DNA of 44,406 nt, taken from a virus. Where the stretch lies: the IMG/VR virus record IMGVR_UViG_3300009702_000038, positions 1-44,406 of that record; one strand, given 5' to 3'. The position numbers and the translations under genes were made by a program. The notes beneath the pieces were generated by a model that worked only from the letters and a program-made list of their open reading frames with translations, was not told the origin of the DNA and did no database searches. Of the stretch, positions 1-44,406 are shown piece after piece (positions within the stretch are counted from its first letter, which is position 1; every line of letters starts with the position of its first letter).

Positions 1-123
1 CGCCTGCTCCAGGGCCTTCCCGGTGCCCCAGATAGTCGTATCCTCGGTAATCGTGCGGAGTGCTTCGTCGAGCCCCTTAGTTGCGCGGTTGCCAACCTTC
101 CCCTTGAGGGCCAAGTCGAGCCG
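1..123. repeat. Terminal direct repeat (left copy), identical to 44284..44406
   Basis: Base-by-base comparison: cgcctgctccagggcc...ccaagtcgagccg occurs at both window ends. The repeat lies inside a coding frame. Confidence 0.95.
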
Positions 124-1461
124 TGCCTGGAACAAGCGCCCGTACTCTTTGCTGCTGGTAACATCGCGTAGGTGGCCTATCTCGTCGCCAAAGCCCATGT
201 CATCGGCCCACCCCAGGAAGTTGTCCATCGCAGATTCAAGACGCCCTTCTGCGCTCTTGCCCAACCTGCCGATGCCCTTCGGGGCACCAACCTTCATGTT
301 ACGCGAGGTGCGGTACACGGCGTTGCTGGCCTGGCGCGTTGCGGTGCGGACACCCTTCAAGTCTGAGGCCATGCCATTCGCATCAATGCCATCGAGGTAG
401 TTGGCGGCCTGGTCCATGTTCGCGCGAACCGCTTCCAGAATGTCCTCGGCCTTCCCGCCCTTCGCAGCTCGGAGGCCTTCGGGGGTTGCCCTGCCAATGG
501 CTAGCTCCTCTTTCGCCATCACCTTCTGCATCTCGGCAAGCTCATCAATCTTCGTGACGGCCTTACGTCCTCCGAGTATTCTGTTGAGGACGCCCATCCC
601 GGCTGCTGCCCGGTTGTACTTTCCCCCCTTGGCGCCTGCTGCTAGGCCACGTAGCACTAGAGCGTTGCGAGCGGTTCCGGCGAGATGCCCGATACCCCCC
701 GCTGCGTGTGAGCCTACGTTCTTAGCCAACTCCCACGCGGGTCTACGCAGGAGGGCGGCACCGACGAGCGGTGCGGAAATCACTAGGCCAGCGACAATCA
801 TGCTCCCAAGCTCTTCCGCCTGGAAGTCTTTCCGCTGGTCCATGATGTACTTTGTGTAGAGCGTCGTGTCGAACGCGGCCTCATCGGCAACCACATTCGC
901 TATGAGAGCCTTCGCCCCCATGTCCGCTCCCATGCCCAGTTTCGTAAGGACACCAGTAGCGGCGCCACCGGCCATAAAGCCCAGGGCCATATTGCCAAAA
1001 AGCGTCTCAGCGTGGTTCGCTGCGGCAATCTCGTTGTCCGCTTGTATGGCCGCTTCTTTCCCGACCGCCATCTCCTCTAGCTTCTGCGGGAGGCCCGTTA
1101 CGCGCCAAGGGTTGATACCATGAAGGACCGCGAGGGCGTTCTCGTCCGCCGCCGTCTCTTTGCGGGCTCGGGCGTGTTGCTGTTGGCGATATGCTTCCAG
1201 CTTGGGGTCGCTCCCCTTCGTTATCAGCGCATCCTCGCCCAACTGAGCACGGGCCATCACCTGGTCCCCACTCAGCGTTTCACGAACCAGGTCGCCCTCC
1301 GTGTTCTCATACACAGAGTCATGCGTGCCCTCCAGCTTTACGCGAGCCTTCGCGGAGTCAGAGAGATTGGCAATATACTGCCGAAACTCATCGACTGGAA
1401 GAATACGCTCAGAGCCTTTCAGGCCCTTGATGCTGAACCGGACTAGCTTAGTACCCGCCAC
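1..1461 (-). CDS. Large internal-virion/ejection-type protein, N-terminal part. The ORF runs off the left edge and continues in frame at 44283..43156 (about 862 aa in total).
   Basis: Manual translation from GTG 1461 (AAGAGAGG upstream; overlaps the stop of the preceding gene) is open down to base 1. The peptide ...RLDLALKGKVGNRATKG joins the ORF 43156..44397. It has Gly/Ala-rich hydrophobic stretches. All plus-strand ORFs here look antisense. Confidence 0.6.
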   Translation of the reverse strand, partial: MAGTKLVRFSIKGLKGSERILPVDEFRQYIANLSDSAKARVKLEGTHDSVYENTEGDLVRETLSGDQVMARAQLGEDALITKGSDPKLEAYRQQQHARARKETAADENALAVLHGINPWRVTGLPQKLEEMAVGKEAAIQADNEIAAANHAETLFGNMALGFMAGGAATGVLTKLGMGADMGAKALIANVVADEAAFDTTLYTKYIMDQRKDFQAEELGSMIVAGLVISAPLVGAALLRRPAWELAKNVGSHAAGGIGHLAGTARNALVLRGLAAGAKGGKYNRAAAGMGVLNRILGGRKAVTKIDELAEMQKVMAKEELAIGRATPEGLRAAKGGKAEDILEAVRANMDQAANYLDGIDANGMASDLKGVRTATRQASNAVYRTSRNMKVGAPKGIGRLGKSAEGRLESAMDNFLGWADDMGFGDEIGHLRDVTSSKEYGRLFQARLDLALKGKVGNRATKGLDEALRTITEDTTIWGTGKALEQA

Positions 1462-3844
1462 TAGCGCCTCTCTTCTTGGCTGCTGCCTTGTCCTTATCCC
1501 TCTCGTAAGACATCATCCATTTATCTACATCGAGTGCCCCGCGTTGGAATCGCATGTGTTGGTCATAACTCATCACGAAGTTGTGTTTGTTCAACAGAGC
1601 AACAGAGTCACTGAGATGCGCAGCCATCGCTCGTAGGGCCTTTTGGATAGCGCGGCGTGCGTGGCCCTTCGTCACATCTTTATTGAACAGCCTACGGTAG
1701 ATGCTTTCTACCGTTTCTACTGCCGCAAGGCCGTGGTTTTGTAGAGCGGCGAGGACGTACTCTTTACCCACGATGATATCCTGGTCAGTCAGACGCCCAG
1801 AGGGGTCCACCAACTTCATCGCCTGAATGGCAAGTTGCAGAGCACCAGACTTCTTAGTTTGCAAAGCCTCCAAGGCCTTTTGGTCTCCGGGCCATGTTAG
1901 CCCATCTTCTGTCATTTGAAAGCCTGCGAGAGAACCAGCACCCGTTGCAGCTATAGCCTTGGCTTGACTGTAGATATTCTGAACACGCAGGAAGTCTTGG
2001 TTGATGGCTTCTGTCTGTTCGTCTCTCTTGCCTGGGGTGTTACGATAAGTGCTTGCCTTGGCAAGTTTGATATCGCCCCAGTCTGTGACTAGATAGTTTT
2101 GCTCTAGCCACCTATGGGACGTTCCTCCCTTGGTCCCCTCGTGCTCCACAAACAAGTTTTGTTCATATAGCTCTGGGTGTGCTTTTTCATAGGCCGCTCT
2201 TGGCCCGGTGCGAAAATCATACTTCAGCCCCTCTTTGGCATCTACGTAAGAAGGGAACACCGCTATCTCTGGGTCCGTTGGGTCAAGGATAATATCTCGT
2301 CCCTGCAAAAAGGTATTGATGCCCAACCCTTCCAAAGCCCCGGAGGAGATTCCTCGCTCCTTTTGCAGGCGGTATTGATACCCGCCCTCTTGGATTAGCT
2401 TGTCGCCCATGCGTCGTCTAATGCCCTTCTCTACCTCTGCGGCTCGGGCCTTGGTTCTGAGTCTCTCATCGGCGGCTTCTCGCTCGGCCTTGCCCATCAT
2501 GGGGGTGCCTGCGCCCTCAACAGACCGTTGCGCCTGCTCGGGGGTCAGAGGCTCGCCATACAGGTAATCCTGCTCGGAGCCTGTTGGGGTCTGCTCGGGA
2601 GCGGTGGGGGCCTGCTCCGGGGTGGTCGGCGCTGAGGGCGTCACAAGCTGTTCCTCTGGCGAGGATGGACCAGGAGCCGCTGGACGCCGTTTAGCGACCT
2701 TGGCTACCGCCGGAGCGGGAGTGGCCTCTGCGGGCGGCTGAGGGGCTTCTAGGGGCTGCCCGGCTGGTTGCTGCTGTCCGCCGAATATTACAGGCTGACC
2801 GTTCTCATCGTAGCTCTGGATGCTGGTGTCCACGGGCTGTGCCCCACCAACCTGCTGTTCAATGCCCGCCTGGAACATGGCCTGAGCCTCTTGCCACTTG
2901 TGGCTCTTGATAAGGGCCTGGTATGCGCTGTATGTGGGGGCATCGAGGTAGAGGGTGGCGTTCTTGGCTAGGCCTGCGGCGGTGGCATCAAGGCGTTCCG
3001 CTCGGGCACGACTGCCAATCATCTGGTAGGCTTGATACTCGTTCTCGTTGGCGGCACGCTGCATGATGACGCCTACCTGAGCCTCCAGAGAGGACATCGC
3101 GACGGCACGGGCCTTGTCCTCGAACCCGTAGTACTTTTCAAGCATGGCGGCCTCGTGGTTTTGCTGGTTCTGCCCTGCCGTTATGCCTGCAAACTCAAGC
3201 TCGATGTTCGCCTTCTGCGTATTGATGTCCTGGTCAATGGCACTCTTGAGGCGGTTCCACACCATGTTGGGGTTCCCGGCGCCTGCGGCAATCTGGCCTA
3301 CAGCTACGGCGAGGACTGAGCTGACTCGTCCCGACCGCCCCATGCGTTGCAAATAGTTGTCTGGGTTGACTCGGAGCTGGCGGGCGGCGTCGATGTCCTT
3401 ACGAAACTGGGCGTTCTCTTTCTCCCAACGTGCGTAGTGCTGTTGGTTGAGGCGCTTCATCGCGGTGGCGTCGTTAGCGTAAATCTCCTGCGCCATCGCC
3501 TTTGTCTGTGCGAGAGCGCGGCCTGCGTTCAGCCTCGTGAAGCTCTGTGCCTTGTTGAAGTTGATTTCCTTCTGTTTGAGAAGGTCCTGCTCGTTTTGAA
3601 GGTCGGGAGGAAGCTGTGCAGGCTGCTCGCCCTTGATGCTCATCTCCGCTTTGCCCGGGCCTTTCGGCTTCTCGTCGGGGTTCTGCGTTCTGGCAGTCAT
3701 CGGGATGCCTACGGGCGCAGGCCCATGCCTGTCTCCTCGCATAAGAGGCACCTTCTCAACGGTCTCCCCTTGGCTTGCTCCCCCTTCATGCGGTTGGTAG
3801 TTGGGCTCTTCGTAGGCCTTGGTAATCCACTTCGGGATGGTCAT
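1448..3844 (-). CDS. Internal virion/core-type protein (798 aa), assigned by synteny
   Basis: Long ORF, Q/A-rich with a Pro-rich linker. TAATG coupling to the upstream gene. Sits between the nozzle-like gene and the tail fibre, as T7 gp15/gp16 do. Confidence 0.75.
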   Translation of the reverse strand: MTIPKWITKAYEEPNYQPHEGGASQGETVEKVPLMRGDRHGPAPVGIPMTARTQNPDEKPKGPGKAEMSIKGEQPAQLPPDLQNEQDLLKQKEINFNKAQSFTRLNAGRALAQTKAMAQEIYANDATAMKRLNQQHYARWEKENAQFRKDIDAARQLRVNPDNYLQRMGRSGRVSSVLAVAVGQIAAGAGNPNMVWNRLKSAIDQDINTQKANIELEFAGITAGQNQQNHEAAMLEKYYGFEDKARAVAMSSLEAQVGVIMQRAANENEYQAYQMIGSRARAERLDATAAGLAKNATLYLDAPTYSAYQALIKSHKWQEAQAMFQAGIEQQVGGAQPVDTSIQSYDENGQPVIFGGQQQPAGQPLEAPQPPAEATPAPAVAKVAKRRPAAPGPSSPEEQLVTPSAPTTPEQAPTAPEQTPTGSEQDYLYGEPLTPEQAQRSVEGAGTPMMGKAEREAADERLRTKARAAEVEKGIRRRMGDKLIQEGGYQYRLQKERGISSGALEGLGINTFLQGRDIILDPTDPEIAVFPSYVDAKEGLKYDFRTGPRAAYEKAHPELYEQNLFVEHEGTKGGTSHRWLEQNYLVTDWGDIKLAKASTYRNTPGKRDEQTEAINQDFLRVQNIYSQAKAIAATGAGSLAGFQMTEDGLTWPGDQKALEALQTKKSGALQLAIQAMKLVDPSGRLTDQDIIVGKEYVLAALQNHGLAAVETVESIYRRLFNKDVTKGHARRAIQKALRAMAAHLSDSVALLNKHNFVMSYDQHMRFQRGALDVDKWMMSYERDKDKAAAKKRGASGGY

Positions 3845-4752
3845 TATTGTGCTCCCTGGGGCATCTGGAGCTGTTGCATGCCTAGGATGCTAGCTGAGAT
3901 GGCCGGTTGGTTTTGCAAGCGCCGAAGGCGTGCGTAGACTCGGTGAACGTTCACCCCCGTTCGGTATGCTTCGTCGAGCGCGAGGTTTTCGAGGCGGTGC
4001 TGTAGCTCCAGCTCGGGGGCGATGCTGTAAAGCACTTCCTTCTTTTGCAGCCCCAACTCCGCAAGCGCGGGGTCCATGCTAATATCTTCGAGGGAGGGGG
4101 CCTCGCCCATTCCATATCTCGGGTCGGTAGTGTCCTGGCCGTACTCGTCTAGCTGGTCTAGCGTGGGGCCTTGCCCGCTTTCGGGGTATGCCTGGAGCTG
4201 TTGTGGCTCGCCGTTGGGGCCTGCTAGGGCTTGGTGGCCCGGCTGTGTGGCTACGCTGGACTCAGACGGTGCCTCGGAGTAGGAGGGGAGGAGCTGTGCG
4301 GCTGTCTCTTCTAGCTTTTTCCGCTCGGCGTCGGCGTTCTCTGCATCGGCTGCTGCACGGGATTGCGTGACACCTAGTGCCACCTGCCCCGTCGCTGCGC
4401 CTAGGTCTTTTCCGAACTGAGCGAGTCGTGCATTGCGGGCGTTCTTTTGCTGGTCATAGCGTGCCTGGTCTGCCGCCTCGCCCTGCGCCGCTGCTGCTGC
4501 TCCCTGTCGGGAGATGTTCGCCGCTTGCCGGAGCCCAGTCCTGAGCGCGAGGCCTCTGCTAGCGCCGAACCCGGTCTGTGCGCCCCCTACCGCTGCTGCG
4601 CCTGCGCGCATGGAGGTATCTCTAGCGGCGGACTCTGCGCGGCTGCGTTTCTTGGGCTTCTTTAGCCCGGGAATCTGAGCGGCGAGGGAAGCGCCTAGCC
4701 CTAGGAGGGGGGCGAGGTTCTCGAACGCCTTAGCGGTTTTGTTATCTGCCAT
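3844..4752 (-). CDS. Virion-associated protein (302 aa), Ala/Gly-rich
   Basis: ORF 3844..4803. The likely start is ATG 4752 (MADNKTAK), overlapping the stop of the upstream gene by 11 nt. Confidence 0.7.
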   Translation of the reverse strand: MADNKTAKAFENLAPLLGLGASLAAQIPGLKKPKKRSRAESAARDTSMRAGAAAVGGAQTGFGASRGLALRTGLRQAANISRQGAAAAAQGEAADQARYDQQKNARNARLAQFGKDLGAATGQVALGVTQSRAAADAENADAERKKLEETAAQLLPSYSEAPSESSVATQPGHQALAGPNGEPQQLQAYPESGQGPTLDQLDEYGQDTTDPRYGMGEAPSLEDISMDPALAELGLQKKEVLYSIAPELELQHRLENLALDEAYRTGVNVHRVYARLRRLQNQPAISASILGMQQLQMPQGAQ

Positions 4753-5323
4753 TGTACGTAGTCGTGGGGTTGAAGGAGTAGGTTGGCCCCGTGGGGTCTG
4801 CAACGGTTGGTTGTGGGCCTATCGCGGCGCCTGTGCGGAGCATCCCGCCTGCTAGCTGCATACCTGCGGCTGCTGCGTTCGAGCGCATCGCTGCCGTCTT
4901 GGCCTCGTTCATGCGCCGTTGCCTGGCGTGGCGCCGCTGGCGCTTGGCGCGTGGTCCCTTGATGCTCAAGAGGCCGGAAATAAGTTTGAGGACGCCGCCC
5001 GCTGCTGCACCCATAGGGCCTGCCATCCCCGCTACGCCCGCTGCCAGGTTTAGCCCTGCTTGGGCTTTCATTTTACGCCCCTCTGCACGGAGGCCCTGTT
5101 GTTGGAGCTGCTTGCCTTGCTGGATTGTCTGGACGCCTTGTAAAATGTCACCGGCTAGCTGTGTTCCTGCGCCCGCGAGGCCCATGCCCCCGCCCATCTG
5201 GTCCGCGTAGTTGCCACCGGCTTTGCGCTGTTGGAAGCCTTCTGCGATACCGGCGATAGTGCCCATGTTGCTGCCATACTGGCCGCCCAGCGGAAGGAAA
5301 GAACTGGGGTCGAAACTGCTCAC
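4742..5323 (-). CDS. Gly/Ala/Gln-rich small internal-virion-type protein (193 aa)
   Basis: ORF with a GTG start overlapping the TGA of the 1201-aa gene. Low-complexity G/A/Q composition typical of podovirus internal proteins. Confidence 0.7.
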   Translation of the reverse strand: MSSFDPSSFLPLGGQYGSNMGTIAGIAEGFQQRKAGGNYADQMGGGMGLAGAGTQLAGDILQGVQTIQQGKQLQQQGLRAEGRKMKAQAGLNLAAGVAGMAGPMGAAAGGVLKLISGLLSIKGPRAKRQRRHARQRRMNEAKTAAMRSNAAAAGMQLAGGMLRTGAAIGPQPTVADPTGPTYSFNPTTTYNGR

Positions 5324-8300
5324 TTGGAAGTCCTTTGCGGTTGGCTCTTGGAGGCAACGCCTGTCTTGGGGGAATAGAGAAGGTCAACGCCTGCGATGGA
5401 GAAGCCTCGGCCTAGCACATAGTTGGTTGGTTCGTTGATATTGATGGGGGTGCTTGCTATGTCAGTAATCTCGAACTGCACGGCTTGGCACTTGGGGCGG
5501 CCTGGGGTGACGCTGAACTGACATCGGCCATACCAGATTTCTGTTGGGAGTACGCCTGCTCCGATGTTCTTATCCTCTACCCTCTTGCCAGAAAGGTCTC
5601 CTGCATTCGCTCTGAACAAATACTCATCATACTCTACGTTGTCGTCGTTGTCGGCGCTACGGCCTTCGTAGTCATAGCGGACTCGAACACGAATATCGCC
5701 AGCCTCAAAACCATTTCCGTTGTCCCTCCAATCGGAGAGGTACTTCGCGAGGAATATGGCTTCGTCAAGGCGCCCGTAGCTCTGTAGTTGGTTGAGCCTA
5801 ATCCAAGGCGAGCGGATAGTGAGCTGGTGCCCCTCTTCTCCCCAGGCATTAGGTGCCGCCTTGTATGCTTGCCAGGCGTCATCTATGAAGGTAGGCTGTC
5901 CTAGGTAGAGCGCAGAGTGCTGTGCGTCTTGCCCACTGAACACGCACCACTTTTTATAGTAGTAGTTGTACACCACAACCGCCCCTGTGCTTGGCATAAT
6001 GTTTTGGTAACGTGGGCGAGCAGGACGGGCAGGGACGCCGTTTTGGGGGGCGGTGGGTGTGGGCCCAAACTCAAGTTGCCCAAGAGCATCGACATACCAG
6101 CGAATCTCATGTTCATCAGGAACGACGAGCGCCGTCTTGATACGAAGAATGGAGTTGGCGGTGTCCTCGATGGGCTTACCGATATTGTAAACCTGTAGGT
6201 CGCGGGAAAGAAGATGAAACTCTTTTGACCTGTCTGAGTAGAACATGAGGCCTTCGGGAATCTCTACGAGCGAGTTTGTGTCGCTACACCCTACGGTCGT
6301 TTGGAGCTGATCTACTACGAAGTCTCCATTGGCCCCCGTGTTGTCGGGTCCAGTGTCGTAGATGGCGAAGATTTCATTGTCGTCGGTGAATACAATCACC
6401 TTATCGTCAATCTTCCCGATAGCTGTGAGGTTCCGGTTACGGCCTAGTGAAAGGACGAGAGGGGCTGAAAACTCCGGGTTGATGTTCTCTTCGAGGAGCT
6501 TGGAATAGTAGACAGTGCCTTTGACCTCAGCGCTGATAGCAAACATGCGGTTCGAGGTAAGCACGAAGTCTCGGAAAGAGGGCCACGGGTCGGAGGGAAG
6601 GACGTTGCCTTCCGTGTATAGGACCTCGCTGTAGCGGAGAGGATATTGGTATGCAGAGTTGACGTTCTGGTGCATGTGAACACTAATGCCCGTAAGAACG
6701 CTGACGTGTGGGTTGAAGGGAAGCACGGCGGCAAGGTGTGGTGCCCCCTCTCCTGCACCCAAGTAAACTTCAGCAAAGTAATCACGTTGAGGGCCGTATG
6801 CACTAAGGGGTAGAGTAAAGCCTACATACAGGTCTGCAAAGGCCTGGTCAGCCTGGATGCCATACACCCAGACCGGACTGCTCGGAGCGCTTCTGTGCAA
6901 GTGGCCTTGGTGGTCTGCAAACCCCGTGACGACCGAAACGGTATACCAGTCTGTCGCGTTCCCATCAATGCCTTGCTCATAGGCCCACACCTTGTAATCA
7001 AGGATTGTGTTGGGGAAGCCTTGAGAAACATAGGTCACTTCTGGCTGGTCGAATACAGACTGTTCTCCGTACGTCACCCCGTCATATTGTGTAGGAACAG
7101 CCGAAGCAAAAAGCGTGGTTTCCCCATACACATGACTTTCCAGATTGGTTGCGGGGGAGAGTTTTGTAATCTTGGCGGCAGCCTCTCCCGCGTAGAGGGT
7201 AACAAGGCGGTCTCCGTTCGCGGGGTTGGTCCACGTCCAGGCAAGGTCTTGCGGCTGAAGCAGATTGCGCGTAACAATACGCACCGCTTCCTCATCAAAG
7301 AGATTGAACGCCCCATTCAGGTGTGAGTTGACTTCGCTGCGGTCGGCGTTGTCTACCTTGTTTTGCCCTGCTCCGAGTGTAGCAATAACATCATAGTCGG
7401 ATGTTTGCTGTGTAGTGGCGACAATGACGGTAGTATGCGGGCGGATAAGCGCAGGGACAGAGAACTTCTCATTCCCTCCATAGTCGGGCGTGTTGTTGCC
7501 GTCTCCTGTTTTGTTAGGGACTGCGTGCGGTGTCCACTGCTCAAGACCAAAGACAAGTTTACGCGTCTCAGACCCAGCAACCGTCATTTTATCGAAGGTC
7601 GCCTCAGAGGCGAGCGTATGCCCACTAAACCTATTCTCAACAGTAAAGAGGCTACTAGACGTGTTGATGCGCCCAGAGATTGTAATGGTAGTGTCTAGAG
7701 AACTGGTGGCCGACATAATCCAAGGCTTGCCTCCTGCTGCTGTAGCTGCAAAGCGCCACCGTGAAGAAGAAGCTGAATCATCATAAACAAGGCTTGCTTT
7801 GCACCAGTGCTCATAGCTGAGGCCAGACCCACCATATGTAATCGGAGTCCCTGATACAATGCTATCGCTGGCGTGGTCCCAAAGGTAAAAGACGAGTTGG
7901 CTAGTTGCTGTACTCGCGTTGTATTGAGAGACTAGGATGCCCGTCTGGTCATTCACAGGGTCATACGCACACGCGAGCGGGACCGACCCCCCAGTAGCCG
8001 TGTTTTCAGCAATAACCCATTGTGGCGTGCTGGTGGTTATTGCAGTAGGCATCTTTGCGATGTAGAGCTGCCCATACCCACCAGTTGATGATTTGAGCCA
8101 CACAAGAGAACCCGCTACCCCCGTACTGGTTGTGGGTTGCCCAAAGTCACAATCGAAGAACGTAAGAGAGGTACTCTTGTACCCTGGGCGTAGGTCGCCT
8201 GCGCCATTAGGAACATCTGTAGGCCGTGTAACGGCAAGGGCCTTTGAGTATGGGTGCTCCCCGTAGTAGGGGCTGAGGGAGCTTCCTAGTGTGCTAGACG

Positions 8301-8925
8301 AGAGCCCCGCACCAGATTTTGCTGCGTACTTCAGATTACCACCAGCAGAATCGAAATAGTATACATACGGTATGCGGAAGGGGCCGGAGTGGCGAATCTT
8401 CGGAAACATCCCACCAGAGTACGTGGTTCGGAAATATAGGTCTCCGCTTGGGCGTCGTACTTCACAGATAAGGTCTTGCGCGTTTTCAATGTTCCGCTCG
8501 AACGCTACGATACTAAACTTTTCTACAGAGGCGTCGGCAGCTTTTCCTGCCGTGCAGATGCCCATCCCTGCTTCTGCGGCAGTCGAGTTTTCAATCTCTG
8601 CGCTGAACGGTATGACGTTACTTTCTTTACTTTGCCACTGTGTGTCTACTAGCGGGTCGAAGGTGTAGAGGGTCCCTTCGTCGTCAATGGTTAGGAGAGA
8701 CTTCCCTTTAGGGGAGGCAAGCATGAGAGGGCTGCGCGTAGTAGGCAACCCTGTTTTCGTCAGCGCGGTGTCGGGAAGGCGCTTCTCAATCTCATCCTTC
8801 TTACGGAACCGTCCGTTCTCGATGTACGCGGCACTCGGGTCGGCTTGTTGAAACTCCGACACGTCATCCTGCATCCCTCCGGCGAGGATGATGGTCTTTG
8901 TCATCTGTCCTTTGCGAGTCGCCAT
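5320..8925 (-). CDS. Tail tubular B / nozzle-like structural protein (1201 aa)
   Basis: Largest ORF. ATG 8925 is in a TAATG overlap. The N-terminus ...ILAGGMQDD... and the position after capsid and adaptor resemble T7 gp12-type proteins (judged from memory, not searched). Confidence 0.6.
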   Translation of the reverse strand: MATRKGQMTKTIILAGGMQDDVSEFQQADPSAAYIENGRFRKKDEIEKRLPDTALTKTGLPTTRSPLMLASPKGKSLLTIDDEGTLYTFDPLVDTQWQSKESNVIPFSAEIENSTAAEAGMGICTAGKAADASVEKFSIVAFERNIENAQDLICEVRRPSGDLYFRTTYSGGMFPKIRHSGPFRIPYVYYFDSAGGNLKYAAKSGAGLSSSTLGSSLSPYYGEHPYSKALAVTRPTDVPNGAGDLRPGYKSTSLTFFDCDFGQPTTSTGVAGSLVWLKSSTGGYGQLYIAKMPTAITTSTPQWVIAENTATGGSVPLACAYDPVNDQTGILVSQYNASTATSQLVFYLWDHASDSIVSGTPITYGGSGLSYEHWCKASLVYDDSASSSRWRFAATAAGGKPWIMSATSSLDTTITISGRINTSSSLFTVENRFSGHTLASEATFDKMTVAGSETRKLVFGLEQWTPHAVPNKTGDGNNTPDYGGNEKFSVPALIRPHTTVIVATTQQTSDYDVIATLGAGQNKVDNADRSEVNSHLNGAFNLFDEEAVRIVTRNLLQPQDLAWTWTNPANGDRLVTLYAGEAAAKITKLSPATNLESHVYGETTLFASAVPTQYDGVTYGEQSVFDQPEVTYVSQGFPNTILDYKVWAYEQGIDGNATDWYTVSVVTGFADHQGHLHRSAPSSPVWVYGIQADQAFADLYVGFTLPLSAYGPQRDYFAEVYLGAGEGAPHLAAVLPFNPHVSVLTGISVHMHQNVNSAYQYPLRYSEVLYTEGNVLPSDPWPSFRDFVLTSNRMFAISAEVKGTVYYSKLLEENINPEFSAPLVLSLGRNRNLTAIGKIDDKVIVFTDDNEIFAIYDTGPDNTGANGDFVVDQLQTTVGCSDTNSLVEIPEGLMFYSDRSKEFHLLSRDLQVYNIGKPIEDTANSILRIKTALVVPDEHEIRWYVDALGQLEFGPTPTAPQNGVPARPARPRYQNIMPSTGAVVVYNYYYKKWCVFSGQDAQHSALYLGQPTFIDDAWQAYKAAPNAWGEEGHQLTIRSPWIRLNQLQSYGRLDEAIFLAKYLSDWRDNGNGFEAGDIRVRVRYDYEGRSADNDDNVEYDEYLFRANAGDLSGKRVEDKNIGAGVLPTEIWYGRCQFSVTPGRPKCQAVQFEITDIASTPININEPTNYVLGRGFSIAGVDLLYSPKTGVASKSQPQRTSK

Positions 8926-9302
8926 TAGAATACCCAAAACTTGAAGTAGCAGGGATTAGTGTCGGTCCACACGGCTATCTTTCCGGTCCCCTCTATGTAC
9001 CGCCAGTTAGCCTTTGTTACGGTTGCCCCCGTTGGGGGTGTCGGGAAAACATCAGTGTCTGAGTATGCGCTTATTTGCATACAAAGAACACCCTTAGCGC
9101 GTGTGTTGGGCAGCGTTACTACCTTCGGCACATTAGAGTCGTGGAATACCTCGAACAGCTCACCACGACTCACGTCGCCCACGACCGGGTTCTGCACTCC
9201 GCCCTGGTGCCCAACCACCTTGTTAGCGGTTCCAGCACGGGTAAGCCCCATGAGGCTACGTGCAACGCCCCCGTTTCGCTTATGGCGGTTACGCCTCCCC
9301 AC
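8925..9302 (-). CDS. Hypothetical virion-module protein (125 aa)
   Basis: ORF with a GTG start directly after the TAA of the upstream gene. Confidence 0.6.
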   Translation of the reverse strand: MGRRNRHKRNGGVARSLMGLTRAGTANKVVGHQGGVQNPVVGDVSRGELFEVFHDSNVPKVVTLPNTRAKGVLCMQISAYSDTDVFPTPPTGATVTKANWRYIEGTGKIAVWTDTNPCYFKFWVF

Positions 9303-10004
9303 TTAGTACCCCCAGTAGAGGTTGTAGGGGTAGCCAGAGCGGGTGTCTCTGCGGATAGTCTTGATTTCAGTCGTGCTCATCGACCGGATATGGTCACGGA
9401 CGCGCCGCTCGACCTTTTCCTTCTCCACGAGGAGCGCTTGGTTGTAGCTTTCCTCTTTGTTGGAGCACTGAATGGCACTGTCATAGACCACCCACTGATA
9501 CCAGAAGTCGGGCCAGTTGAGAGTGTCTGTGTCCAGGGAAAGGACTGGCGCCGTTGGGATATACTGAACGGAAATGTCTGAGGGGTTCGTCGGTTCCGGG
9601 AAGCAGAACAGCTCTGCGCGGCCTTGGTCGAGATTCCAGCGTAGGAAGTGTTGATGGTCCGTGTAGTAGCTATAGTCGTAGTTTGCGCGCTGCGTGAGGC
9701 GGGCGTAGTCCTGCGGGTCGGCCTCGTAGCTGCGGTGATAATCGCCTGAGTAAAGGATGTCTACCGCGACGAGTTGCGAGAAGTCGCCGGGGAGCTGATA
9801 AGAATAGGTGCCTAGCTTGGGTAGAACGCTAGCGTTCTTTGCAAAGAGTTGTCCGTCTGTTCCATCTACGAGGAGCGAGTGCAGCAGTTTGATGCTGTCA
9901 TTGATGTACGAGTCAACCTCACTATCGGAGATATGCTTGCCATCGTTCTCGATGTCGGCCTTTTGCCGGACAGCGGTTCGTAGTTGTGAAAGGGTCTTTG
10001 CCAT
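9303..10004 (-). CDS. Head-tail adaptor / tail tubular A-like protein (233 aa), assigned by position
   Basis: ORF immediately downstream of the major capsid gene and upstream of the nozzle-like gene. Confidence 0.5.
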   Translation of the reverse strand: MAKTLSQLRTAVRQKADIENDGKHISDSEVDSYINDSIKLLHSLLVDGTDGQLFAKNASVLPKLGTYSYQLPGDFSQLVAVDILYSGDYHRSYEADPQDYARLTQRANYDYSYYTDHQHFLRWNLDQGRAELFCFPEPTNPSDISVQYIPTAPVLSLDTDTLNWPDFWYQWVVYDSAIQCSNKEESYNQALLVEKEKVERRVRDHIRSMSTTEIKTIRRDTRSGYPYNLYWGY

Positions 10005-10058
10005 GTTCTCTCAAAGTGAGGGAGTATCCCCTCCCGGAGGAGGGGATTACCCAGTAAG

Positions 10059-11291
10059 TTACGCGGTGATGTCGGCGGTGTAGGCCCAAGTGACGGGAGC
10101 CTGCACACACTGGTTGTAGAAGGCAAAGAGGTAGAACGCCAGGTTGTCGGCGGTCTCTTCGCGGTGGTAGAAGCTACCATCCTTCTTGAACATGCGCGGG
10201 AGGCCACCAGCCGAGAACAACTCGACGGCACCCTTCTCGCCCATGAGGCAAGCGTTCTCTGCAACAGCCGGGTCGGCCACAACAGGAACGGCACCAGCAC
10301 CAGTCATGATTTCAAGCGCCGAGAAACTCAGCGAACCTGAAGTCGCGTTGACCTTGATGTACCGTGCGGCACGCTTCTCCGTCTCGAAGGCGAGGGCGCC
10401 CTGCGTGACGGGGTTCAAGAGACAGATGTCCGGCGAGCTACCTTCACGGTAGAGTCGGGCACCAGTCGTGATAAGGTCGTCGAGGAGCGGTGCGGTTGCA
10501 TCACTCGAACCATGCGCAGCATCAACACCCGCGAGGCGAGTGCTATCAGCGGTACGGTCGATGCCGTTGAACAAGGTGTTGGTCACTGCGGAGCCCGGAA
10601 GCCAGAGCGGAAGCGAATCCGCCTTCTTCCCGTAGTCGCCCTCACGATACAGCCGGTCGCCAATGGCGAGGGGCAGCGTGAAGTCGAAGTCAAGAGTGAC
10701 AGTATCGTTGATGCGGTCAACTGCAACGACTTTCTGAACCTCGCTGATGAGGGTGCTGTGGTCAGTCGCGTCCGTGGTCTGCACGAACATGCCAACCTCG
10801 AAGAAACGAGCTTCACCGCCTAGGAGCTTGAACTCCGGGGCCGTGTAGCCAGTCTGGTCGCCAAGTTGCGCACGAGCGCCATTCGGGTACTTCGCGAGAA
10901 GCTCGAAATGACAGTCGTTACCGAACGCGCTATGCGCCGAGTCAACGGCGTCAGTGAGCGCCTCGCGGAACGCGGCGGGGCGACCGAGAGACAGCTCGAT
11001 GACCTTGTTAGCCACGGTTGCCTTCGCGTAGTTGTCAACGTGTTGCAGCTCCCAACGCTTTCGCGTGGCGGGACCTTGGTTGGCATGCGCGGTGGCAAAG
11101 GTGGCCGATTGACCGGTGATGTTAGCAAACCGGATGGGCTTGGGGTAGATGTTGCCGCGAATCTCGGGGTTCTTCGGGACAATCGCGAGCCACGGATGGT
11201 TCTTGTAAACCAGGTCCGCAACCACGGTGCCCACATAGAACTCCTTCAGGAACGCAACATAGTCACCCTGAGTGGTGGCATTTGTAGCCAT
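10059..11291 (-). CDS. Major capsid protein (410 aa)
   Basis: Clean ORF with AGGA 10 nt upstream. It directly follows the scaffold-like gene and the portal. Size is typical of an HK97-fold capsid protein. Confidence 0.75.
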   Translation of the reverse strand: MATNATTQGDYVAFLKEFYVGTVVADLVYKNHPWLAIVPKNPEIRGNIYPKPIRFANITGQSATFATAHANQGPATRKRWELQHVDNYAKATVANKVIELSLGRPAAFREALTDAVDSAHSAFGNDCHFELLAKYPNGARAQLGDQTGYTAPEFKLLGGEARFFEVGMFVQTTDATDHSTLISEVQKVVAVDRINDTVTLDFDFTLPLAIGDRLYREGDYGKKADSLPLWLPGSAVTNTLFNGIDRTADSTRLAGVDAAHGSSDATAPLLDDLITTGARLYREGSSPDICLLNPVTQGALAFETEKRAARYIKVNATSGSLSFSALEIMTGAGAVPVVADPAVAENACLMGEKGAVELFSAGGLPRMFKKDGSFYHREETADNLAFYLFAFYNQCVQAPVTWAYTADITA

Positions 11292-11294
11292 TTG

Positions 11295-12056
11295 TTATCC
11301 TACTGTTCTGCTCCACAACTCGGCTGCTGCTGCCTTTCTGTCTGAGCCACCCTGGAGGATGGACTCGATGTCTCGGGCAGAGTCCTCTGCTGTGAGAGCT
11401 GGAGTTAGAGTTTTAGGGGGAAAGGGTTTAGCTGGCTCGCTAGGGGTGTTTTCTTCGCTCGTGGTTGGGTTCTTTAGCGCGTGCAGAGTCTCATAGAGAG
11501 TCCACAACGACGCTTCCGTGTCGCTCAGGAGTTGTTCTTCGCTTACTGCCTCACCAGTGCGCTGCGCTGCGTCGAGCTGCTCAAAGAGCGTCTCTTCGTA
11601 GCCTGCGGCGACGATGGCGGGGAAATCTTTGGATTCGCGGATACTCTCGACGAAGCCCTCGCGGAGGGTACGGCGTCGTGCATCGCGCTCTTCTTCTGCG
11701 GCGGCCTCGGCGGCCTCGCGGTCACGCTTATCAAGCTCGGCCCGAAGCGCCTGAATCTCTTTGTAGACTTCGGGGTTCTCCGGCTCGGGTCGGGGGACTA
11801 GACTCTCTTCGAGGTTAGCCAAGCGCTCCATGATGGGGTCGGGTTCCTTGTTCGTTTCGGCGTACAGCGCTTGGAGCTGCCCGGTGACAAGGGCGCGGTC
11901 GGGAAGGGTAACACCCTCTGCCTTCGGGTCCTCACCACGCACATCTTCCTTCGTGATGGGGGCGGGGCTCATGGTCTTTTCCCATACCTGCTCGGCGGTG
12001 GGGGCGGACTCGGGGGAGGTGGGGTCGGCGGGGATTGCTGATTGTTCGGTAGGCAT
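11295..12056 (-). CDS. Scaffolding protein (253 aa)
   Basis: Acidic, Glu/Ala-rich protein that looks helical, lying between the portal and capsid genes. Confidence 0.65.
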   Translation of the reverse strand: MPTEQSAIPADPTSPESAPTAEQVWEKTMSPAPITKEDVRGEDPKAEGVTLPDRALVTGQLQALYAETNKEPDPIMERLANLEESLVPRPEPENPEVYKEIQALRAELDKRDREAAEAAAEEERDARRRTLREGFVESIRESKDFPAIVAAGYEETLFEQLDAAQRTGEAVSEEQLLSDTEASLWTLYETLHALKNPTTSEENTPSEPAKPFPPKTLTPALTAEDSARDIESILQGGSDRKAAAAELWSRTVG

Positions 12057-12060
12057 TTTG

Positions 12061-13980
12061 CTATTGTCCTAGTACGGTGCCCGACAACGAAGTGGCGCCT
12101 GGCGCAGCCCCGGTGATGTCTTGGGCGGGGGGCTGACCAGGCAGCCCGGGACCCATTCCCGATGCCTGCATCTGCGTTGCTTCTTGTTCCTCTGCGATTA
12201 GGTCTGTGATGGCCCGCAAGAACTGGTACAGCAGGTTGACACGTTCCTCCTCGACGCCCATCGCTTGGGCGAGGTTGATGTACTTCTGACAGACCTTGAG
12301 GCCTAGTCGTAGGTCCATCGTGGGCTCCGGCTCGGTATACTTGCCATCGTCCAAAATCTCTTCGATGATGCGCTCAATCAGGTCGAGCGATGCATTCTGA
12401 ATGTTCGCCTCTGCGTCGAAGTCCGGGATGTCCAGGTACTTGAACGCACGGCTCGGCGGGACCATGCCCAGGCCGATAAGCTCTTTCATCTCCGCGAGGC
12501 GGCCACCAAACGTGGTACTCAGGGCGCTGGTGGGCGAGGCCTGCACAACGTAGGAGTCCTGCTTGGGGTCCAGGTCGAACTGGGACCAGTCCACGGCCTC
12601 AACGGTGTTGCGGTCTTTCCGCAGGACGGTCTTGAAGCCTCCAGGCTCCCTGTCGTCGAGCTGCTTGCCCGCGATAATCTGTTGTTCCGCCACGCGGATA
12701 CAGAAGTCCTCCCTGTAGCGGAAGGCGGTGGACAACTCTGTAGACTGGATGTCTACGATGTCCTTGAACGCTTGCCCGGTCTCACCTTGTGACCCTGCGG
12801 ACTCGGGCAACCCCATCGCAACTAGTCGGCTAACCTGTAGTGACCGCTGCCACTGCACGCCGATGTAGTTTACGACATCCTGCGGGACGGAAGGGGGAAG
12901 CACAATCTTCGGCGCCCGTCCCGTGTGGTTGATGATGATGCCAGGCACATTGCCTAGCTTGCCCTCATTCACTTCCCCGTCCACGGGGACAAGGATGTAG
13001 GGCTTGGGCATAAGCTCAATACACTTTTCGACGTGCAAGAGGCTCGTGTTGATGTCGAAGTGCAGCCCGATAAGCTCTTCGACTAGGCCGATACCGAAGA
13101 AGCCCACGGTGGGGTCCTTTTTCCAGTACTCGAAGCTGAACGGAAAATCTATGGCATCCCATTCTGTGATGTCAAGGATGCAGTCGTCGATGAAAATGAC
13201 CTTGCGACCATCGCCCGCGCCGGTCCAGCTCGGGAGCTTGTACGCTTCGACAACCTCAACCATGTCCCCGATGATGCTCCCCTGGCCCCTGTCATCGGTT
13301 GCCCAGTCGGATACTCGTTCGGCGGTGATGGACTTCGCTGCTCGAATCTTTGCCTTCTTGCTCGGAAAGAGCTTGGCTAGGCGGCCTCTGCTCACCCACA
13401 TGCGGTGGTACAGGTGGGTCGGCTTGCCGGTGGCGGCAGCCTCGCTCGGGTCCACGAAGATGTCGCGTGGGTGAACCCGGAAGTTTTCAATCTGAGGCAC
13501 CATCGGGTGCGGGGCGGTCTTGATGACGCCTATGCCGAACGTGAGGGCATCGAGGACGGCGCTGTCCTCCTTGTCGCGGAGGGAACAGGCGTGCATCTGC
13601 TGGCGCACGAACTGGCCCATCTGCTTCGACCGGCGCCGGAGGCTCCAGTTGGCCCCTGCGGGGAGAAACTCGACGGAAATGGCGGGGCGCGTGAGGCGAG
13701 CGTGTACGGCGTCAACCATCACCTTGCTCACGTTGAGGGGCACGCGGCTGTAGTCAGACTGGGAGAACGCGGCGTTGTAGGCCTGGAGGTAGTCGTTCCC
13801 GAAGATGTCGCGGTTCGTGTAGAGGGCGGAATAGGCCGCGTAGGCGTTGATTCTGTCCCTGTCCTGGTCCACGTAGTAGCGGAACAGGCGTTGAATCTTG
13901 GGGAGGACGTTCTTTTGGGCCTTCTCCTCCCACCACGGCGAAGATAGGTCCGACTGCTCTACAGAGTCGTATGCGGACAT
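12061..13980 (-). CDS. Portal (head-tail connector) protein (639 aa)
   Basis: Size and position between the large terminase and the scaffold. Low-complexity Gly/Gln/Pro C-terminal tail, as in T7 gp8-type portals. Confidence 0.75.
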   Translation of the reverse strand: MSAYDSVEQSDLSSPWWEEKAQKNVLPKIQRLFRYYVDQDRDRINAYAAYSALYTNRDIFGNDYLQAYNAAFSQSDYSRVPLNVSKVMVDAVHARLTRPAISVEFLPAGANWSLRRRSKQMGQFVRQQMHACSLRDKEDSAVLDALTFGIGVIKTAPHPMVPQIENFRVHPRDIFVDPSEAAATGKPTHLYHRMWVSRGRLAKLFPSKKAKIRAAKSITAERVSDWATDDRGQGSIIGDMVEVVEAYKLPSWTGAGDGRKVIFIDDCILDITEWDAIDFPFSFEYWKKDPTVGFFGIGLVEELIGLHFDINTSLLHVEKCIELMPKPYILVPVDGEVNEGKLGNVPGIIINHTGRAPKIVLPPSVPQDVVNYIGVQWQRSLQVSRLVAMGLPESAGSQGETGQAFKDIVDIQSTELSTAFRYREDFCIRVAEQQIIAGKQLDDREPGGFKTVLRKDRNTVEAVDWSQFDLDPKQDSYVVQASPTSALSTTFGGRLAEMKELIGLGMVPPSRAFKYLDIPDFDAEANIQNASLDLIERIIEEILDDGKYTEPEPTMDLRLGLKVCQKYINLAQAMGVEEERVNLLYQFLRAITDLIAEEQEATQMQASGMGPGLPGQPPAQDITGAAPGATSLSGTVLGQ

Positions 13981-14027
13981 CTGACGAGAGGGATACCGGC
14001 CCCTTTCCCTCTTTTTGCAACATTGAC

Positions 14028-14060
14028 CTAAACATTCACATGATTTAGGTTATACGTTAC
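14028..14060 (+). promoter_or_regulatory. Copy E4 of the conserved promoter-like element, pointing antisense into the terminase gene
   Basis: CTAAACATTC-N12-TTATACGTTAC followed by ATG 14061. Same architecture as the copies at 26549, 30513, 31253, 31313 and 31970. Confidence 0.5.
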
Positions 14061-14141
14061 ATGAGGCCGGAAGGACGTTGCCAACCAGGCCTCGGCGGCC
14101 ATAGAGCCCCTCGCTCGGGACAGGCGGGGGGCGTGCCGCTT

Positions 14142-15635
14142 CTACTTTCTGACGAGCTTCTGCCAATAAGGCACAGACTCGTCCCCTTTTTCCGCCATGA
14201 CCTCGGCCCTGAGCCTTGCCGCGCTATGCCGGAGGGCGTCCTCGCCCATCATGACGCCTGAGCGGTACTCGGCGGCCTTCCAGGTCCTCACCTTCGAATA
14301 GGCGTACCTGAAGCTATCTGCACAGTGGTCCGGGTAGGCATCGCCCCTCTTGACGCGCCTGGCGCCCGTGGGGCTTGCCTTGGCGTCCCAGATGAGGGTA
14401 GCCATCTGCGCCCGTAGCTCCTCTGTCCCACTCTTGACGAAGAATAGACGCCCGGCCTTGATATCGGCGTTGATTATTTGAATACCCATATCAACAGAGC
14501 CATAGCCTTTCCGCACGGGCTGAATGGGCAGGAGCGGGTGTGTGTCCTTCCACTGGGCCACGGGGGCGGCGCCCTGGCCGCCTGTGTCTACGATGCACTG
14601 GTAGATGGGGTACTGGTCCAGGAAGTCGCCTACGCGGTCTCCCGCCTCTAGCGTGGTGAGCTTCTCCTCTAGGCTCTCCAGGACATATGTGGCCTGTATG
14701 TCGCGGCTCGTAGCCAGTACGCTGAACGACCAAGGGTCTTTTGTGCCAACATCGACACCTAGGATGAAGCTCCAGTCATGGGCGCGCTCCTGCGGGAAGC
14801 GGTCTACCACCATGCTTGGAATATTGTAGTAGCACAGGCCTTCCGTGTCGCGCACCCACTCGCCCAGGTACTCGCGGCGGAAGGCGGGGGAGGATGGTGT
14901 CCAGTTGTTCGCCGCCATGTGGACCTTGTACTGCTGCTCCACGTCCGGGATGAACGGGTTGTCCTTCATCAACCACTTGTGGATGCTCCATCCCATGCCC
15001 ACTTCCTTGAACATCTCGCCCCCGCCGTGAACGATGTCGTAGAAGGGGCCGGAGCATGAGGCCGAAGGCGTCCCTGTGATGAGGATGGGCGCTTTGTGGG
15101 TCACGGTCGCGGGAAGGAGAATCTCTCGAATCAGCTTATACATATCCGACCCGAAGTTTTGGGCCTCATCGAGGATAGCCAGGTTCAGCGTGGCCCCGAT
15201 GCCTCGAATCTTGTCCATCTCGCGGAGAGAACCGGCGCCGAACACCTTGATGATGCTCCCGTTGGGCAGGCGTATGTCTGAGGTGGTCTTGATAAACTCC
15301 AGGCCCAGGTCGTACTCCTCGTTGAGCGCCTGGAGAGGGGGCCAGATGATGTACTGGGCCGACCCTCTGTTCATGTTCACGTACACGGGCGTCGAGCCCG
15401 GCGTCTCGATGGCTGCACGCAAGGCGATGATGGCGCAGGCGTGTGACTTCCCAGACTGCCTTGAACAGCAAGCACATTTGAACTGTGCCGGGTCATTCGC
15501 AAACTCTAGCTGCTTCTCGTGCAGGAGCTTGTCTAGGTCCAGCTTTTCGAGGTTCTGCTTCTGAGTGACGACCTTGGCTAGAAGCCTTTGCCGCTCTTTG
15601 AGCATCTCCTCTGGAGTGCGTCTCTCCTCAGTCAC
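14142..15635 (-). CDS. terL: Terminase large subunit (497 aa)
   Basis: Walker A-like CCSRQSGKSH, Walker B LAILDEAQNF, and a C-terminal nuclease-type region (LGVDVG...). Lies upstream of the portal. Confidence 0.9.
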   Translation of the reverse strand: MTEERRTPEEMLKERQRLLAKVVTQKQNLEKLDLDKLLHEKQLEFANDPAQFKCACCSRQSGKSHACAIIALRAAIETPGSTPVYVNMNRGSAQYIIWPPLQALNEEYDLGLEFIKTTSDIRLPNGSIIKVFGAGSLREMDKIRGIGATLNLAILDEAQNFGSDMYKLIREILLPATVTHKAPILITGTPSASCSGPFYDIVHGGGEMFKEVGMGWSIHKWLMKDNPFIPDVEQQYKVHMAANNWTPSSPAFRREYLGEWVRDTEGLCYYNIPSMVVDRFPQERAHDWSFILGVDVGTKDPWSFSVLATSRDIQATYVLESLEEKLTTLEAGDRVGDFLDQYPIYQCIVDTGGQGAAPVAQWKDTHPLLPIQPVRKGYGSVDMGIQIINADIKAGRLFFVKSGTEELRAQMATLIWDAKASPTGARRVKRGDAYPDHCADSFRYAYSKVRTWKAAEYRSGVMMGEDALRHSAARLRAEVMAEKGDESVPYWQKLVRK

Positions 15636-15792
15636 GCTTCCACAATAGCGCTACAAGGTCCATGCGGCTGTAGGGCGCTTCTGGGTTGTTCTTACGCCAT
15701 TCTCGGCGCTTCTTGCACCACTCTTTTGCTTGCTCAGGGTCAGTGAACGTCACGCTTTCCACGCCCTCCAGCTCATAACTAGGCTTGTTCAT
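15628..15792 (-). CDS. Hypothetical small protein (54 aa)
   Basis: ATG 15792 preceded by AGGAAG. The stop overlaps the terL GTG start. Confidence 0.5.
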   Translation of the reverse strand: MNKPSYELEGVESVTFTDPEQAKEWCKKRREWRKNNPEAPYSRMDLVALLWKRD

Positions 15793-15931
15793 CTTCCTGC
15801 TTCCCAACCCGGCTCCGGGGTAGTTTATTTTGCCATGTGCGGAGACAACTACGACAAGTTGCCCATCCGATATCAAAAGTATTCAGCATGATGGAGTGTC
15901 CTCCACACCAGGGGCATTTGTAACGTTTCAT
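15779..15931 (-). CDS. Zinc-ribbon small protein (50 aa)
   Basis: MKRYKCPWCGG...CRSC (two CxxC pairs). ATGA overlap with the stop of the upstream GNAT fragment. GGGAG-type SD. Confidence 0.5.
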   Translation of the reverse strand: MKRYKCPWCGGHSIMLNTFDIGWATCRSCLRTWQNKLPRSRVGKQEDEQA

Positions 15932-16200
15932 CTTCCCGACTCCCATCCTGGTGCCAACGAAGTGTACTTGAACCACGGCCAGGCCGTCATATTGTTCCGG
16001 CGCATAGCGGCCTGATAAATAGGCTTCTTCGCGGCGCCCGTGCCGAAGGTGTAGAGGATATTGTCGTCCTCTTTGATGAGGAAGTCCCGCTTGTAGCGGT
16101 TGAGGAGCATGGTGGCTACGCCCGTGTTCCAATACTTCTTCTTGACTTGAAGCCAATGCAGGTAGTTGATTTGCACCTGGGGAGGCCCCTTCCAGTACAC
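15928..16200 (-). CDS. GNAT N-acetyltransferase, C-terminal fragment (motif A region)
   Basis: Contains ...INYLHWLQVKKKYWNTGVATMLL (GNAT acetyl-CoA-binding motif A). It is in the same frame as 16204..16443, separated only by TAA plus one codon. Confidence 0.7.
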   Translation of the reverse strand: MYWKGPPQVQINYLHWLQVKKKYWNTGVATMLLNRYKRDFLIKEDDNILYTFGTGAAKKPIYQAAMRRNNMTAWPWFKYTSLAPGWESGR

Positions 16201-16203
16201 GGG

Positions 16204-16443
16204 TTACCCGCAGAGGTAGCCCTTTATCAGGTGGGGCGCTCCAGCCTCGCACGCGATGTAGAGGGCCTGGGCGGCGCTACTGCGGCTGATAATCTCGTCC
16301 AGCATGAGATGGGCGTGTCGGAAATACTCGTCTCGAATGATGCCCGGCCAGCTCATCTCCGGGCTGCGCTCCCATGTGAGCTGCCACGAGGACAGAATAT
16401 AGTCTAGGTCTCCTCGCTCGGCGGGACGAATCTCGGTGGTCAT
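16204..16443 (-). CDS. GNAT N-acetyltransferase, N-terminal fragment ending at the in-frame TAA 16204..16206
   Basis: MTTEIRPAERGDLDYILSSW... is a typical GNAT N-terminus. ATGA-coupled start. Confidence 0.7.
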   Translation of the reverse strand: MTTEIRPAERGDLDYILSSWQLTWERSPEMSWPGIIRDEYFRHAHLMLDEIISRSSAAQALYIACEAGAPHLIKGYLCG

Positions 16444-16922
16444 CTCAGTTTCTCCAGGGCCGACTCGACGGCCTTATTGTTCGGGTAGAGCTTGAGCACT
16501 TCGTCGATACTCATGCCAGTGTCCACGAGGCCCTTGGCAACCTCAACGGGACCCATGTGCTCCTCGCGCTTCTTCGCACGCAGAGCCATGAGGGTAGCTT
16601 CCTGTTTTCGCACGGTGTCCAGGAGGCTCATGAACACACGCTCCTCTTCGGGGAGTAGCTCGTCCCCATCCTCTAGTTTTACTTGATACTTGTTCAGGGC
16701 CAGGTTGGAGAGGTAGATGCCCCGCTCAATCTGTGCCTCGCTGCTCAGGGGCTTGTGCTCGGGCTTGATGATGGGGGCCTGGCGCCTCTTCTGCCGCTGT
16801 TCCAGGGCTTCCTGGATGCTGGTCTTGGGGCCGTCTACGATACGCCGAACGTGGGGCTCTTCTCGGTCGGCCATGAAGTACTCGCGCTCTTCCTTCATGT
16901 GTTGTGGTGGTTTCTTGCTCAT
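16440..16922 (-). CDS. Hypothetical protein (160 aa); possibly a small terminase, by position only
   Basis: Charged, helical-looking ORF upstream of terL. No diagnostic motif recognised. Confidence 0.6.
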   Translation of the reverse strand: MSKKPPQHMKEEREYFMADREEPHVRRIVDGPKTSIQEALEQRQKRRQAPIIKPEHKPLSSEAQIERGIYLSNLALNKYQVKLEDGDELLPEEERVFMSLLDTVRKQEATLMALRAKKREEHMGPVEVAKGLVDTGMSIDEVLKLYPNNKAVESALEKLR

Positions 16923-16962
16923 GTTATGCTCCGCGACTTGCCGTCGCTACGCTAGGAAAGTG

Positions 16963-17709
16963 CTAGATGAAAGTTTCTCCCTTACGGAGAAAGCCGTGCT
17001 TGACATCTCTCGCATAGTCTCTCGGCTGGTGGGCATCTATCCTCTCGTTCATGCGCTCCTCGAACCGGCCTTGCTCCGTGCCCTTGGCTCGGGGGTCAGT
17101 CTCTTTCCAGGGGATGTACTTTGGGTGATACTCCAGGCCCTTCGCCGCCCACTTCAGGGCGTCAACAAACTGGGAAAACTGGCTGCCCTGAATAAATCGG
17201 GGGGAGTTTTTGAGCTTCTGCGCATAGTTTATCACGTACTGGTCAATGGCGTTCTCGCTGTACATCCCACCCCACTGGTTGATGCGCTTCAAAATCTCCC
17301 GCGCCTTGCCCACTTGCTTCAGCGGAATCTGATTCTGTGCCGGGCCTTCGGGAATGTCTATCATGCCCTGCGCCTGCATCTGTGTGTCCAGCGCATCGCT
17401 CTTGTCCCACTCTGCCTGGGTCTGGGGGGTGCGGGGGCCTGCGTGGGCGTACTGGGCCTGGATGGCGGCCTCCTCGGCGTCCCACTTGGCGTCGTCAATC
17501 TCGTCCTGCCTGGCCTGCGCCTCTTCCTCTTCGCTCTGCTTTTCGACGAGGCCTCTGCCGATAGGGTCCTTCGACACGAGTGGGGAAAGGGTGGACTCGA
17601 TGGCGCCCTCCTGCTTCCACTCGTCCTTACGCTGTGCCCGGTCTACCTGCGACAGCATGTCCCACGAGAGGGCGGGGGCCTGTGCCTGGTCGGGTTGCGG
17701 GTCGGGCAT
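16963..17709 (-). CDS. Hypothetical protein (248 aa), first gene of the late block
   Basis: Long ORF with protein-like composition, at the start of the collinear minus-strand late gene run. Confidence 0.7.
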   Translation of the reverse strand: MPDPQPDQAQAPALSWDMLSQVDRAQRKDEWKQEGAIESTLSPLVSKDPIGRGLVEKQSEEEEAQARQDEIDDAKWDAEEAAIQAQYAHAGPRTPQTQAEWDKSDALDTQMQAQGMIDIPEGPAQNQIPLKQVGKAREILKRINQWGGMYSENAIDQYVINYAQKLKNSPRFIQGSQFSQFVDALKWAAKGLEYHPKYIPWKETDPRAKGTEQGRFEERMNERIDAHQPRDYARDVKHGFLRKGETFI

Positions 17710-17770
17710 CTGTGCCAGAGGGCTTGCGGCTGATTCACCCCATATCTGTTCAAGATTTGTAACTTGCTAC

Positions 17771-17799
17771 AAAAACACCCTATTTTAGGGGGTAGGGTG
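17771..17799 (-). terminator. Intrinsic terminator-like hairpin (minus strand) 62 nt upstream of the late block
   Basis: Read on the minus strand: CACCCTA-N10-TAGGGTG followed by TTTTTG. Confidence 0.5.
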
Positions 17800-18318
17800 C
17801 CAAAATCGTCAGCCGTGGTCCCTCTGTTCAGACGACCCCCTACTTCCTAGGCACTTCAATCCTGCAAGATAACCTAGACGTTGGTCGGAGGTGTATTAGT
17901 ATCGTCTAATGTCCCTCTTAGAGTAGTATCTCTATTCTATTAGGAGTACTTCTATACTAATAAAGATTCTCTAACTTCCCGTAACTACTAGTAAAGTTTA
18001 TCTTACTATTAGGGGACGGAAAAGGGGGCTCTTTGGTGTTGCTTGTGGTGTTGACGCCCTAAGTAACCCTTATGGTAAGTCACTTTTGGTTCTCAGGGGA
18101 GAGAGTGGGTTACTCGCTACCGCTCGTGTGCGATTCTTTACCAGTAGGGGGAACACCTACCCGTGGGGGGTTGTGCGATGGAAGTGTTGTCAAGGATAAT
18201 CGACTATTGAATGTCGTTTTCATAAAAAGTTGAGATATCCCTTGACATTGGGCGGGAAGGTGTGCTAGTCGGTGAGATAATCGTTGACTGGGGTGGGGAT
18301 TTATGCTATTAGACGCAG

Positions 18319-18346
18319 AAAAACCCCTTGTCGTAGTGACAAGAGG
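18319..18346 (-). terminator. Intrinsic terminator-like hairpin (minus strand)
   Basis: Read on the minus strand: CTTGTC-ACTAC-GACAAG, then GGGG, then TTTTT. Confidence 0.55.
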
Positions 18347-18513
18347 CTAAAGAATGGTGATTTGGGGGCGTTACACCCCCCTGAAACTATTAGCTTTTCC
18401 CTGTTGACTATCTCCCCACACTTTGCTAGCGAACCTGGGGAGTGAGAATCGGCTGCCACGAAGGCACGTAGTGACGTGGCCCTGGTGAAGGTCTATCAAG
18501 AGGACAATGGGCC

Positions 18514-18550
18514 GAAACAAAAGCCCCACACTTATTCAAAAGTGCAGGGC
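18514..18550 (-). terminator. Intrinsic terminator ending the early/middle minus-strand block
   Basis: Read on the minus strand: GCCCTGCACTT-TTGAAT-AAGTGTGGGGC (11 bp including two G-U pairs) followed by TTTTGTTTC. Lies about 130 nt after the last early ORF. Confidence 0.65.
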
Positions 18551-18682
18551 CTTCGTGTCGTTACGCCTAGCGCGTGTCGTCCGGTAGTGTCCACCATGCT
18601 ATGACGACTAAGAGCATGATGGCTGTGAAAAGGCTCAATCTAGTCCGCTCCCTCCTGTTCTGACGCTAGCTCGTTCATGACG

Positions 18683-18946
18683 TTACTCCCCGTCTTTCAA
18701 TGTGGCGGTTGCTTGCCAAGCTACGAAGTTGAGATTGCCCGCCAGTCGTTGCGCGTCCTGCGCTGAGAGTATCGCAAAGACACGAGTAGCGGCCTTTGGT
18801 AGTGGGTAGCGTTCTAGCGCTGCCTCGCGTGTGCCTCGTGGCCCCTCAATCTCTAGACATATGTGCCCAGGCTTCGTAGCGGCAACGGTGACAACGGAGT
18901 ACCACCCATCGGCGTCTTGGAATACTAGCTGTTCAAAATCTCTCAT
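18683..18946 (-). CDS. Hypothetical protein (87 aa)
   Basis: ORF coupled to the upstream gene by a 4-nt overlap. Confidence 0.6.
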   Translation of the reverse strand: MRDFEQLVFQDADGWYSVVTVAATKPGHICLEIEGPRGTREAALERYPLPKAATRVFAILSAQDAQRLAGNLNFVAWQATATLKDGE

Positions 18947-19392
18947 GATGCCACCTTCCTAGCTCCGTCAATGAACCCGCCAGTGTGACAGTGCGCTCGT
19001 TTGAAGTGCAGTCTGTCGTCAACGGCGTACTTCCGTTGGTTCGGCCGAAAGTAGATGTACCACTGCTTGCGGTCCTCACGAGTAGTCCCTGGAGGGTCGC
19101 TCTTGCGCTTGCGGCGTGTCTCTTGGTAGATGCTGGCGGGAATGTCGCAAAGGTCGAGACAATCATTGATGCGTTCCTTAGTCGTGGGTGTGGCCCATCC
19201 GCCGTTGTCAACCTCCACATCCCCCGTGTCCACGTAGTAGCGGAACACGACGGTCTCATGATACTTCACTGACAACTCGCCTTCAGCTAGGCCAACGGTA
19301 GTGCTTCGCTTCGTTGCGAAGTGCTTGCGCAGCTTGCTGTAGAACATGCGCGCGCGCTGTTCATTGTAATCGGTATGGTATTTGTGGGTCAT
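18943..19392 (-). CDS. Hypothetical protein (149 aa)
   Basis: ATG 19392 preceded by GGAAGGTGG. ATGA overlap with the upstream small membrane ORF. Confidence 0.6.
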   Translation of the reverse strand: MTHKYHTDYNEQRARMFYSKLRKHFATKRSTTVGLAEGELSVKYHETVVFRYYVDTGDVEVDNGGWATPTTKERINDCLDLCDIPASIYQETRRKRKSDPPGTTREDRKQWYIYFRPNQRKYAVDDRLHFKRAHCHTGGFIDGARKVAS

Positions 19393-19562
19393 GCCGCCAC
19401 CTTCCCGCGATACCCGCGAATCACACCGTACCCCGTCAGCGTCAGAATGATAAGAGACCACCACGTGACGTGGCCCATGAACAGCCCTAGCACGCTTGGG
19501 ATTAGCAGCGTATACGCTAGCGCGTTCAAGATTGCTTCTTTGTTGAATGTTCCTAGTTTCAT
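19389..19562 (-). CDS. Small membrane protein (57 aa), not in the ORF track
   Basis: Manual translation: MKLGTFNKEAILNALAYTLLIPSVLGLFMGHVTWWSLIILTLTGYGVIRGYRGKVAA. Strong SD AAGGGAGG. Two hydrophobic segments. Confidence 0.55.
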   Translation of the reverse strand: MKLGTFNKEAILNALAYTLLIPSVLGLFMGHVTWWSLIILTLTGYGVIRGYRGKVAA

Positions 19563-19574
19563 CGCATACCTCCC

Positions 19575-19994
19575 TTACAGGTCCTCATCGTCCAACTCGC
19601 TCACTGTCCACACGTTCCACCCGATGGTCCGCAAGCAGGCGTCCCACCCGCGCTCTGCAATCTCTGCAAGAGTGTCGCATGGGTCGATGTCGATGTCGCG
19701 CGTGTCGAAGTCCAAGCAAGAAAAATCGTTGACTGCTTCGTCCGCGCCCGCTTGCCGTGCGTCGTTCACGTACTGCAAAAGATTCTCACGCGCGGCAAGG
19801 GCAGCAAGGGTAAAGATTTCCTCGATTGCGTCGGAGAGGTCACGCGGCGCGAGTAGCAACACCTTATCAATCGCGTCGGAGATAGGCTCACCCACGCATC
19901 CTAACCGATTCCGGTAACCTCTGTTCTTATCCAACCGTGCCTTCTCGGCTCGCCAGCATTCAATCGTGTTTCCACTGTCTAGTTTGTTTTCCAT
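19575..19994 (-). CDS. Hypothetical acidic protein (139 aa)
   Basis: ORF with protein-like composition. Confidence 0.6.
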   Translation of the reverse strand: MENKLDSGNTIECWRAEKARLDKNRGYRNRLGCVGEPISDAIDKVLLLAPRDLSDAIEEIFTLAALAARENLLQYVNDARQAGADEAVNDFSCLDFDTRDIDIDPCDTLAEIAERGWDACLRTIGWNVWTVSELDDEDL

Positions 19995-20016
19995 CGCGCA
20001 ATCCTCCCTTTCCGTT

Positions 20017-20421
20017 CTACCGGACTACGTACACGTCCCCGTCAATGATGCTGCAATCCTCGCCATGTCCGCGCTCAGCAACTCGCTGAAACGTTCCTAT
20101 GATGGCACTGCACTCTGTCTCGCACTCTACCAACTCCGCCGCGTCGTCACCGTGCACGACTAGGATACTGTCTTGATTGTACCGCCCCGCAAGGTCACGA
20201 GCGTAGTCAATCGCTTCCAGAATGTGTCCGGGGCGGGCAAAAGCGATGATTGCAGACTCTGGACGTTCATCAAAGATGCCATCGCACTCCCTTACCGTGT
20301 CGAAGTGTTCACACCGCTCTGCATCGTCGAACGCCGCGAGGGTACACATAGCGTTATCCACAACGGTTCGCTCCGGGCGTTCCGCACTGAAAAAAATCTT
20401 TGTCGCTTTGATATGTCTCAT
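20017..20421 (-). CDS. Hypothetical protein (134 aa)
   Basis: ATG 20421 with GGAGGA 8 nt upstream (the ORF track extends to 20463). Confidence 0.6.
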   Translation of the reverse strand: MRHIKATKIFFSAERPERTVVDNAMCTLAAFDDAERCEHFDTVRECDGIFDERPESAIIAFARPGHILEAIDYARDLAGRYNQDSILVVHGDDAAELVECETECSAIIGTFQRVAERGHGEDCSIIDGDVYVVR

Positions 20422-20459
20422 CTTCGTATCCTCCTGTTCAGCTAATAACCGTTTGTCTC

Positions 20460-20681
20460 TCAAAATGTAGGGGCGTCGAACAAATCGAACAAATCGCTAG
20501 GATGGTTCGCCGCTCGTTCCGAGTCAACTCTGCGCAGTCCGTCGATGCCATCATAGCGAGGGACGAACGCTGCGCCGTCTTGGAAGTGGGGAACCTCACA
20601 CACTGGACAGAACGGTTCGTTTCGTTCCGTGCCACATGCGAGGCACACAAGGTGGAAGTTAGTCAACACGTAGTACTTCAT
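20460..20681 (-). CDS. Small Cys-rich (zinc-ribbon-like) protein (73 aa)
   Basis: CLACG...CPVC pairs. ATGA overlap with the sigma-factor stop. Confidence 0.55.
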   Translation of the reverse strand: MKYYVLTNFHLVCLACGTERNEPFCPVCEVPHFQDGAAFVPRYDGIDGLRRVDSERAANHPSDLFDLFDAPTF

Positions 20682-21190
20682 AGCACGGCCTTTCGCAGTT
20701 GATTTTTGAGTTGGGACACGCGGCCCGGAGAGAGGCCTAGCTGCTTGGCTACGTCCTGTCCGCTGTAGCCTTGGTAGGTTAGCTCAGCCACGGTGCGCAG
20801 GGCGGTAGGAAGGGCGTCTAGGCGCTCCCTTGCATCGTACAGCGTCAAGGCGTCACTGTCTGCGCTGGCGTGCTGTTCCGTGTCAGTGTGGACAGTCGCA
20901 TCATGATGCTTGGCTACTGTCCTCTTGAGGTAGTTAGCGACGGCCCATCGGATGCGCTGCTTTGCGTATGCCTCAAAAGGAACGCCCCGCGCCGCGTCGA
21001 AGGCCTTTACCGCCGCGAGTAAGCCAAGAGCGCCTTCCTGTATAAGGTCGTCACGGTGCCCCGTGCGCTCGCTGGCGATGACAACTAGCAGACCCTCAAA
21101 TCTGCCATAGATGCGAGCAAAGGTCCGCTCGTCCGGCTTAGCTTAGTAACGCTGGACTAGCTCGGCTAGTGTCTCTTGGGTCTGTTTCAT
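20678..21190 (-). CDS. Sigma-70-family (group 4/ECF-like, regions 2 and 4) sigma factor with an in-frame TAA at 21143..21145
   Basis: Manual translation: MKQTQETLAELVQRY*AKPDERTFARIYGRFEGLL...DDLIQEGALGLLAAVKAFD...FEAYAKQRIRWAV (region 2) ...ELTYQGYSGQDVAKQLGLSPGRVSQL (region 4 HTH). There is no ATG/GTG/TTG between the TAA and region 2, so the gene is absent from the ORF track. Confidence 0.75.
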
Positions 21191-21801
21191 CGTCCGTTCC
21201 CCTCTTTGTTGAATGCCAGTTGTTCACGCCATTGGGCGCGGTCTGCTTCTGTCCTGCAATGGGGCTCCCATATGTACTTTCGCCCCGTCGCCATACTCCA
21301 AGCCTGACACTGAGCCATCTCCCAACGGATACGGACGAACCTAGTGTCTCGTGTCTTGGGAAGCTCGGAAAACTTGCGATTGCTGCTCCCTGAAAACCAG
21401 TCGCGGAACGTTCCGTCATTCAATGGTTGGTCAAGTATCCCGGGATTCTCAACAATGATGCGGGCGAGGTCCGTCAAGAGGTCGGCTACTTCGGCGCGTT
21501 GTTTGGCGACCTTGGCGATGGCCCTGCGCTTGCGGTCAATGGCCTTGCGGCCATCTAGGAGCGTCTTGTCCGCCGTCTTGGCTACGCAACTGCTACCGAC
21601 TCGGAACCGGTTCCCACCCGCTTCCGCGATGACATAGGCGTTTTTGATGGCGGTTCCGCAATGGTCGCATACGCCCCCCGCCTGCTCTGGCGCACCTGGC
21701 GCTGCACGGAAACCAAGATGCTCGAAACCGACGACGCGGAAAGGTGCAACTCCGCAACCAGTAGACTCAAAAGGATGGATTTTTGATTTTTCAGTTTTCA
21801 T
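21187..21801 (-). CDS. Hypothetical protein (204 aa)
   Basis: ORF. Its stop overlaps the ATG of the sigma-factor leader (ATGA). Confidence 0.65.
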   Translation of the reverse strand: MKTEKSKIHPFESTGCGVAPFRVVGFEHLGFRAAPGAPEQAGGVCDHCGTAIKNAYVIAEAGGNRFRVGSSCVAKTADKTLLDGRKAIDRKRRAIAKVAKQRAEVADLLTDLARIIVENPGILDQPLNDGTFRDWFSGSSNRKFSELPKTRDTRFVRIRWEMAQCQAWSMATGRKYIWEPHCRTEADRAQWREQLAFNKEGNGR

Positions 21802-21963
21802 ACGTTCACCGTGGCATACCTATCCCCAGGCGTCAACAGGTATTTAGGCGTCGGTCAAAAAAAGTTTGGACATACGTTATGTGACACTACGTGACCATAC
21901 GTTGCCACATACGTAGCGCCACGCAGAACAGCCTCCCCGATTCGTGAAAAATCTCAGGAGGTC

Positions 21964-21989
21964 CTTGATACGGGAAGCGTTTTCCCATA
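21964..21989. promoter_or_regulatory. Copy M1 of a 26-bp motif containing GGAA-N5-TTCC
   Basis: CTTGATACGGGAAGCGTTTTCCCATA. Near-identical copies lie at 22033 and 38023. Confidence 0.45.
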
Positions 21990-22032
21990 CGGGTTTCACC
22001 GTCAGTGAAATCAGGAAAAAAATGAAAAGGCG

Positions 22033-22058
22033 CTTGATAGTGGAAGCGTTTTCCCACA
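22033..22058. promoter_or_regulatory. Copy M2 of the 26-bp motif
   Basis: CTTGATAGTGGAAGCGTTTTCCCACA, 69 bp from M1, in the 280-bp gap upstream of the 204-aa/sigma genes. Confidence 0.45.
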
Positions 22059-22081
22059 AATATGAATGCGTTACCTTGCTA

Positions 22082-22579
22082 TCAGCGAAAGGTTTTGCTA
22101 ACAGAGTTGCGGTACACGACGCGGTTCAGCAGACCACCAGGCGGGGCATGTACGATACGCATCGAGTATCTCCACCCCGACTCGCTCGCTCGTGGCGTGC
22201 GGTGTGGCATGCCGTGGTACGGAAAGAAGAGGCCTAGCGGTACTTCCTCGATGCGCTGACCAAAGGTAGCAAACTTCACCTGCTCGGGGTCGTGGCCTTC
22301 CACGTAAATCCAACTGTAGGGGGCGACATCTACACGCCACGCGTCATCCGTTCGCCAAGCATCCTCCGCCTCTGGGCAACAGTACGCACCAACCCAGTCG
22401 CAGATAACACTTACCTGTACCTCTAGCCCGTGGTCGGGAGTGAGGTAGCCCTTCTCGTTGGCGTACAGCAGCAGGTCGTGCGACTTGGCGCCTCCGTGCG
22501 TGTAGACAAACGAGGCCCTGGCTTTGTCGATGCGCGTAGGCTCGTCGGGCCACAAGGGTGGGGATGGGGGCTTATTCAA
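22082..22579 (-). CDS. Hypothetical protein (165 aa)
   Basis: The ORF track gives 22082..22675. The likely start is TTG 22579, directly after GGAGAGGGAAG and overlapping the upstream stop. Confidence 0.55.
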   Translation of the reverse strand: MNKPPSPPLWPDEPTRIDKARASFVYTHGGAKSHDLLLYANEKGYLTPDHGLEVQVSVICDWVGAYCCPEAEDAWRTDDAWRVDVAPYSWIYVEGHDPEQVKFATFGQRIEEVPLGLFFPYHGMPHRTPRASESGWRYSMRIVHAPPGGLLNRVVYRNSVSKTFR

Positions 22580-22886
22580 CTTCCCTCTCCATGCGGTGCC
22601 AAAAGAGGGCTGTGTCGTAGATGTCAGTGAGCCACCGTTCGATGCTGGCATCATCCATCGAACCAAGAACCACATAATCTAGCTTGTACATAGAAGCTAG
22701 CTTCTCCTCAGTATCAAAGGCGGGAAACCAGATAGCCACACCAGTGCCGGTCATTCCCGTTTCCCAGTACGGTGTAGGGAGTACTGCATGGGCGATGTCC
22801 ACAAAGCGCTTGTAGTCCGCAGCGGCAAGGCCCGCCTTTTCCACCCTAAGCCTTTCAAAGAGAGCGTGCATATTACTTCGTTTCAT
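22572..22886 (-). CDS. Hypothetical protein (104 aa)
   Basis: ORF with an ATGA-type overlap with the upstream gene. Confidence 0.6.
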   Translation of the reverse strand: MKRSNMHALFERLRVEKAGLAAADYKRFVDIAHAVLPTPYWETGMTGTGVAIWFPAFDTEEKLASMYKLDYVVLGSMDDASIERWLTDIYDTALFWHRMEREVE

Positions 22887-23131
22887 TCTGCGTCTCTTTC
22901 TTTACAAACTTTAGCAAACTCTGCCATCTCCAGCAAGGCGCTGATTTCAACTTGCCGCTGCACCGGCATAGCTTGCATGCCCACGTAGTCGCACGCCGCC
23001 TCTAGCCGCTCACATTCTTGGACAGCCTCTAAGAGCGTCAAGTACACGGCGCCAATGCGCGAGTCCTGTTGCTCAGTCTTGTACGTGATAATCCACACGT
23101 TGACTAGATTCAGTCTTTGTTGTTTCATCAT
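22883..23131 (-). CDS. Hypothetical protein (82 aa)
   Basis: ORF with AGGAG upstream of ATG 23131. Confidence 0.6.
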   Translation of the reverse strand: MMKQQRLNLVNVWIITYKTEQQDSRIGAVYLTLLEAVQECERLEAACDYVGMQAMPVQRQVEISALLEMAEFAKVCKERDAE

Positions 23132-23189
23132 TCATTCTCCTCTTCGACAAGAACCCCTGCCCCCCACAATCATCACATTCGAGAGTCAT
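23073..23189 (-). CDS. Possible mini-protein (38 aa) with a DnaJ-type CxxCxGxG motif
   Basis: MTLECDDCGGQGFLSKRR... ATGA-coupled to the upstream membrane ORF, but it overlaps the next gene by 59 nt. Confidence 0.3.
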   Translation of the reverse strand: MTLECDDCGGQGFLSKRRMNDETTKTESSQRVDYHVQD

Positions 23190-23377
23190 ATGTCCATCCC
23201 CATGCTTGATGGAGGCTTTGGCACGCCGGGCACCTTGCACTTGTAGAGCAGATGCCACCAAGGCAAAACCGCCACTTCGTAAAGCGCAACGCCGATGGTG
23301 CCTAGGGCGCAGGTGGCAACCGCAAGCACCAAGGGCAACAGGAGAAGGGCAACAAGTATGTACAACAAGAGCATCAC
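23186..23377 (-). CDS. Small membrane protein (63 aa)
   Basis: MMLLLYILVALLLLPLVLAVATCALGTIGVAL... Strongly hydrophobic N-terminal half. Confidence 0.6.
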   Translation of the reverse strand: MMLLLYILVALLLLPLVLAVATCALGTIGVALYEVAVLPWWHLLYKCKVPGVPKPPSSMGMDI

Positions 23378-23622
23378 TTCCCCACTTTCCTGTCAACATC
23401 CCAGTTACATGGGAGGTTACGTAAGTCGTACCCACATCTATCTGAGAGAAGCTGTTCGAGTGTGTCATAATACATGGTGGGAGTGTGCCATCCTGACCAT
23501 GCCCATTTTTGTTCATCATGCTCGAACCACACATGCCCCGGCCAGATGAAGTCTCTATTTACGGTATTACTATCTCCGTCGAGCGTTAGGCCACCTTTGT
23601 TTACACGATAGAGCATCATCAT
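23374..23622 (-). CDS. Hypothetical protein (82 aa)
   Basis: ATG 23622 preceded by GAGGAGGAGGA. ATGA overlap with the upstream stop (the track ORF extends to 23691). Confidence 0.6.
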   Translation of the reverse strand: MMMLYRVNKGGLTLDGDSNTVNRDFIWPGHVWFEHDEQKWAWSGWHTPTMYYDTLEQLLSDRCGYDLRNLPCNWDVDRKVGK

Positions 23623-23942
23623 TCCTCCTCCTCTTTGAGCACTACTGCTGGTTCTTCTTCTACCCGCACGAGGCGTGCGATGAACCTGCACGCATCACGC
23701 TTAGTCTTGAATGTGTGGACGCCACCACCGGGGAGGAGCACATCCCACCCCTTTCCGCTTACCTTACCTAGGTGCTTGCGCAGGAGGCACTTGACGCCTG
23801 TGTCGTTCTCCGCCCAGAAGTCGGGAGGCTTGCGCGCGGCCCTCGTTAGGAGCACGCCTTCGTACTCTTGCTCAGTGCCCACGGCGGTGCGGCATGCAGA
23901 GGGCAAGACCACCCACTTGATGCGTTTCTTGTGCTTATTCAT
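23619..23942 (-). CDS. Hypothetical protein (107 aa)
   Basis: ORF in the collinear early block. Confidence 0.6.
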   Translation of the reverse strand: MNKHKKRIKWVVLPSACRTAVGTEQEYEGVLLTRAARKPPDFWAENDTGVKCLLRKHLGKVSGKGWDVLLPGGGVHTFKTKRDACRFIARLVRVEEEPAVVLKEEEE

Positions 23943-24174
23943 AGGCGCCGTCCAGTACGTCAGTGAGCATCGCGATGAGGTCTCGCACTTGTGCGGGGTT
24001 CTTGAGGGTTATGATGGAAGGGGGCGAATAACTGATGAGAGTTCCAGCCAAGCTACTTGGCATGGGTGGCCTCTCGTAGACCAGCACACTTTCCGCTTGC
24101 TTCCCGTTGGTGTGGGTGTAGCTCACTTCGAGATTGCCTCGCACAAACGTCAGAGTCTCCTGGACTTCTTTCAT
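23935..24174 (-). CDS. Hypothetical protein (79 aa)
   Basis: ORF in the collinear early block. Confidence 0.55.
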   Translation of the reverse strand: MKEVQETLTFVRGNLEVSYTHTNGKQAESVLVYERPPMPSSLAGTLISYSPPSIITLKNPAQVRDLIAMLTDVLDGAYE

Positions 24175-24359
24175 CGCAACTCTCCTGTTTCCCAGGCCTT
24201 GTGTCTGTCGAAGGTTACGTCATACTGCTCAACCGTAGGGGTGCCTAACATTACCCATACCCGGGCCTCAGCGGTGCGCCGCATACGGACAAAGACTTGG
24301 TTCTCCTGCCGCAGCTCGTACAGCGCCTCGCGCAGGCTCATGCGTTCCGCATAGGTCAT
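24171..24359 (-). CDS. Hypothetical protein (62 aa)
   Basis: ATG 24359 in an ATGA overlap with the upstream lipoprotein gene. Confidence 0.55.
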   Translation of the reverse strand: MTYAERMSLREALYELRQENQVFVRMRRTAEARVWVMLGTPTVEQYDVTFDRHKAWETGELR

Positions 24360-24715
24360 CGCAAATCCTTCTGTGCAACAGCACAATCAAAATCGTTGCA
24401 GGCCTCAACAGAAAAGAGGACAGCTCCAGGGGAATCAACGTACACAACACGGTCCTCCGTGATGCCCCTGTCCCACCAGGCCAACGTATCGTTGTAGAAG
24501 GCCTCGACCGAGGTCGCGTTGTGGGCGATGATGGTGCAGCGATTCTTTTCCACGGGAACATCACAGACCACACGAACAGTCGGGGCGCCGTCCAGGCTTG
24601 AGGCCCCTTCGTCCCCACACCCACTAAACGAGAAGGCGATGGCTAGGCTTGCGGCCCAACACAGTAGGAACCAGGCGGCCCATCCTAGTTTGCGTGCGGT
24701 GGGATGGAGTCTCAT
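24356..24715 (-). CDS. Predicted lipoprotein (119 aa)
   Basis: Signal peptide plus lipobox: ...AASLAIAFSFSGC-GDEG. Confidence 0.65.
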   Translation of the reverse strand: MRLHPTARKLGWAAWFLLCWAASLAIAFSFSGCGDEGASSLDGAPTVRVVCDVPVEKNRCTIIAHNATSVEAFYNDTLAWWDRGITEDRVVYVDSPGAVLFSVEACNDFDCAVAQKDLR

Positions 24716-24966
24716 GAGTACACCCTTTCCAGCTCATGCGAGAGCATGCAGGTCACGGTGCCTGAGTCGTCGAAGTCCACGGTCCAGATAGGGTCGTTAT
24801 AGAAGTTGGTATCGCGCCTCACGATGATGCCTTCGCAATCAAGGAAGGGGCCTTGCAGGACGCACCGAACCCGGTCGCCTACGCCAAAGTTACGCTTACG
24901 GGCTTTCAGCTCTTCCAGGTCATCGGGGCCGTAGCCGTTGATGCGGTCAAATACATCCTTAGTCAT
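24712..24966 (-). CDS. Small protein with a KOW-like motif (84 aa)
   Basis: GDRVRCVLQGPFLDCEGIIV resembles the NusG/KOW pattern G-x-V-x-I-x-x-G-P-F-x-G. Confidence 0.55.
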   Translation of the reverse strand: MTKDVFDRINGYGPDDLEELKARKRNFGVGDRVRCVLQGPFLDCEGIIVRRDTNFYNDPIWTVDFDDSGTVTCMLSHELERVYS

Positions 24967-26135
24967 TAGTTAGTCTCCTCGACACCTAGTTGGTAGTGTC
25001 CGCGCTGCGTGTTTGTTTGCCCACCAAGCTGGAAAGGCTTGCTGGCGTCGTAGAGGCCTCTGCCGTACCATCCCAGAACCCATTCATTGTTGGGCTCGTC
25101 ATAGCCGATGGAGATACGCTGGTTCTCTCCCTTGTTGGGCCATGTCCAGTAGAGTACTTCCTGCGTGCGATTGCTTCCAAGCTGCACCTGCGGGCCTGCC
25201 ACACCGCCCCGGTCATACCGGAAAGTAGCGTAGCCGTGCTGGAAGCCGATGGCCTCTGCGCGGGATGCAAGGTCTAGGTTCTTGGGCAAACTGCCGCCGA
25301 CAACCAGAGAAAGCGTTGAAGGAATAGTATTCGTTGCGGTGCCCTCGACAATCACGCCTGCGTAGAGACTCTGATTGACAAGCGAATCTTCTCCGATTCC
25401 TTGCACCGTGTTTGCTTCGATGTATGCACCAAAAACATGATTCCCGAAACTAGACGAGTCATCAATGCCATAATCACAGTGCGTGATTTCAAGCCCTGAG
25501 AGAGTGCCAACATTAGCGTCTCCCCCCTCGAACGCTATAGCCGTACCGCAAGAAGCCGCCCGAAACTCTCGAACCTGAATAGCGTTGACATTCTTGTACG
25601 CCCCGCTTGCGTTTAGGATCCCCGTCGAGTCCGCTAGTACGCAGGTGCCGAGAAGTTGGCAATAGACGTTTTCCAAACGAACACCATGCCCCATATCGAA
25701 GCCAACAGCGTCATAGTCAGGGGTTAGCTGATTCAACGCAGTCGTCACTTCGACGTTCTCGACCTTCGACCATCCCGCATCTGAGGTAAACTCGAACGCT
25801 GTAACGCCTCCGCCTACTAGCACATTCGAGCCATTGAAATCTAGGTGGATGCGCTTCGTGACCTGCACGCCTTGCTCGAAGAGAAGGGTAGACCCTGCCG
25901 GGACATCTATCTTGTAGGCGGTGCGGTCCATGCTTGGGGCGGCGTCAATGCACGCCTGCACTGTCTCAGAAGCGTCATACTGCCCCGACACATCAAGACA
26001 CTGGTCACACCATTCTACCTCGCCTGGGGCGCACGCAGTAGAGAGAAGGGAACACTCTGGTGTCGTTGCTCCCCCTAAGAAAAGGAACAGCAGAAGAGAG
26101 AGATGACTACGCCTGAATGCGGTCTTGTGCATCAC
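24966..26135 (-). CDS. Secreted right-handed beta-helix (pectate-lyase-fold-like) protein (389 aa)
   Basis: N-terminal signal peptide (RRSHLSLLLFLFLGGA). Repetitive short beta-strand pattern rich in G/N/V/T. Encoded in the early block, not the tail module. Confidence 0.6.
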   Translation of the reverse strand: MMHKTAFRRSHLSLLLFLFLGGATTPECSLLSTACAPGEVEWCDQCLDVSGQYDASETVQACIDAAPSMDRTAYKIDVPAGSTLLFEQGVQVTKRIHLDFNGSNVLVGGGVTAFEFTSDAGWSKVENVEVTTALNQLTPDYDAVGFDMGHGVRLENVYCQLLGTCVLADSTGILNASGAYKNVNAIQVREFRAASCGTAIAFEGGDANVGTLSGLEITHCDYGIDDSSSFGNHVFGAYIEANTVQGIGEDSLVNQSLYAGVIVEGTATNTIPSTLSLVVGGSLPKNLDLASRAEAIGFQHGYATFRYDRGGVAGPQVQLGSNRTQEVLYWTWPNKGENQRISIGYDEPNNEWVLGWYGRGLYDASKPFQLGGQTNTQRGHYQLGVEETN

Positions 26136-26275
26136 TTACCCCTGCGCTTCTTTGAAATCTCGATGGCGATGATTTGATTGCGCGCCTTCTCGCGGCTTGA
26201 GTGCGTTCCCAGTCGCTTGCCGCTTGGCTCGACGACGAGAAACTTTGAACCTTGTTTCTTGATTTTCAATGGCAT
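26132..26275 (-). CDS. Small basic protein (47 aa), not in the ORF track
   Basis: Manual translation: MPLKIKKQGSKFLVVEPSGKRLGTHSSREKARNQIIAIEISKKRRGK. Its stop overlaps the next start. Confidence 0.5.
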   Translation of the reverse strand: MPLKIKKQGSKFLVVEPSGKRLGTHSSREKARNQIIAIEISKKRRGK

Positions 26276-26548
26276 TTATTCACCTTCACCTTCCGTAAGG
26301 ATATCGAGAGCGTCGGGGACGTATTGCCCACAGTCGGGGCAGTCAAGCAACTGGCCGGAACCTTGTAGCTCATGCCCCCCCACGAGGACAAGCATCTCGT
26401 CCACACTCTGCGCGAGGTCCTCCGCTGCCCGCTGGACAACGGTTCTGTCTTGCCGGACGGCGGCGCTAAGCAAACGAGCGACGGCAACAGTGATTGCTCG
26501 CTCCAGGCGGCGCCGCGTCGTGTGGTATATTTGCGTCTCAGTTGCCAT
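26276..26548 (-). CDS. Hypothetical protein (90 aa)
   Basis: The ATG at 26548 abuts promoter-like element E5. C-terminal CPDCG motif. Confidence 0.6.
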   Translation of the reverse strand: MATETQIYHTTRRRLERAITVAVARLLSAAVRQDRTVVQRAAEDLAQSVDEMLVLVGGHELQGSGQLLDCPDCGQYVPDALDILTEGEGE

Positions 26549-26583
26549 AACTAACGTATCCCTTCATCAGCCTCAATATTTAG
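26549..26583 (-). promoter_or_regulatory. Copy E5 of the conserved promoter-like element
   Basis: Gene orientation: CTAAATATTG-N12-GGATACGTTAGTT-ATG. It overlaps the 3' end of the upstream CDS. Confidence 0.5.
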
Positions 26584-27084
26584 CTCGCGAATCGTGTAAG
26601 CCCAAAACTCGTTAGCTAGCTGACGAATCTCGTACCGACTCATGTCATAGTTTTCTTCTTCCCAGGCCAGGCGCTTGATGGTGCGGTCGCCCACCCCTGC
26701 CGCAAGGAGCTGCCACACGTAGCGCTTCCTAGGGTCTATCCCCTGCCGTACTGCCTCAGCAGCAACACGCCCTGCGTGGGCATAGATGCGTGCCTTGGCG
26801 GACGCTGAGTAGTTGACTAGGGGATGGTCCGCGTCGAGTACATCATCCACTTCCGCCATGTGCTCCACGCCTAGGGCACGCTTCGCCTCCCACAACGCCA
26901 CGCTCTTGACGTGACCTGCGGCGGCAAGGTGCGGTCCCTCAACCGGCTCGATGTCCACGAAGTCGGGGCAGTACTTGTGCAGGATGGCATCGCGGGCCAT
27001 CTCGACCTGCTTGCGTGTGAGCCACTGCTTGCTCGTGCGGTCCCAGTGGTGGTACTCGGAAGGGCGTGGGGGTCTAGTAGTCAT
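26551..27084 (-). CDS. Hypothetical protein (177 aa)
   Basis: ORF. ATG 27084 is in a TGATG overlap with the DNA polymerase stop. Confidence 0.65.
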   Translation of the reverse strand: MTTRPPRPSEYHHWDRTSKQWLTRKQVEMARDAILHKYCPDFVDIEPVEGPHLAAAGHVKSVALWEAKRALGVEHMAEVDDVLDADHPLVNYSASAKARIYAHAGRVAAEAVRQGIDPRKRYVWQLLAAGVGDRTIKRLAWEEENYDMSRYEIRQLANEFWAYTIRELNIEADEGIR

Positions 27085-29012
27085 CAATGTACCTCGAACC
27101 AGTTTTCCCCGATGGCGGGTTCCGCGAGGATTGGCACCTTGTAGCCTAGCTTGGGGCCTGCCCCTTGCATGCAGTCTTGGAGGACTTTTGCGTAGTAGGG
27201 GGCTCGCTCTTCTAAGCAGGTAACCAGAATCTCGTCATGGACAACAGCGACTAGTCGAGCCTCGCTCCGCTTTGCCCGGGCCGCGAAGTCCACCATCGCC
27301 ACCTTGGCGACATCTGCCGCGTTGCCTTGAATGATAGTATTCACTGCGATTCGCTCGCCGGAGTTTGTGATAGCGCCATTGATGCGCCGTGCGCAGTTTA
27401 TGTCGATTCCATATTTCCCGGCGAGATACTTCGCTTTCGTATGGTACGCTTCTGGGTCCCGGCGTTGCCAGGCTAGGGGCCTCAACTCAGGCACGAACCT
27501 GCGGCGTCCCGTCTTGGTCTGCACGTAGGGGACAGGAGAGCGCTGCTTGACGACGCGGATAACCTTCTCTCGGAAGGCGTTGGCCTCTGGGTATTCAGCG
27601 GCGCTAGTTTTCAAGTGTTCCTTGGCCTCGGCCATCTCCCAACCGAAGGTGCGTGCTGCCTTGCCCGGGCCTCCCCCGTAGATGAGGAACGCGAAGTTGA
27701 AGGTCTTTCCTTGGTCCCGTGTGAGCCCTAATGCGTCGGCGGTTCGCTGGTGGGGGTCAGCTCCATCCAAAAAGGCGTCCAGCAGGTACCCTCCAGCCAG
27801 TTCCGCGAAAAGCCGCAACTCAATCTGTGAGTAGTCCGCTGAGACAAACGCCCACCCCGGGTCGGGAATGTAACAGCGCTTGAGCAACGGAGCATATTCG
27901 CCCCGCGAGAGTTGGTTTTGGATGTTCGGGTTACTGCTACTGAGGCGTCCAGTACGCGTCCCCAACTGGAGTATCTCAGGGTGTAGTTTACGGTCGGGCC
28001 ATTGTCTAATCTCTTCATAGAAACCGTCGAGATATGTTCCTTTCACTTTTGAAGCGGAGCGCAGCTCCAGGATAAGCTCGGCAATCTCACTCTGTGCTTC
28101 TGTGCCGTGCGTGATGTTCCACTTGAGCACATCCTTCCCGGTCTTGAACGCGCCGGTCTTGGTAGTGCCTTGCGGCACGAGAGAGCCCTCAATGAACAGC
28201 TCTTGCAAATCTTTAGCGCTACTCCACGAGAGCTGGTGCCAGATGCCTGACGCGGGGTCCTCTGTAGGCGGAAAGAGATGGTCCCACTTTTGCTGAAACT
28301 GCGCTAGGTTGTCTGCCGCGAGGATGCCCATAGTCTCCTCCAGGCGGTCGATGTCAAGGCGGATACCTCCCAACTCCATGCAGGCTAGCTCAACAGCCAG
28401 AGGCGTCTCGATGTCTAACAGGGCAGCCTTCTGCTTCTCTGTAAGGTGCTTCTCGTACAGTAGCTCCCCCACCTGAAGCGTGTTCAATGCGTCCTGGCAC
28501 ACGTAGTCTTTAACTTGCGCGGCGGTCTTGTCGATGAGGCTACCTTCCCACTCCGGGCTTTCCCGGTCCAGCAGCTCACGGGCCAGCTTCTTTAGGCCAA
28601 TGCCGGTCGTGCGGGAAAAGGCGAGCCACGCAGCAAGCATGCTGTCCCTCCACAAGAAGCTCTCGACGCCGAATCCTTCCCGTTCCAGGAGGCCCGCGTC
28701 AAACTTGACGTTGTGCGCCCAAGTAACCATCCCCTTGCCCCGCATCATGTCGAGGGCTTGCTCGGCCCACGTCCACTTAGCGTTGGGACCACGGTGACGC
28801 AGAGGGAGGTAGTAGCAGTTTTCGTTCGGGAAGGCTAGGCTGATTCCTTGGATGGCGGTGTAGCCCAGGTTCAGGAAGGGATTGCTGCGTGCTTGGGAGT
28901 AGCGCCGGGCGGGACCCACGGCCTCCGTGTCCAGACCACATACCTCATGCTTCTCGATATCCCGTTGGAGCATGGCGAAGCGGGCGTCTGTAGTTACGAG
29001 GCGCTGTTTCAT
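27084..29012 (-). CDS. Family A DNA polymerase with 3'-5' exonuclease domain (642 aa)
   Basis: Exo I GLDTEA, Exo II HNVKFD, motif A VSADYSQIELRL, motif B RDQGKTFNFAFLIYGGG, motif C VAVVHDEILV. ATG 29012 is in an ATGA overlap. Confidence 0.9.
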   Translation of the reverse strand: MKQRLVTTDARFAMLQRDIEKHEVCGLDTEAVGPARRYSQARSNPFLNLGYTAIQGISLAFPNENCYYLPLRHRGPNAKWTWAEQALDMMRGKGMVTWAHNVKFDAGLLEREGFGVESFLWRDSMLAAWLAFSRTTGIGLKKLARELLDRESPEWEGSLIDKTAAQVKDYVCQDALNTLQVGELLYEKHLTEKQKAALLDIETPLAVELACMELGGIRLDIDRLEETMGILAADNLAQFQQKWDHLFPPTEDPASGIWHQLSWSSAKDLQELFIEGSLVPQGTTKTGAFKTGKDVLKWNITHGTEAQSEIAELILELRSASKVKGTYLDGFYEEIRQWPDRKLHPEILQLGTRTGRLSSSNPNIQNQLSRGEYAPLLKRCYIPDPGWAFVSADYSQIELRLFAELAGGYLLDAFLDGADPHQRTADALGLTRDQGKTFNFAFLIYGGGPGKAARTFGWEMAEAKEHLKTSAAEYPEANAFREKVIRVVKQRSPVPYVQTKTGRRRFVPELRPLAWQRRDPEAYHTKAKYLAGKYGIDINCARRINGAITNSGERIAVNTIIQGNAADVAKVAMVDFAARAKRSEARLVAVVHDEILVTCLEERAPYYAKVLQDCMQGAGPKLGYKVPILAEPAIGENWFEVH

Positions 29013-29536
29013 CGAAGATGCCCCCCCGCCCTGCACAGGACCAAGCACTTGTGTGAACAAAACTTGAGAGATTCAATGTGGCCGACAACATAAGGCTCAT
29101 CCTTCATAATCTCTTTGTCACACCAAGCGCAGTAGCCTTGAATCTCGAAGCGCTTGAAGTTGTAGTACTTGTCCTTGATGCGCGTGGCGGCTTCGTCGTC
29201 CCCGGCGATGCGGTCTGGAGGGCACTGTAGCGCAAGGTCTGCTGTCTTTTCAAAGTGGGGGCAGTGCGGGCAAGTCTCAGCATCATTCAGATGCTCGCAG
29301 TGAACATAGGGAACAGAAGCGTCTCTCTCTTGGCCCGTAAGCTCCTCGATGACACGGGTCAAATACCAGGCGGCCTTCTGTAAGTCCTGGAGCTTGTTCC
29401 CCTTATACTCGCAGCGGCACACGTACTTGATGACGTTGGCTAGGCGGAAGTCGCCATTGGCGTACGTCTCAATCACGTCGATGACTTCAATGCCGTTCTG
29501 ATTGTAGTGCGCGGGGTGGTTTACCTTGTCAGTCAT
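29009..29536 (-). CDS. DUF3310-like protein with a Cys-rich (FCS-type zinc-finger-like) C-terminal extension (175 aa)
   Basis: N-terminus VNHPAHYN...IEVIDVIE...ANVIKYVCR...DLQKAAWYL matches the DUF3310 pattern as I remember it. C-terminus CAWCDKEI...KFCSHKC. Confidence 0.65.
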   Translation of the reverse strand: MTDKVNHPAHYNQNGIEVIDVIETYANGDFRLANVIKYVCRCEYKGNKLQDLQKAAWYLTRVIEELTGQERDASVPYVHCEHLNDAETCPHCPHFEKTADLALQCPPDRIAGDDEAATRIKDKYYNFKRFEIQGYCAWCDKEIMKDEPYVVGHIESLKFCSHKCLVLCRAGGHLR

Positions 29537-29588
29537 GGTGCTCCGCTGAAAAAGGAGGAGAGCCTTTTAGCCTCTTGCTCAGGAGGGG

Positions 29589-29674
29589 TGGAGTGAGGAG
29601 GAGTCGAACCTCCAGGTACGTGTCTAGCTAGCCCAGTACCCGCCACATGACTACGCCATGCCCTATATCACCCC
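29589..29674 (-). ncRNA. tRNA-like element A (about 85 nt). Acceptor stem and canonical T-arm are present; the anticodon arm was not foldable by eye.
   Basis: Minus strand: GGGGTGA...GGAGG-TTCGACT-CCTCC-TCACTCC-A, with U at position 8 and GG at positions 18-19. No 5-bp/7-nt anticodon hairpin with U33 found. Confidence 0.3.
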
Positions 29675-29677
29675 TTG

Positions 29678-29752
29678 TGGACGGGAAGGGAGTTGCACCC
29701 CTCGAATCTACGGCGACTGACTGAGCCTTTGGCTCGTCTCTTCGCCCCGTCC
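29678..29752 (-). ncRNA. tRNA-like element B (about 75 nt). Perfect 7-bp closing stem and a T-arm-like hairpin; no canonical anticodon arm.
   Basis: Minus strand: GGACGGG...AGGGG-TGCAACT-CCCTT-CCCGTCC-A. Internal 8-bp hairpin with an AAA loop. Ends 3 nt before element A. Confidence 0.25.
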
Positions 29753-29758
29753 TAAGCG

Positions 29759-30043
29759 TTACGGCTTCGCCGCCAGGTCCTCGTTCCACACCGTGATGCT
29801 GTAGAACACCTGTGCCCCATCCTTGCGGGGGCTGTCTACGATTTTCTCACCGTTCTCGGCTTTGAAGGCCACAATGCGCGAGGTCTTAGGATACCCCGCA
29901 TCGTTCTTCTCGTCGGTTGAGATGTTCAGCAGGAGGTTGTAGACGCCCGGAATCGGGGAGTCCAACACGGCGCCGAAGTCCTCATAGGTCTTGGTTCCGT
30001 CCTCGTGCTTGATGGTGCGCGTTACTGTTGCTCGTCGTGCCAT
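29759..30043 (-). CDS. Hypothetical protein (94 aa)
   Basis: ATG 30043 lies 1 nt after the ERF stop (the track ORF extends spuriously to 30184). Confidence 0.6.
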   Translation of the reverse strand: MARRATVTRTIKHEDGTKTYEDFGAVLDSPIPGVYNLLLNISTDEKNDAGYPKTSRIVAFKAENGEKIVDSPRKDGAQVFYSITVWNEDLAAKP

Positions 30044-30044
30044 G

Positions 30045-30512
30045 TTACCAGTCGTCCTCTTCATTCGTTTCTGCCGCTGGTTGCGGGGTTGGGGTTGGTT
30101 TCTTCGGCGCAGCCTTCTTAGCTGGCTTTCGTTTCTTTGTGGAGGCCTTCGTGCTCTTCCCGCGTCCGTGCGCTGCTTCAGCATCGTCGTCCTCTTCGCC
30201 CACGAGGTTGAACAGGAGACAGAGGCCGTAGCGGCGGTGGTATGTAATGGCAGAGCCTAGACCTTGCGGGTCCTGCTTGCCAAGCACGAAAGGAATGTCT
30301 ACAAACTCGTAGTCCGCTCCCCCGTTAGCCGTAACCGCAGTACGGAAAAGAAGATGACCGCTATTGCCGACAATGGCCCCTTGCGTGATACTAGCATCCT
30401 CCGGGAGGCCTGCCTTCACGACACGCAACACTTCGTCGAGCGGCGCGTACTTGTTCCCAAAGTGCGGATTCTTCGCCGTCAACTTCGGGTTCTCAATGTT
30501 GAACTTGCTCAT
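30045..30512 (-). CDS. ERF-family single-strand annealing protein (155 aa)
   Basis: NPHFGNKYAPLDEVLRVV... and QGLGSAITYHRRYGLCLLFNL match the ERF pattern. Lys/Pro-rich linker and acidic tip EEDDW. The ATG abuts element E1. Confidence 0.7.
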   Translation of the reverse strand: MSKFNIENPKLTAKNPHFGNKYAPLDEVLRVVKAGLPEDASITQGAIVGNSGHLLFRTAVTANGGADYEFVDIPFVLGKQDPQGLGSAITYHRRYGLCLLFNLVGEEDDDAEAAHGRGKSTKASTKKRKPAKKAAPKKPTPTPQPAAETNEEDDW

Positions 30513-30547
30513 ATCTAACGTATAACCTTTCAGCCCCGATTGTTTAG
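30513..30547 (-). promoter_or_regulatory. Copy E1 of the conserved promoter-like element
   Basis: Gene orientation: CTAAACAATC-GGGGCTGAAAGG-TTATACGTTAGAT-ATG(erf). Confidence 0.55.
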
Positions 30548-31252
30548 CTCGGCGGCAAACTCCTCGTTCACGCAGTCCAGCGTCGTGAGCCACGCAGGGT
30601 CTTGCTCGATGATGAAGGGGCGCAAGTCCCAGAACAACCTCCACGGCTCTCGTGGGTACTTGAATATACACTCAGCGGCGATAACGCCGAAGTCCAACTC
30701 TAGCACGGCGAGCTGCGTGCGGACCTGGTTGATGTAGTAGGGGGGAACCTCACCCCTCGCCCATCCTACGCTGATACTCTTCTTGATTTCTAGAATCGTC
30801 TTTTCGTTCTTCCCTAAACGTGACAGCCCGTGCAGCGTTGCCTCTACCTGCCTAGGGTCTTGGCAGTACTCAACCTCTGGCTGCGTGATGGGGTCGAAGC
30901 CTATGAAGGCGTCCACCGTGACACTGACGTTAGGCCAGCGGTCGTTCACGAACATGCTGTTGTCCGGCTCGGGGCACGCCAGCATCTCCCCGACCTTCTC
31001 GATGATGCACTTCTCATCGTGGGCGCCGTGGTTTATGCTGATTCGAGGGCACTGGTCAAACTCTTTGTCGATGCCCTCCAGCTTCTCCGCAAGGATAGAC
31101 TCTCGCGTGTTGTCTTCGAAGTACCAAGCGTACTTCTTAGGGAGCGCAGAGGGGCCAATCCAACCCGTGATGGCAGACGCCGTGATGTAGTTTCGGCGCA
31201 GCTCTAACCACTCTTCGCGGTCATCAGCTGTGCCCACCCGTTTTATTCCCAT
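30530..31252 (-). CDS. YqaJ/lambda-Exo-type PD-(D/E)XK recombination exonuclease (240 aa)
   Basis: EWLELRRNYITASAI (YqaJ N-terminal pattern), ILEIKKS (ExK), YYINQVRTQL. Paired with the ERF gene. Confidence 0.75.
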   Translation of the reverse strand: MGIKRVGTADDREEWLELRRNYITASAITGWIGPSALPKKYAWYFEDNTRESILAEKLEGIDKEFDQCPRISINHGAHDEKCIIEKVGEMLACPEPDNSMFVNDRWPNVSVTVDAFIGFDPITQPEVEYCQDPRQVEATLHGLSRLGKNEKTILEIKKSISVGWARGEVPPYYINQVRTQLAVLELDFGVIAAECIFKYPREPWRLFWDLRPFIIEQDPAWLTTLDCVNEEFAAELNNRG

Positions 31253-31287
31253 ACCTAACGTATCCCAAGAAACTCCCGATTGTTTAG
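31253..31287 (-). promoter_or_regulatory. Copy E2 of the conserved promoter-like element
   Basis: Gene orientation: CTAAACAATC-GGGAGTTTCTTG-GGATACGTTAGGT-ATG(exonuclease). Confidence 0.55.
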
Positions 31288-31312
31288 CCTCTCATTTTAT
31301 TTTCCTCAAAAA

Positions 31313-31347
31313 CTAAATAACTACATGTAAGTATGTTATACGTTAGT
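31313..31347 (+). promoter_or_regulatory. Copy E6 of the promoter-like element, divergent from E2; candidate promoter of the plus-strand block
   Basis: CTAAATAACT-N13-TTATACGTTAGT followed by ATA rather than ATG. About 158 nt upstream of the first plus-strand CDS. Confidence 0.5.
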
Positions 31348-31410
31348 ATACGTAGCTTGCTTGGGTAAGTATCTACCTTCCTTAGAGTAACGCATTCTTG
31401 GGGTAAGTAT

Positions 31411-31428
31411 ACTCTTTCGCGAAAGAGT
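31411..31428. promoter_or_regulatory. Perfect 18-bp palindrome (operator- or hairpin-like) in the leader of the plus-strand block
   Basis: ACTCTTTCGCGAAAGAGT is its own reverse complement. Confidence 0.45.
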
Positions 31429-31505
31429 GTCGCCTGAGAGGGCGCTCGGGAAGAACAGAAAAGGTAGTAGAGCCATGAGGACTAGAAGAACGGGAAGGGA
31501 CAGAT

Positions 31506-31955
31506 ATGCACGAAGGTAAAGCGGTTTTCAGTGATGAGTGCAAAGAGGAAATCAGGGAGCGCTGGCCGGACATCTGCCCGGAGTGTGGGTTCATCGCATA
31601 CATCGGAATGAATCAAGTCTCCTGCGTCAATGTGGAGTGCCGGAACGGTGTGCAGAAAGAGCGTGATGACTACGACGCATTGGTTGAAGCGGACAAACAG
31701 CGAAGTACACCCCTGTCCCTCCTAGAAACTCGCGATACCCTCCCCCCTGCTCTCCCCTCGCTCGGCTGGCGCCACACCGTTGCCCACGACAAGCCTATGA
31801 AACACACGGTAGGAGAGTGGTGGTATCAGCTAGAGCCAGGAGAGGGACAGAATGTGAACATTGGCGATTTATATTTATCTTGTGTCAACGGAGCGGATTA
31901 TGTGGTAGCCAGCGTAGACCGCTGTACCGATGTTATTTCCCTACGGCTCAACTAA
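31506..31955 (+). CDS. Hypothetical protein with an N-terminal zinc ribbon (149 aa)
   Basis: CPECG...CVNVEC. SD GGAAGGG upstream. Confidence 0.65.
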   Translation: MHEGKAVFSDECKEEIRERWPDICPECGFIAYIGMNQVSCVNVECRNGVQKERDDYDALVEADKQRSTPLSLLETRDTLPPALPSLGWRHTVAHDKPMKHTVGEWWYQLEPGEGQNVNIGDLYLSCVNGADYVVASVDRCTDVISLRLN

Positions 31956-31969
31956 AATGCAGGTAGCGA

Positions 31970-32004
31970 CTAAACAATCACCCCCTTCCCGTTATACGTT
32001 AGAT
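31970..32004 (+). promoter_or_regulatory. Copy E3 of the conserved promoter-like element
   Basis: CTAAACAATC-ACCCCCTTCCCG-TTATACGTTAGAT-ATG(32005). Confidence 0.55.
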
Positions 32005-32223
32005 ATGGCCCTGAACGACAACCGCGATGAAGTGTGTGAGCTGACCCAAGACTGGGCGTTCGTGGACTCATGGAGCGTGGGAGAGGGTCAAAGCGGCACG
32101 AGGAGAGTATCCCCCTGGGAGTCTACAAGACGTACCGCGATGGCGCTGCCAAGGCTAACGCCTGGCTCAAGGCTACCTCTGGCTCCCTGCGTTGGGAAGC
32201 GGAGAGAATCTACAAACCACTGA
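32005..32223 (+). CDS. Hypothetical small protein (72 aa). Only the first half looks protein-like.
   Basis: The ATG abuts element E3. The N-terminal part MALNDNRDEVCELTQDWAFVDSW is plausible. The C-terminal part is Arg/Ser/Pro-rich and looks like an off-frame read. Confidence 0.4.
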   Translation: MALNDNRDEVCELTQDWAFVDSWSVGEGQSGTRRVSPWESTRRTAMALPRLTPGSRLPLAPCVGKRRESTNH

Positions 32224-32249
32224 CAGACGACCAGGAGGGTGAAGCATGA
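32070..32249 (+). CDS. Alternative-frame small ORF (59 aa), not in the ORF track
   Basis: ...IPLGVYKTYRDGAAKANAWLKATSGSLRWEAERIYKPLTDDQEGEA. Its stop is in an ATGA overlap with the next gene (32246). Confidence 0.4.
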   Translation: MERGRGSKRHEESIPLGVYKTYRDGAAKANAWLKATSGSLRWEAERIYKPLTDDQEGEA

Positions 32250-32497
32250 GTGACCGCATCATATGTAACGATTTTGCCACAACAGAACCAGCAGCTCGTT
32301 GCTTCCGTCTAGTAGGAAGCTTCTTAGAAATCGTAGTCCGCCCGGAGCATCCTGAGTCTGAGGCGTGCCTTGTCTTGGAAGCAAGAAATCCCAACAATAG
32401 GGCAAGCCTGCCTATGATTATTTCTTTGTATGCTACGGAAGCCCGTGCTCTAGCGGGCGCTCTTGTGGCCTTGGCCGACGAGTGGAGCAATCAGTGA
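32246..32497 (+). CDS. Hypothetical protein (83 aa)
   Basis: ORF with a coupled start. Confidence 0.6.
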   Translation: MSDRIICNDFATTEPAARCFRLVGSFLEIVVRPEHPESEACLVLEARNPNNRASLPMIISLYATEARALAGALVALADEWSNQ

Positions 32498-32796
32498 ATG
32501 AGCGCCAAGTCAAACAAGCGGCCACTGCCGACACGCTTTGTTCTGTCACTGGCAAGCCTTGCCGTTGCCGGACTGGGAGTGGGTGCGGCGTTGTCGGTAC
32601 AAGGGTGGACGATTCTGCAACAGAGGCTCTACGATGGGCTCGAACGGCCCAACTCCGCCTCCTCGCGGCGGGGGACGCACTAGACCTCGCGGCAGACGCT
32701 CTCATTTTCGAGCGCCCTTACCCTGCCCCTGCGTTTCGAGACTTCCGCCGTCGCATCGACGCCCTTGTGAAAGAGCTAGAAGAGCTGACAAAATGA
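32494..32796 (+). CDS. Hypothetical protein (100 aa)
   Basis: GTG 32494 in a GTGA overlap (the track start is 32482). Its stop is in an ATGA overlap with the next gene, which supports this frame over the 32498..32683 ORF. Confidence 0.5.
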   Translation: MNERQVKQAATADTLCSVTGKPCRCRTGSGCGVVGTRVDDSATEALRWARTAQLRLLAAGDALDLAADALIFERPYPAPAFRDFRRRIDALVKELEELTK

Positions 32797-33026
32797 CTGT
32801 AATCAAAAACACCATAGGCCATGCCCGCAATCGGTCCCTTGTGCTAAAGGACTGCGCAGGAGACACACTAAGCGTGGAGTACAATGCAAGGCTATTCCGT
32901 GGCGTTGATATTGTGTGTGAGCAGGAGGGCAGTACGGGCGGGGTTGCTATTGTTGCCCTAGCGCCCGAAGATATTCGAGTCCTCGTCGAGGGCCTTGAAG
33001 TAATCTTGTCGGAAATCGAGGGCTAA
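32793..33026 (+). CDS. Hypothetical protein (77 aa)
   Basis: ATG 32793 (MTVIKNTIGH...) within the track ORF 32538..33026. Confidence 0.55.
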   Translation: MTVIKNTIGHARNRSLVLKDCAGDTLSVEYNARLFRGVDIVCEQEGSTGGVAIVALAPEDIRVLVEGLEVILSEIEG

Positions 33027-33031
33027 CCAAA

Positions 33032-33214
33032 ATGACTAAGAAGCGAAACGACCGCAAGGAAGCTAGGCGTGAGGACGCAGAGGCAAGACAAGCCGCTTGG
33101 GCCGCCCTTACCCCCGCAGAAAAGCTCGCTGACCTTGACCGCCGCTTTGGGGAGGGCGTCGGCTGTACCAGACAACGTGCCCGCATCAAAAGGGAGATGG
33201 AAAAATTAACATGA
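33032..33214 (+). CDS. Small basic, charged protein (60 aa)
   Basis: ORF. Lys/Arg/Glu-rich and helical-looking. Confidence 0.5.
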   Translation: MTKKRNDRKEARREDAEARQAAWAALTPAEKLADLDRRFGEGVGCTRQRARIKREMEKLT

Positions 33215-33420
33215 CCGCAGAAGAACACATCGCCCTGCTCAACAAACTGTGCGACAAGCTAGCGCCCCAGTTAGACCGGCTCATCACACAAGACCAGCCA
33301 GAGGACCCTTCAGGAGATGCTGCCCTAGACCTGGCTTGTACCTTGTACGACTCCATACGTAGTGCTACAGAGTGCGAGTGGGCGCTTTCTAGGGACGCGC
33401 TGCCTGGAGAGTACGAGTGA
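33211..33420 (+). CDS. Hypothetical acidic protein (69 aa)
   Basis: ORF with an ATGA overlap. Confidence 0.55.
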
Positions 33421-33824
33421 GAGTTGCTTGCCCAAAGTGTGGGGAGGAGCGGGACGTGCTCCGTAAAAACCGCTGGCGTGCGAGCAAAACACCGTGCCGG
33501 GCGTGCCACATCGCGGGGCGTAACTACAAGACACACGGTCATGCAGGCAACGGTAAAATAGCACGCACACGAGAGTACGGAACATGGACGAATATGCGCT
33601 ACCGCTGCAACACCCCTACGGCGCAGAGGTATGCCTTGTACGGCGGGCGGGGCATCAAAGTGTGTGAGCGGTGGGGAATGTTTGAAAACTTCCTATCAGA
33701 CATGGGAGAAAAACCCATTGGAATGAGTATTGACCGCATCGATCCTGATGGAGACTACTGCCCCGAAAACTGCCGGTGGGTCACTGTTGCTGATAACAAC
33801 CGAAACAGAAGGTGTTGCAAGTGA
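33417..33824 (+). CDS. HNH-family homing-type endonuclease (135 aa)
   Basis: [12 protein letters not shown]...[44 protein letters not shown] is the common phage HNH-family pattern. N-terminal CPKCG...CRAC. Confidence 0.7.
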
Positions 33825-34654
33825 ACGTCATCACGACGCGGGACACAATCAACGAGGCCGTTGACGTATTCCACCTAGACCGGGAAGGCTACCCCGACCT
33901 GGTGCCCCTTGGTATCCCCCCGCTCGACAATGAGTTGGGAGGCCTTGGTCCTGGGGCTCTAGGCGTGCTGGCCTCAGCTACAGGTGTTGGTAAGAGCAGC
34001 ACCGTACTTGCCGCCATGCTCGCCTCGCACATCAAGGTGGGCTACATCTCAGCAGAGGATGGACCGGACGTAGTTGGTACGCGCCTTCTCTCCGCCCTCA
34101 CAGGCATCAACTCGATGCGGATACGCCGTAAGGACCTGGACGAAGAAGAGTTAGCCGCAATCGCCAAAGCAGCAAAAGCAAGCAAGCTAGACCACATGTT
34201 CTTTTCCTACCCTCTAGGTGGGCGGTGTGCGCTTGTTGAAGCAGCTATCAGGGAGATGGGGGAGCGTGGGTGCAGGCTCGTATGGTGTGACTATCTCCAA
34301 TGCATACATGTTCACGGTCGGGAGCGCAGACAGGAAATCAATGAAGTGATGTCTCGGATACAAGAAGCGGGGCAGAACGCCGGAGTCGCTGTCATGCTCA
34401 TCTCACAGTTTCGTCGCTTGGGCGACGGTGAGAAGGTGCCTCAAATCTACCACCTGAAGGAATCAGGTGATATCGAGAACAAGGCGCGCATCATCGTGCT
34501 CGCCCATAAGGTAGCGGAATCAAAGGACAATCGGATACGCTACCGCCTCGCCAAGTCCACTTATGGCGGCGAGTATATTTGCTATGACATGGTGCGTGAC
34601 TCGTCGGGCACCCTCAAGCACGCACGTCTCTTCGACGTTGCAGAGGACTTCTAA
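33812..34654 (+). CDS. DnaB-like (RecA-fold) replicative helicase/ATPase, C-terminal domain only (280 aa)
   Basis: Walker [10 protein letters not shown], Walker B LVWCDYLQ. DnaB-like stretches ...ISQFRR... and KESGDIEN. Alternative start GTG 33821. Confidence 0.7.
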
Positions 34655-35064
34655 TGGCAAAAAAGAAAAGCCTGGGCGGGAAAGGCTCACGAACAAAGGG
34701 CCACAACTTCGAGCGGTACGTCGCTCGTATCCTGCGCCTATCCTTCCCGGACGCCCGGCGAGGGAAACAGTACACCGGAGGCCGCGAGGCAGACGTAGAG
34801 GGTACGCCCTTCCGCATCGAGTGCAAGCGGCTGCGTGACGTGCGTCTAGGGGATGTGCTGCGCGCTATCGGGCAAGCAGAGAGCAACGCCGAGACTTGGG
34901 ATGACGACCGCCCTGTTGTAGCCATACACCGCGCTGATAGGGGGAAGGCTTTTGTCACCATGAAGTTGAGCACCGCCGCGCACATCATCGAGAAGTACTT
35001 CTGGCGGACGCCGGAGGACGTGATTGAGTTTCCAACAAAGGGTAAGAACAATGACCCTTCGTAA
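34654..35064 (+). CDS. PD-(D/E)XK nuclease, Holliday-junction-resolvase-like (136 aa)
   Basis: GHNFERYVARIL...EADVEG..FRIECKR (E...D...ExK arrangement). TAATG coupling. Confidence 0.55.
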   Translation: MAKKKSLGGKGSRTKGHNFERYVARILRLSFPDARRGKQYTGGREADVEGTPFRIECKRLRDVRLGDVLRAIGQAESNAETWDDDRPVVAIHRADRGKAFVTMKLSTAAHIIEKYFWRTPEDVIEFPTKGKNNDPS

Positions 35065-35440
35065 GGTTGCTATCGCTGGCTGTCGGGACAAGACAATATC
35101 CTTCATGGACCTGGACATCTGCTGTTCCTTCCCGATGCAGACCTACATCGTTGGCGATTGCAAGACAGGGATTGACAAGTGTGTTCGAGACTGGTGCAAA
35201 GACAGAGGGCACGAAGTAAAGGTCTATGCTGCTGACTGGGACACCCACGGCAGAGCGGCTGGCCCCATTCGTAACAAAGCGATGGTGAAGGATGCGGACA
35301 TCCTGTACGCCTTCTGGGACGGCAAGAGTCCAGGTACAAAGAGCGCCATCACAGAGGCAACGCTGGCAGGTATCCCAGTAACCATTTTTCCGGTTGGGCC
35401 TGCTGTGCGCCAGCCTTACATCAATCTAGGAGATGAGTAA
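35051..35440 (+). CDS. SLOG-superfamily DUF2493-like protein (129 aa)
   Basis: VAIAG...IVGDCKTGIDKCVRDWC...ADWDTHGRAAGPIRNKAMV...FWDGKSPGTKSAI matches the DUF2493 pattern as I remember it. Start ATG 35051. Confidence 0.6.
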   Translation: MTLRKVAIAGCRDKTISFMDLDICCSFPMQTYIVGDCKTGIDKCVRDWCKDRGHEVKVYAADWDTHGRAAGPIRNKAMVKDADILYAFWDGKSPGTKSAITEATLAGIPVTIFPVGPAVRQPYINLGDE

Positions 35441-36190
35441 ATGAAAGCCGTAGTAGTAGGCGACCTTCACTTTCACCCCCGGTATGACAACAAGCGGGCC
35501 GACATCATTGGAGAGTTTGCAGCAGAGGAGCTGGCGACTGCTGGTGATGAGGGCTTCCTCATTCTCATCGGGGACGTGAGCGACTGCGTTGCCTTCAATG
35601 ACCACGGCACGAAGCTGGAGCTGGAAGGCGCTCGCTGGAAAGAGGACTGTGAGGTAACGCTCGACGGAATGCAGCGCATCATGGCGCCTTTCTACCGCCG
35701 CAAGCGCAAGCTGCCCCATCGCTTCGTCACGCTCGGGAACCACGAGAATCGCGTCAACCGATGGGTTGCACAAGAGCCACGGTTCGAGGGCATGATGAAC
35801 ATCGAGGACCTGGGCTTCAGCAAGGCAGGCTTCCAGACCTTTCCCTATGGTCACATGGTTCAGGTGGGCGGCGTCAACTTCGTCCACAACCTTGGCACGC
35901 AGACGGGAAGGGCCGCTCAGATAACGAGCCCCACGAATGGCATCAAGGCTATCGGCGTGAGCACCGTGGTGGGCCACTCACACAAGGCGAGCTACACGCC
36001 CATCCCTTTCCGTGACCGTTACATTCATGGCGTTGACGTGGGCTGTGCAACGCACGCCGACATGGGGTTCGGGGAAGGCTGGTCCCATCAAACTGCACAC
36101 CTGTACCGCCGCTGCGTGTGGGTGCTGGACAACATCAAAGACGGCGACTTCGACTTTCGCCAAGTCAGACTGGAGACCCTGGGAGCATGA
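35441..36190 (+). CDS. Calcineurin-like metallophosphoesterase (249 aa)
   Basis: Motifs GDLHF (DxH), LIGDVSD (GD), LGNHENR (GNHE), GHSH. Confidence 0.8.
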   Translation: MKAVVVGDLHFHPRYDNKRADIIGEFAAEELATAGDEGFLILIGDVSDCVAFNDHGTKLELEGARWKEDCEVTLDGMQRIMAPFYRRKRKLPHRFVTLGNHENRVNRWVAQEPRFEGMMNIEDLGFSKAGFQTFPYGHMVQVGGVNFVHNLGTQTGRAAQITSPTNGIKAIGVSTVVGHSHKASYTPIPFRDRYIHGVDVGCATHADMGFGEGWSHQTAHLYRRCVWVLDNIKDGDFDFRQVRLETLGA

Positions 36191-36483
36191 AAAACTTAGA
36201 CGTTGAAATCAACCCTGCGGAGTTGGGCGATGTGCCCATCTACCCACCGCGCCGCATCCTGCGGGACTTCCTTCCCGTGATGCTCAAGACGTGGCTGCGC
36301 ACGCGCTTCTCTCTACTTCCCGCCTCGCCTCGCGAAGAGTGGGTACTCAAGTCTCTCATGCTGCGCGTGTTCTACAATGTGTACCGCGCAACGGAGCTGC
36401 TTTCTGTAACACCTAAGCCGTTCTTTGCGAGTGAGCTTCCCAAGCAAGACAAGGAATATATACCCCCGAAAGGATGGAACTGA
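36187..36483 (+). CDS. Hypothetical protein (98 aa)
   Basis: ATG 36187 in an ATGA overlap (the track ORF starts at 36118). Confidence 0.55.
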   Translation: MKNLDVEINPAELGDVPIYPPRRILRDFLPVMLKTWLRTRFSLLPASPREEWVLKSLMLRVFYNVYRATELLSVTPKPFFASELPKQDKEYIPPKGWN

Positions 36484-36725
36484 TGCCAAAATACAACTTC
36501 GTTATTATCGCCTACGATGATGACTTCGAGCAATACAGAGTAGTGTGGGCCAAACAGGCTTGGTCCCATGATAATGCCTGGACACTATTTGAAATAGAGG
36601 CGGCTAGCCTCCCAGATGAGTATAGTCGGCATGTTGGACAAAAGCTTATTATGATTGACACTGCCTCGTTGTCTGTGTCGCACGCCTACCTCAGACAGGG
36701 TACTACAACCGAGTTGGAGCGCTAG
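36474..36725 (+). CDS. Hypothetical protein (80-83 aa)
   Basis: ORF. The likelier start is ATG 36483, in a TGATG overlap with AAGGA upstream. Confidence 0.55.
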   Translation: MELMPKYNFVIIAYDDDFEQYRVVWAKQAWSHDNAWTLFEIEAASLPDEYSRHVGQKLIMIDTASLSVSHAYLRQGTTTELER

Positions 36726-36726
36726 T

Positions 36727-37128
36727 ATGACCTTGTACCGACACACCTGCCGTGCCTGCGGTCTCGACTGGGACGAAGAGTACGGGATGAACGACGACCC
36801 TCCTACCACCTGCCCGGAGTGTGGGAGCGAGGACATCTACCGCAACGTGACCACGAGCGGCGCCATCATATTCAAGGGCGGCGGCTGGTCGCCTCAAGGC
36901 TACAACAAGCACGGCTATCTCGACAAATACAAAGACCAAGGCGTGAAGGTCTACGACCGGAAAGAGGACCTGGACCGGGAGATGCGCGGCGAGGCTGAGG
37001 CTAACGAGCTGCGACGGCAAAAGCACCTGGACCGCGTGTCGAAGCGAGCCTTCGGCGCCGACGCGGGGGTGACGCAGGCTGAGGCGGACAAGGCCATCAA
37101 GAAGGCTGGCGAGGAGAGCGTCACGTGA
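36727..37128 (+). CDS. FmdB-type zinc-ribbon protein (133 aa)
   Basis: YRHTCRACG..W.....DDPPTTCPECGS is the FmdB/CxxC-CxxC ribbon pattern. Start ATG 36727. Confidence 0.6.
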   Translation: MTLYRHTCRACGLDWDEEYGMNDDPPTTCPECGSEDIYRNVTTSGAIIFKGGGWSPQGYNKHGYLDKYKDQGVKVYDRKEDLDREMRGEAEANELRRQKHLDRVSKRAFGADAGVTQAEADKAIKKAGEESVT

Positions 37129-37295
37129 AACACGACCCTACAGTAAGCTACGAGGAGCTGGCACAGGCAGTTATGAACTGGGTCTGTGCGCACAAAACAG
37201 GAAAGCGCTGGTACGAGATTCTATCTCAGAATGACCTTATCCTCCTAGACTACAAACTACGTAGTTTGGGCTACCGCATATCGGAGAACAAGTGA
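37125..37295 (+). CDS. Hypothetical small protein (56 aa), not in the ORF track
   Basis: GTG 37125 in a GTGA overlap. Manual translation: VKHDPTVSYEELAQAVMNWVCAHKTGKRWYEILSQNDLILLDYKLRSLGYRISENK. Confidence 0.45.
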   Translation: MKHDPTVSYEELAQAVMNWVCAHKTGKRWYEILSQNDLILLDYKLRSLGYRISENK

Positions 37296-37305
37296 GGAGG
37301 CGGCT

Positions 37306-37794
37306 ATCACTTTAGGCATCGCAGCGCGGTTCAAGGATGGCATCGTCATCGCGAGCGACCTGGCACTGTCCGGTAGTGGGGCGAAGCGTCATCTCGTAGA
37401 GGGGAAGTGGTTCCACGTTGACGATGGAATGGTCCTCTACGCTGGCACCCTCTACTACGCCCAGGAGATTCAGTTTGCTGAGGGCACGCTACGGGAAAGG
37501 CTGCGCACAGTCTACGAGGTCCACAAGGATGACGATGACAAGGATGACGCCGAGTTTCTTCTGGTAAACAAAGACATCTGGTACTACGAGAAAGAGGGCG
37601 CCTTCTACAGGCGGGGCGACTACGAGTGCATTGGTTCCGGGGCCGACATGGCGGACGGGCTGCTCGACCTCGTGTACTCCCCAGGACGTAGCAAGGCTTG
37701 GCTTCTCGCCCACCTGGCGAACATCTTCCGCATCGTCAACCGCAAGGTCGAAGGCGTGTCGGCGGAGTACAAGCATGCGGTGGTGCTCTCGTGA
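37306..37794 (+). CDS. HslV/proteasome-beta-like Ntn-hydrolase (about 162 aa) with a putative non-canonical ATC start
   Basis: (I/M)TLGIAARFKDGIVIASD... and ...YECIGSGADMADG match the proteasome-beta/HslV Thr1 and GSG motifs. GAGGAGG lies 5 nt upstream of ATC 37306. The first canonical start (ATG 37429) would delete the catalytic N-terminus. Confidence 0.6.
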   Translation: MTLGIAARFKDGIVIASDLALSGSGAKRHLVEGKWFHVDDGMVLYAGTLYYAQEIQFAEGTLRERLRTVYEVHKDDDDKDDAEFLLVNKDIWYYEKEGAFYRRGDYECIGSGADMADGLLDLVYSPGRSKAWLLAHLANIFRIVNRKVEGVSAEYKHAVVLS

Positions 37795-38027
37795 CGCCTG
37801 CTGAAAGCATGTTCAACCTGTTCGTGGTAACTGCCTTCCTGGGGTCGCTGGTTGACCATTGGTTTGTAGGGCACCGCCGCGTCATCATCCCGCTCCGCAC
37901 CTTCCTGCTCGGCTGCTTCATCTACACTGAGAGCTACCTCGCCGTGACCTCGGAACCGGCCATGTGGCTGTACGTGAGCCTGAACGTGTGGGGCCTGATT
38001 AGCATTTACGCTGGAACAAAGCGCTGA
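37791..38027 (+). CDS. Small membrane protein (72-78 aa)
   Basis: GTG 37791 in a GTGA overlap, or ATG 37809. MFNLFVVTAFLGSLVDHWF... Hydrophobic segments. Confidence 0.55.
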   Translation: MTPAESMFNLFVVTAFLGSLVDHWFVGHRRVIIPLRTFLLGCFIYTESYLAVTSEPAMWLYVSLNVWGLISIYAGTKR

Positions 38028-38048
38028 TAGGTGGAAGCGTTTTCCCAT
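38023..38048. promoter_or_regulatory. Copy M3 of the 26-bp GGAA-N5-TTCC motif
   Basis: CTGATAGGTGGAAGCGTTTTCCCATA, directly upstream of the SD and ATG of 38060. Confidence 0.45.
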
Positions 38049-38059
38049 AGGAGATACAG

Positions 38060-38263
38060 ATGAATCAGCTAGAGAAAATCGCAACCATGTCCTTCAACCA
38101 CTTCCTAGAGGAGGGTGACGGAAATCTCTTGAGCGCCCGCACTCATTTTGTGCGGTGGGTCGGGGAGTACTCTCCGCAAATCTCCGAGAGCTGCCGGGAG
38201 AGTTGGAGCACCCTCATCCTCGCCATCGACATCTGCTTTCAGGACGCGGGGTATAGGATATGA
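38060..38263 (+). CDS. Hypothetical protein (67 aa)
   Basis: ORF with AGGAG upstream. Confidence 0.55.
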   Translation: MNQLEKIATMSFNHFLEEGDGNLLSARTHFVRWVGEYSPQISESCRESWSTLILAIDICFQDAGYRI

Positions 38264-38448
38264 GACCACGCGCGGAGGATACCTACTACTGGCATAGTCT
38301 GACAGAGAAGGAACGGGCCGGGGAGAAGGGAAGGGACTTCAAGGCCTTTTACAAGGAATGGACGAAGGGAACAACGTCTAAGCGCTGCGGGTGGGCCACC
38401 GTATTGCACACACTTCAAAGTTTTTCTTCGAGAACGCGGCGTGGCTAA
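38260..38448 (+). CDS. Questionable small ORF (62 aa)
   Basis: ATGA-coupled start, but its last 71 nt overlap the convergent endolysin gene and the C-terminus looks off-frame. Confidence 0.3.
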   Translation: MRPRAEDTYYWHSLTEKERAGEKGRDFKAFYKEWTKGTTSKRCGWATVLHTLQSFSSRTRRG

Positions 38449-38848
38449 CGCTGTTGTGTTGATTCCCACCCCATCCCCAGATGAAGTTGTGGGTAAACTT
38501 GTCGAGAAACAGGACGTGGTAGCCTCCGCTCGCGCTGCCTGTCACGTTGGGGTCGTCCCCCTTCTTCCGATGGCGTAGCACGACGATAGCTCCACGCTTG
38601 GGGCGTGAGGCCTTCCCGTAGGTCTTGTACGAGGCTGCCCTAGCGTCCCTGGTTGAGGGGTAGCCTGCCGCCTCCAGGCAGTTGGACACGAACACGGCAC
38701 ACCAAGCCGTCTCGTCCCGGGACTTCCCCCACCGCCCGATGTTCAGCGCATAGCGCTTGAGCCATCCAAGGATGGTAGGGTTGTGAAGTTTGCCCGGAAT
38801 CTCTTTCAGGCCAACGTAGCTCTTGGCTATGGTCAGCCAGGGAGGCAT
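38378..38848 (-). CDS. Cys-His peptidase (CHAP/NlpC-P60-like, TIGR02594-type) cell-wall hydrolase, likely the endolysin (156 aa)
   Basis: YVGLKEIPG..HNP.I..W...ETAWCAVFVSNCLEAAG...GAIVVL...GYHVLFL matches the TIGR02594 pattern, with a catalytic Cys and His. Confidence 0.65.
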   Translation of the reverse strand: MPPWLTIAKSYVGLKEIPGKLHNPTILGWLKRYALNIGRWGKSRDETAWCAVFVSNCLEAAGYPSTRDARAASYKTYGKASRPKRGAIVVLRHRKKGDDPNVTGSASGGYHVLFLDKFTHNFIWGWGGNQHNSVSHAAFSKKNFEVCAIRWPTRSA

Positions 38849-39594
38849 TAGGCCCAGGTTCCGGTAGAGGAAGTAGACTCGTATAGAGCGAGTACATTCG
38901 CCGCGTTCAGCTCTTCGTCATAGACGATAGCGCTTCGACCCATCCCTTGAAACTCCGCCGTCGAATGGTTGTTCATTATGGAAACGTCTGTGATGTTTGT
39001 CCCACCGTCTGCCCTGGTTAGCGCTCCGCTAGTCGCGTTGAGAAGGCCGTTCTTGTAGAGCTTTACTTCGGTTCCTGCCACGTTGCGGACCGCACACCAA
39101 TGTTCCCAGGTATTGAGAGCGACAACGCTCGGGGACACCACTATGTCCGTTGCGTCTGCGCTACCATGCTGGTGAATCCAACGAACCTTTTCGCTGGAGG
39201 CTTCATAGTCGAGAGACCATTGAATATTATTAGCTAGTCCTGCACCTGCGATACGAGCACCACAAAGAGAAAGATTTGTAGTGTTTGCCCCAGTGCGGTA
39301 AATCCACATAGCGATGGAGATGGCGCCTTGAATCTGAACGGCTGAACCGATGGTTCCCGTGGTGACACTGGTAGAGCGCTTACTGTCAAAAAAACCTACT
39401 TCAGCACCGGGGCCTCCTGGGTTGAGGGCAAGAGTACCAGTAAGGTCAACAGGGGAACCGCCGACTACGCTTTCTTGTGCGCTGTCAAGCGGCCAATGCC
39501 ATTTTGCTCCTGCTCCGATACTTTCAGAGTGGGGGATAGAGATTCGTGAACCGCCTACGCCTCCGTCCGTGTTACCGTAGCAGATGAGGGTCAT
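38848..39594 (-). CDS. LamG/concanavalin-A-like jelly-roll protein (248 aa), possibly a tail accessory or receptor-binding protein
   Basis: ...ISIAMWIY...NTWEHWCAVRNVAGTEVKLYKNG... is typical of a Laminin-G-3-type domain. Confidence 0.5.
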   Translation of the reverse strand: MTLICYGNTDGGVGGSRISIPHSESIGAGAKWHWPLDSAQESVVGGSPVDLTGTLALNPGGPGAEVGFFDSKRSTSVTTGTIGSAVQIQGAISIAMWIYRTGANTTNLSLCGARIAGAGLANNIQWSLDYEASSEKVRWIHQHGSADATDIVVSPSVVALNTWEHWCAVRNVAGTEVKLYKNGLLNATSGALTRADGGTNITDVSIMNNHSTAEFQGMGRSAIVYDEELNAANVLALYESTSSTGTWA

Positions 39595-39908
39595 TATGTG
39601 CCTCGGAGGTAGAAGAAGCCAACAGGGCCGGTCGCCGTTTTGGTAGCCGCTGAGGTACTAAGGCAGAATGCCAGACTCCCACCAACGGGCCACTTGGCGC
39701 CGCGTGGGTCATAACTGATACTCTGCCCGGCAGGGACATTGAGGATGAAATCAGGAACCGCCGTGTCGGCTGGAACCGAGGTAGCCCCAAAGAAGAGCTG
39801 AAGGAAGCGGTCCGAACCGTCAGTATTTGTCACAACAATCTCATCGAGATAATGGAGGGTGGCGACGTTACCAAGCTCTAGGGCCGTGGAAGCGTAGGCG
39901 TCTCCCAT
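39594..39908 (-). CDS. Hypothetical protein (104 aa)
   Basis: ORF with TAATG coupling on both sides. Confidence 0.6.
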   Translation of the reverse strand: MGDAYASTALELGNVATLHYLDEIVVTNTDGSDRFLQLFFGATSVPADTAVPDFILNVPAGQSISYDPRGAKWPVGGSLAFCLSTSAATKTATGPVGFFYLRGT

Positions 39909-40072
39909 TATTTGCCGTCTTTGTTCACGACATCCTCAACCTTTTCGAGCAGGTCAAGGGCCTTGTCGTCCTTCGTGGTCTTGGTCTTGGGGGCCACGAC
40001 GCGGAGGACAGCGATGACAGCGCCCAGGACAATCAGGGCGACGGGTACAGCGATAGCGATGGTTTCATTCAT
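39908..40072 (-). CDS. Single-pass membrane protein (54 aa), holin-like; not in the ORF track
   Basis: Manual translation: MNETIAIAVPVALIVLGAVIAVLRVVAPKTKTTKDDKALDLLEKVEDVVNKDGK. Confidence 0.5.
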   Translation of the reverse strand: MNETIAIAVPVALIVLGAVIAVLRVVAPKTKTTKDDKALDLLEKVEDVVNKDGK

Positions 40073-40083
40073 ATCGAGAGGGA

Positions 40084-40254
40084 TTAGGGCCGAGGGCCTA
40101 GCCTTTCTTTGGCTTTAGCCTCGCCCTCAGCGATGGCCTTTGCGGTCGGGCTTTCCTCTGGGAGTACGTCTTTTGCCTTCTTTGGCCGGGGCCGCAGGAA
40201 CATCTTGAGGAGGATGAGAACGATGGCGAGGGCGGCTGCTAGGACTTTCAGCAT
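40084..40254 (-). CDS. Single-pass membrane protein (56 aa)
   Basis: ATG 40254 with GGAGAAG upstream. MLKVLAAALAIVLILLKMF... then a charged tail. Confidence 0.5.
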   Translation of the reverse strand: MLKVLAAALAIVLILLKMFLRPRPKKAKDVLPEESPTAKAIAEGEAKAKERLGPRP

Positions 40255-40592
40255 TTTCTTCTCCACTTGCTGCGCTTCGCGACGACCACTGCGGGGACAT
40301 CGGGAAGGGATTGGACTACCTTGAACCACTCACAGGCGGCGGCGCGTTGGGCCTTGTGGCCCTTGGCTAGGTCGAGCGCGAGGGTCACTGCTCGGAGGCG
40401 CCCCACCTTTCCGCCCACTGCTGCACACTCGTCCCACGCATCCCACGTTGGGGCCTTGTCCATGCAGCCAGTCACCCAGACGGCAACCTGCTCGTCAATG
40501 AGGACTGTAGCGTGTGCCGCTTCTTCTACTGCGCGAGGCCAACAGGCACTAGCGAAGCAGAGCACGAATAGGAGACAGATGTACCGCGCCAT
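40248..40592 (-). CDS. Possible lipoprotein (114 aa)
   Basis: ATG 40592: MARYICLLFVLCFASAC-WPR (signal peptide plus a lipobox-like ASAC). Overlaps the protease 3' end by 44 nt. Confidence 0.5.
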   Translation of the reverse strand: MARYICLLFVLCFASACWPRAVEEAAHATVLIDEQVAVWVTGCMDKAPTWDAWDECAAVGGKVGRLRAVTLALDLAKGHKAQRAAACEWFKVVQSLPDVPAVVVAKRSKWRRKC

Positions 40593-41205
40593 TGATGTGT
40601 GTATCCTGGTAAGCGCCCGGGCACCCAAGAGCACAGTAGATGCCCTGGATGACTCCGAAACTGGTGATGCCCACGAGCCTGCCGTGCTTGTTCACCACGG
40701 GGCCGCCACTGTTTCCGCCCACGGTCCCCGCGTCATGCTGGAACCACACGCCACCAAAGACACCATCTTCCCGTTTCGGGTAGGACACGATGCCCTTCGT
40801 TACGCTGTACTCGTACTTGCCTAGCGCATGGCCGATTGCCCACACATCATCGCCCCAAGTGGGGGCCTTTCGTGCGAGGCGTATGCCACTACCTAGTGCG
40901 TGCCCATCGGCGGGAACGAGAACCGCAAGGTCATCTAGCTTGTCTGTTTTCCACACGGCGGCTTCCCATCGGTCCTCATGCGTCTTGACGAACACGGGGG
41001 TCCCGTCCTCGATGCAGTGGAACGCAGTGAGAACCTTATGGTCCACGATAACGCCTGAGCAAAAGGTGCGCCCGAAGAAGCCTTGCAACGCGACGGTAGC
41101 CTGTAGGGCCTTGCCCACGGTGTTGACGCGAGGCTTGGCCTTCGAGATTGCGGGGGTGGTGCAAGCCATCATGATGATGAGCACGGGGAGGAGTAGACGT
41201 TTCAT
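40549..41205 (-). CDS. Secreted (possibly lipidated) trypsin/chymotrypsin-fold S1 serine protease (218 aa)
   Basis: Signal peptide MKRLLLPVLIIMMAC. Catalytic triad contexts: TAFHC (His), DDLAVL (Asp), GGNSGGPV (Ser). Confidence 0.8.
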   Translation of the reverse strand: MKRLLLPVLIIMMACTTPAISKAKPRVNTVGKALQATVALQGFFGRTFCSGVIVDHKVLTAFHCIEDGTPVFVKTHEDRWEAAVWKTDKLDDLAVLVPADGHALGSGIRLARKAPTWGDDVWAIGHALGKYEYSVTKGIVSYPKREDGVFGGVWFQHDAGTVGGNSGGPVVNKHGRLVGITSFGVIQGIYCALGCPGAYQDTHINGAVHLSPIRALLR

Positions 41206-41432
41206 AGGCCACCGTTGGTAAAAAAGGCGGTGAGCACTGCCGCGAGAACGATAGTGGCTACTGCCCCAGTTGCTTTTTCGAGGAGTTTGATACGCCTGTG
41301 TTGGGCAAGGCTTCTCTCCTCATGTGTTGCAAGCTGCGTCTTGATGGAAGCCTGCCCATCTGAGAGCTTGTCTGCTTTCTCGTCCAAGGATTGCACGAGG
41401 GACAGAATCAACTCATTTATCTCCGGGTTCAT
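41202..41432 (-). CDS. Tail-anchored membrane protein with an N-terminal coiled-coil-like region (76 aa)
   Basis: Charged helical N-terminus and a C-terminal TM segment AVATIVLAAVLTAFF. Confidence 0.55.
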   Translation of the reverse strand: MNPEINELILSLVQSLDEKADKLSDGQASIKTQLATHEERSLAQHRRIKLLEKATGAVATIVLAAVLTAFFTNGGL

Positions 41433-41470
41433 TGTCTTGGTTCTTTCGTAAGGGTAAGGCGTCTATGTGA

Positions 41471-43156
41471 TTAGTCAAACTCGATGACCGCTGAGAGGTT
41501 GAAAATAACCGATCCTGTGAAAGCAACGGACTTGTAGCAAACAAGGAGAATGTCTCCCGCCGCAACAGAATCAGCAAGCCCCGTTTGACTGAGCTTGTAG
41601 GTTGCCCATGCCGTTGCGCCCGTTAGTGTCTGCTTGCTTCCAAGGAGTACTCCGGTCGGGTTAGCGATGGCGCTTCCTTCCGTGGTGGTGAACTTATAGA
41701 GGGCAACATCACCATCAATCGTTCCTGCGGAATGTCCGTACTGTAGGTAGATGTCTGAGATTTTCCCCGCCTTCGGCACGAGGTATCCGCCCCACCCATT
41801 CCCGTTTGTGCTAAACGCGGGGTCCGCTCCACTACCCAACGTGTCCGCCATGTTGGATACGCTGAACAAGGATTGCGCATCCGAAGATACCCACGTCCCT
41901 GCGTTGCCTGTCCATCGACCCGCGTCATGAAACACCGCAACCTGCTTACCAAGACGGATGTCTTGGCCCGCGTCGTCAGTGAACATAGGCACGCAAGGCG
42001 CGTCATCACGGACCCAAAAATCCCCATGTGCTGCCAGGGTTGCAGCAGCAGCAGCTTTCTCTTTGAGGCGTTGCGTAGCCGTGGCACTTGCGTTTGTGAT
42101 TATGCCCGCTGCCTCTGTAACACTTGAGGAATCTTTCAGAATCTTGCCAGTCACCCCACTAAAAAGAGCAACACGATTATCTACAGAGCTAGCCGGACCG
42201 GTCACATCCCCAGAGGAGCTTGGTAGCTTGCTTATTAGAACCTTCTTTTTGCCGTACCCCGCTGCGCTGTCCTCAATGACAAGAACGTCATTATTTGCCG
42301 GAGAATCTTTAGCGACGAGTACGGAAAGCTCGTTACTGCCATCTGTGTGAACCGCCGTAGCGTCTGGGCTGCTTGGCAGGTTAGTTGCCTTGACCTTTTT
42401 CTTTACGTACCCCGCCGCGCTATCCTCGATGAGAAATAGGTCACTATCAACAACATTGCTTTTCTCCGTGAGGACCGACACTTCGTTGGCAACATTATCA
42501 TGAATAGCATCGGCGTCATTCCCTGTTGGGAGTTTGCTTATTAGAACCTTCTTCTTAGCGTATCCTGCTGCGCTGTCCTCAATGACAAGAACGTCGGCGC
42601 TCGCGGGGCTATCTTTAGCAGTGAGCGGGGTAAGCTCGTTACTGCCATCTGTGTGAACAGCGGTCGGGTCCGGGGCACTAACACCCGCAACCTGTACTTT
42701 CCCGTTCCCCTTGTCAAAAACATTGAAAGTGTCTTTGTCGAAGTCAACCCATCCTACGTCCCCGCGTACCTCTGCGTCACCCTCAGACACCTTGAGAGAG
42801 CCTTCGTACTTGTCGTTGTACGGCTGCATGCCTTCGGGGTACGTCGCCGTTGACGTGAGGTAAAAAGAGAAAGTCGTGGTTGCTGCATCCTCAGTCACCG
42901 TGAAAAGGGTCGGGTCCTTATCCCACCCTGCGGCGCGCGATAGGGTAAAGCGATTCACGCCCCCGCCAATGTCTGTAACGGTTGCTGTGTAGCCAACCTG
43001 CGCCCCACCGTTCCCGGTGTCGTAGACATACTCATCCCCCGCGCTCTGGTTCGCCTTGATGATGAGGGAGGCGTAGCCACTAGGGATGTCAAAAGAGATG
43101 CTATCGCCGGGGGCGACAACGCTGTTTGCGGTTGGATTGATATTCGTGATAGTCAT
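41471..43156 (-). CDS. Tail fibre / receptor-binding protein with three internal repeats (561 aa)
   Basis: Follows the internal-virion genes, as T7 gp17 does. Threefold module D..VIEDSAAGY.KKKV....LP. Confidence 0.7.
   Translation of the reverse strand: MTITNINPTANSVVAPGDSISFDIPSGYASLIIKANQSAGDEYVYDTGNGGAQVGYTATVTDIGGGVNRFTLSRAAGWDKDPTLFTVTEDAATTTFSFYLTSTATYPEGMQPYNDKYEGSLKVSEGDAEVRGDVGWVDFDKDTFNVFDKGNGKVQVAGVSAPDPTAVHTDGSNELTPLTAKDSPASADVLVIEDSAAGYAKKKVLISKLPTGNDADAIHDNVANEVSVLTEKSNVVDSDLFLIEDSAAGYVKKKVKATNLPSSPDATAVHTDGSNELSVLVAKDSPANNDVLVIEDSAAGYGKKKVLISKLPSSSGDVTGPASSVDNRVALFSGVTGKILKDSSSVTEAAGIITNASATATQRLKEKAAAAATLAAHGDFWVRDDAPCVPMFTDDAGQDIRLGKQVAVFHDAGRWTGNAGTWVSSDAQSLFSVSNMADTLGSGADPAFSTNGNGWGGYLVPKAGKISDIYLQYGHSAGTIDGDVALYKFTTTEGSAIANPTGVLLGSKQTLTGATAWATYKLSQTGLADSVAAGDILLVCYKSVAFTGSVIFNLSAVIEFD
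42229..42668. repeat. Intragenic direct repeats in the tail-fibre gene (about 130 bp units about 310 bp apart, with a diverged middle copy)
   Basis: cttattagaaccttctt..gc.gta.cc.gctgcgctgtcctcaatgacaagaacgtc occurs at about 42229 and about 42536. Diverged copy near 42400. Confidence 0.75.
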
Positions 43157-44406
43157 TAGTAACTCTGAAGCCGTTGCGTGAAGGTGAAGGCGTTATCGCC
43201 ATCTTGGGGGTGTTCTTGGTGGAAATGACCGTTGGGGCTTCCTCCCACGGCCTGAGCTTGCTGTTCGTTTTGCGCGTAGTTGCTCTGTAGCTGCATGATA
43301 ACCTCGCCGCTGCTAATCGGGTCACCACCGCCTAGAAACTTGGTAACACCCTTGTAGGTTGCGCGGGGGGTAGTGATAGGGTCCATCTTGTCGAGGAGCT
43401 GAGACAGGAGGACGGAAAGCTCAGCGTACATCGAGGGTCGCGTGACGCGCACAGAATCAATCATGTCCTGCGTGACCTCGCCGGTCGTCGCTGCGTAGGC
43501 CACGTCAATAGGGTCAACCATCGCGGCGAACGTCTCTGCAAAGCGCTGTGCCTTCTCTCTGTTCGGCGGCCTGTTCTTTCCGTAGAGGGTGCGGTCAACA
43601 CGGCCTAGCTTGTTCGCTAGGAAATACAGCGCTTGGGTGGACTGCACGCCCGCCATGTTATGAACCTCGATGCTCTGCGATTCTTGTGAGAGGAAGGGCT
43701 GTAGCTCTTGCGCCAGGTGCTCAGGGTTGCCCACGAGCATCGGAATCTTTTCCTGCATCTGCATGAACATGTGCTGCTTCTCCTCCATCGGAGTCTCTTT
43801 CAAGATGCGGAGAGAGCGGTTGACGTACAGGGGAATCTTGCCGGACCGGATAAGCATATCTCCGAAGTCCACAAACTGCTTGAAGCGATGGGCAATCTCG
43901 TCAGCACGCCCCTCCATGCGGGCTTCAAGGGCGCCTGCTGTCTCAACGTCTCCGGCCTTCACCTTCTCGAAGCGGGCTTTGTGATTGATAGCCGCACTCT
44001 TCCGTGCTTTGTTGAGCTTCACTGCATCAACGTAGGCCACCTTGCCTGTCACGAGAGCATCCTCTACGCGGTCGAGCGTGTTAGTGATGCCCCGGAGCTG
44101 GTTGAAGTCTAGGAGGCCGGAGGCGTGCAGATGGTCGAGACCGCCGCGCACTTCACCTATGGCGTGGTCGAGAGCCGTCAAGTCTGTCCCATCGGGAATC
44201 TTGGAAAGGTCGTCGGGAATGTCGAGCCTGCGCAGCTCAGAGAAGCCATCGGAAAGACGGTCGATGCCTTTGTTCAAGTTACGCGCCTGCTCCAGGGCCT
44301 TCCCGGTGCCCCAGATAGTCGTATCCTCGGTAATCGTGCGGAGTGCTTCGTCGAGCCCCTTAGTTGCGCGGTTGCCAACCTTCCCCTTGAGGGCCAAGTC
44401 GAGCCG
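43156..44406 (-). CDS. C-terminal part of the junction-spanning internal-virion/ejection-type protein (see 1..1461)
   Basis: The ORF stays open to the right window edge. The track start at 44397 is an internal TTG. The stop is in a TAATG overlap with the tail-fibre start. Confidence 0.7.
   Translation of the reverse strand, partial: RLDLALKGKVGNRATKGLDEALRTITEDTTIWGTGKALEQARNLNKGIDRLSDGFSELRRLDIPDDLSKIPDGTDLTALDHAIGEVRGGLDHLHASGLLDFNQLRGITNTLDRVEDALVTGKVAYVDAVKLNKARKSAAINHKARFEKVKAGDVETAGALEARMEGRADEIAHRFKQFVDFGDMLIRSGKIPLYVNRSLRILKETPMEEKQHMFMQMQEKIPMLVGNPEHLAQELQPFLSQESQSIEVHNMAGVQSTQALYFLANKLGRVDRTLYGKNRPPNREKAQRFAETFAAMVDPIDVAYAATTGEVTQDMIDSVRVTRPSMYAELSVLLSQLLDKMDPITTPRATYKGVTKFLGGGDPISSGEVIMQLQSNYAQNEQQAQAVGGSPNGHFHQEHPQDGDNAFTFTQRLQSY
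44284..44406. repeat. Terminal direct repeat (right copy), identical to 1..123
   Basis: Direct comparison of both window ends. Confidence 0.95.

Follow-up and report, generated by a model that had tools for sequence, protein, structure and literature searches.

The in-frame TAA that interrupts a sigma-70-family gene of this phage is best explained as a non-programmed point lesion specific to the window (the whole 44,406-nt stretch of DNA analysed here), a reading to which we give a probability of about 0.88. The gene lies on the minus strand (21190..20678), has 170 codons, and encodes sigma2 and sigma4 without region 3. The interruption is at codon 16 (21145..21143, minus strand) and results from a C>T change at 21145, where a near-identical sibling and all the relatives have CAA (Gln). 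The original prediction had favoured ochre readthrough or suppression and had named a nonsense-inactivated gene or a sequencing error as the alternatives; it is these alternatives that the CAA of the sibling and relatives supports. The CAA>TAA change at the conserved Gln16 is part of a set of lesions, G/C>A/T substitutions plus two small deletions, that separates the window from its sibling, and the same set accounts for a GAA>TAA change in a GNAT-like gene and for a frameshift in a third gene. The feature is an ordinary ochre nonsense change, or an error.

The layout of the gene is as it had been described. Translated from the ATG at 21190, the frame reads MKQTQETLAELVQRY*AKPDERTF...RKAVL*. 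The first stop, in the nucleotide context CGT TAC TAA GCT AAG, is followed in the same frame by AKPDERTFARIYGRF..., and the frame terminates at the TGA at 20680..20678. Both ends of the gene overlap a neighbour on the same strand in an ATGA: the sigma ATG overlaps the TGA of an upstream 204-aa gene of unknown function (21187..21801, minus strand), and the sigma TGA overlaps the ATG of a downstream 73-aa gene with a weak zinc-ribbon/RING-like match (20460..20681, minus strand). The statement that no alternative canonical start exists also holds, the first ATG, GTG or TTG in frame past the TAA being a TTG at 20848 (codon 115). A start at this TTG would leave only a 56-aa region-4 fragment of the sigma factor. 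Before the end of region 2, the non-canonical in-frame start candidates are ATC27, CTG34 and ATC38 only.

A protein search revealed what the intact gene looks like. It returned a 170-aa protein (P0001) that is identical to the conceptual sigma translation of the window, save for a Gln at position 16. This protein is encoded on a 44,428-bp ENA contig (ERZ27249683 k141_1329824) and on a Logan contig (SRR6056608_114578); the two sibling assemblies may share one sample and may count as one witness. Three further proteins, encoded on four contigs, show 67 % (P0002), 54 % (P0003) and 47 % (P0004) identity to the sigma factor, with length and start unchanged, and have Gln at position 16 in the contexts RYQ, RFQ and AFQ, respectively. 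At the DNA level, codon 16 is CAA in the sibling and in five further relatives (L004, L005, L006, L007 and L008, the last being an IMG/VR contig at 63 % identity), which span 47–67 % protein identity to the sigma factor. When IMG/VR was scanned for exact copies of the codon-16 site, neither allele was matched. The comparison with orthologous genes that had been suggested as a check therefore finds a sense codon at this site in the sibling and in all five further relatives, the very outcome that had been named in advance as refuting ochre readthrough as a control of dosage or timing.

The residues that precede the stop had been said to read like a normal N-terminus, and they are one. Residues 1–15 are conserved among the relatives, with L8, L11 and V12 invariant. 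Because these residues are conserved and the start is the same, the stop falls inside the conserved protein and not in a leader. The N-terminus before the stop looks normal because the substitution of one base alters neither the frame nor the residues on either side.

The assignment of the gene to the phage sigma-70 family stands as well. Region 2, which serves core binding and -10 recognition, matches Pfam Sigma70_r2 (PF04542) at residues 30–90 with 41.1 bits (cutoff 24), and the NCBIfam superfamily model TIGR02937, a whole-protein model of regions 2 and 4, matches residues 35–168 with 59.4 bits (cutoff 42.9). The protein also matches phrog_351, the phage family "RNA polymerase sigma factor" (E = 9e-22). 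Region 4 by itself remains under the Pfam cutoffs (22.7 versus 25.7 bits for PF08281 and 20.7 versus 24.1 bits for PF04545), and its GRVSQ motif is invariant across the relatives. The top matches among solved structures are WhiG and FliA. Region 2 resembles that of the group 3 FliA/WhiG-like sigma factors, but the protein has a two-domain, ECF-like size (170 aa) and no region 3. Membership of the FliA/WhiG subfamily was rejected, the TIGR02479 score of 64.2 bits being far under the cutoff of 189.6, and so was membership of the SigB/F/G subfamily (43.6 bits for TIGR02980, cutoff 234).

Matches to the sigma protein in known phages are distant (24–46 % identity). We found no relatives of it in 185,579 species genomes, whether as host or as prophage genes, and no DNA-level relatives of the phage among 50,697 phage records (GenBank phages). 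The gene adds a new member to the sigma-70 family, one whose relatives are seen on metagenomic phage contigs only. In its intact 170-aa form, the sigma factor of the sibling presumably redirects the host RNA polymerase to phage promoters.

The sigma block is part of a same-strand run of genes, with the replication genes on one side and the terminase and structural genes on the other. Two genes downstream of the sigma gene (20017-20463, minus strand) lies a gene of the S-adenosylmethionine lyase family (Pfam PF23780, E = 3e-12), and two of the relatives (L004 and L007) share the order sigma factor, small Cys-rich protein, SAM lyase. This order suggests an anti-restriction or host-takeover module. 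The 73-aa protein in between (20460-20681) has two CxxC pairs and weak RING/zinc-ribbon matches, and may be a partner of the sigma factor or regulate it. The relatives have a gene of similar size (75–80 aa) at this position.

The sibling provides the context in which the stop can be interpreted. Three loci, L001 from the ENA contig and L002 and L003 from the Logan contig (SRR6056608_114578), jointly cover the whole window, which is a circular permutation of these contigs at about 99.96 % identity. Its first 123 nt (1-123) are identical to its last 123 nt (44284-44406), and an 862-aa gene of the sibling spans the ends of the window, which is cut inside this gene. The matching ends and the circular permutation indicate that the phage genome is complete in the window, circular or terminally redundant, and ~44,283 bp long.

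Between the window and the sibling there are 13 substitutions and two deletions, one of 1 bp and one of 3 bp. All 13 substitutions have G/C in the sibling and A/T in the window, with ten transitions (C>T or G>A) and three transversions (G>T or C>A). Seven are synonymous (at 21140, 19934, 19929, 19917, 11745, 32066 and 3575), three are missense (P689S in the 862-aa gene, A524V in a 1201-aa gene and Q15K in a 174-aa gene), two are nonsense (Q16 of the sigma factor, CAA>TAA, and E80 of the GNAT-like protein, GAA>TAA at 16206), and one is intergenic (at 14111). The synonymous change at 21140 lies in the sigma gene itself, 5 nt 3' of the nonsense change on the minus strand (C>T, GCC>GCT, Ala17), and together the two convert the tandem pentamer CCAAGCCAAG into CTAAGCTAAG. 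Three other synonymous C>T changes (19934, 19929 and 19917) form a cluster at 19917..19934 (minus strand) in a 139-aa gene.

The two deletions have different consequences. The 1-bp deletion (at 32063, plus strand) occurs together with the substitution at 32066 at a CCC run (32063..32066) and splits a 106-aa gene of the sibling. This gene starts at 31930, its function is unknown, and its disruption is the third gene-breaking lesion of the window. Its window version is represented in the database by a 59-aa product only, which comes from the 44,406-bp contig. Since no homologue of the 106-aa protein exists beyond this phage, outgroups give no polarity for the 1-bp deletion. The 3-bp deletion (TCG, at 30969; 30966..30972, minus strand) is in frame, in a YqaJ-like exonuclease gene. 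We note that this gene adjoins a gene of the ERF-family recombinases.

The second TAA had been reported as a stop of the same kind in a GNAT gene, and it is found at 16206..16204, codon 80 of a gene of 171 codons (16443..15928, minus strand), where a G>T change has replaced GAA (Glu). Glu80 is invariant in 18 homologues. The support for calling this gene a GNAT is weak: Pfam GNAT (PF00583) remains below threshold (19.2 bits, cutoff 20.7, E = 0.0015), phrog_1249 (acetyltransferase) matches with E = 5.8e-5, and among the homologues two have precomputed PF00583 matches and some are named GNAT by JGI. The suggestion that the two TAAs share a cause is right in one sense, since both belong to one lesion set of 13 substitutions and two deletions, but the shared cause is not a recoding mechanism.

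The GNAT-like gene, the terminase gene and the structural genes are preceded by a 248-aa gene of unknown function (16963..17709). Between it and an 87-aa gene (18683..18946) lies a gene-free stretch of ~970 bp (17710-18682), which has no called gene in the sibling either. In this stretch there are neither Rfam matches nor tRNAs, and no repeats or promoter-like sites of note. Scans for promoters, terminators and repeats, both here and around the sigma gene, gave nothing above chance. The stretch could hold regulatory sites or an origin.

The direction of the substitutions tells which of the two sequences is altered. If the two lineages had shared the changes equally, all 13 going one way would have a chance of 1.2e-4. 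That all 13 are G/C>A/T thus identifies the window as the derived or altered state, and the outgroups concur at both stop sites, with CAA in the sigma relatives and an invariant Glu80 in the GNAT-like homologues. The changes are also clustered. Five C>T changes lie on the same strand, in a pair 5 nt apart (21145 and 21140) and a triplet within 18 nt (19934, 19929 and 19917), the pair and the triplet being ~1.2 kb apart. Four pairs of changes fall within 20 nt, and as many were obtained in 1 of 200,000 random placements. The triplet at 19917-19934 is, by its strand-coordinated clustering, reminiscent of single-strand cytosine deamination. The flanks of the mutated cytosines, inspected by eye for a deaminase or UV context, have mixed 5' neighbours (C, G, A and T) and no diagnostic motif. 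A motif-wide conversion at CCAAG, such as a methylation-linked base-calling error, was rejected because 152 CCAAG sites are unchanged in the window.

We computed the expected classes of change by applying the observed spectrum to all coding G/C sites of the genome. Stops are expected for 5.5 % of the changes, and the probability of two or more among 12 coding changes is 0.14. Since GC>AT changes turn both CAA and GAA into TAA, the two TAAs need no extra explanation. Synonymous changes are expected at 34 %, and seven or more among 12 have a probability of 0.08. Overall, the lesion set is compatible with largely unselected changes. Two observations do not sit easily with the point-lesion reading. 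Both stops are TAA, with no mix of stop codons, and the synonymous fraction (7 of the 12 coding changes) is somewhat above expectation. This excess hints at some real variation that has been through selection, in which case the two stops and the frameshift look out of character.

If the sigma TAA is a point lesion, translation of the gene would stop after 15 residues and yield a meaningless peptide, making the allele a predicted null. Basal readthrough of UAA in bacterial termination is very low, and beyond it the TAA allele would give no sigma factor. The downstream 73-aa gene would probably lose its translational coupling once translation of the sigma gene ends at codon 16. The lesions themselves look like the products of cytosine deamination or guanine oxidation, some of which may have struck several nearby bases on one strand.

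Within the point-lesion explanation, the changes may be real recent mutations of the phage haplotype or errors of the consensus, and we favour the former by a narrow margin. According to the latter, the TAA is absent from the phage DNA and was introduced into the consensus from a damaged template (deaminated C, oxidised G) or by thin coverage; we regard this as possible, at somewhat under even odds. The directions of all 13 substitutions are those made by deamination and 8-oxoG damage, and the strand-coordinated C>T clusters within 5–18 nt resemble lesions of single molecules. Three of the 15 differences break genes, and one lesion combines a substitution with a 1-bp deletion at a CCC run. The three window-specific products that were looked up, two of them truncated (a GNAT-like fragment and the 56-aa fragment of the sigma factor) and one with a missense change (the 174-aa protein with Q15K), are absent from every other contig of the collection. 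Yet the contig is a complete 44-kb circle whose 123-nt ends match, and such an assembly normally has the depth to outvote errors of single reads, which is why a real haplotype is favoured. A synonymous share of 7 in 12 is, if anything, higher than expected without selection.

A more elaborate scenario, which we hold improbable, is that of a real burst of strand-coordinated cytosine deamination or oxidation on a natural phage haplotype. Under it, the burst might stem from single-stranded intermediates of replication or recombination, or from the activity of a host DNA deaminase. Conserved genes of the haplotype would then bear ochre alleles in two cases and a frameshift in one, its persistence would be explained by complementation during co-infection or by an ochre-suppressor host, and the window would have captured hypermutation of a phage in nature.

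Slightly less probable still is that the TAA is read through or suppressed, whether as a programmed or a tolerated event, to make low levels of full-length sigma factor as a control of its dosage or timing. The sigma frame is indeed intact past the TAA and lacks a canonical restart, the GNAT-like gene bears the same stop codon, and a modest hairpin can be drawn just 3' of the stop. The fold of the 161 nt around the stop, whose context is UAA-G, is slightly better than that of shuffled sequences (z = -1.9). But the stop is missing from the 99.96 % sibling and from the five other relatives, which have CAA, and the sequence 3' of it equals that of the CAA-bearing sibling save for the one silent base at 21140. 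A 3' sequence common to the CAA-bearing sibling speaks against a stimulatory signal that arose along with the stop. Of the bacterial stop codons UAA is the least leaky; a phage example of readthrough, the A1 protein of Qbeta, uses a UGA. The two TAAs of the window moreover stand in place of different conserved residues, a Gln in one gene and an invariant Glu in the other, so that no single decoding event would restore both proteins. An efficient suppressor would extend many proteins, because 26 of 68 genes end in TAA. ARAGORN found no tRNA genes in the window, which rules out phage-encoded suppression by a tRNA of its own, and there are no Rfam matches in the window.

An unconventional rescue of the interrupted gene is very doubtful. 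It would consist either of re-initiation at ATC27, CTG34 or ATC38, or of a +3 hop of the peptidyl-tRNA-Tyr from UAC to UAA, and would give a slightly shortened sigma factor. The required codons are present, a GAGGG run precedes CTG34 and ATC38, and in E. coli short hops past a stop codon are known to occur, at low frequency. However, the GAGGG run is poorly spaced for either codon, some 1 nt from CTG34 and some 13 nt from ATC38. A protein begun at codon 34 or 38 would also lack the conserved residues 22–33 and the first part of the Pfam region 2, which begins at residue 30. The CAA of all relatives again leaves nothing that sets the site apart from a plain mutation. Such re-initiation or hopping may occur as trace events.

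Finally, two in-frame TAAs at conserved positions could be taken to mean that the phage code reads TAA as sense, but this has next to no probability: TAA terminates 26 of the 68 distinct genes in the gene calls of the sibling (38 %), a usage that rules out reassignment, TAATG-type overlaps occur between structural genes, neither site is a TAA in the sibling, the amino acid replaced is not the same at the two, and a suppressor tRNA is lacking from the window. A six-frame comparison of open reading frames with each stop codon taken as sense gave no discrimination in this GC-rich sequence.

The point-lesion reading has practical implications. An in-frame stop with a good frame on either side is the exact outcome of a one-base substitution, which calls for caution in the interpretation of such sites, and comparison with a near-identical sibling settles them. 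The gene is best annotated as a sigma-70-family factor disrupted at codon 16, with P0001 (170 aa) as its intact form, and the GNAT-like and 106-aa genes as likewise disrupted. The uniform G/C>A/T direction of the changes and their clustering on one strand make a useful flag of assembly quality. If reads confirm the lesions, the window will offer a modest instance, from nature, of deamination-type mutations that cluster in a phage genome.

How does this stop compare with known systems? In the Qbeta A1 system, as here, an in-frame stop is followed by an open and meaningful frame. The Qbeta stop, a UGA, is conserved and leaky, and both of its products are functional, whereas the stop of the window is a UAA that no relative shares and that comes after 15 codons, so that the short product would be a meaningless peptide. 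Programmed readthrough is defined by a stop conserved among orthologues, which is not the case for this TAA, and we rejected it. The reassigned codes of phages, TAG>Gln and TGA>Trp, offer another parallel, in that an in-frame stop is found where relatives have Gln. The codon of the window is instead TAA, a true terminator in 38 % of the genes, with no suppressor tRNA, and it occurs in frame at two sites only, both missing in the sibling. Reassignment of TAA, which is defined by the codon going unused as a terminator, was rejected accordingly. The closest likeness is to the classical ochre (UAA) alleles of phages, which also arise by a single first-position change from CAA or GAA to TAA in a gene that is otherwise intact, and in the G/C>A/T direction typical of deamination-type mutagenesis. 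They differ in origin: the classical alleles come from conditional-lethal genetics with selection on suppressor hosts, and those of the window from an environmental assembly.

Follow-up and report, generated by a model that had tools for sequence, protein, structure and literature searches.

Probable sigma-70-like promoter repeats at gene heads of an uncultured phage genome, four of them abutting an ATG and predicted to give leaderless mRNAs

The window, that is, the whole stretch of 44,406 nucleotides that was analysed, is a complete circular phage genome of 44.3 kb. On its minus strand it encodes an ERF-family single-strand annealing protein of 155 aa (erf, 30045..30512; PF04404, E 3.5e-18) and a YqaJ-like recombination exonuclease of 240 aa (exo, 30530..31252). 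On the plus strand lie ORF149 (31506-31955) and the gene of a conserved small protein (MALNDNRDEVCELTQDW...; 32005..32249), referred to here as the E3 gene, whose frame appears to be disrupted, one nucleotide being missing near 32066 in comparison with the related contigs L119 and L125. Elsewhere on the minus strand, a gene of 90 aa with a C-terminal CPDCG motif occupies 26276..26548. These genes, ORF149 excepted, are candidates for leaderless expression.

A promoter-like element recurs at the heads of these genes, and the original prediction of six copies, four of which end exactly at an ATG, proved to be correct. The motif CTAAAY-N17-ATACGTTA has five exact matches in the whole window against 0.03 expected from dinucleotide shuffles, namely, at 14028-14059 and 31970-32001 on the plus strand, and at 26552-26583, 30516-30547 and 31256-31287 on the minus strand; a sixth copy, with a spacer 1 nt longer, lies at 31313-31347 (plus strand). 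E1 (30513..30547, minus strand) consists of CTAAAC (30547-30542), G-14 at 30526, the -10-like hexamer TATACG (30524-30519) and the discriminator TTAGAT; it overlaps the final codons and the stop of exo, its predicted +1, A30512, is the A of the erf ATG, and a copy identical at 35/35 positions is found upstream of erf in the relative L130. E2 (31253..31287, minus strand) combines CTAAAC (31287-31282), TG at -15/-14, GATACG (31264-31259) and TTAGGT, with a predicted +1 at A31252, the A of the exo ATG. E3 (31970..32004, plus strand) has CTAAAC (31970-31975), TATACG (31993-31998) and TTAGAT, followed by A32005 of the E3-gene ATG as the predicted +1. E5 (26549..26583, minus strand), with CTAAAT (26583-26578), GATACG (26560-26555) and TTAGTT, sits within the 3' end of a 178-aa gene downstream of PolA, and is predicted to start at A26548, the A of the ATG of the 90-aa gene.

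With the 6-nt CTAAAY box, E1-E5 have a spacer of 17 nt and E6 one of 18 nt; with TAAACA as the -35 hexamer, the spacer is 16-17 nt long. It had been stated that neither hexamer matches the bacterial consensus, which was too strong: TAAACA (-34..-29), without the TTG triad, and TATACG (-12..-7) each agree with it at 4/6 positions; in addition, TATACG retains T-12 and A-11, and CTAAAC is the orthologue of CTTGAC in related phages. G-14 and A-11 occur in all six copies and T-12 in four, and position -7 is always G. The predicted start purine is an A, at the seventh nucleotide after the hexamer (the sixth in E6). The -35 box is conserved over 9-10 bases (CTAAACAAT), the site of sigma region 4 being shorter, and within one genome the boxes are identical and the spacers are unconserved.

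The protein alignments agree with these starts. The ERF and YqaJ Pfam domains begin at residues 6 and 14 of their respective products, all alignments of exo homologues begin at M1, and homologues of the E3 gene, as well as those of the 90-aa gene in L118, L123 and L136, align from residue 1; judging from these alignments, the ATGs of the four genes are real N-termini. The start codon after the box is ATG in 4/4 copies here and in 36/36 in relatives. It had also been claimed that E1-E5 lack a Shine-Dalgarno (SD) sequence and that many other genes have one. The former holds for exo, the E3 gene and the 90-aa gene, which have no SD core at normal spacing, and erf has only a 4-nt AGGT, 12 nt upstream of its ATG; the latter is true to a moderate degree, since some 24 of 60 crude gene starts elsewhere in the window have an SD core of at least 4 nt.

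The two other copies have no gene start at the box. E4 (14028..14060, plus strand) is made up of CTAAAC (14028-14033), TATACG (14051-14056) and TTAC, with a predicted +1 at 14061-14063, and lies antisense to the TerL and portal genes, in their intergenic gap. Only 4 nt separate its box from an ATG at 14061 that had been taken for a gene start. The 66-aa ORF which begins there overlaps TerL in antisense and is not credible, so that E4 drops out of the proposed leaderless units, of which E1, E2, E3 and E5 remain candidates. The region 14061..14150 (plus strand; MFE -45.9, z -1.9) contains two hairpins followed by a U-rich run, and is a candidate non-coding transcript. It shares CGGCGGYCATAGAG with the leader of a tRNA operon in L137, where the promoter equivalent to E4, CTAGAC-N16-GGTACTTGTAATAT with G as the next base, stands upstream of the leader and the tRNA genes, which argues for a role in transcription and against one in translation. 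E6 (31313..31347, plus strand) comprises CTAAAT (31313-31318), the 18-nt spacer, TG-T-TATACG (hexamer 31337-31342) and TTAGT. As originally proposed, it is followed by an ATA, whose A31348 is the predicted +1, and by a 158-nt structured leader, after which ORF149 begins; the spacing had to be mended to an 18-nt spacer and a 5-nt discriminator, which leaves 35 nt from the box to A31348. E2 and E6 do stand back to back, with 25 bp between their boxes (31288-31312). An Rfam search of the window gave no match, and a search for ORF149 homologues returned only ORF149 itself.

Promoters at the same gene heads are found in related metagenomic phages, namely, before exo, erf, the E3 gene, the gene after PolA and the divergent ORF149 operon, and in the TerL/portal gap. 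These six shared positions support what had been suggested for the element, bacterial two-box geometry and action in transcription. About 62 instances in 18 related contigs (approximately 14 lineages) have one common architecture: 16-18 nt separate a -35 box from the hexamer, the bases G-14 and A-11 are present, and an A lies some 7 nt after the hexamer; this last A is that of an ATG in 36/62 instances, the codon never being GTG or TTG, and the box adjoins the exo ATG in 15/15 related lineages. The junction of E5 has a promoter in L118, L119, L123, L134, L135 and L136 too, and at the place of E6 divergent promoters with SD-containing leaders occur in L126, L128, L129, L131, L133, L134, L136, L119 and L125. 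Most relatives have TTGAC(A/T/G) at -35, TG at -15/-14 and A-11/T-7, a combination that by its bases is of the textbook sigma-70 extended -10 type. At the orthologous E3 promoters, CTAAAC aligns with CTTGAC (L119), CTAGAG (L125) and CTAAAG (L124), and the -35 variants CTTGAC, CTAGAC and CTAAAC are mutually alignable across the relatives. For L128 and L133 the assignment of the -10 hexamer is ambiguous, there being no A at -11 with +1 at the ATG. Both erf and the E3 gene have, after the same box, a plain ATG in one phage and ATA, an SD and then the ATG in another, as would be expected if the start site is fixed and leaderless and short-leader versions can replace each other.

Loss of the motif in relatives with conserved gene order had been named as a finding that would speak against the prediction, and such loss does literally occur; since another box of the same architecture replaces the motif, the promoter reading is refined rather than refuted. 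A loose scan of IMG/VR with the motif gave single chance matches only, a strict 19-base scan gave no match, the window itself included, and scans of genome contigs with exo and TerL alignments gave none either. The phage has no nucleotide relatives among cultured phages, and its PolA and TerL share only about 26% identity with those of isolates, too little to infer a host.

Both boxes are uniform within a phage and different between phages, and so are, in particular, the -35 variant, positions -10/-9 and the discriminator TTAGAT. In L119 and L125, identity is 95-100% over the E3 gene, ORF149 and its leader, and drops to 25-57% in three promoters only, from the base adjoining +1. This uniformity, together with divergence limited to promoters, points to a lineage-specific trans-acting reader, a pattern that comes mainly from this one close contig pair. 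Neither ORF149 nor the E3 protein qualifies as the specificity factor, since each is identical in L119 and L125 despite their different boxes; in g104 (32482-32796), the C-terminal sequences do not vary in step with box type.

We also looked for the reader among the gene products. A phage-encoded sigma factor had been put forward, and no such gene turned up: a sigma-70 region 2 or region 4 protein was absent from the approximately 55 ORFs compared with Pfam and the approximately 20 compared with PHROGs, searches that very divergent sigmas could escape. No large ORF matched PF00940 or any other RNA polymerase (RNAP) family in Pfam or PHROG, and the ORFs scanned contained no MotA or AsiA domain, no HTH/repressor domain, no integrase, and no identifiable anti-sigma or regulator gene. 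PDB sequence searches with ORF149, a 248-aa protein and a 197-aa protein gave nothing significant, the single match to sigmaE (E 0.41) aligning partly to a His tag. Other sigma classes do not describe the element either. For sigma-28/FliA (TAAA-N15-GCCGATAA), the copies do have TAAA at -35, but their -10 region, G(G/T)(G/T)ATACG, lacks the CCG/CGA core; for ECF/EcfG (GGAAC-N16-17-CGTT), the distance from AAC to CGTT is 21 nt in every copy instead of 16-17; SigB-like, SigE/K-like and SPO1 late (CGTTAGA) readings have wrong spacing or core bases; and CTAAAC as the -10 of an upstream start has no matching -35 box and an A at its last position. The window does contain four canonical TTGAC-TGn promoters at 18.05-18.43 kb, with no credible ORF downstream on their strand; the deviation of E1-E6 is thus not simply the general look of promoters in this phage. 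A canonical sigma-70 scan of 13-33 kb found 13 sites where 8.5 are expected, and is not enriched because it demands T at -7.

The explanation we favour, with a probability of roughly 0.6, is that E1-E6 are sigma-70-family promoters, four of which would yield leaderless mRNAs, and that they are read with the help of an additional, lineage-specific factor. What we infer, namely, the start site, the polymerase and sigma factor used, leaderless translation and the extra factor, can be outlined as follows. A bacterial multisubunit RNAP with a sigma-70-family factor would transcribe from E1-E6, recognizing (C)TAAAC(A) as the version of (C)TTGAC(A) of this lineage, a 16-17 nt spacer that ends in G-14, half of an extended -10, and the hexamer TATACG or GATACG, with A-11 retained and G instead of T at -7. 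Initiation would take place at the A 6-7 nt past the hexamer, which coincides with the first base of the start codon in erf, exo, the E3 gene and the 90-aa gene, so that their mRNAs would have neither 5' UTR nor SD and would be translated as leaderless messages. E6 would initiate the 158-nt leader of ORF149, and E4 a short non-coding RNA at the place where a relative has its tRNA operon. The second trans-acting factor would also read the bases around the RNAP-contact positions; a regulator encoded by the phage, with a site that overlaps the promoter, is the likeliest candidate for it. Sigma-70-geometry promoters giving leaderless mRNAs are the most likely reading of the sequence, and leaderless mRNAs require a 5'-terminal AUG (PMC3616915). 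A point against the explanation is that TATACG without T-7, together with TAAACA without the TTG triad, would make weak promoters for a standard primary sigma. Promoters without -7T are the majority in Alphaproteobacteria (PMC7703639, PMC8407463). Going further, we entertain the tentative and rather unlikely idea that each lineage has a private promoter code, a -35 variant plus a -13..-1 box, read by a fast co-evolving, as yet unrecognizable phage-encoded factor with the host multisubunit RNAP, with whole cassettes being replaced in otherwise identical DNA and early genes switching freely between leaderless and short-leader forms; a very divergent sigma, a sigma-appropriation system and a bipartite regulator would all qualify as this factor.

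Two alternatives keep the promoters and change the reader. In the first, the primary sigma holoenzyme of the host might act unaided by the phage, possibly joined by a general factor like CarD, and the differences between phages would reflect different hosts or drift between sequences of equal quality. The geometry and the contacts G-14, T-12, A-11 and Y-1/A+1 suit a primary sigma, the search for a phage transcription factor was negative, E2 and E6 stand at the start of the two early arms and so should fire without phage proteins, and absence of -7T is normal in Alphaproteobacteria, as absence of the TTG triad is in Actinobacteria and Betaproteobacteria (PMC8407463, PMC7703639). Identical boxes with unconserved spacers, however, and promoter-only islands in 95-100% identical DNA, are unexpected from drift, L119 and L125 probably have the same or close hosts, and the host polymerase presumably prefers TTGAC, given the four canonical promoters of the window, all of which makes unaided reading rather unlikely. 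Alternatively, a phage-specified positive factor, either a divergent sigma or an appropriation system or activator of the MotA/AsiA kind, might redirect host RNAP to private CTAAAC-type promoters, leaving the cluster at 18.05-18.43 kb as a host-read immediate-early class. The -35 and -10 boxes co-vary by lineage, the -35 box exceeds a sigma region 4 site, the consensus matches are poor in a genome that has canonical promoters elsewhere, and the islands between L119 and L125 would find an explanation. We nonetheless consider it unlikely: the ORFs scanned have no sigma-70 region 2/region 4, MotA, AsiA or RNAP domain, the TTGAC cluster lacks a credible same-strand downstream ORF, the -35 is simply TTGAC in most relatives, and neither ORF149 nor the E3 protein can be the factor, each being identical in L119 and L125.

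Other readings depart from sigma-dependent promoters altogether. That the boxes are solely binding sites of a phage repressor, operators or stoperators, is very unlikely: each copy comes with a second box at a set distance of 16-18 nt, which in relatives is canonical TTGAC, and with a purine at the constant +1 distance; copies occur solely at operon or gene heads and in gene orientation; for the exo genes there is no alternative promoter or ribosome-binding site; and no repressor or integrase was found. What speaks for it is that asymmetric, multi-copy, lineage-specific boxes of 13-15 bp at gene junctions have a precedent in the asymmetric 13-bp sites of Cluster A mycobacteriophages (PMC6550527, PMC9283540). 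A phage-encoded non-canonical RNAP with T7-like or N4-like logic would account for the fixed start site and for a core, -14 to +1, that is specific to each phage, and large ORFs of 798, 1205, 561 and 413 aa carry no annotation; but these belong to the structural module, Pfam and PHROG gave no RNAP match, and TTGAC, a 17-nt spacer and TGn in relatives are the signature of a sigma-70 holoenzyme, which leaves this reading highly improbable. Least probable of all, the box could be an RNA-level translation signal that is transcribed from upstream and replaces the SD. It adjoins an ATG that lacks an SD, and E1 and E5 are located within the coding sequence of the gene upstream and would thus be part of any read-through RNA. 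Against this, E4, E6 and the tRNA-driving copy of L137 have no start codon after the box, which appears to work without one, the same box precedes ordinary SD leaders in relatives, and a -35 box at fixed spacing has no translational role.

The most unusual result is the presence of promoter-only divergence islands in near-identical DNA. They imply selection for compatibility between promoter and reader, as in T7-type RNAP-promoter or repressor-operator pairs, acting here on host-type two-box promoters with no recognizable reader gene. If the start sites are true, the early programme of this phage group would be built largely on leaderless mRNAs, which would constrain what the host must be able to translate. 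The orthologous positions also provide a natural series of promoter variants (TTGAC, TAGAC, TAAAC; -7T versus -7G), useful for the evolution of -35 and -10 recognition, and the boxes are a simple aid for annotating these uncultured phages, both their transcription units and the start codons truly used.

Several known systems resemble parts of this arrangement. The lambda cI gene transcribed from PRM is leaderless with a -10 directly upstream, and the Thermus phage phiYS40 has leaderless middle and late genes. Leaderless genes with the -10 directly upstream of the ORF are likewise known from Deinococcus-Thermus (PMC12340547, PMC4007540) and mycobacteria (PMC4633059). Shared with these are the -10 hexamer 6-7 nt before the ATG, the lack of an SD and the obligatory 5' AUG; different here are the involvement of the whole early replication/recombination gene set of an uncultured phage group, and a strongly conserved -35 box and discriminator, private to each lineage, with a -10 that has G at -7. 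The Caulobacter promoter consensus is TTGACGS / GCTANAWC. Alphaproteobacterial sigma-70 promoters without -7T depend on CarD (PMC7703639, PMC8407463), and resemble the present ones in keeping A-11 with a base other than T at -7, in the CTTGAC at -35 of relatives, and in the GCTA that precedes the hexamer in L128, L136 and the four canonical promoters of the window; in contrast, the -35 box of the window lacks TTG, and the comparison with this group may not apply. Cluster A stoperators and their monomeric repressor (PMC6550527, PMC9283540) offer asymmetric, many-copy, lineage-specific sites of about 13 bp that overlap promoter elements, whereas every copy here is a complete promoter at a gene head, and no repressor or integrase was identified. 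Promoters of the T7 group, which co-evolve with their own RNAP, have a multi-copy consensus for each phage, a fixed start and specificity positions that differ between relatives; here no phage RNAP gene was found, and two boxes in sigma-70 geometry imply that the multisubunit enzyme of the host is at work. In T4 middle promoters, which depend on sigma appropriation by AsiA, a MotA box replaces the -35 element. The likeness is that the -10 contacts are kept and that a phage-specific box stands in for the -35 hexamer; the differences are that no MotA/AsiA homologue was found here, and that the box lies at -35 as an orthologue of TTGAC and is not a separate -30 element.

The motif CTAAAYA-N17-ATACGTTA occurs five times in the window, against 0.03 expected, and the sixth copy, E6 (31313-31347), which heads the leader of ORF149 (31506-31955), differs in having a spacer of 18 nt and being one base shorter after the hexamer, changes that cancel and leave the spacing between -35 box and next A unaltered. 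As originally predicted, four copies end exactly at an ATG, the box directly adjoining it in E1, E2, E3 and E5, which precede, respectively, the genes for the ERF-family annealing protein (erf; 30045-30512, minus strand) and the YqaJ-like exonuclease (exo; 30530-31252, minus strand), the gene at 32005 (E3 gene), and a 90-aa gene whose ATG begins at 26548. When these ORFs are started at those ATGs, the ERF domain begins at residue 6 and the YqaJ domain at residue 14; alignments with homologues begin at M1 for exo (14 homologues) and at residue 1 for both the E3 and the 90-aa gene. On this evidence, the four ATGs are real gene starts. E4, located in the TerL/portal gap, had also been thought to end at an ATG, that of a gene at 14061, but box and ATG are just 4 nt apart, and the 66-aa ORF that follows is antisense to TerL and was rejected as not credible.

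With positions counted from the predicted transcription start, the -10 hexamer of the window is TATACG/GATACG, with T-12, A-11 and G at -7. The -35 hexamer is best read as TAAACA, as alignment of orthologous E3 promoters sets CTAAAC under CTTGAC; on this reading four of six positions match, the TTG is lost and the spacer is 16 nt. A weak candidate seventh copy, CTAGCA-N18-TATACG (19483-19523, plus strand), lies between two minus-strand genes, antisense as E4 is, and has neither G-14 nor the CGTTAG tail. The E3 gene itself, a conserved one, is split over two frames (the 32005 frame, then the 32070 frame) at 32060-32072 by a 1-nt deletion relative to the related contigs L119 and L125 (GTGGACT-CATGG versus GTGGGGTTCATGG); misassembly, decay to a pseudogene or a programmed shift could each account for this.

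Protein-based searches provided about 20 related metagenomic contigs (L118-L137), with identities to the window of 49-72% for exo and 51-75% for PolA. The exact window motif was found among them in L130 only, whose erf promoter equals E1 in 35/35 bases and which has three more copies of the form CTAAA(C/G)-N-TTA(C/T)(T/A)CGTTA. Every related contig nevertheless has its own box, in 2-5 copies, at positions equivalent to those of the window, namely, the heads of exo, of erf (or another annealing protein), of the E3 gene, of the gene after PolA plus one and of the divergent ORF149 operon, as well as the TerL/portal gap in L137. The approximately 62 promoter instances gathered all combine a -35 box and a spacer of 16-18 nt with G at -14 (preceded in many by T at -15), A at -11 and a pyrimidine-preceded A 6-7 nt past the hexamer. 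This A is the start of an ATG in 36 instances, and never of GTG or TTG; at exo it begins an ATG in 15/15 lineages, and in other instances ATA and a short Shine-Dalgarno leader come after that same box, for instance at erf of L126 (TATCTAT followed by ATACGGAAGGTAACCAACGATG). Moreover, no start codon follows the box in E6, in E4 or in the L137 copy, which precedes tRNA-Phe, tRNA-His and a Tyr-like tRNA.

Both the interchange of ATG with ATA plus Shine-Dalgarno leader behind the same box, and the copies preceding no start codon, are expected from a fixed transcription start and not from a translation signal, which upholds the earlier view that the element works in transcription. We thus consider E1-E6 to be promoters, with a probability of about 0.85 as judged from sequence. 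Transcription likely starts at the ATG, which would give leaderless mRNAs for four genes. Leaderless translation requires a 5'-terminal AUG (PMC3616915), which fits ATG as the sole codon at these starts.

The tRNAs of L137 lie in its TerL/portal gap (3585-3830, minus strand), on the strand opposite the structural genes, the Tyr-like one having no ARAGORN call. In the window (14061-14150, plus strand) these tRNAs are lost, and what is kept is the E4 promoter, a leader motif in common with L137 (CGGCGGYCATAGAG) and a hairpin with a U-run behind it. In the E6 leader (31348-31505), CTTGGG(G)TAAGTAT is directly repeated (31360-31372 and 31397-31410), and ACTCTTTCGCGAAAGAGT (31411-31428) forms a perfect palindrome; the corresponding leader of relatives has palindromes of the TACTCTAGAGTA type. 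These may be a regulatory site of the ORF149 operon.

Most relatives (L118, L126-L129, L133-L136) have (C)TTGAC(A/T/G) at -35, a 17-nt spacer ending in TG, A-11 and T-7, as in L134 (TTGACA-N15-TGAGAACCT-GTAGAT, then ATG), and their promoters are of the standard sigma-70 extended -10 type. The clade nearer the window has a -35 box that depends on the phage: CTAAAC/T in the window, CTAGAC in L119 and L137 (TTGACT in one copy), CTAGAG in L125, CTAAAG in L122, L123 and L124, and TGCATA in L121, with G at -7 common to all promoters. Within one phage, both boxes are near-identical among copies and the spacers are unrelated, making gene conversion an unlikely cause of the likeness. Lineage specificity shows most clearly in L119 and L125, which share 95-100% DNA identity over the E3 gene, the ORF149 homologue and its leader, and fall to 25-57% only in the ~45-bp E3 promoter and the divergent-plus-exo promoter pair (L119 846-890 and 1405-1500), the break beginning at the base adjoining the start codon or +1. 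Either promoters were replaced in recent common sequence, or recombinants with foreign promoters were lost to selection. On either reading, a promoter would have to fit some other component in which the two phages differ. This factor can be neither ORF149 nor the E3 protein, as both are identical in L119 and L125.

A further suggestion, that a phage-encoded sigma factor reads the boxes, found no support: among about 55 ORFs scanned, none had a domain of a sigma or anti-sigma factor, a MotA/AsiA-like protein, a repressor or an RNAP, and the sole PDB match to sigmaE region 2 had an E value of 0.41 and aligned partly to a His tag. Readings of E1-E6 as sigma-28, ECF or single-subunit RNAP promoters were rejected because of the core bases, the spacing or the absence of an enzyme gene. 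Our leading reading is that the host holoenzyme, together with an overlapping phage regulator, would recognize the lineage-specific bases. That the host enzyme alone reads them seems rather unlikely, and that a phage-specified positive factor does so, unlikely. In Alphaproteobacteria, most promoters lack -7T, and these are CarD-dependent (PMC7703639, PMC8407463); in Actinobacteria and Betaproteobacteria, promoters that lack the TTG triad have been reported (PMC8407463). As two genome scans for the host of the phage came back empty, these parallels are leads and not assignments.

TTGAC-N15-17-TGnTA has just four matches genome-wide, against 0.59 expected from shuffling, all plus-strand and in tandem (18051-18081, 18242-18271, 18284-18312 and 18404-18432). 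Judging by these motif-predicted promoters, canonical -35 boxes are in use in this phage, though E1-E6 do not have them; their hexamers (TAAGTC, TAGTCG, TATTAG and TAGCGA) lack -7T as well. The surrounding ~900 bp (17750-18680), with no ORF longer than 53 aa and no Rfam hit, is possibly an immediate-early, origin or entry region. The cluster points against the adjoining minus-strand genes, with an AT-rich repeat patch upstream (17880-18010) and several hairpins downstream.

The portal and 248-aa genes, late heads without Shine-Dalgarno, have upstream of them CCCTCT-N6-7, with CAG directly before the ATG (13977-13992 and 17707-17722, minus strand), a pattern with 5 occurrences against ~1 expected; in L137, CAGGTAWAGTAG adjoins the ATG of portal and of one other gene. 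Such heads may point to a class of late promoters that give leaderless mRNAs. The intergenic region 21800-21910 holds three CATACGTT repeats and one CATACGTA in 110 bp, without a -35 box; its segment gaccATACGTTGccaca is kept in L123 despite the different promoter box of that contig, and these repeats are therefore probably unrelated to E1-E6.

Bases 1-123 exactly repeat 44284-44406, so the window is a complete circular phage assembly of 44,283 bp, with ~57% G+C. Its gene arms diverge at 31.25-31.5 kb. The minus-strand arm carries replication and recombination genes (exo, erf and the family-A DNA polymerase, 27084-29060) and then structural genes (large terminase, 14142-15635; portal, 12061-13980; SU10-type adaptor, 9303-10004); the plus-strand arm, with the replication/recombination gene for a DnaB-like helicase (33812-34654), ends at ~38.3 kb. 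No relative was found among cultured phages at the nucleotide level, and PolA and TerL show only ~26% identity to isolates. A 104-aa protein (32482-32796, plus strand; family MNEKEYKE...CSVSGxPCxC...YPxPEVRDxRRK), which combines a Cys4 knuckle with a helical part and has no Pfam annotation, is present in every relative at just 30-41% identity; its gene overlaps two ORFs, 32246-32497 and 32538-33026, that are longer but not conserved. Copies of a second repeat family, (C)TTGATAnnGGAAGCGTTTTCCCA, in which GGGAA/TTCCC forms an internal palindrome, occur at 21946-21987, 22015-22056, 38016-38047 and 34926-34953, the copy at 22031-22048 scoring as a minus-strand terminator 3' of a 197-aa gene. Finally, three tandem 153-bp (51-codon) repeats of 71-82% identity (42218-42674) lie within a 561-aa ORF (41471-43156), which probably encodes a repeat-domain structural protein.

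Follow-up and report, generated by a model that had tools for sequence, protein, structure and literature searches.

The segment 37306-37794 of the IMG/VR virus record IMGVR_UViG_3300009702_000038 is likely to constitute an intact and expressed gene, which encodes a protein of 162 residues from the proteasome beta/HslV family and is started at the codon AUC 37306. The record was analysed over its positions 1-44,406 on one strand; this whole stretch of 44,406 nucleotides is called the window in the following. In existing annotations the gene is very probably 41 residues too short and has lost its catalytic end, because of its rare ATC start. The assignment of the encoded protein to the proteasome beta/HslV superfamily (peptidase T1, Ntn hydrolases) is supported by profile comparisons and by a structural model, and a peptidase activity is predicted from the catalytic residues and the fold.

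The reading frame follows a TAG (37246-48) and is uninterrupted from 37249 to the TGA at 37792-94. All 60 in-frame codons between 37249 and 37428 were inspected and none of them is ATG, GTG or TTG, in agreement with the original prediction. The earliest in-frame codon that differs by one base from ATG is ATC 37306; upstream of it, the window contains neither a canonical nor a near-cognate in-frame start. Annotated bacterial genes very rarely start with ATC or ATT. The mechanical ORF list placed the gene start at ATG 37429 (37429..37431, + strand; Met42), giving a product of 121 residues, and the public gene calls of JGI, ENA and Logan all arrive at this product (P0003) as well. The ATG is probably internal. 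Directly 5' of it lies a GGA alone, without a spacer, and residue 42 is a leucine in P0001 and L005. As the original prediction had stated, a start at this codon would remove the catalytic N-terminus: the product lacks the strands at residues 3-38 of the structural model, i.e. five core strands, as well as the entire catalytic triad. The corrected coding sequence (37306..37794, + strand) comprises 162 codons plus TGA and would specify a compact proteasome beta/HslV-like Ntn protein. It is the last gene of a replication operon on the + strand; scans of the window for tRNAs and Rfam families gave no match. A separate Logan assembly also has ATC at 37306, possibly derived from the identical reads; altogether, the lineage of the window is represented by a single genome in three assemblies that may share reads.

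The AlphaFold2 model of the 162-residue protein (pLDDT 92.6, pTM 0.88) has a four-layer alpha-beta-beta-alpha Ntn fold, in which strands and helices H1-H4 follow one another as expected. A Foldseek comparison with the PDB gave 1304 matches at E ≤ 1e-3 with TM-scores of 0.72-0.79, and each of the 50 best among these 1304 was a 20S subunit or Anbu. In the alignment A5 (21 sequences, with identities down to 23%), the only invariant columns are T2, D18, K34, G47 and G110, where the numbers of the first three count the initiator and correspond to Thr1, Asp17 and Lys33; in mature HslV and 20S beta chains, residue 1 is the counterpart of profile position 2 of A5. The predicted N-terminal nucleophile Thr1 is encoded by ACT (37309..37311) and is invariant in A5. 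The equivalents of Asp17 (GAC, 37357..37359), Lys33 (AAG, 37405..37407) and the oxyanion-hole residue Gly47 (GGC, 37444..37446; role as defined in PMC8665760), like Thr1 encoded on the + strand, are invariant in both A3 and A5. The GSG loop (GGT TCC GGG, 37633..37641, + strand) corresponds to Gly128-Ser129-Gly130, and the best match to 20S beta5 falls in this segment; G110 does not vary and G112 hardly does, and some relatives have N or H in place of Ser129. Helices are predicted at residues 49-56 and 62-73, the latter being H2. Between H2 and the following strand lies the acidic loop KDDDDKDDAE (residues 74-83; 37525..37554, + strand) at the "pore loop" position, with D80 invariant in A3. The hallmarks that the original prediction had named for the family are therefore present, and structure prediction, which it had listed as a check, returned the Ntn fold. 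Pfam PF00227 was matched with 21.0 bits (E 2.9e-4), just under the gathering cutoff of 22.4, and PHROG 1040 with E 3.7e-7; a precomputed PF00227 match exists for many relatives with 43-48% identity.

The position of the start was deduced from relatives. A scan of IMG/VR contributed three loci and a scan of JGI metagenomes 15, and the family has only 21 representatives among 1.84 billion clusters. All relatives found begin exactly at the position homologous to ATC 37306. A canonical codon (ATG, GTG or TTG) precedes Thr1 at 21 of the 24 related loci and frequently overlaps with the upstream stop as ATGA or GTGA. The remaining three loci, which form two further lineages, possess ATC (L012) or ATT (L010/L011) at this position; codons of this kind are summarized as ATH below. 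Their junctions contain purine-rich tracts and read GGAAGGGGGATAGGCTA-ATC-ACG in L012 and GAGAGGGTAGGGCC-ATT-ACC in L010/L011 (two sequencing runs); one of these two lineages is documented by two sequencing runs and five contigs. The homologues with 82% (GTG start) and 78-79% identity (ATG start) begin with M-T-L-G-I-A-A-K exactly at the ATC position. Each of the three ATH lineages, including that of the window, is nested among relatives starting with ATG; P0039, for instance, is 45% identical to P0035, which starts with ATG, and 37% identical to P0034. Some family members carry a short propeptide M..KTG|T instead, and all family proteins listed have M, V, G or I immediately before Thr1. Because true propeptides end in Gly, an Ile before Thr1 is more readily understood as a start codon than as a cleavage site. 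In the L012 and L010/L011 lineages, a TTG lies in frame 14-16 codons upstream and was taken by the gene callers; these two could therefore be propeptide forms. With the homologues compared, the observation at ATC 37306 is beyond chance, and translation very probably starts at this codon. With respect to the original prediction, the choice of ATC 37306 is thus strengthened by a homologous start position in every relative, and initiation itself is deduced from it.

Distribution of the family was assessed by further searches. A blastn (distant mode) and tblastn search of 50,697 records of the GenBank phage collection gave no match; the lineage of the phage has no sequenced isolate that could supply a curated annotation. 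In 185,579 representative prokaryotic genomes neither a prophage copy nor a clue to the host was detected; a 31-residue match in Oceanisphaera marina was rejected as spurious, as it lies in no + strand ORF.

The codon ATC (37306..37308, + strand) would be decoded as fMet. The Shine-Dalgarno-like sequence GAGGAGG (37294..37300, + strand) precedes it by a 5-nt spacer (CGGCT), and the next codon is the ACT for threonine, exactly as had been read in the original prediction. In L004, a GGAGG that aligns with that of the window is located 4 nt before the ATG. Since GGAGG is frequent throughout this genome (57% GC), the motif alone is not decisive and was regarded as supportive only. The idea that stronger Shine-Dalgarno sequences compensate for ATH starts was dropped for the same reason, and also because several relatives starting with ATG possess GGAGG. 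The Shine-Dalgarno sequence is overlapped by the TGA (37293-95) that terminates an upstream ORF of 56 residues (37125..37295, + strand). L004 has an ORF of 56 residues at the matching position, and the two share 33% identity (E 2e-6); in L004 and L005, upstream ORF and protease start overlap as ATGA. The closest relative has an upstream ORF of 27 residues, which is unrelated to that of the window. In E. coli, whose preferences may not be those of the host, AUC is classed as a weak start: it gives about 1-2% of AUG initiation, with a range of about 0.02-3%, and a product with N-terminal Met (bioRxiv 10.1101/063800). Initiation at non-canonical start codons is counteracted by IF3 (PMC2268962). 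An AUH start in a real gene has precedents in infC and pcnB of E. coli, which possess an AUU start codon and show low, IF3-sensitive expression (bioRxiv 10.1101/063800; PMC2268962); in contrast, the gene considered here belongs to a phage, and its putative start is AUC (AUU in one relative).

The expression and maturation of the protein can be envisaged as follows. Initiation at AUC 37306 would be aided by GAGGAGG, and ribosomes that finish the upstream ORF at its UGA, 10 nt away, would probably help as well. The initiator tRNA would insert fMet at AUC; deformylase and methionine aminopeptidase would then remove it, which is permitted because the next residue is threonine. Thr1 would thereby be exposed as the nucleophile, acting together with Asp17, Lys33 and the oxyanion hole at Gly47. 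Because of this start codon the protein is probably made in small amounts, given that AUC is weak in E. coli and that IF3 discriminates against such codons. Its structural relatives suggest that the protein probably forms a self-compartmentalised peptidase of stacked rings, in which the conserved acidic loop would occupy the pore-lining position of these relatives; that rings form and are active without an activator is an assumption. The enzyme would act without a phage-encoded unfoldase and, because its gene ends the + strand replication operon, in the early or replication phase of infection. A more far-reaching reading holds that the repeated exchange of ATG for ATH was selected as an IF3-sensitive translational throttle on an unfoldase-independent mini-proteasome with a BPH-like acidic chamber, which would degrade specific host or defence proteins early in infection; we regard this as speculative and rather improbable. 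According to it, the mini-proteasome would be held at very low or infection-stage-dependent levels.

Among the proteasome-type systems known, HslV (ClpQ) is similar in several respects. Both proteins are compact (about 165-175 residues in HslV) and lack H5 and a C-terminal extension; both have Asp17, Lys33 and a GSG loop, and HslV uses the same route of Met removal from a direct Met-Thr start that we propose here. The nearest cellular proteins in a search of 5.8 billion sequences are annotated HslVs, and the A5 profile matched HslV of T. maritima (1m4y) in the PDB with E 1.4e-9, tied with 20S beta chains (1.4e-9 to 5e-9). With the narrower A3 profile, only 20S beta was found below 0.01. NCBIfam matches at E ≤ 0.1 included no HslV model but only 20S beta models with 14 bits, and a pairwise phmmer search of the protein against PDB chains gave no match to HslV at E ≤ 10. 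Moreover, the loop after H2 is very short in HslV but long and acidic here (PMC8665760), and no HslU is among the Pfam matches of the genome. With 20S beta subunits of archaea, actinobacteria and eukaryotes the protein shares the predicted fold (Foldseek E about 1e-10, TM-scores 0.72-0.76) and the residues Thr1, Asp17, Lys33, Gly47 and Gly128, and some family members likewise have short propeptides ending in Gly|Thr; in contrast, it is about 40-60 residues shorter and has neither a propeptide nor an alpha subunit. It scored 14.1 bits with the bacterial beta equivalog TIGR03690 (cutoff 191.9) and 13.6 bits with TIGR03634 (cutoff 224). According to these profile comparisons, the protein is approximately equidistant from HslV and 20S beta, fails the curated models of both and is not an HslV orthologue.

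Neither an AAA+, Clp-type or HslU unfoldase nor a second PF00227 gene or alpha subunit is among the Pfam matches recorded for the genes called in the 44 kb genome; this search rests on Pfam-detectable domains, which distant partners could escape. The only P-loop proteins with a Pfam match are a DnaB-like helicase (DnaB_C/AAA_25) and the terminase. The absence of an HslU-like ATPase noted in the original prediction thus holds for the Pfam matches of the called genes. A compact orphan without unfoldase and with a highly acidic pore loop is also found in BPH, the proteasome homologue of beta-proteobacteria, which lacks an unfoldase and is the only one for which a long, highly acidic loop after H2 has been described (PMC8665760). 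However, the match to BPH (5ovu) with E 2.3e-7 is weaker than those to HslV or 20S beta, and BPH is cellular, whereas the protein of the window is phage-borne. As far as the sequence goes, the BPH-type acidic loop is a resemblance and not a proof of BPH membership. Phage-encoded, compact and partner-less proteins are already catalogued as the phage-associated proteasome homologues PPH, AAH and CPH, described by Fuchs, Alva and Lupas 2021 (PMC8665760), and as PHROG 1040, "peptidase HslV family"; the original view that such a protein is unusual in a phage was therefore overstated. PPH, the proteasome homologue of phages and their hosts, differs in having about 140 residues and no helix H2 (PMC8665760), compared with 162 residues and a predicted H2 here. 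In BFVD, 37 viral models match the fold with 9-18% identity.

The available data were also weighed against other explanations of the locus. An ATG-to-ATC point mutation might recently have ended full-length translation, leaving a gene whose ORF has not yet decayed. Only one G-to-C exchange separates ATC from ATG, the L004 junction aligns with the shared GGAGG, AUC supports little initiation in E. coli, and the window lineage is known from one genome whose assemblies may share reads. We nevertheless consider such an inactivation unlikely, because the frame of 162 codons is intact, the strong Shine-Dalgarno sequence is kept at ideal spacing, and two other lineages have ATH in the corresponding place, a recurrence that repeated fresh loss would hardly explain. 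In addition, codons 2-41 are under purifying selection with a dN/dS of about 0.1 (0.08 versus L001 and 0.12 versus L004); the values for the rest of the gene are 0.12 and 0.15, respectively. The conservation of these 41 upstream codons also makes it very improbable that the annotation is right and that a 121-residue, non-catalytic fragment with another role starts at ATG 37429. This codon is the earliest canonical start in the frame and was chosen by three pipelines, but it lacks a spaced Shine-Dalgarno sequence, is replaced by Leu in the two relatives mentioned above, and would cost the protein its five core strands together with Thr1, Asp17 and Lys33. Most remote is a programmed +1 frameshift between 37249 and 37292 from the 56-residue ORF, which would create a fusion with a propeptide of about 60 residues that is cut autocatalytically before Thr1. 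The two frames overlap by 44 nt, AAG-UGA lies beside a Shine-Dalgarno-like sequence in a loosely prfB-like arrangement, and some relatives have autoprocessed propeptides. However, there is no recognisable slippery site, an AAG in the P-site cannot re-pair in the +1 frame, and Ile would stand at residue -1, in place of the Gly with which the propeptides of the family end. Furthermore, relatives keep the two genes as separate cistrons that overlap by 4 nt, and the upstream ORF of the closest relative is unrelated. A +1/-1 shift, or a route from GTG 37292 through AGG-AGG, was rejected for lack of a slippery site, wrong frame arithmetic and the separate cistrons of relatives.

A different alternative concerns function: the protein may be made as proposed without being a self-sufficient protease, and may instead dock to or poison a host unfoldase (HslU) or HslV ring, or act as a connectase-like ligase or hydrolase. 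This is conceivable, although we give it a rather low probability. HslV is among the top sequence relatives, and no unfoldase of the phage is among the Pfam matches; connectase, a proteasome homologue, is a ligase and not a protease, which illustrates that the fold can support ligation (PMC8665760). It has also to be noted that isolated proteasome-type subunits are generally inactive and that robust activity has not been demonstrated for Anbu and BPH (PMC8665760). On the other hand, the protein failed the curated HslV model, and its conserved acidic pore loop is like that of the unfoldase-free BPH and unlike the short loop of HslV.

As a class, phage proteasome homologues are not new; they have been described bioinformatically by Fuchs et al. 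2021 and in PHROG 1040, and no experimental characterisation was found in the literature searched. The novelty lies in a small and apparently undescribed subfamily, in the repeated occurrence of ATH starts and in a consistent mis-annotation. Gene callers restricted to ATG, GTG and TTG cut off the catalytic N-terminus of P0003 (121 residues) and added false N-terminal extensions to P0034 and P0039, which belong to the other two ATH lineages. Due to this start-calling rule, an apparently active protease, as judged from its catalytic residues, is filed as a hypothetical fragment without a Pfam match. The phage proteasome homologues thus gain a distinct, syntenically conserved subfamily, and its 162-residue protein is a tractable target for studying the role that a partner-less proteasome-type peptidase may play in infection. 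Three ATH lineages in one small phage gene family constitute a natural test case for the question whether phages limit a potentially harmful enzyme by means of weak start codons.

The frame of interest on the + strand is open after TAG 37246-37248 as far as TGA 37792-37794. Because none of the 60 in-frame codons from 37249 to 37428 is ATG, GTG or TTG, the mechanical ORF list starts the frame at ATG 37429, giving 121 amino acids; the identical product (database protein P0003) appears in the JGI, ENA and Logan gene calls. The earliest in-frame codon one base off ATG is ATC 37306. It is preceded by the Shine-Dalgarno-like GAGGAGG (37294-37300) and the spacer CGGCT, and followed by ACT (Thr) at 37309. 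A 56-aa ORF (37125-37295, + strand) terminates at TGA 37293-37295 inside this purine tract. The junction sequence is identical in a second assembly, Logan SRR6056608. The open frame lacking a canonical start, GAGGAGG, ATC and ATG 37429 had been described accurately in every detail by the original prediction, which proposed ATC 37306 as the start of an HslV/proteasome-beta-like threonine hydrolase.

Comparison with relatives argues for this position. Database proteins P0001 and P0002, which are 82% and 78% identical to the window protein, begin with MTLGIAAK..., which aligns exactly with I-TLGIAAR of the window. On the DNA level, the start is GTG-ACT in the related locus L001 and ATG-ACT in L004, overlapping the upstream stop as GTGA and ATGA, respectively; in L005, a real ATG-ACT start was overlooked by the gene caller. 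Of 24 related loci collected from IMG/VR and metagenomes, 21 have ATG, GTG or TTG just before Thr1. Two further distant lineages have an isoleucine codon at this position and a purine-rich tract 5' of it: L012 reads GGAAGGGGGATAGGCTA-ATC-ACG, with the TAG of the upstream gene 4 nt before ATC, and the L010 and L011 sequences, GAGAGGGTAGGGCC-ATT-ACC, come from separate sequencing runs. The likely true starts being ATT and ATC, gene calling extended these genes to TTG codons 14-16 codons upstream, which are preceded by a poor Shine-Dalgarno sequence or by none. The called proteins P0039 (L010:3001-3549) and P0034 (L012:2925-3488) probably carry 16 and 15 surplus N-terminal residues, respectively, the opposite error to the truncation in the window.

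Among the family proteins listed, the residue preceding Thr1 is M in 33, G in 7, V in 3 and I in 2 as well as in the window, and no other. The valines are probably GTG starts; glycine marks a genuine short propeptide of the form M..KTG followed by Thr1. Cleavage between Gly-1 and Thr1 is the classical autoprocessing site of proteasome beta subunits; therefore, Ile at -1 better suits a start codon than a cleavage site. Moreover, the window frame offers no TTG, GTG or ATG upstream of ATC from which a propeptide could be translated. Propeptides ending in K-T-G before the threonine occur in L031:6001-6510 and L032:107-661, which are 43-47% identical to the window protein; thus, the family has both Met-aminopeptidase-type and autoprocessing-type routes to Thr1. 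One 90%-identity cluster contains differing called N-termini, MKAKTG (P0009) and MGRWRV (P0048/P0049).

Searches with the window protein alone gave weak but consistent matches: Pfam PF00227 (Proteasome; E 2.9e-4, 21.0 bits, just below the 22.4-bit threshold), PHROG 1040 'peptidase HslV family' (E 3.7e-7) and 20S beta5 chains (E about 0.06-0.1). An AlphaFold2 model computed from 25 family sequences was confident (pLDDT 92.6, pTM 0.88) and matched 1304 PDB chains at E<=1e-3; the best 50 of these were all 20S subunits or Anbu, with query-normalised TM-scores of 0.72-0.79. In the broader alignment A5 (21 members, identity down to 23%), only T2, D18, K34, G47 and G110, counted with the initiator, are invariant. 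According to the superfamily definitions (PMC8665760), these correspond to Thr1, Asp17, Lys33, the oxyanion Gly47 and the first glycine of the GSG loop. Model and invariant residues together point to the predicted proteasome-beta/HslV assignment. The A5 profile, whose position 2 aligned to residue 1 of mature chains, scored T. maritima HslV (1m4y; 1.4e-9) on a par with 20S beta (1.4e-9 to 5e-9); its match to BPH was at 2.3e-7. The nearest sequences outside the family in a 5.8-billion-sequence collection were annotated HslVs (E 4e-6 and weaker). Since no NCBIfam HslV model matched and the NCBIfam 20S beta equivalog models scored 14 bits, where 192 and 224 would be required, the proteins form a separate small family within the superfamily. 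A search of 1.84 billion cluster representatives yielded only 21 at E<=1e-3; neither 185,579 representative prokaryotic genomes nor 50,697 GenBank phage records yielded a member, and no sequenced phage isolate has a counterpart to it. The loop that follows helix H2, at the position known as the 'pore loop' (PMC8665760), reads KDDDDKDDAE; D80 is invariant in the narrower alignment A3.

The main alternative, a recent loss of the start codon and thus a pseudogene in the making, is improbable. The junctions of window and L004 can be aligned and share GGAGG; they differ by a 2-nt indel, an earlier stop of the upstream ORF and the change from ATG to ATC. Against mere decay, however, the frame is intact, the Shine-Dalgarno sequence is retained, and the codons carry a signature of selection: for codons 2-41, the part lost in annotation, dN/dS is 0.08 against L001 and 0.12 against L004, compared with 0.12 and 0.15 for the remainder of the gene. 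In addition, ATH starts (ATC or ATT) recur in other lineages, and every ATH lineage lies among relatives that start with ATG. P0039 shares 45% identity with P0035, which starts with ATG, and no more than 37% with P0034; for the window protein, identity is 82% to a GTG-starting and 79% to an ATG-starting relative. At least two independent changes to ATH have occurred, probably three. Initiation only at ATG 37429, as annotated, is very unlikely: the product would be a fragment without the catalytic core, this ATG has GGA directly 5' of it with no spacer and nothing more, and Met42 is leucine in two relatives. Least plausible of all is a +1 frameshift fusion, as there is no slippery site and relatives have separate cistrons.

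Under the preferred reading, the strong Shine-Dalgarno sequence would drive initiation at AUC 37306, and ribosomes that terminate 10 nt upstream would probably contribute. The initiator tRNA would supply fMet, and removal of Met would expose Thr1; Met preceding Thr is removed according to the established specificity of methionine aminopeptidase, which is also the route of HslV. Initiation at AUC in E. coli reaches about 1-2% of the level of AUG and gives an N-terminal Met (10.1101/063800); such codons are discriminated against by IF3 (PMC2268962). If it behaves like all ring-forming relatives of known structure, the product may form stacked rings and work as a self-compartmentalised peptidase.

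The protease gene lies at the end of a + strand early/replication block, which contains a DnaB-like helicase, a Metallophos protein (35441-36190) and a zinc-ribbon protein (36727-37128), followed by the 56-aa ORF, the protease gene and small ORFs. Convergent to it, on the - strand, are a weak CHAP-like protein (38378-38848) and a Laminin_G_3 protein. Among small genes near the latter, a trypsin-like serine protease of 218 aa (Trypsin_2, E 4.9e-20; 40549-41205, - strand) is encoded, which is syntenic with the proteasome homologue in related contigs; this phage group thus possesses two unrelated proteases. As the gene order is identical in distant family members, the proteasome homologue is a stable component of the group. 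The Pfam matches on record for the called genes of the 44 kb include DNA polymerase A, ERF, YqaJ, sigma-70 region 2, S-AdoMet lyase, terminase and an SU10-type adaptor, and neither an AAA+/Clp-type unfoldase nor a second proteasome-type gene, which agrees with the predicted lack of an HslU-like partner. S-AdoMet lyase is of the anti-restriction type; ERF and YqaJ are recombination genes. This content, no integrase among the window's Pfam matches and no relatives in the prokaryotic genomes are consistent with a virulent podovirus-like phage.

Downstream of the protease, a 72-aa ORF (ATG 37809; region 37791-38027) is hydrophobic and, as judged by eye, probably membrane-spanning; the protease stop is overlapped by GTG 37791 (as GTGA), which lies in another frame than this ORF. 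Relatives also have a small ORF overlapping the stop or directly 3' of it. The 72-aa product may be a functional partner. Two stretches lack public gene calls. Between two - strand genes, 17710-18683 (about 970 nt) has no ORF >53 aa and no tRNA or Rfam match; the only repeated sequence, of 15 nt, has copies at 18227 and 18726, 499 nt apart. The stretch might serve as origin or promoter region, encode an uncharacterised RNA, or hold a gene whose start is unusual. In the + strand early region, 32249-32793 (about 540 nt) is uncalled; a TTG-started ORF (32538-33026) shares the stop of a called 77-aa gene, whose start may therefore also be mis-assigned.

The analysis supports the original interpretation, except that calling a partner-less phage protease of this type unusual was overstated. 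Phage-borne homologues PPH, AAH and CPH were catalogued by Fuchs, Alva and Lupas 2021 (PMC8665760), PHROGs has one 'HslV family' entry and BFVD holds 37 viral models of similar structure; the category is therefore not new. The window family is distinct from PPH, having 162 residues as opposed to about 140 and, in the model, helix H2. An experimental study of any phage proteasome homologue was not found in the literature searched. What had not been reported for these proteins is the repeated occurrence of putative near-cognate ATH start codons, which leads to consistent mis-annotation. The enzyme may be an autonomous protease, may hijack or inhibit host HslU, or may be a specific enzyme of the connectase kind. 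Low expression may be tolerated or favoured, as the repeated ATH starts suggest.
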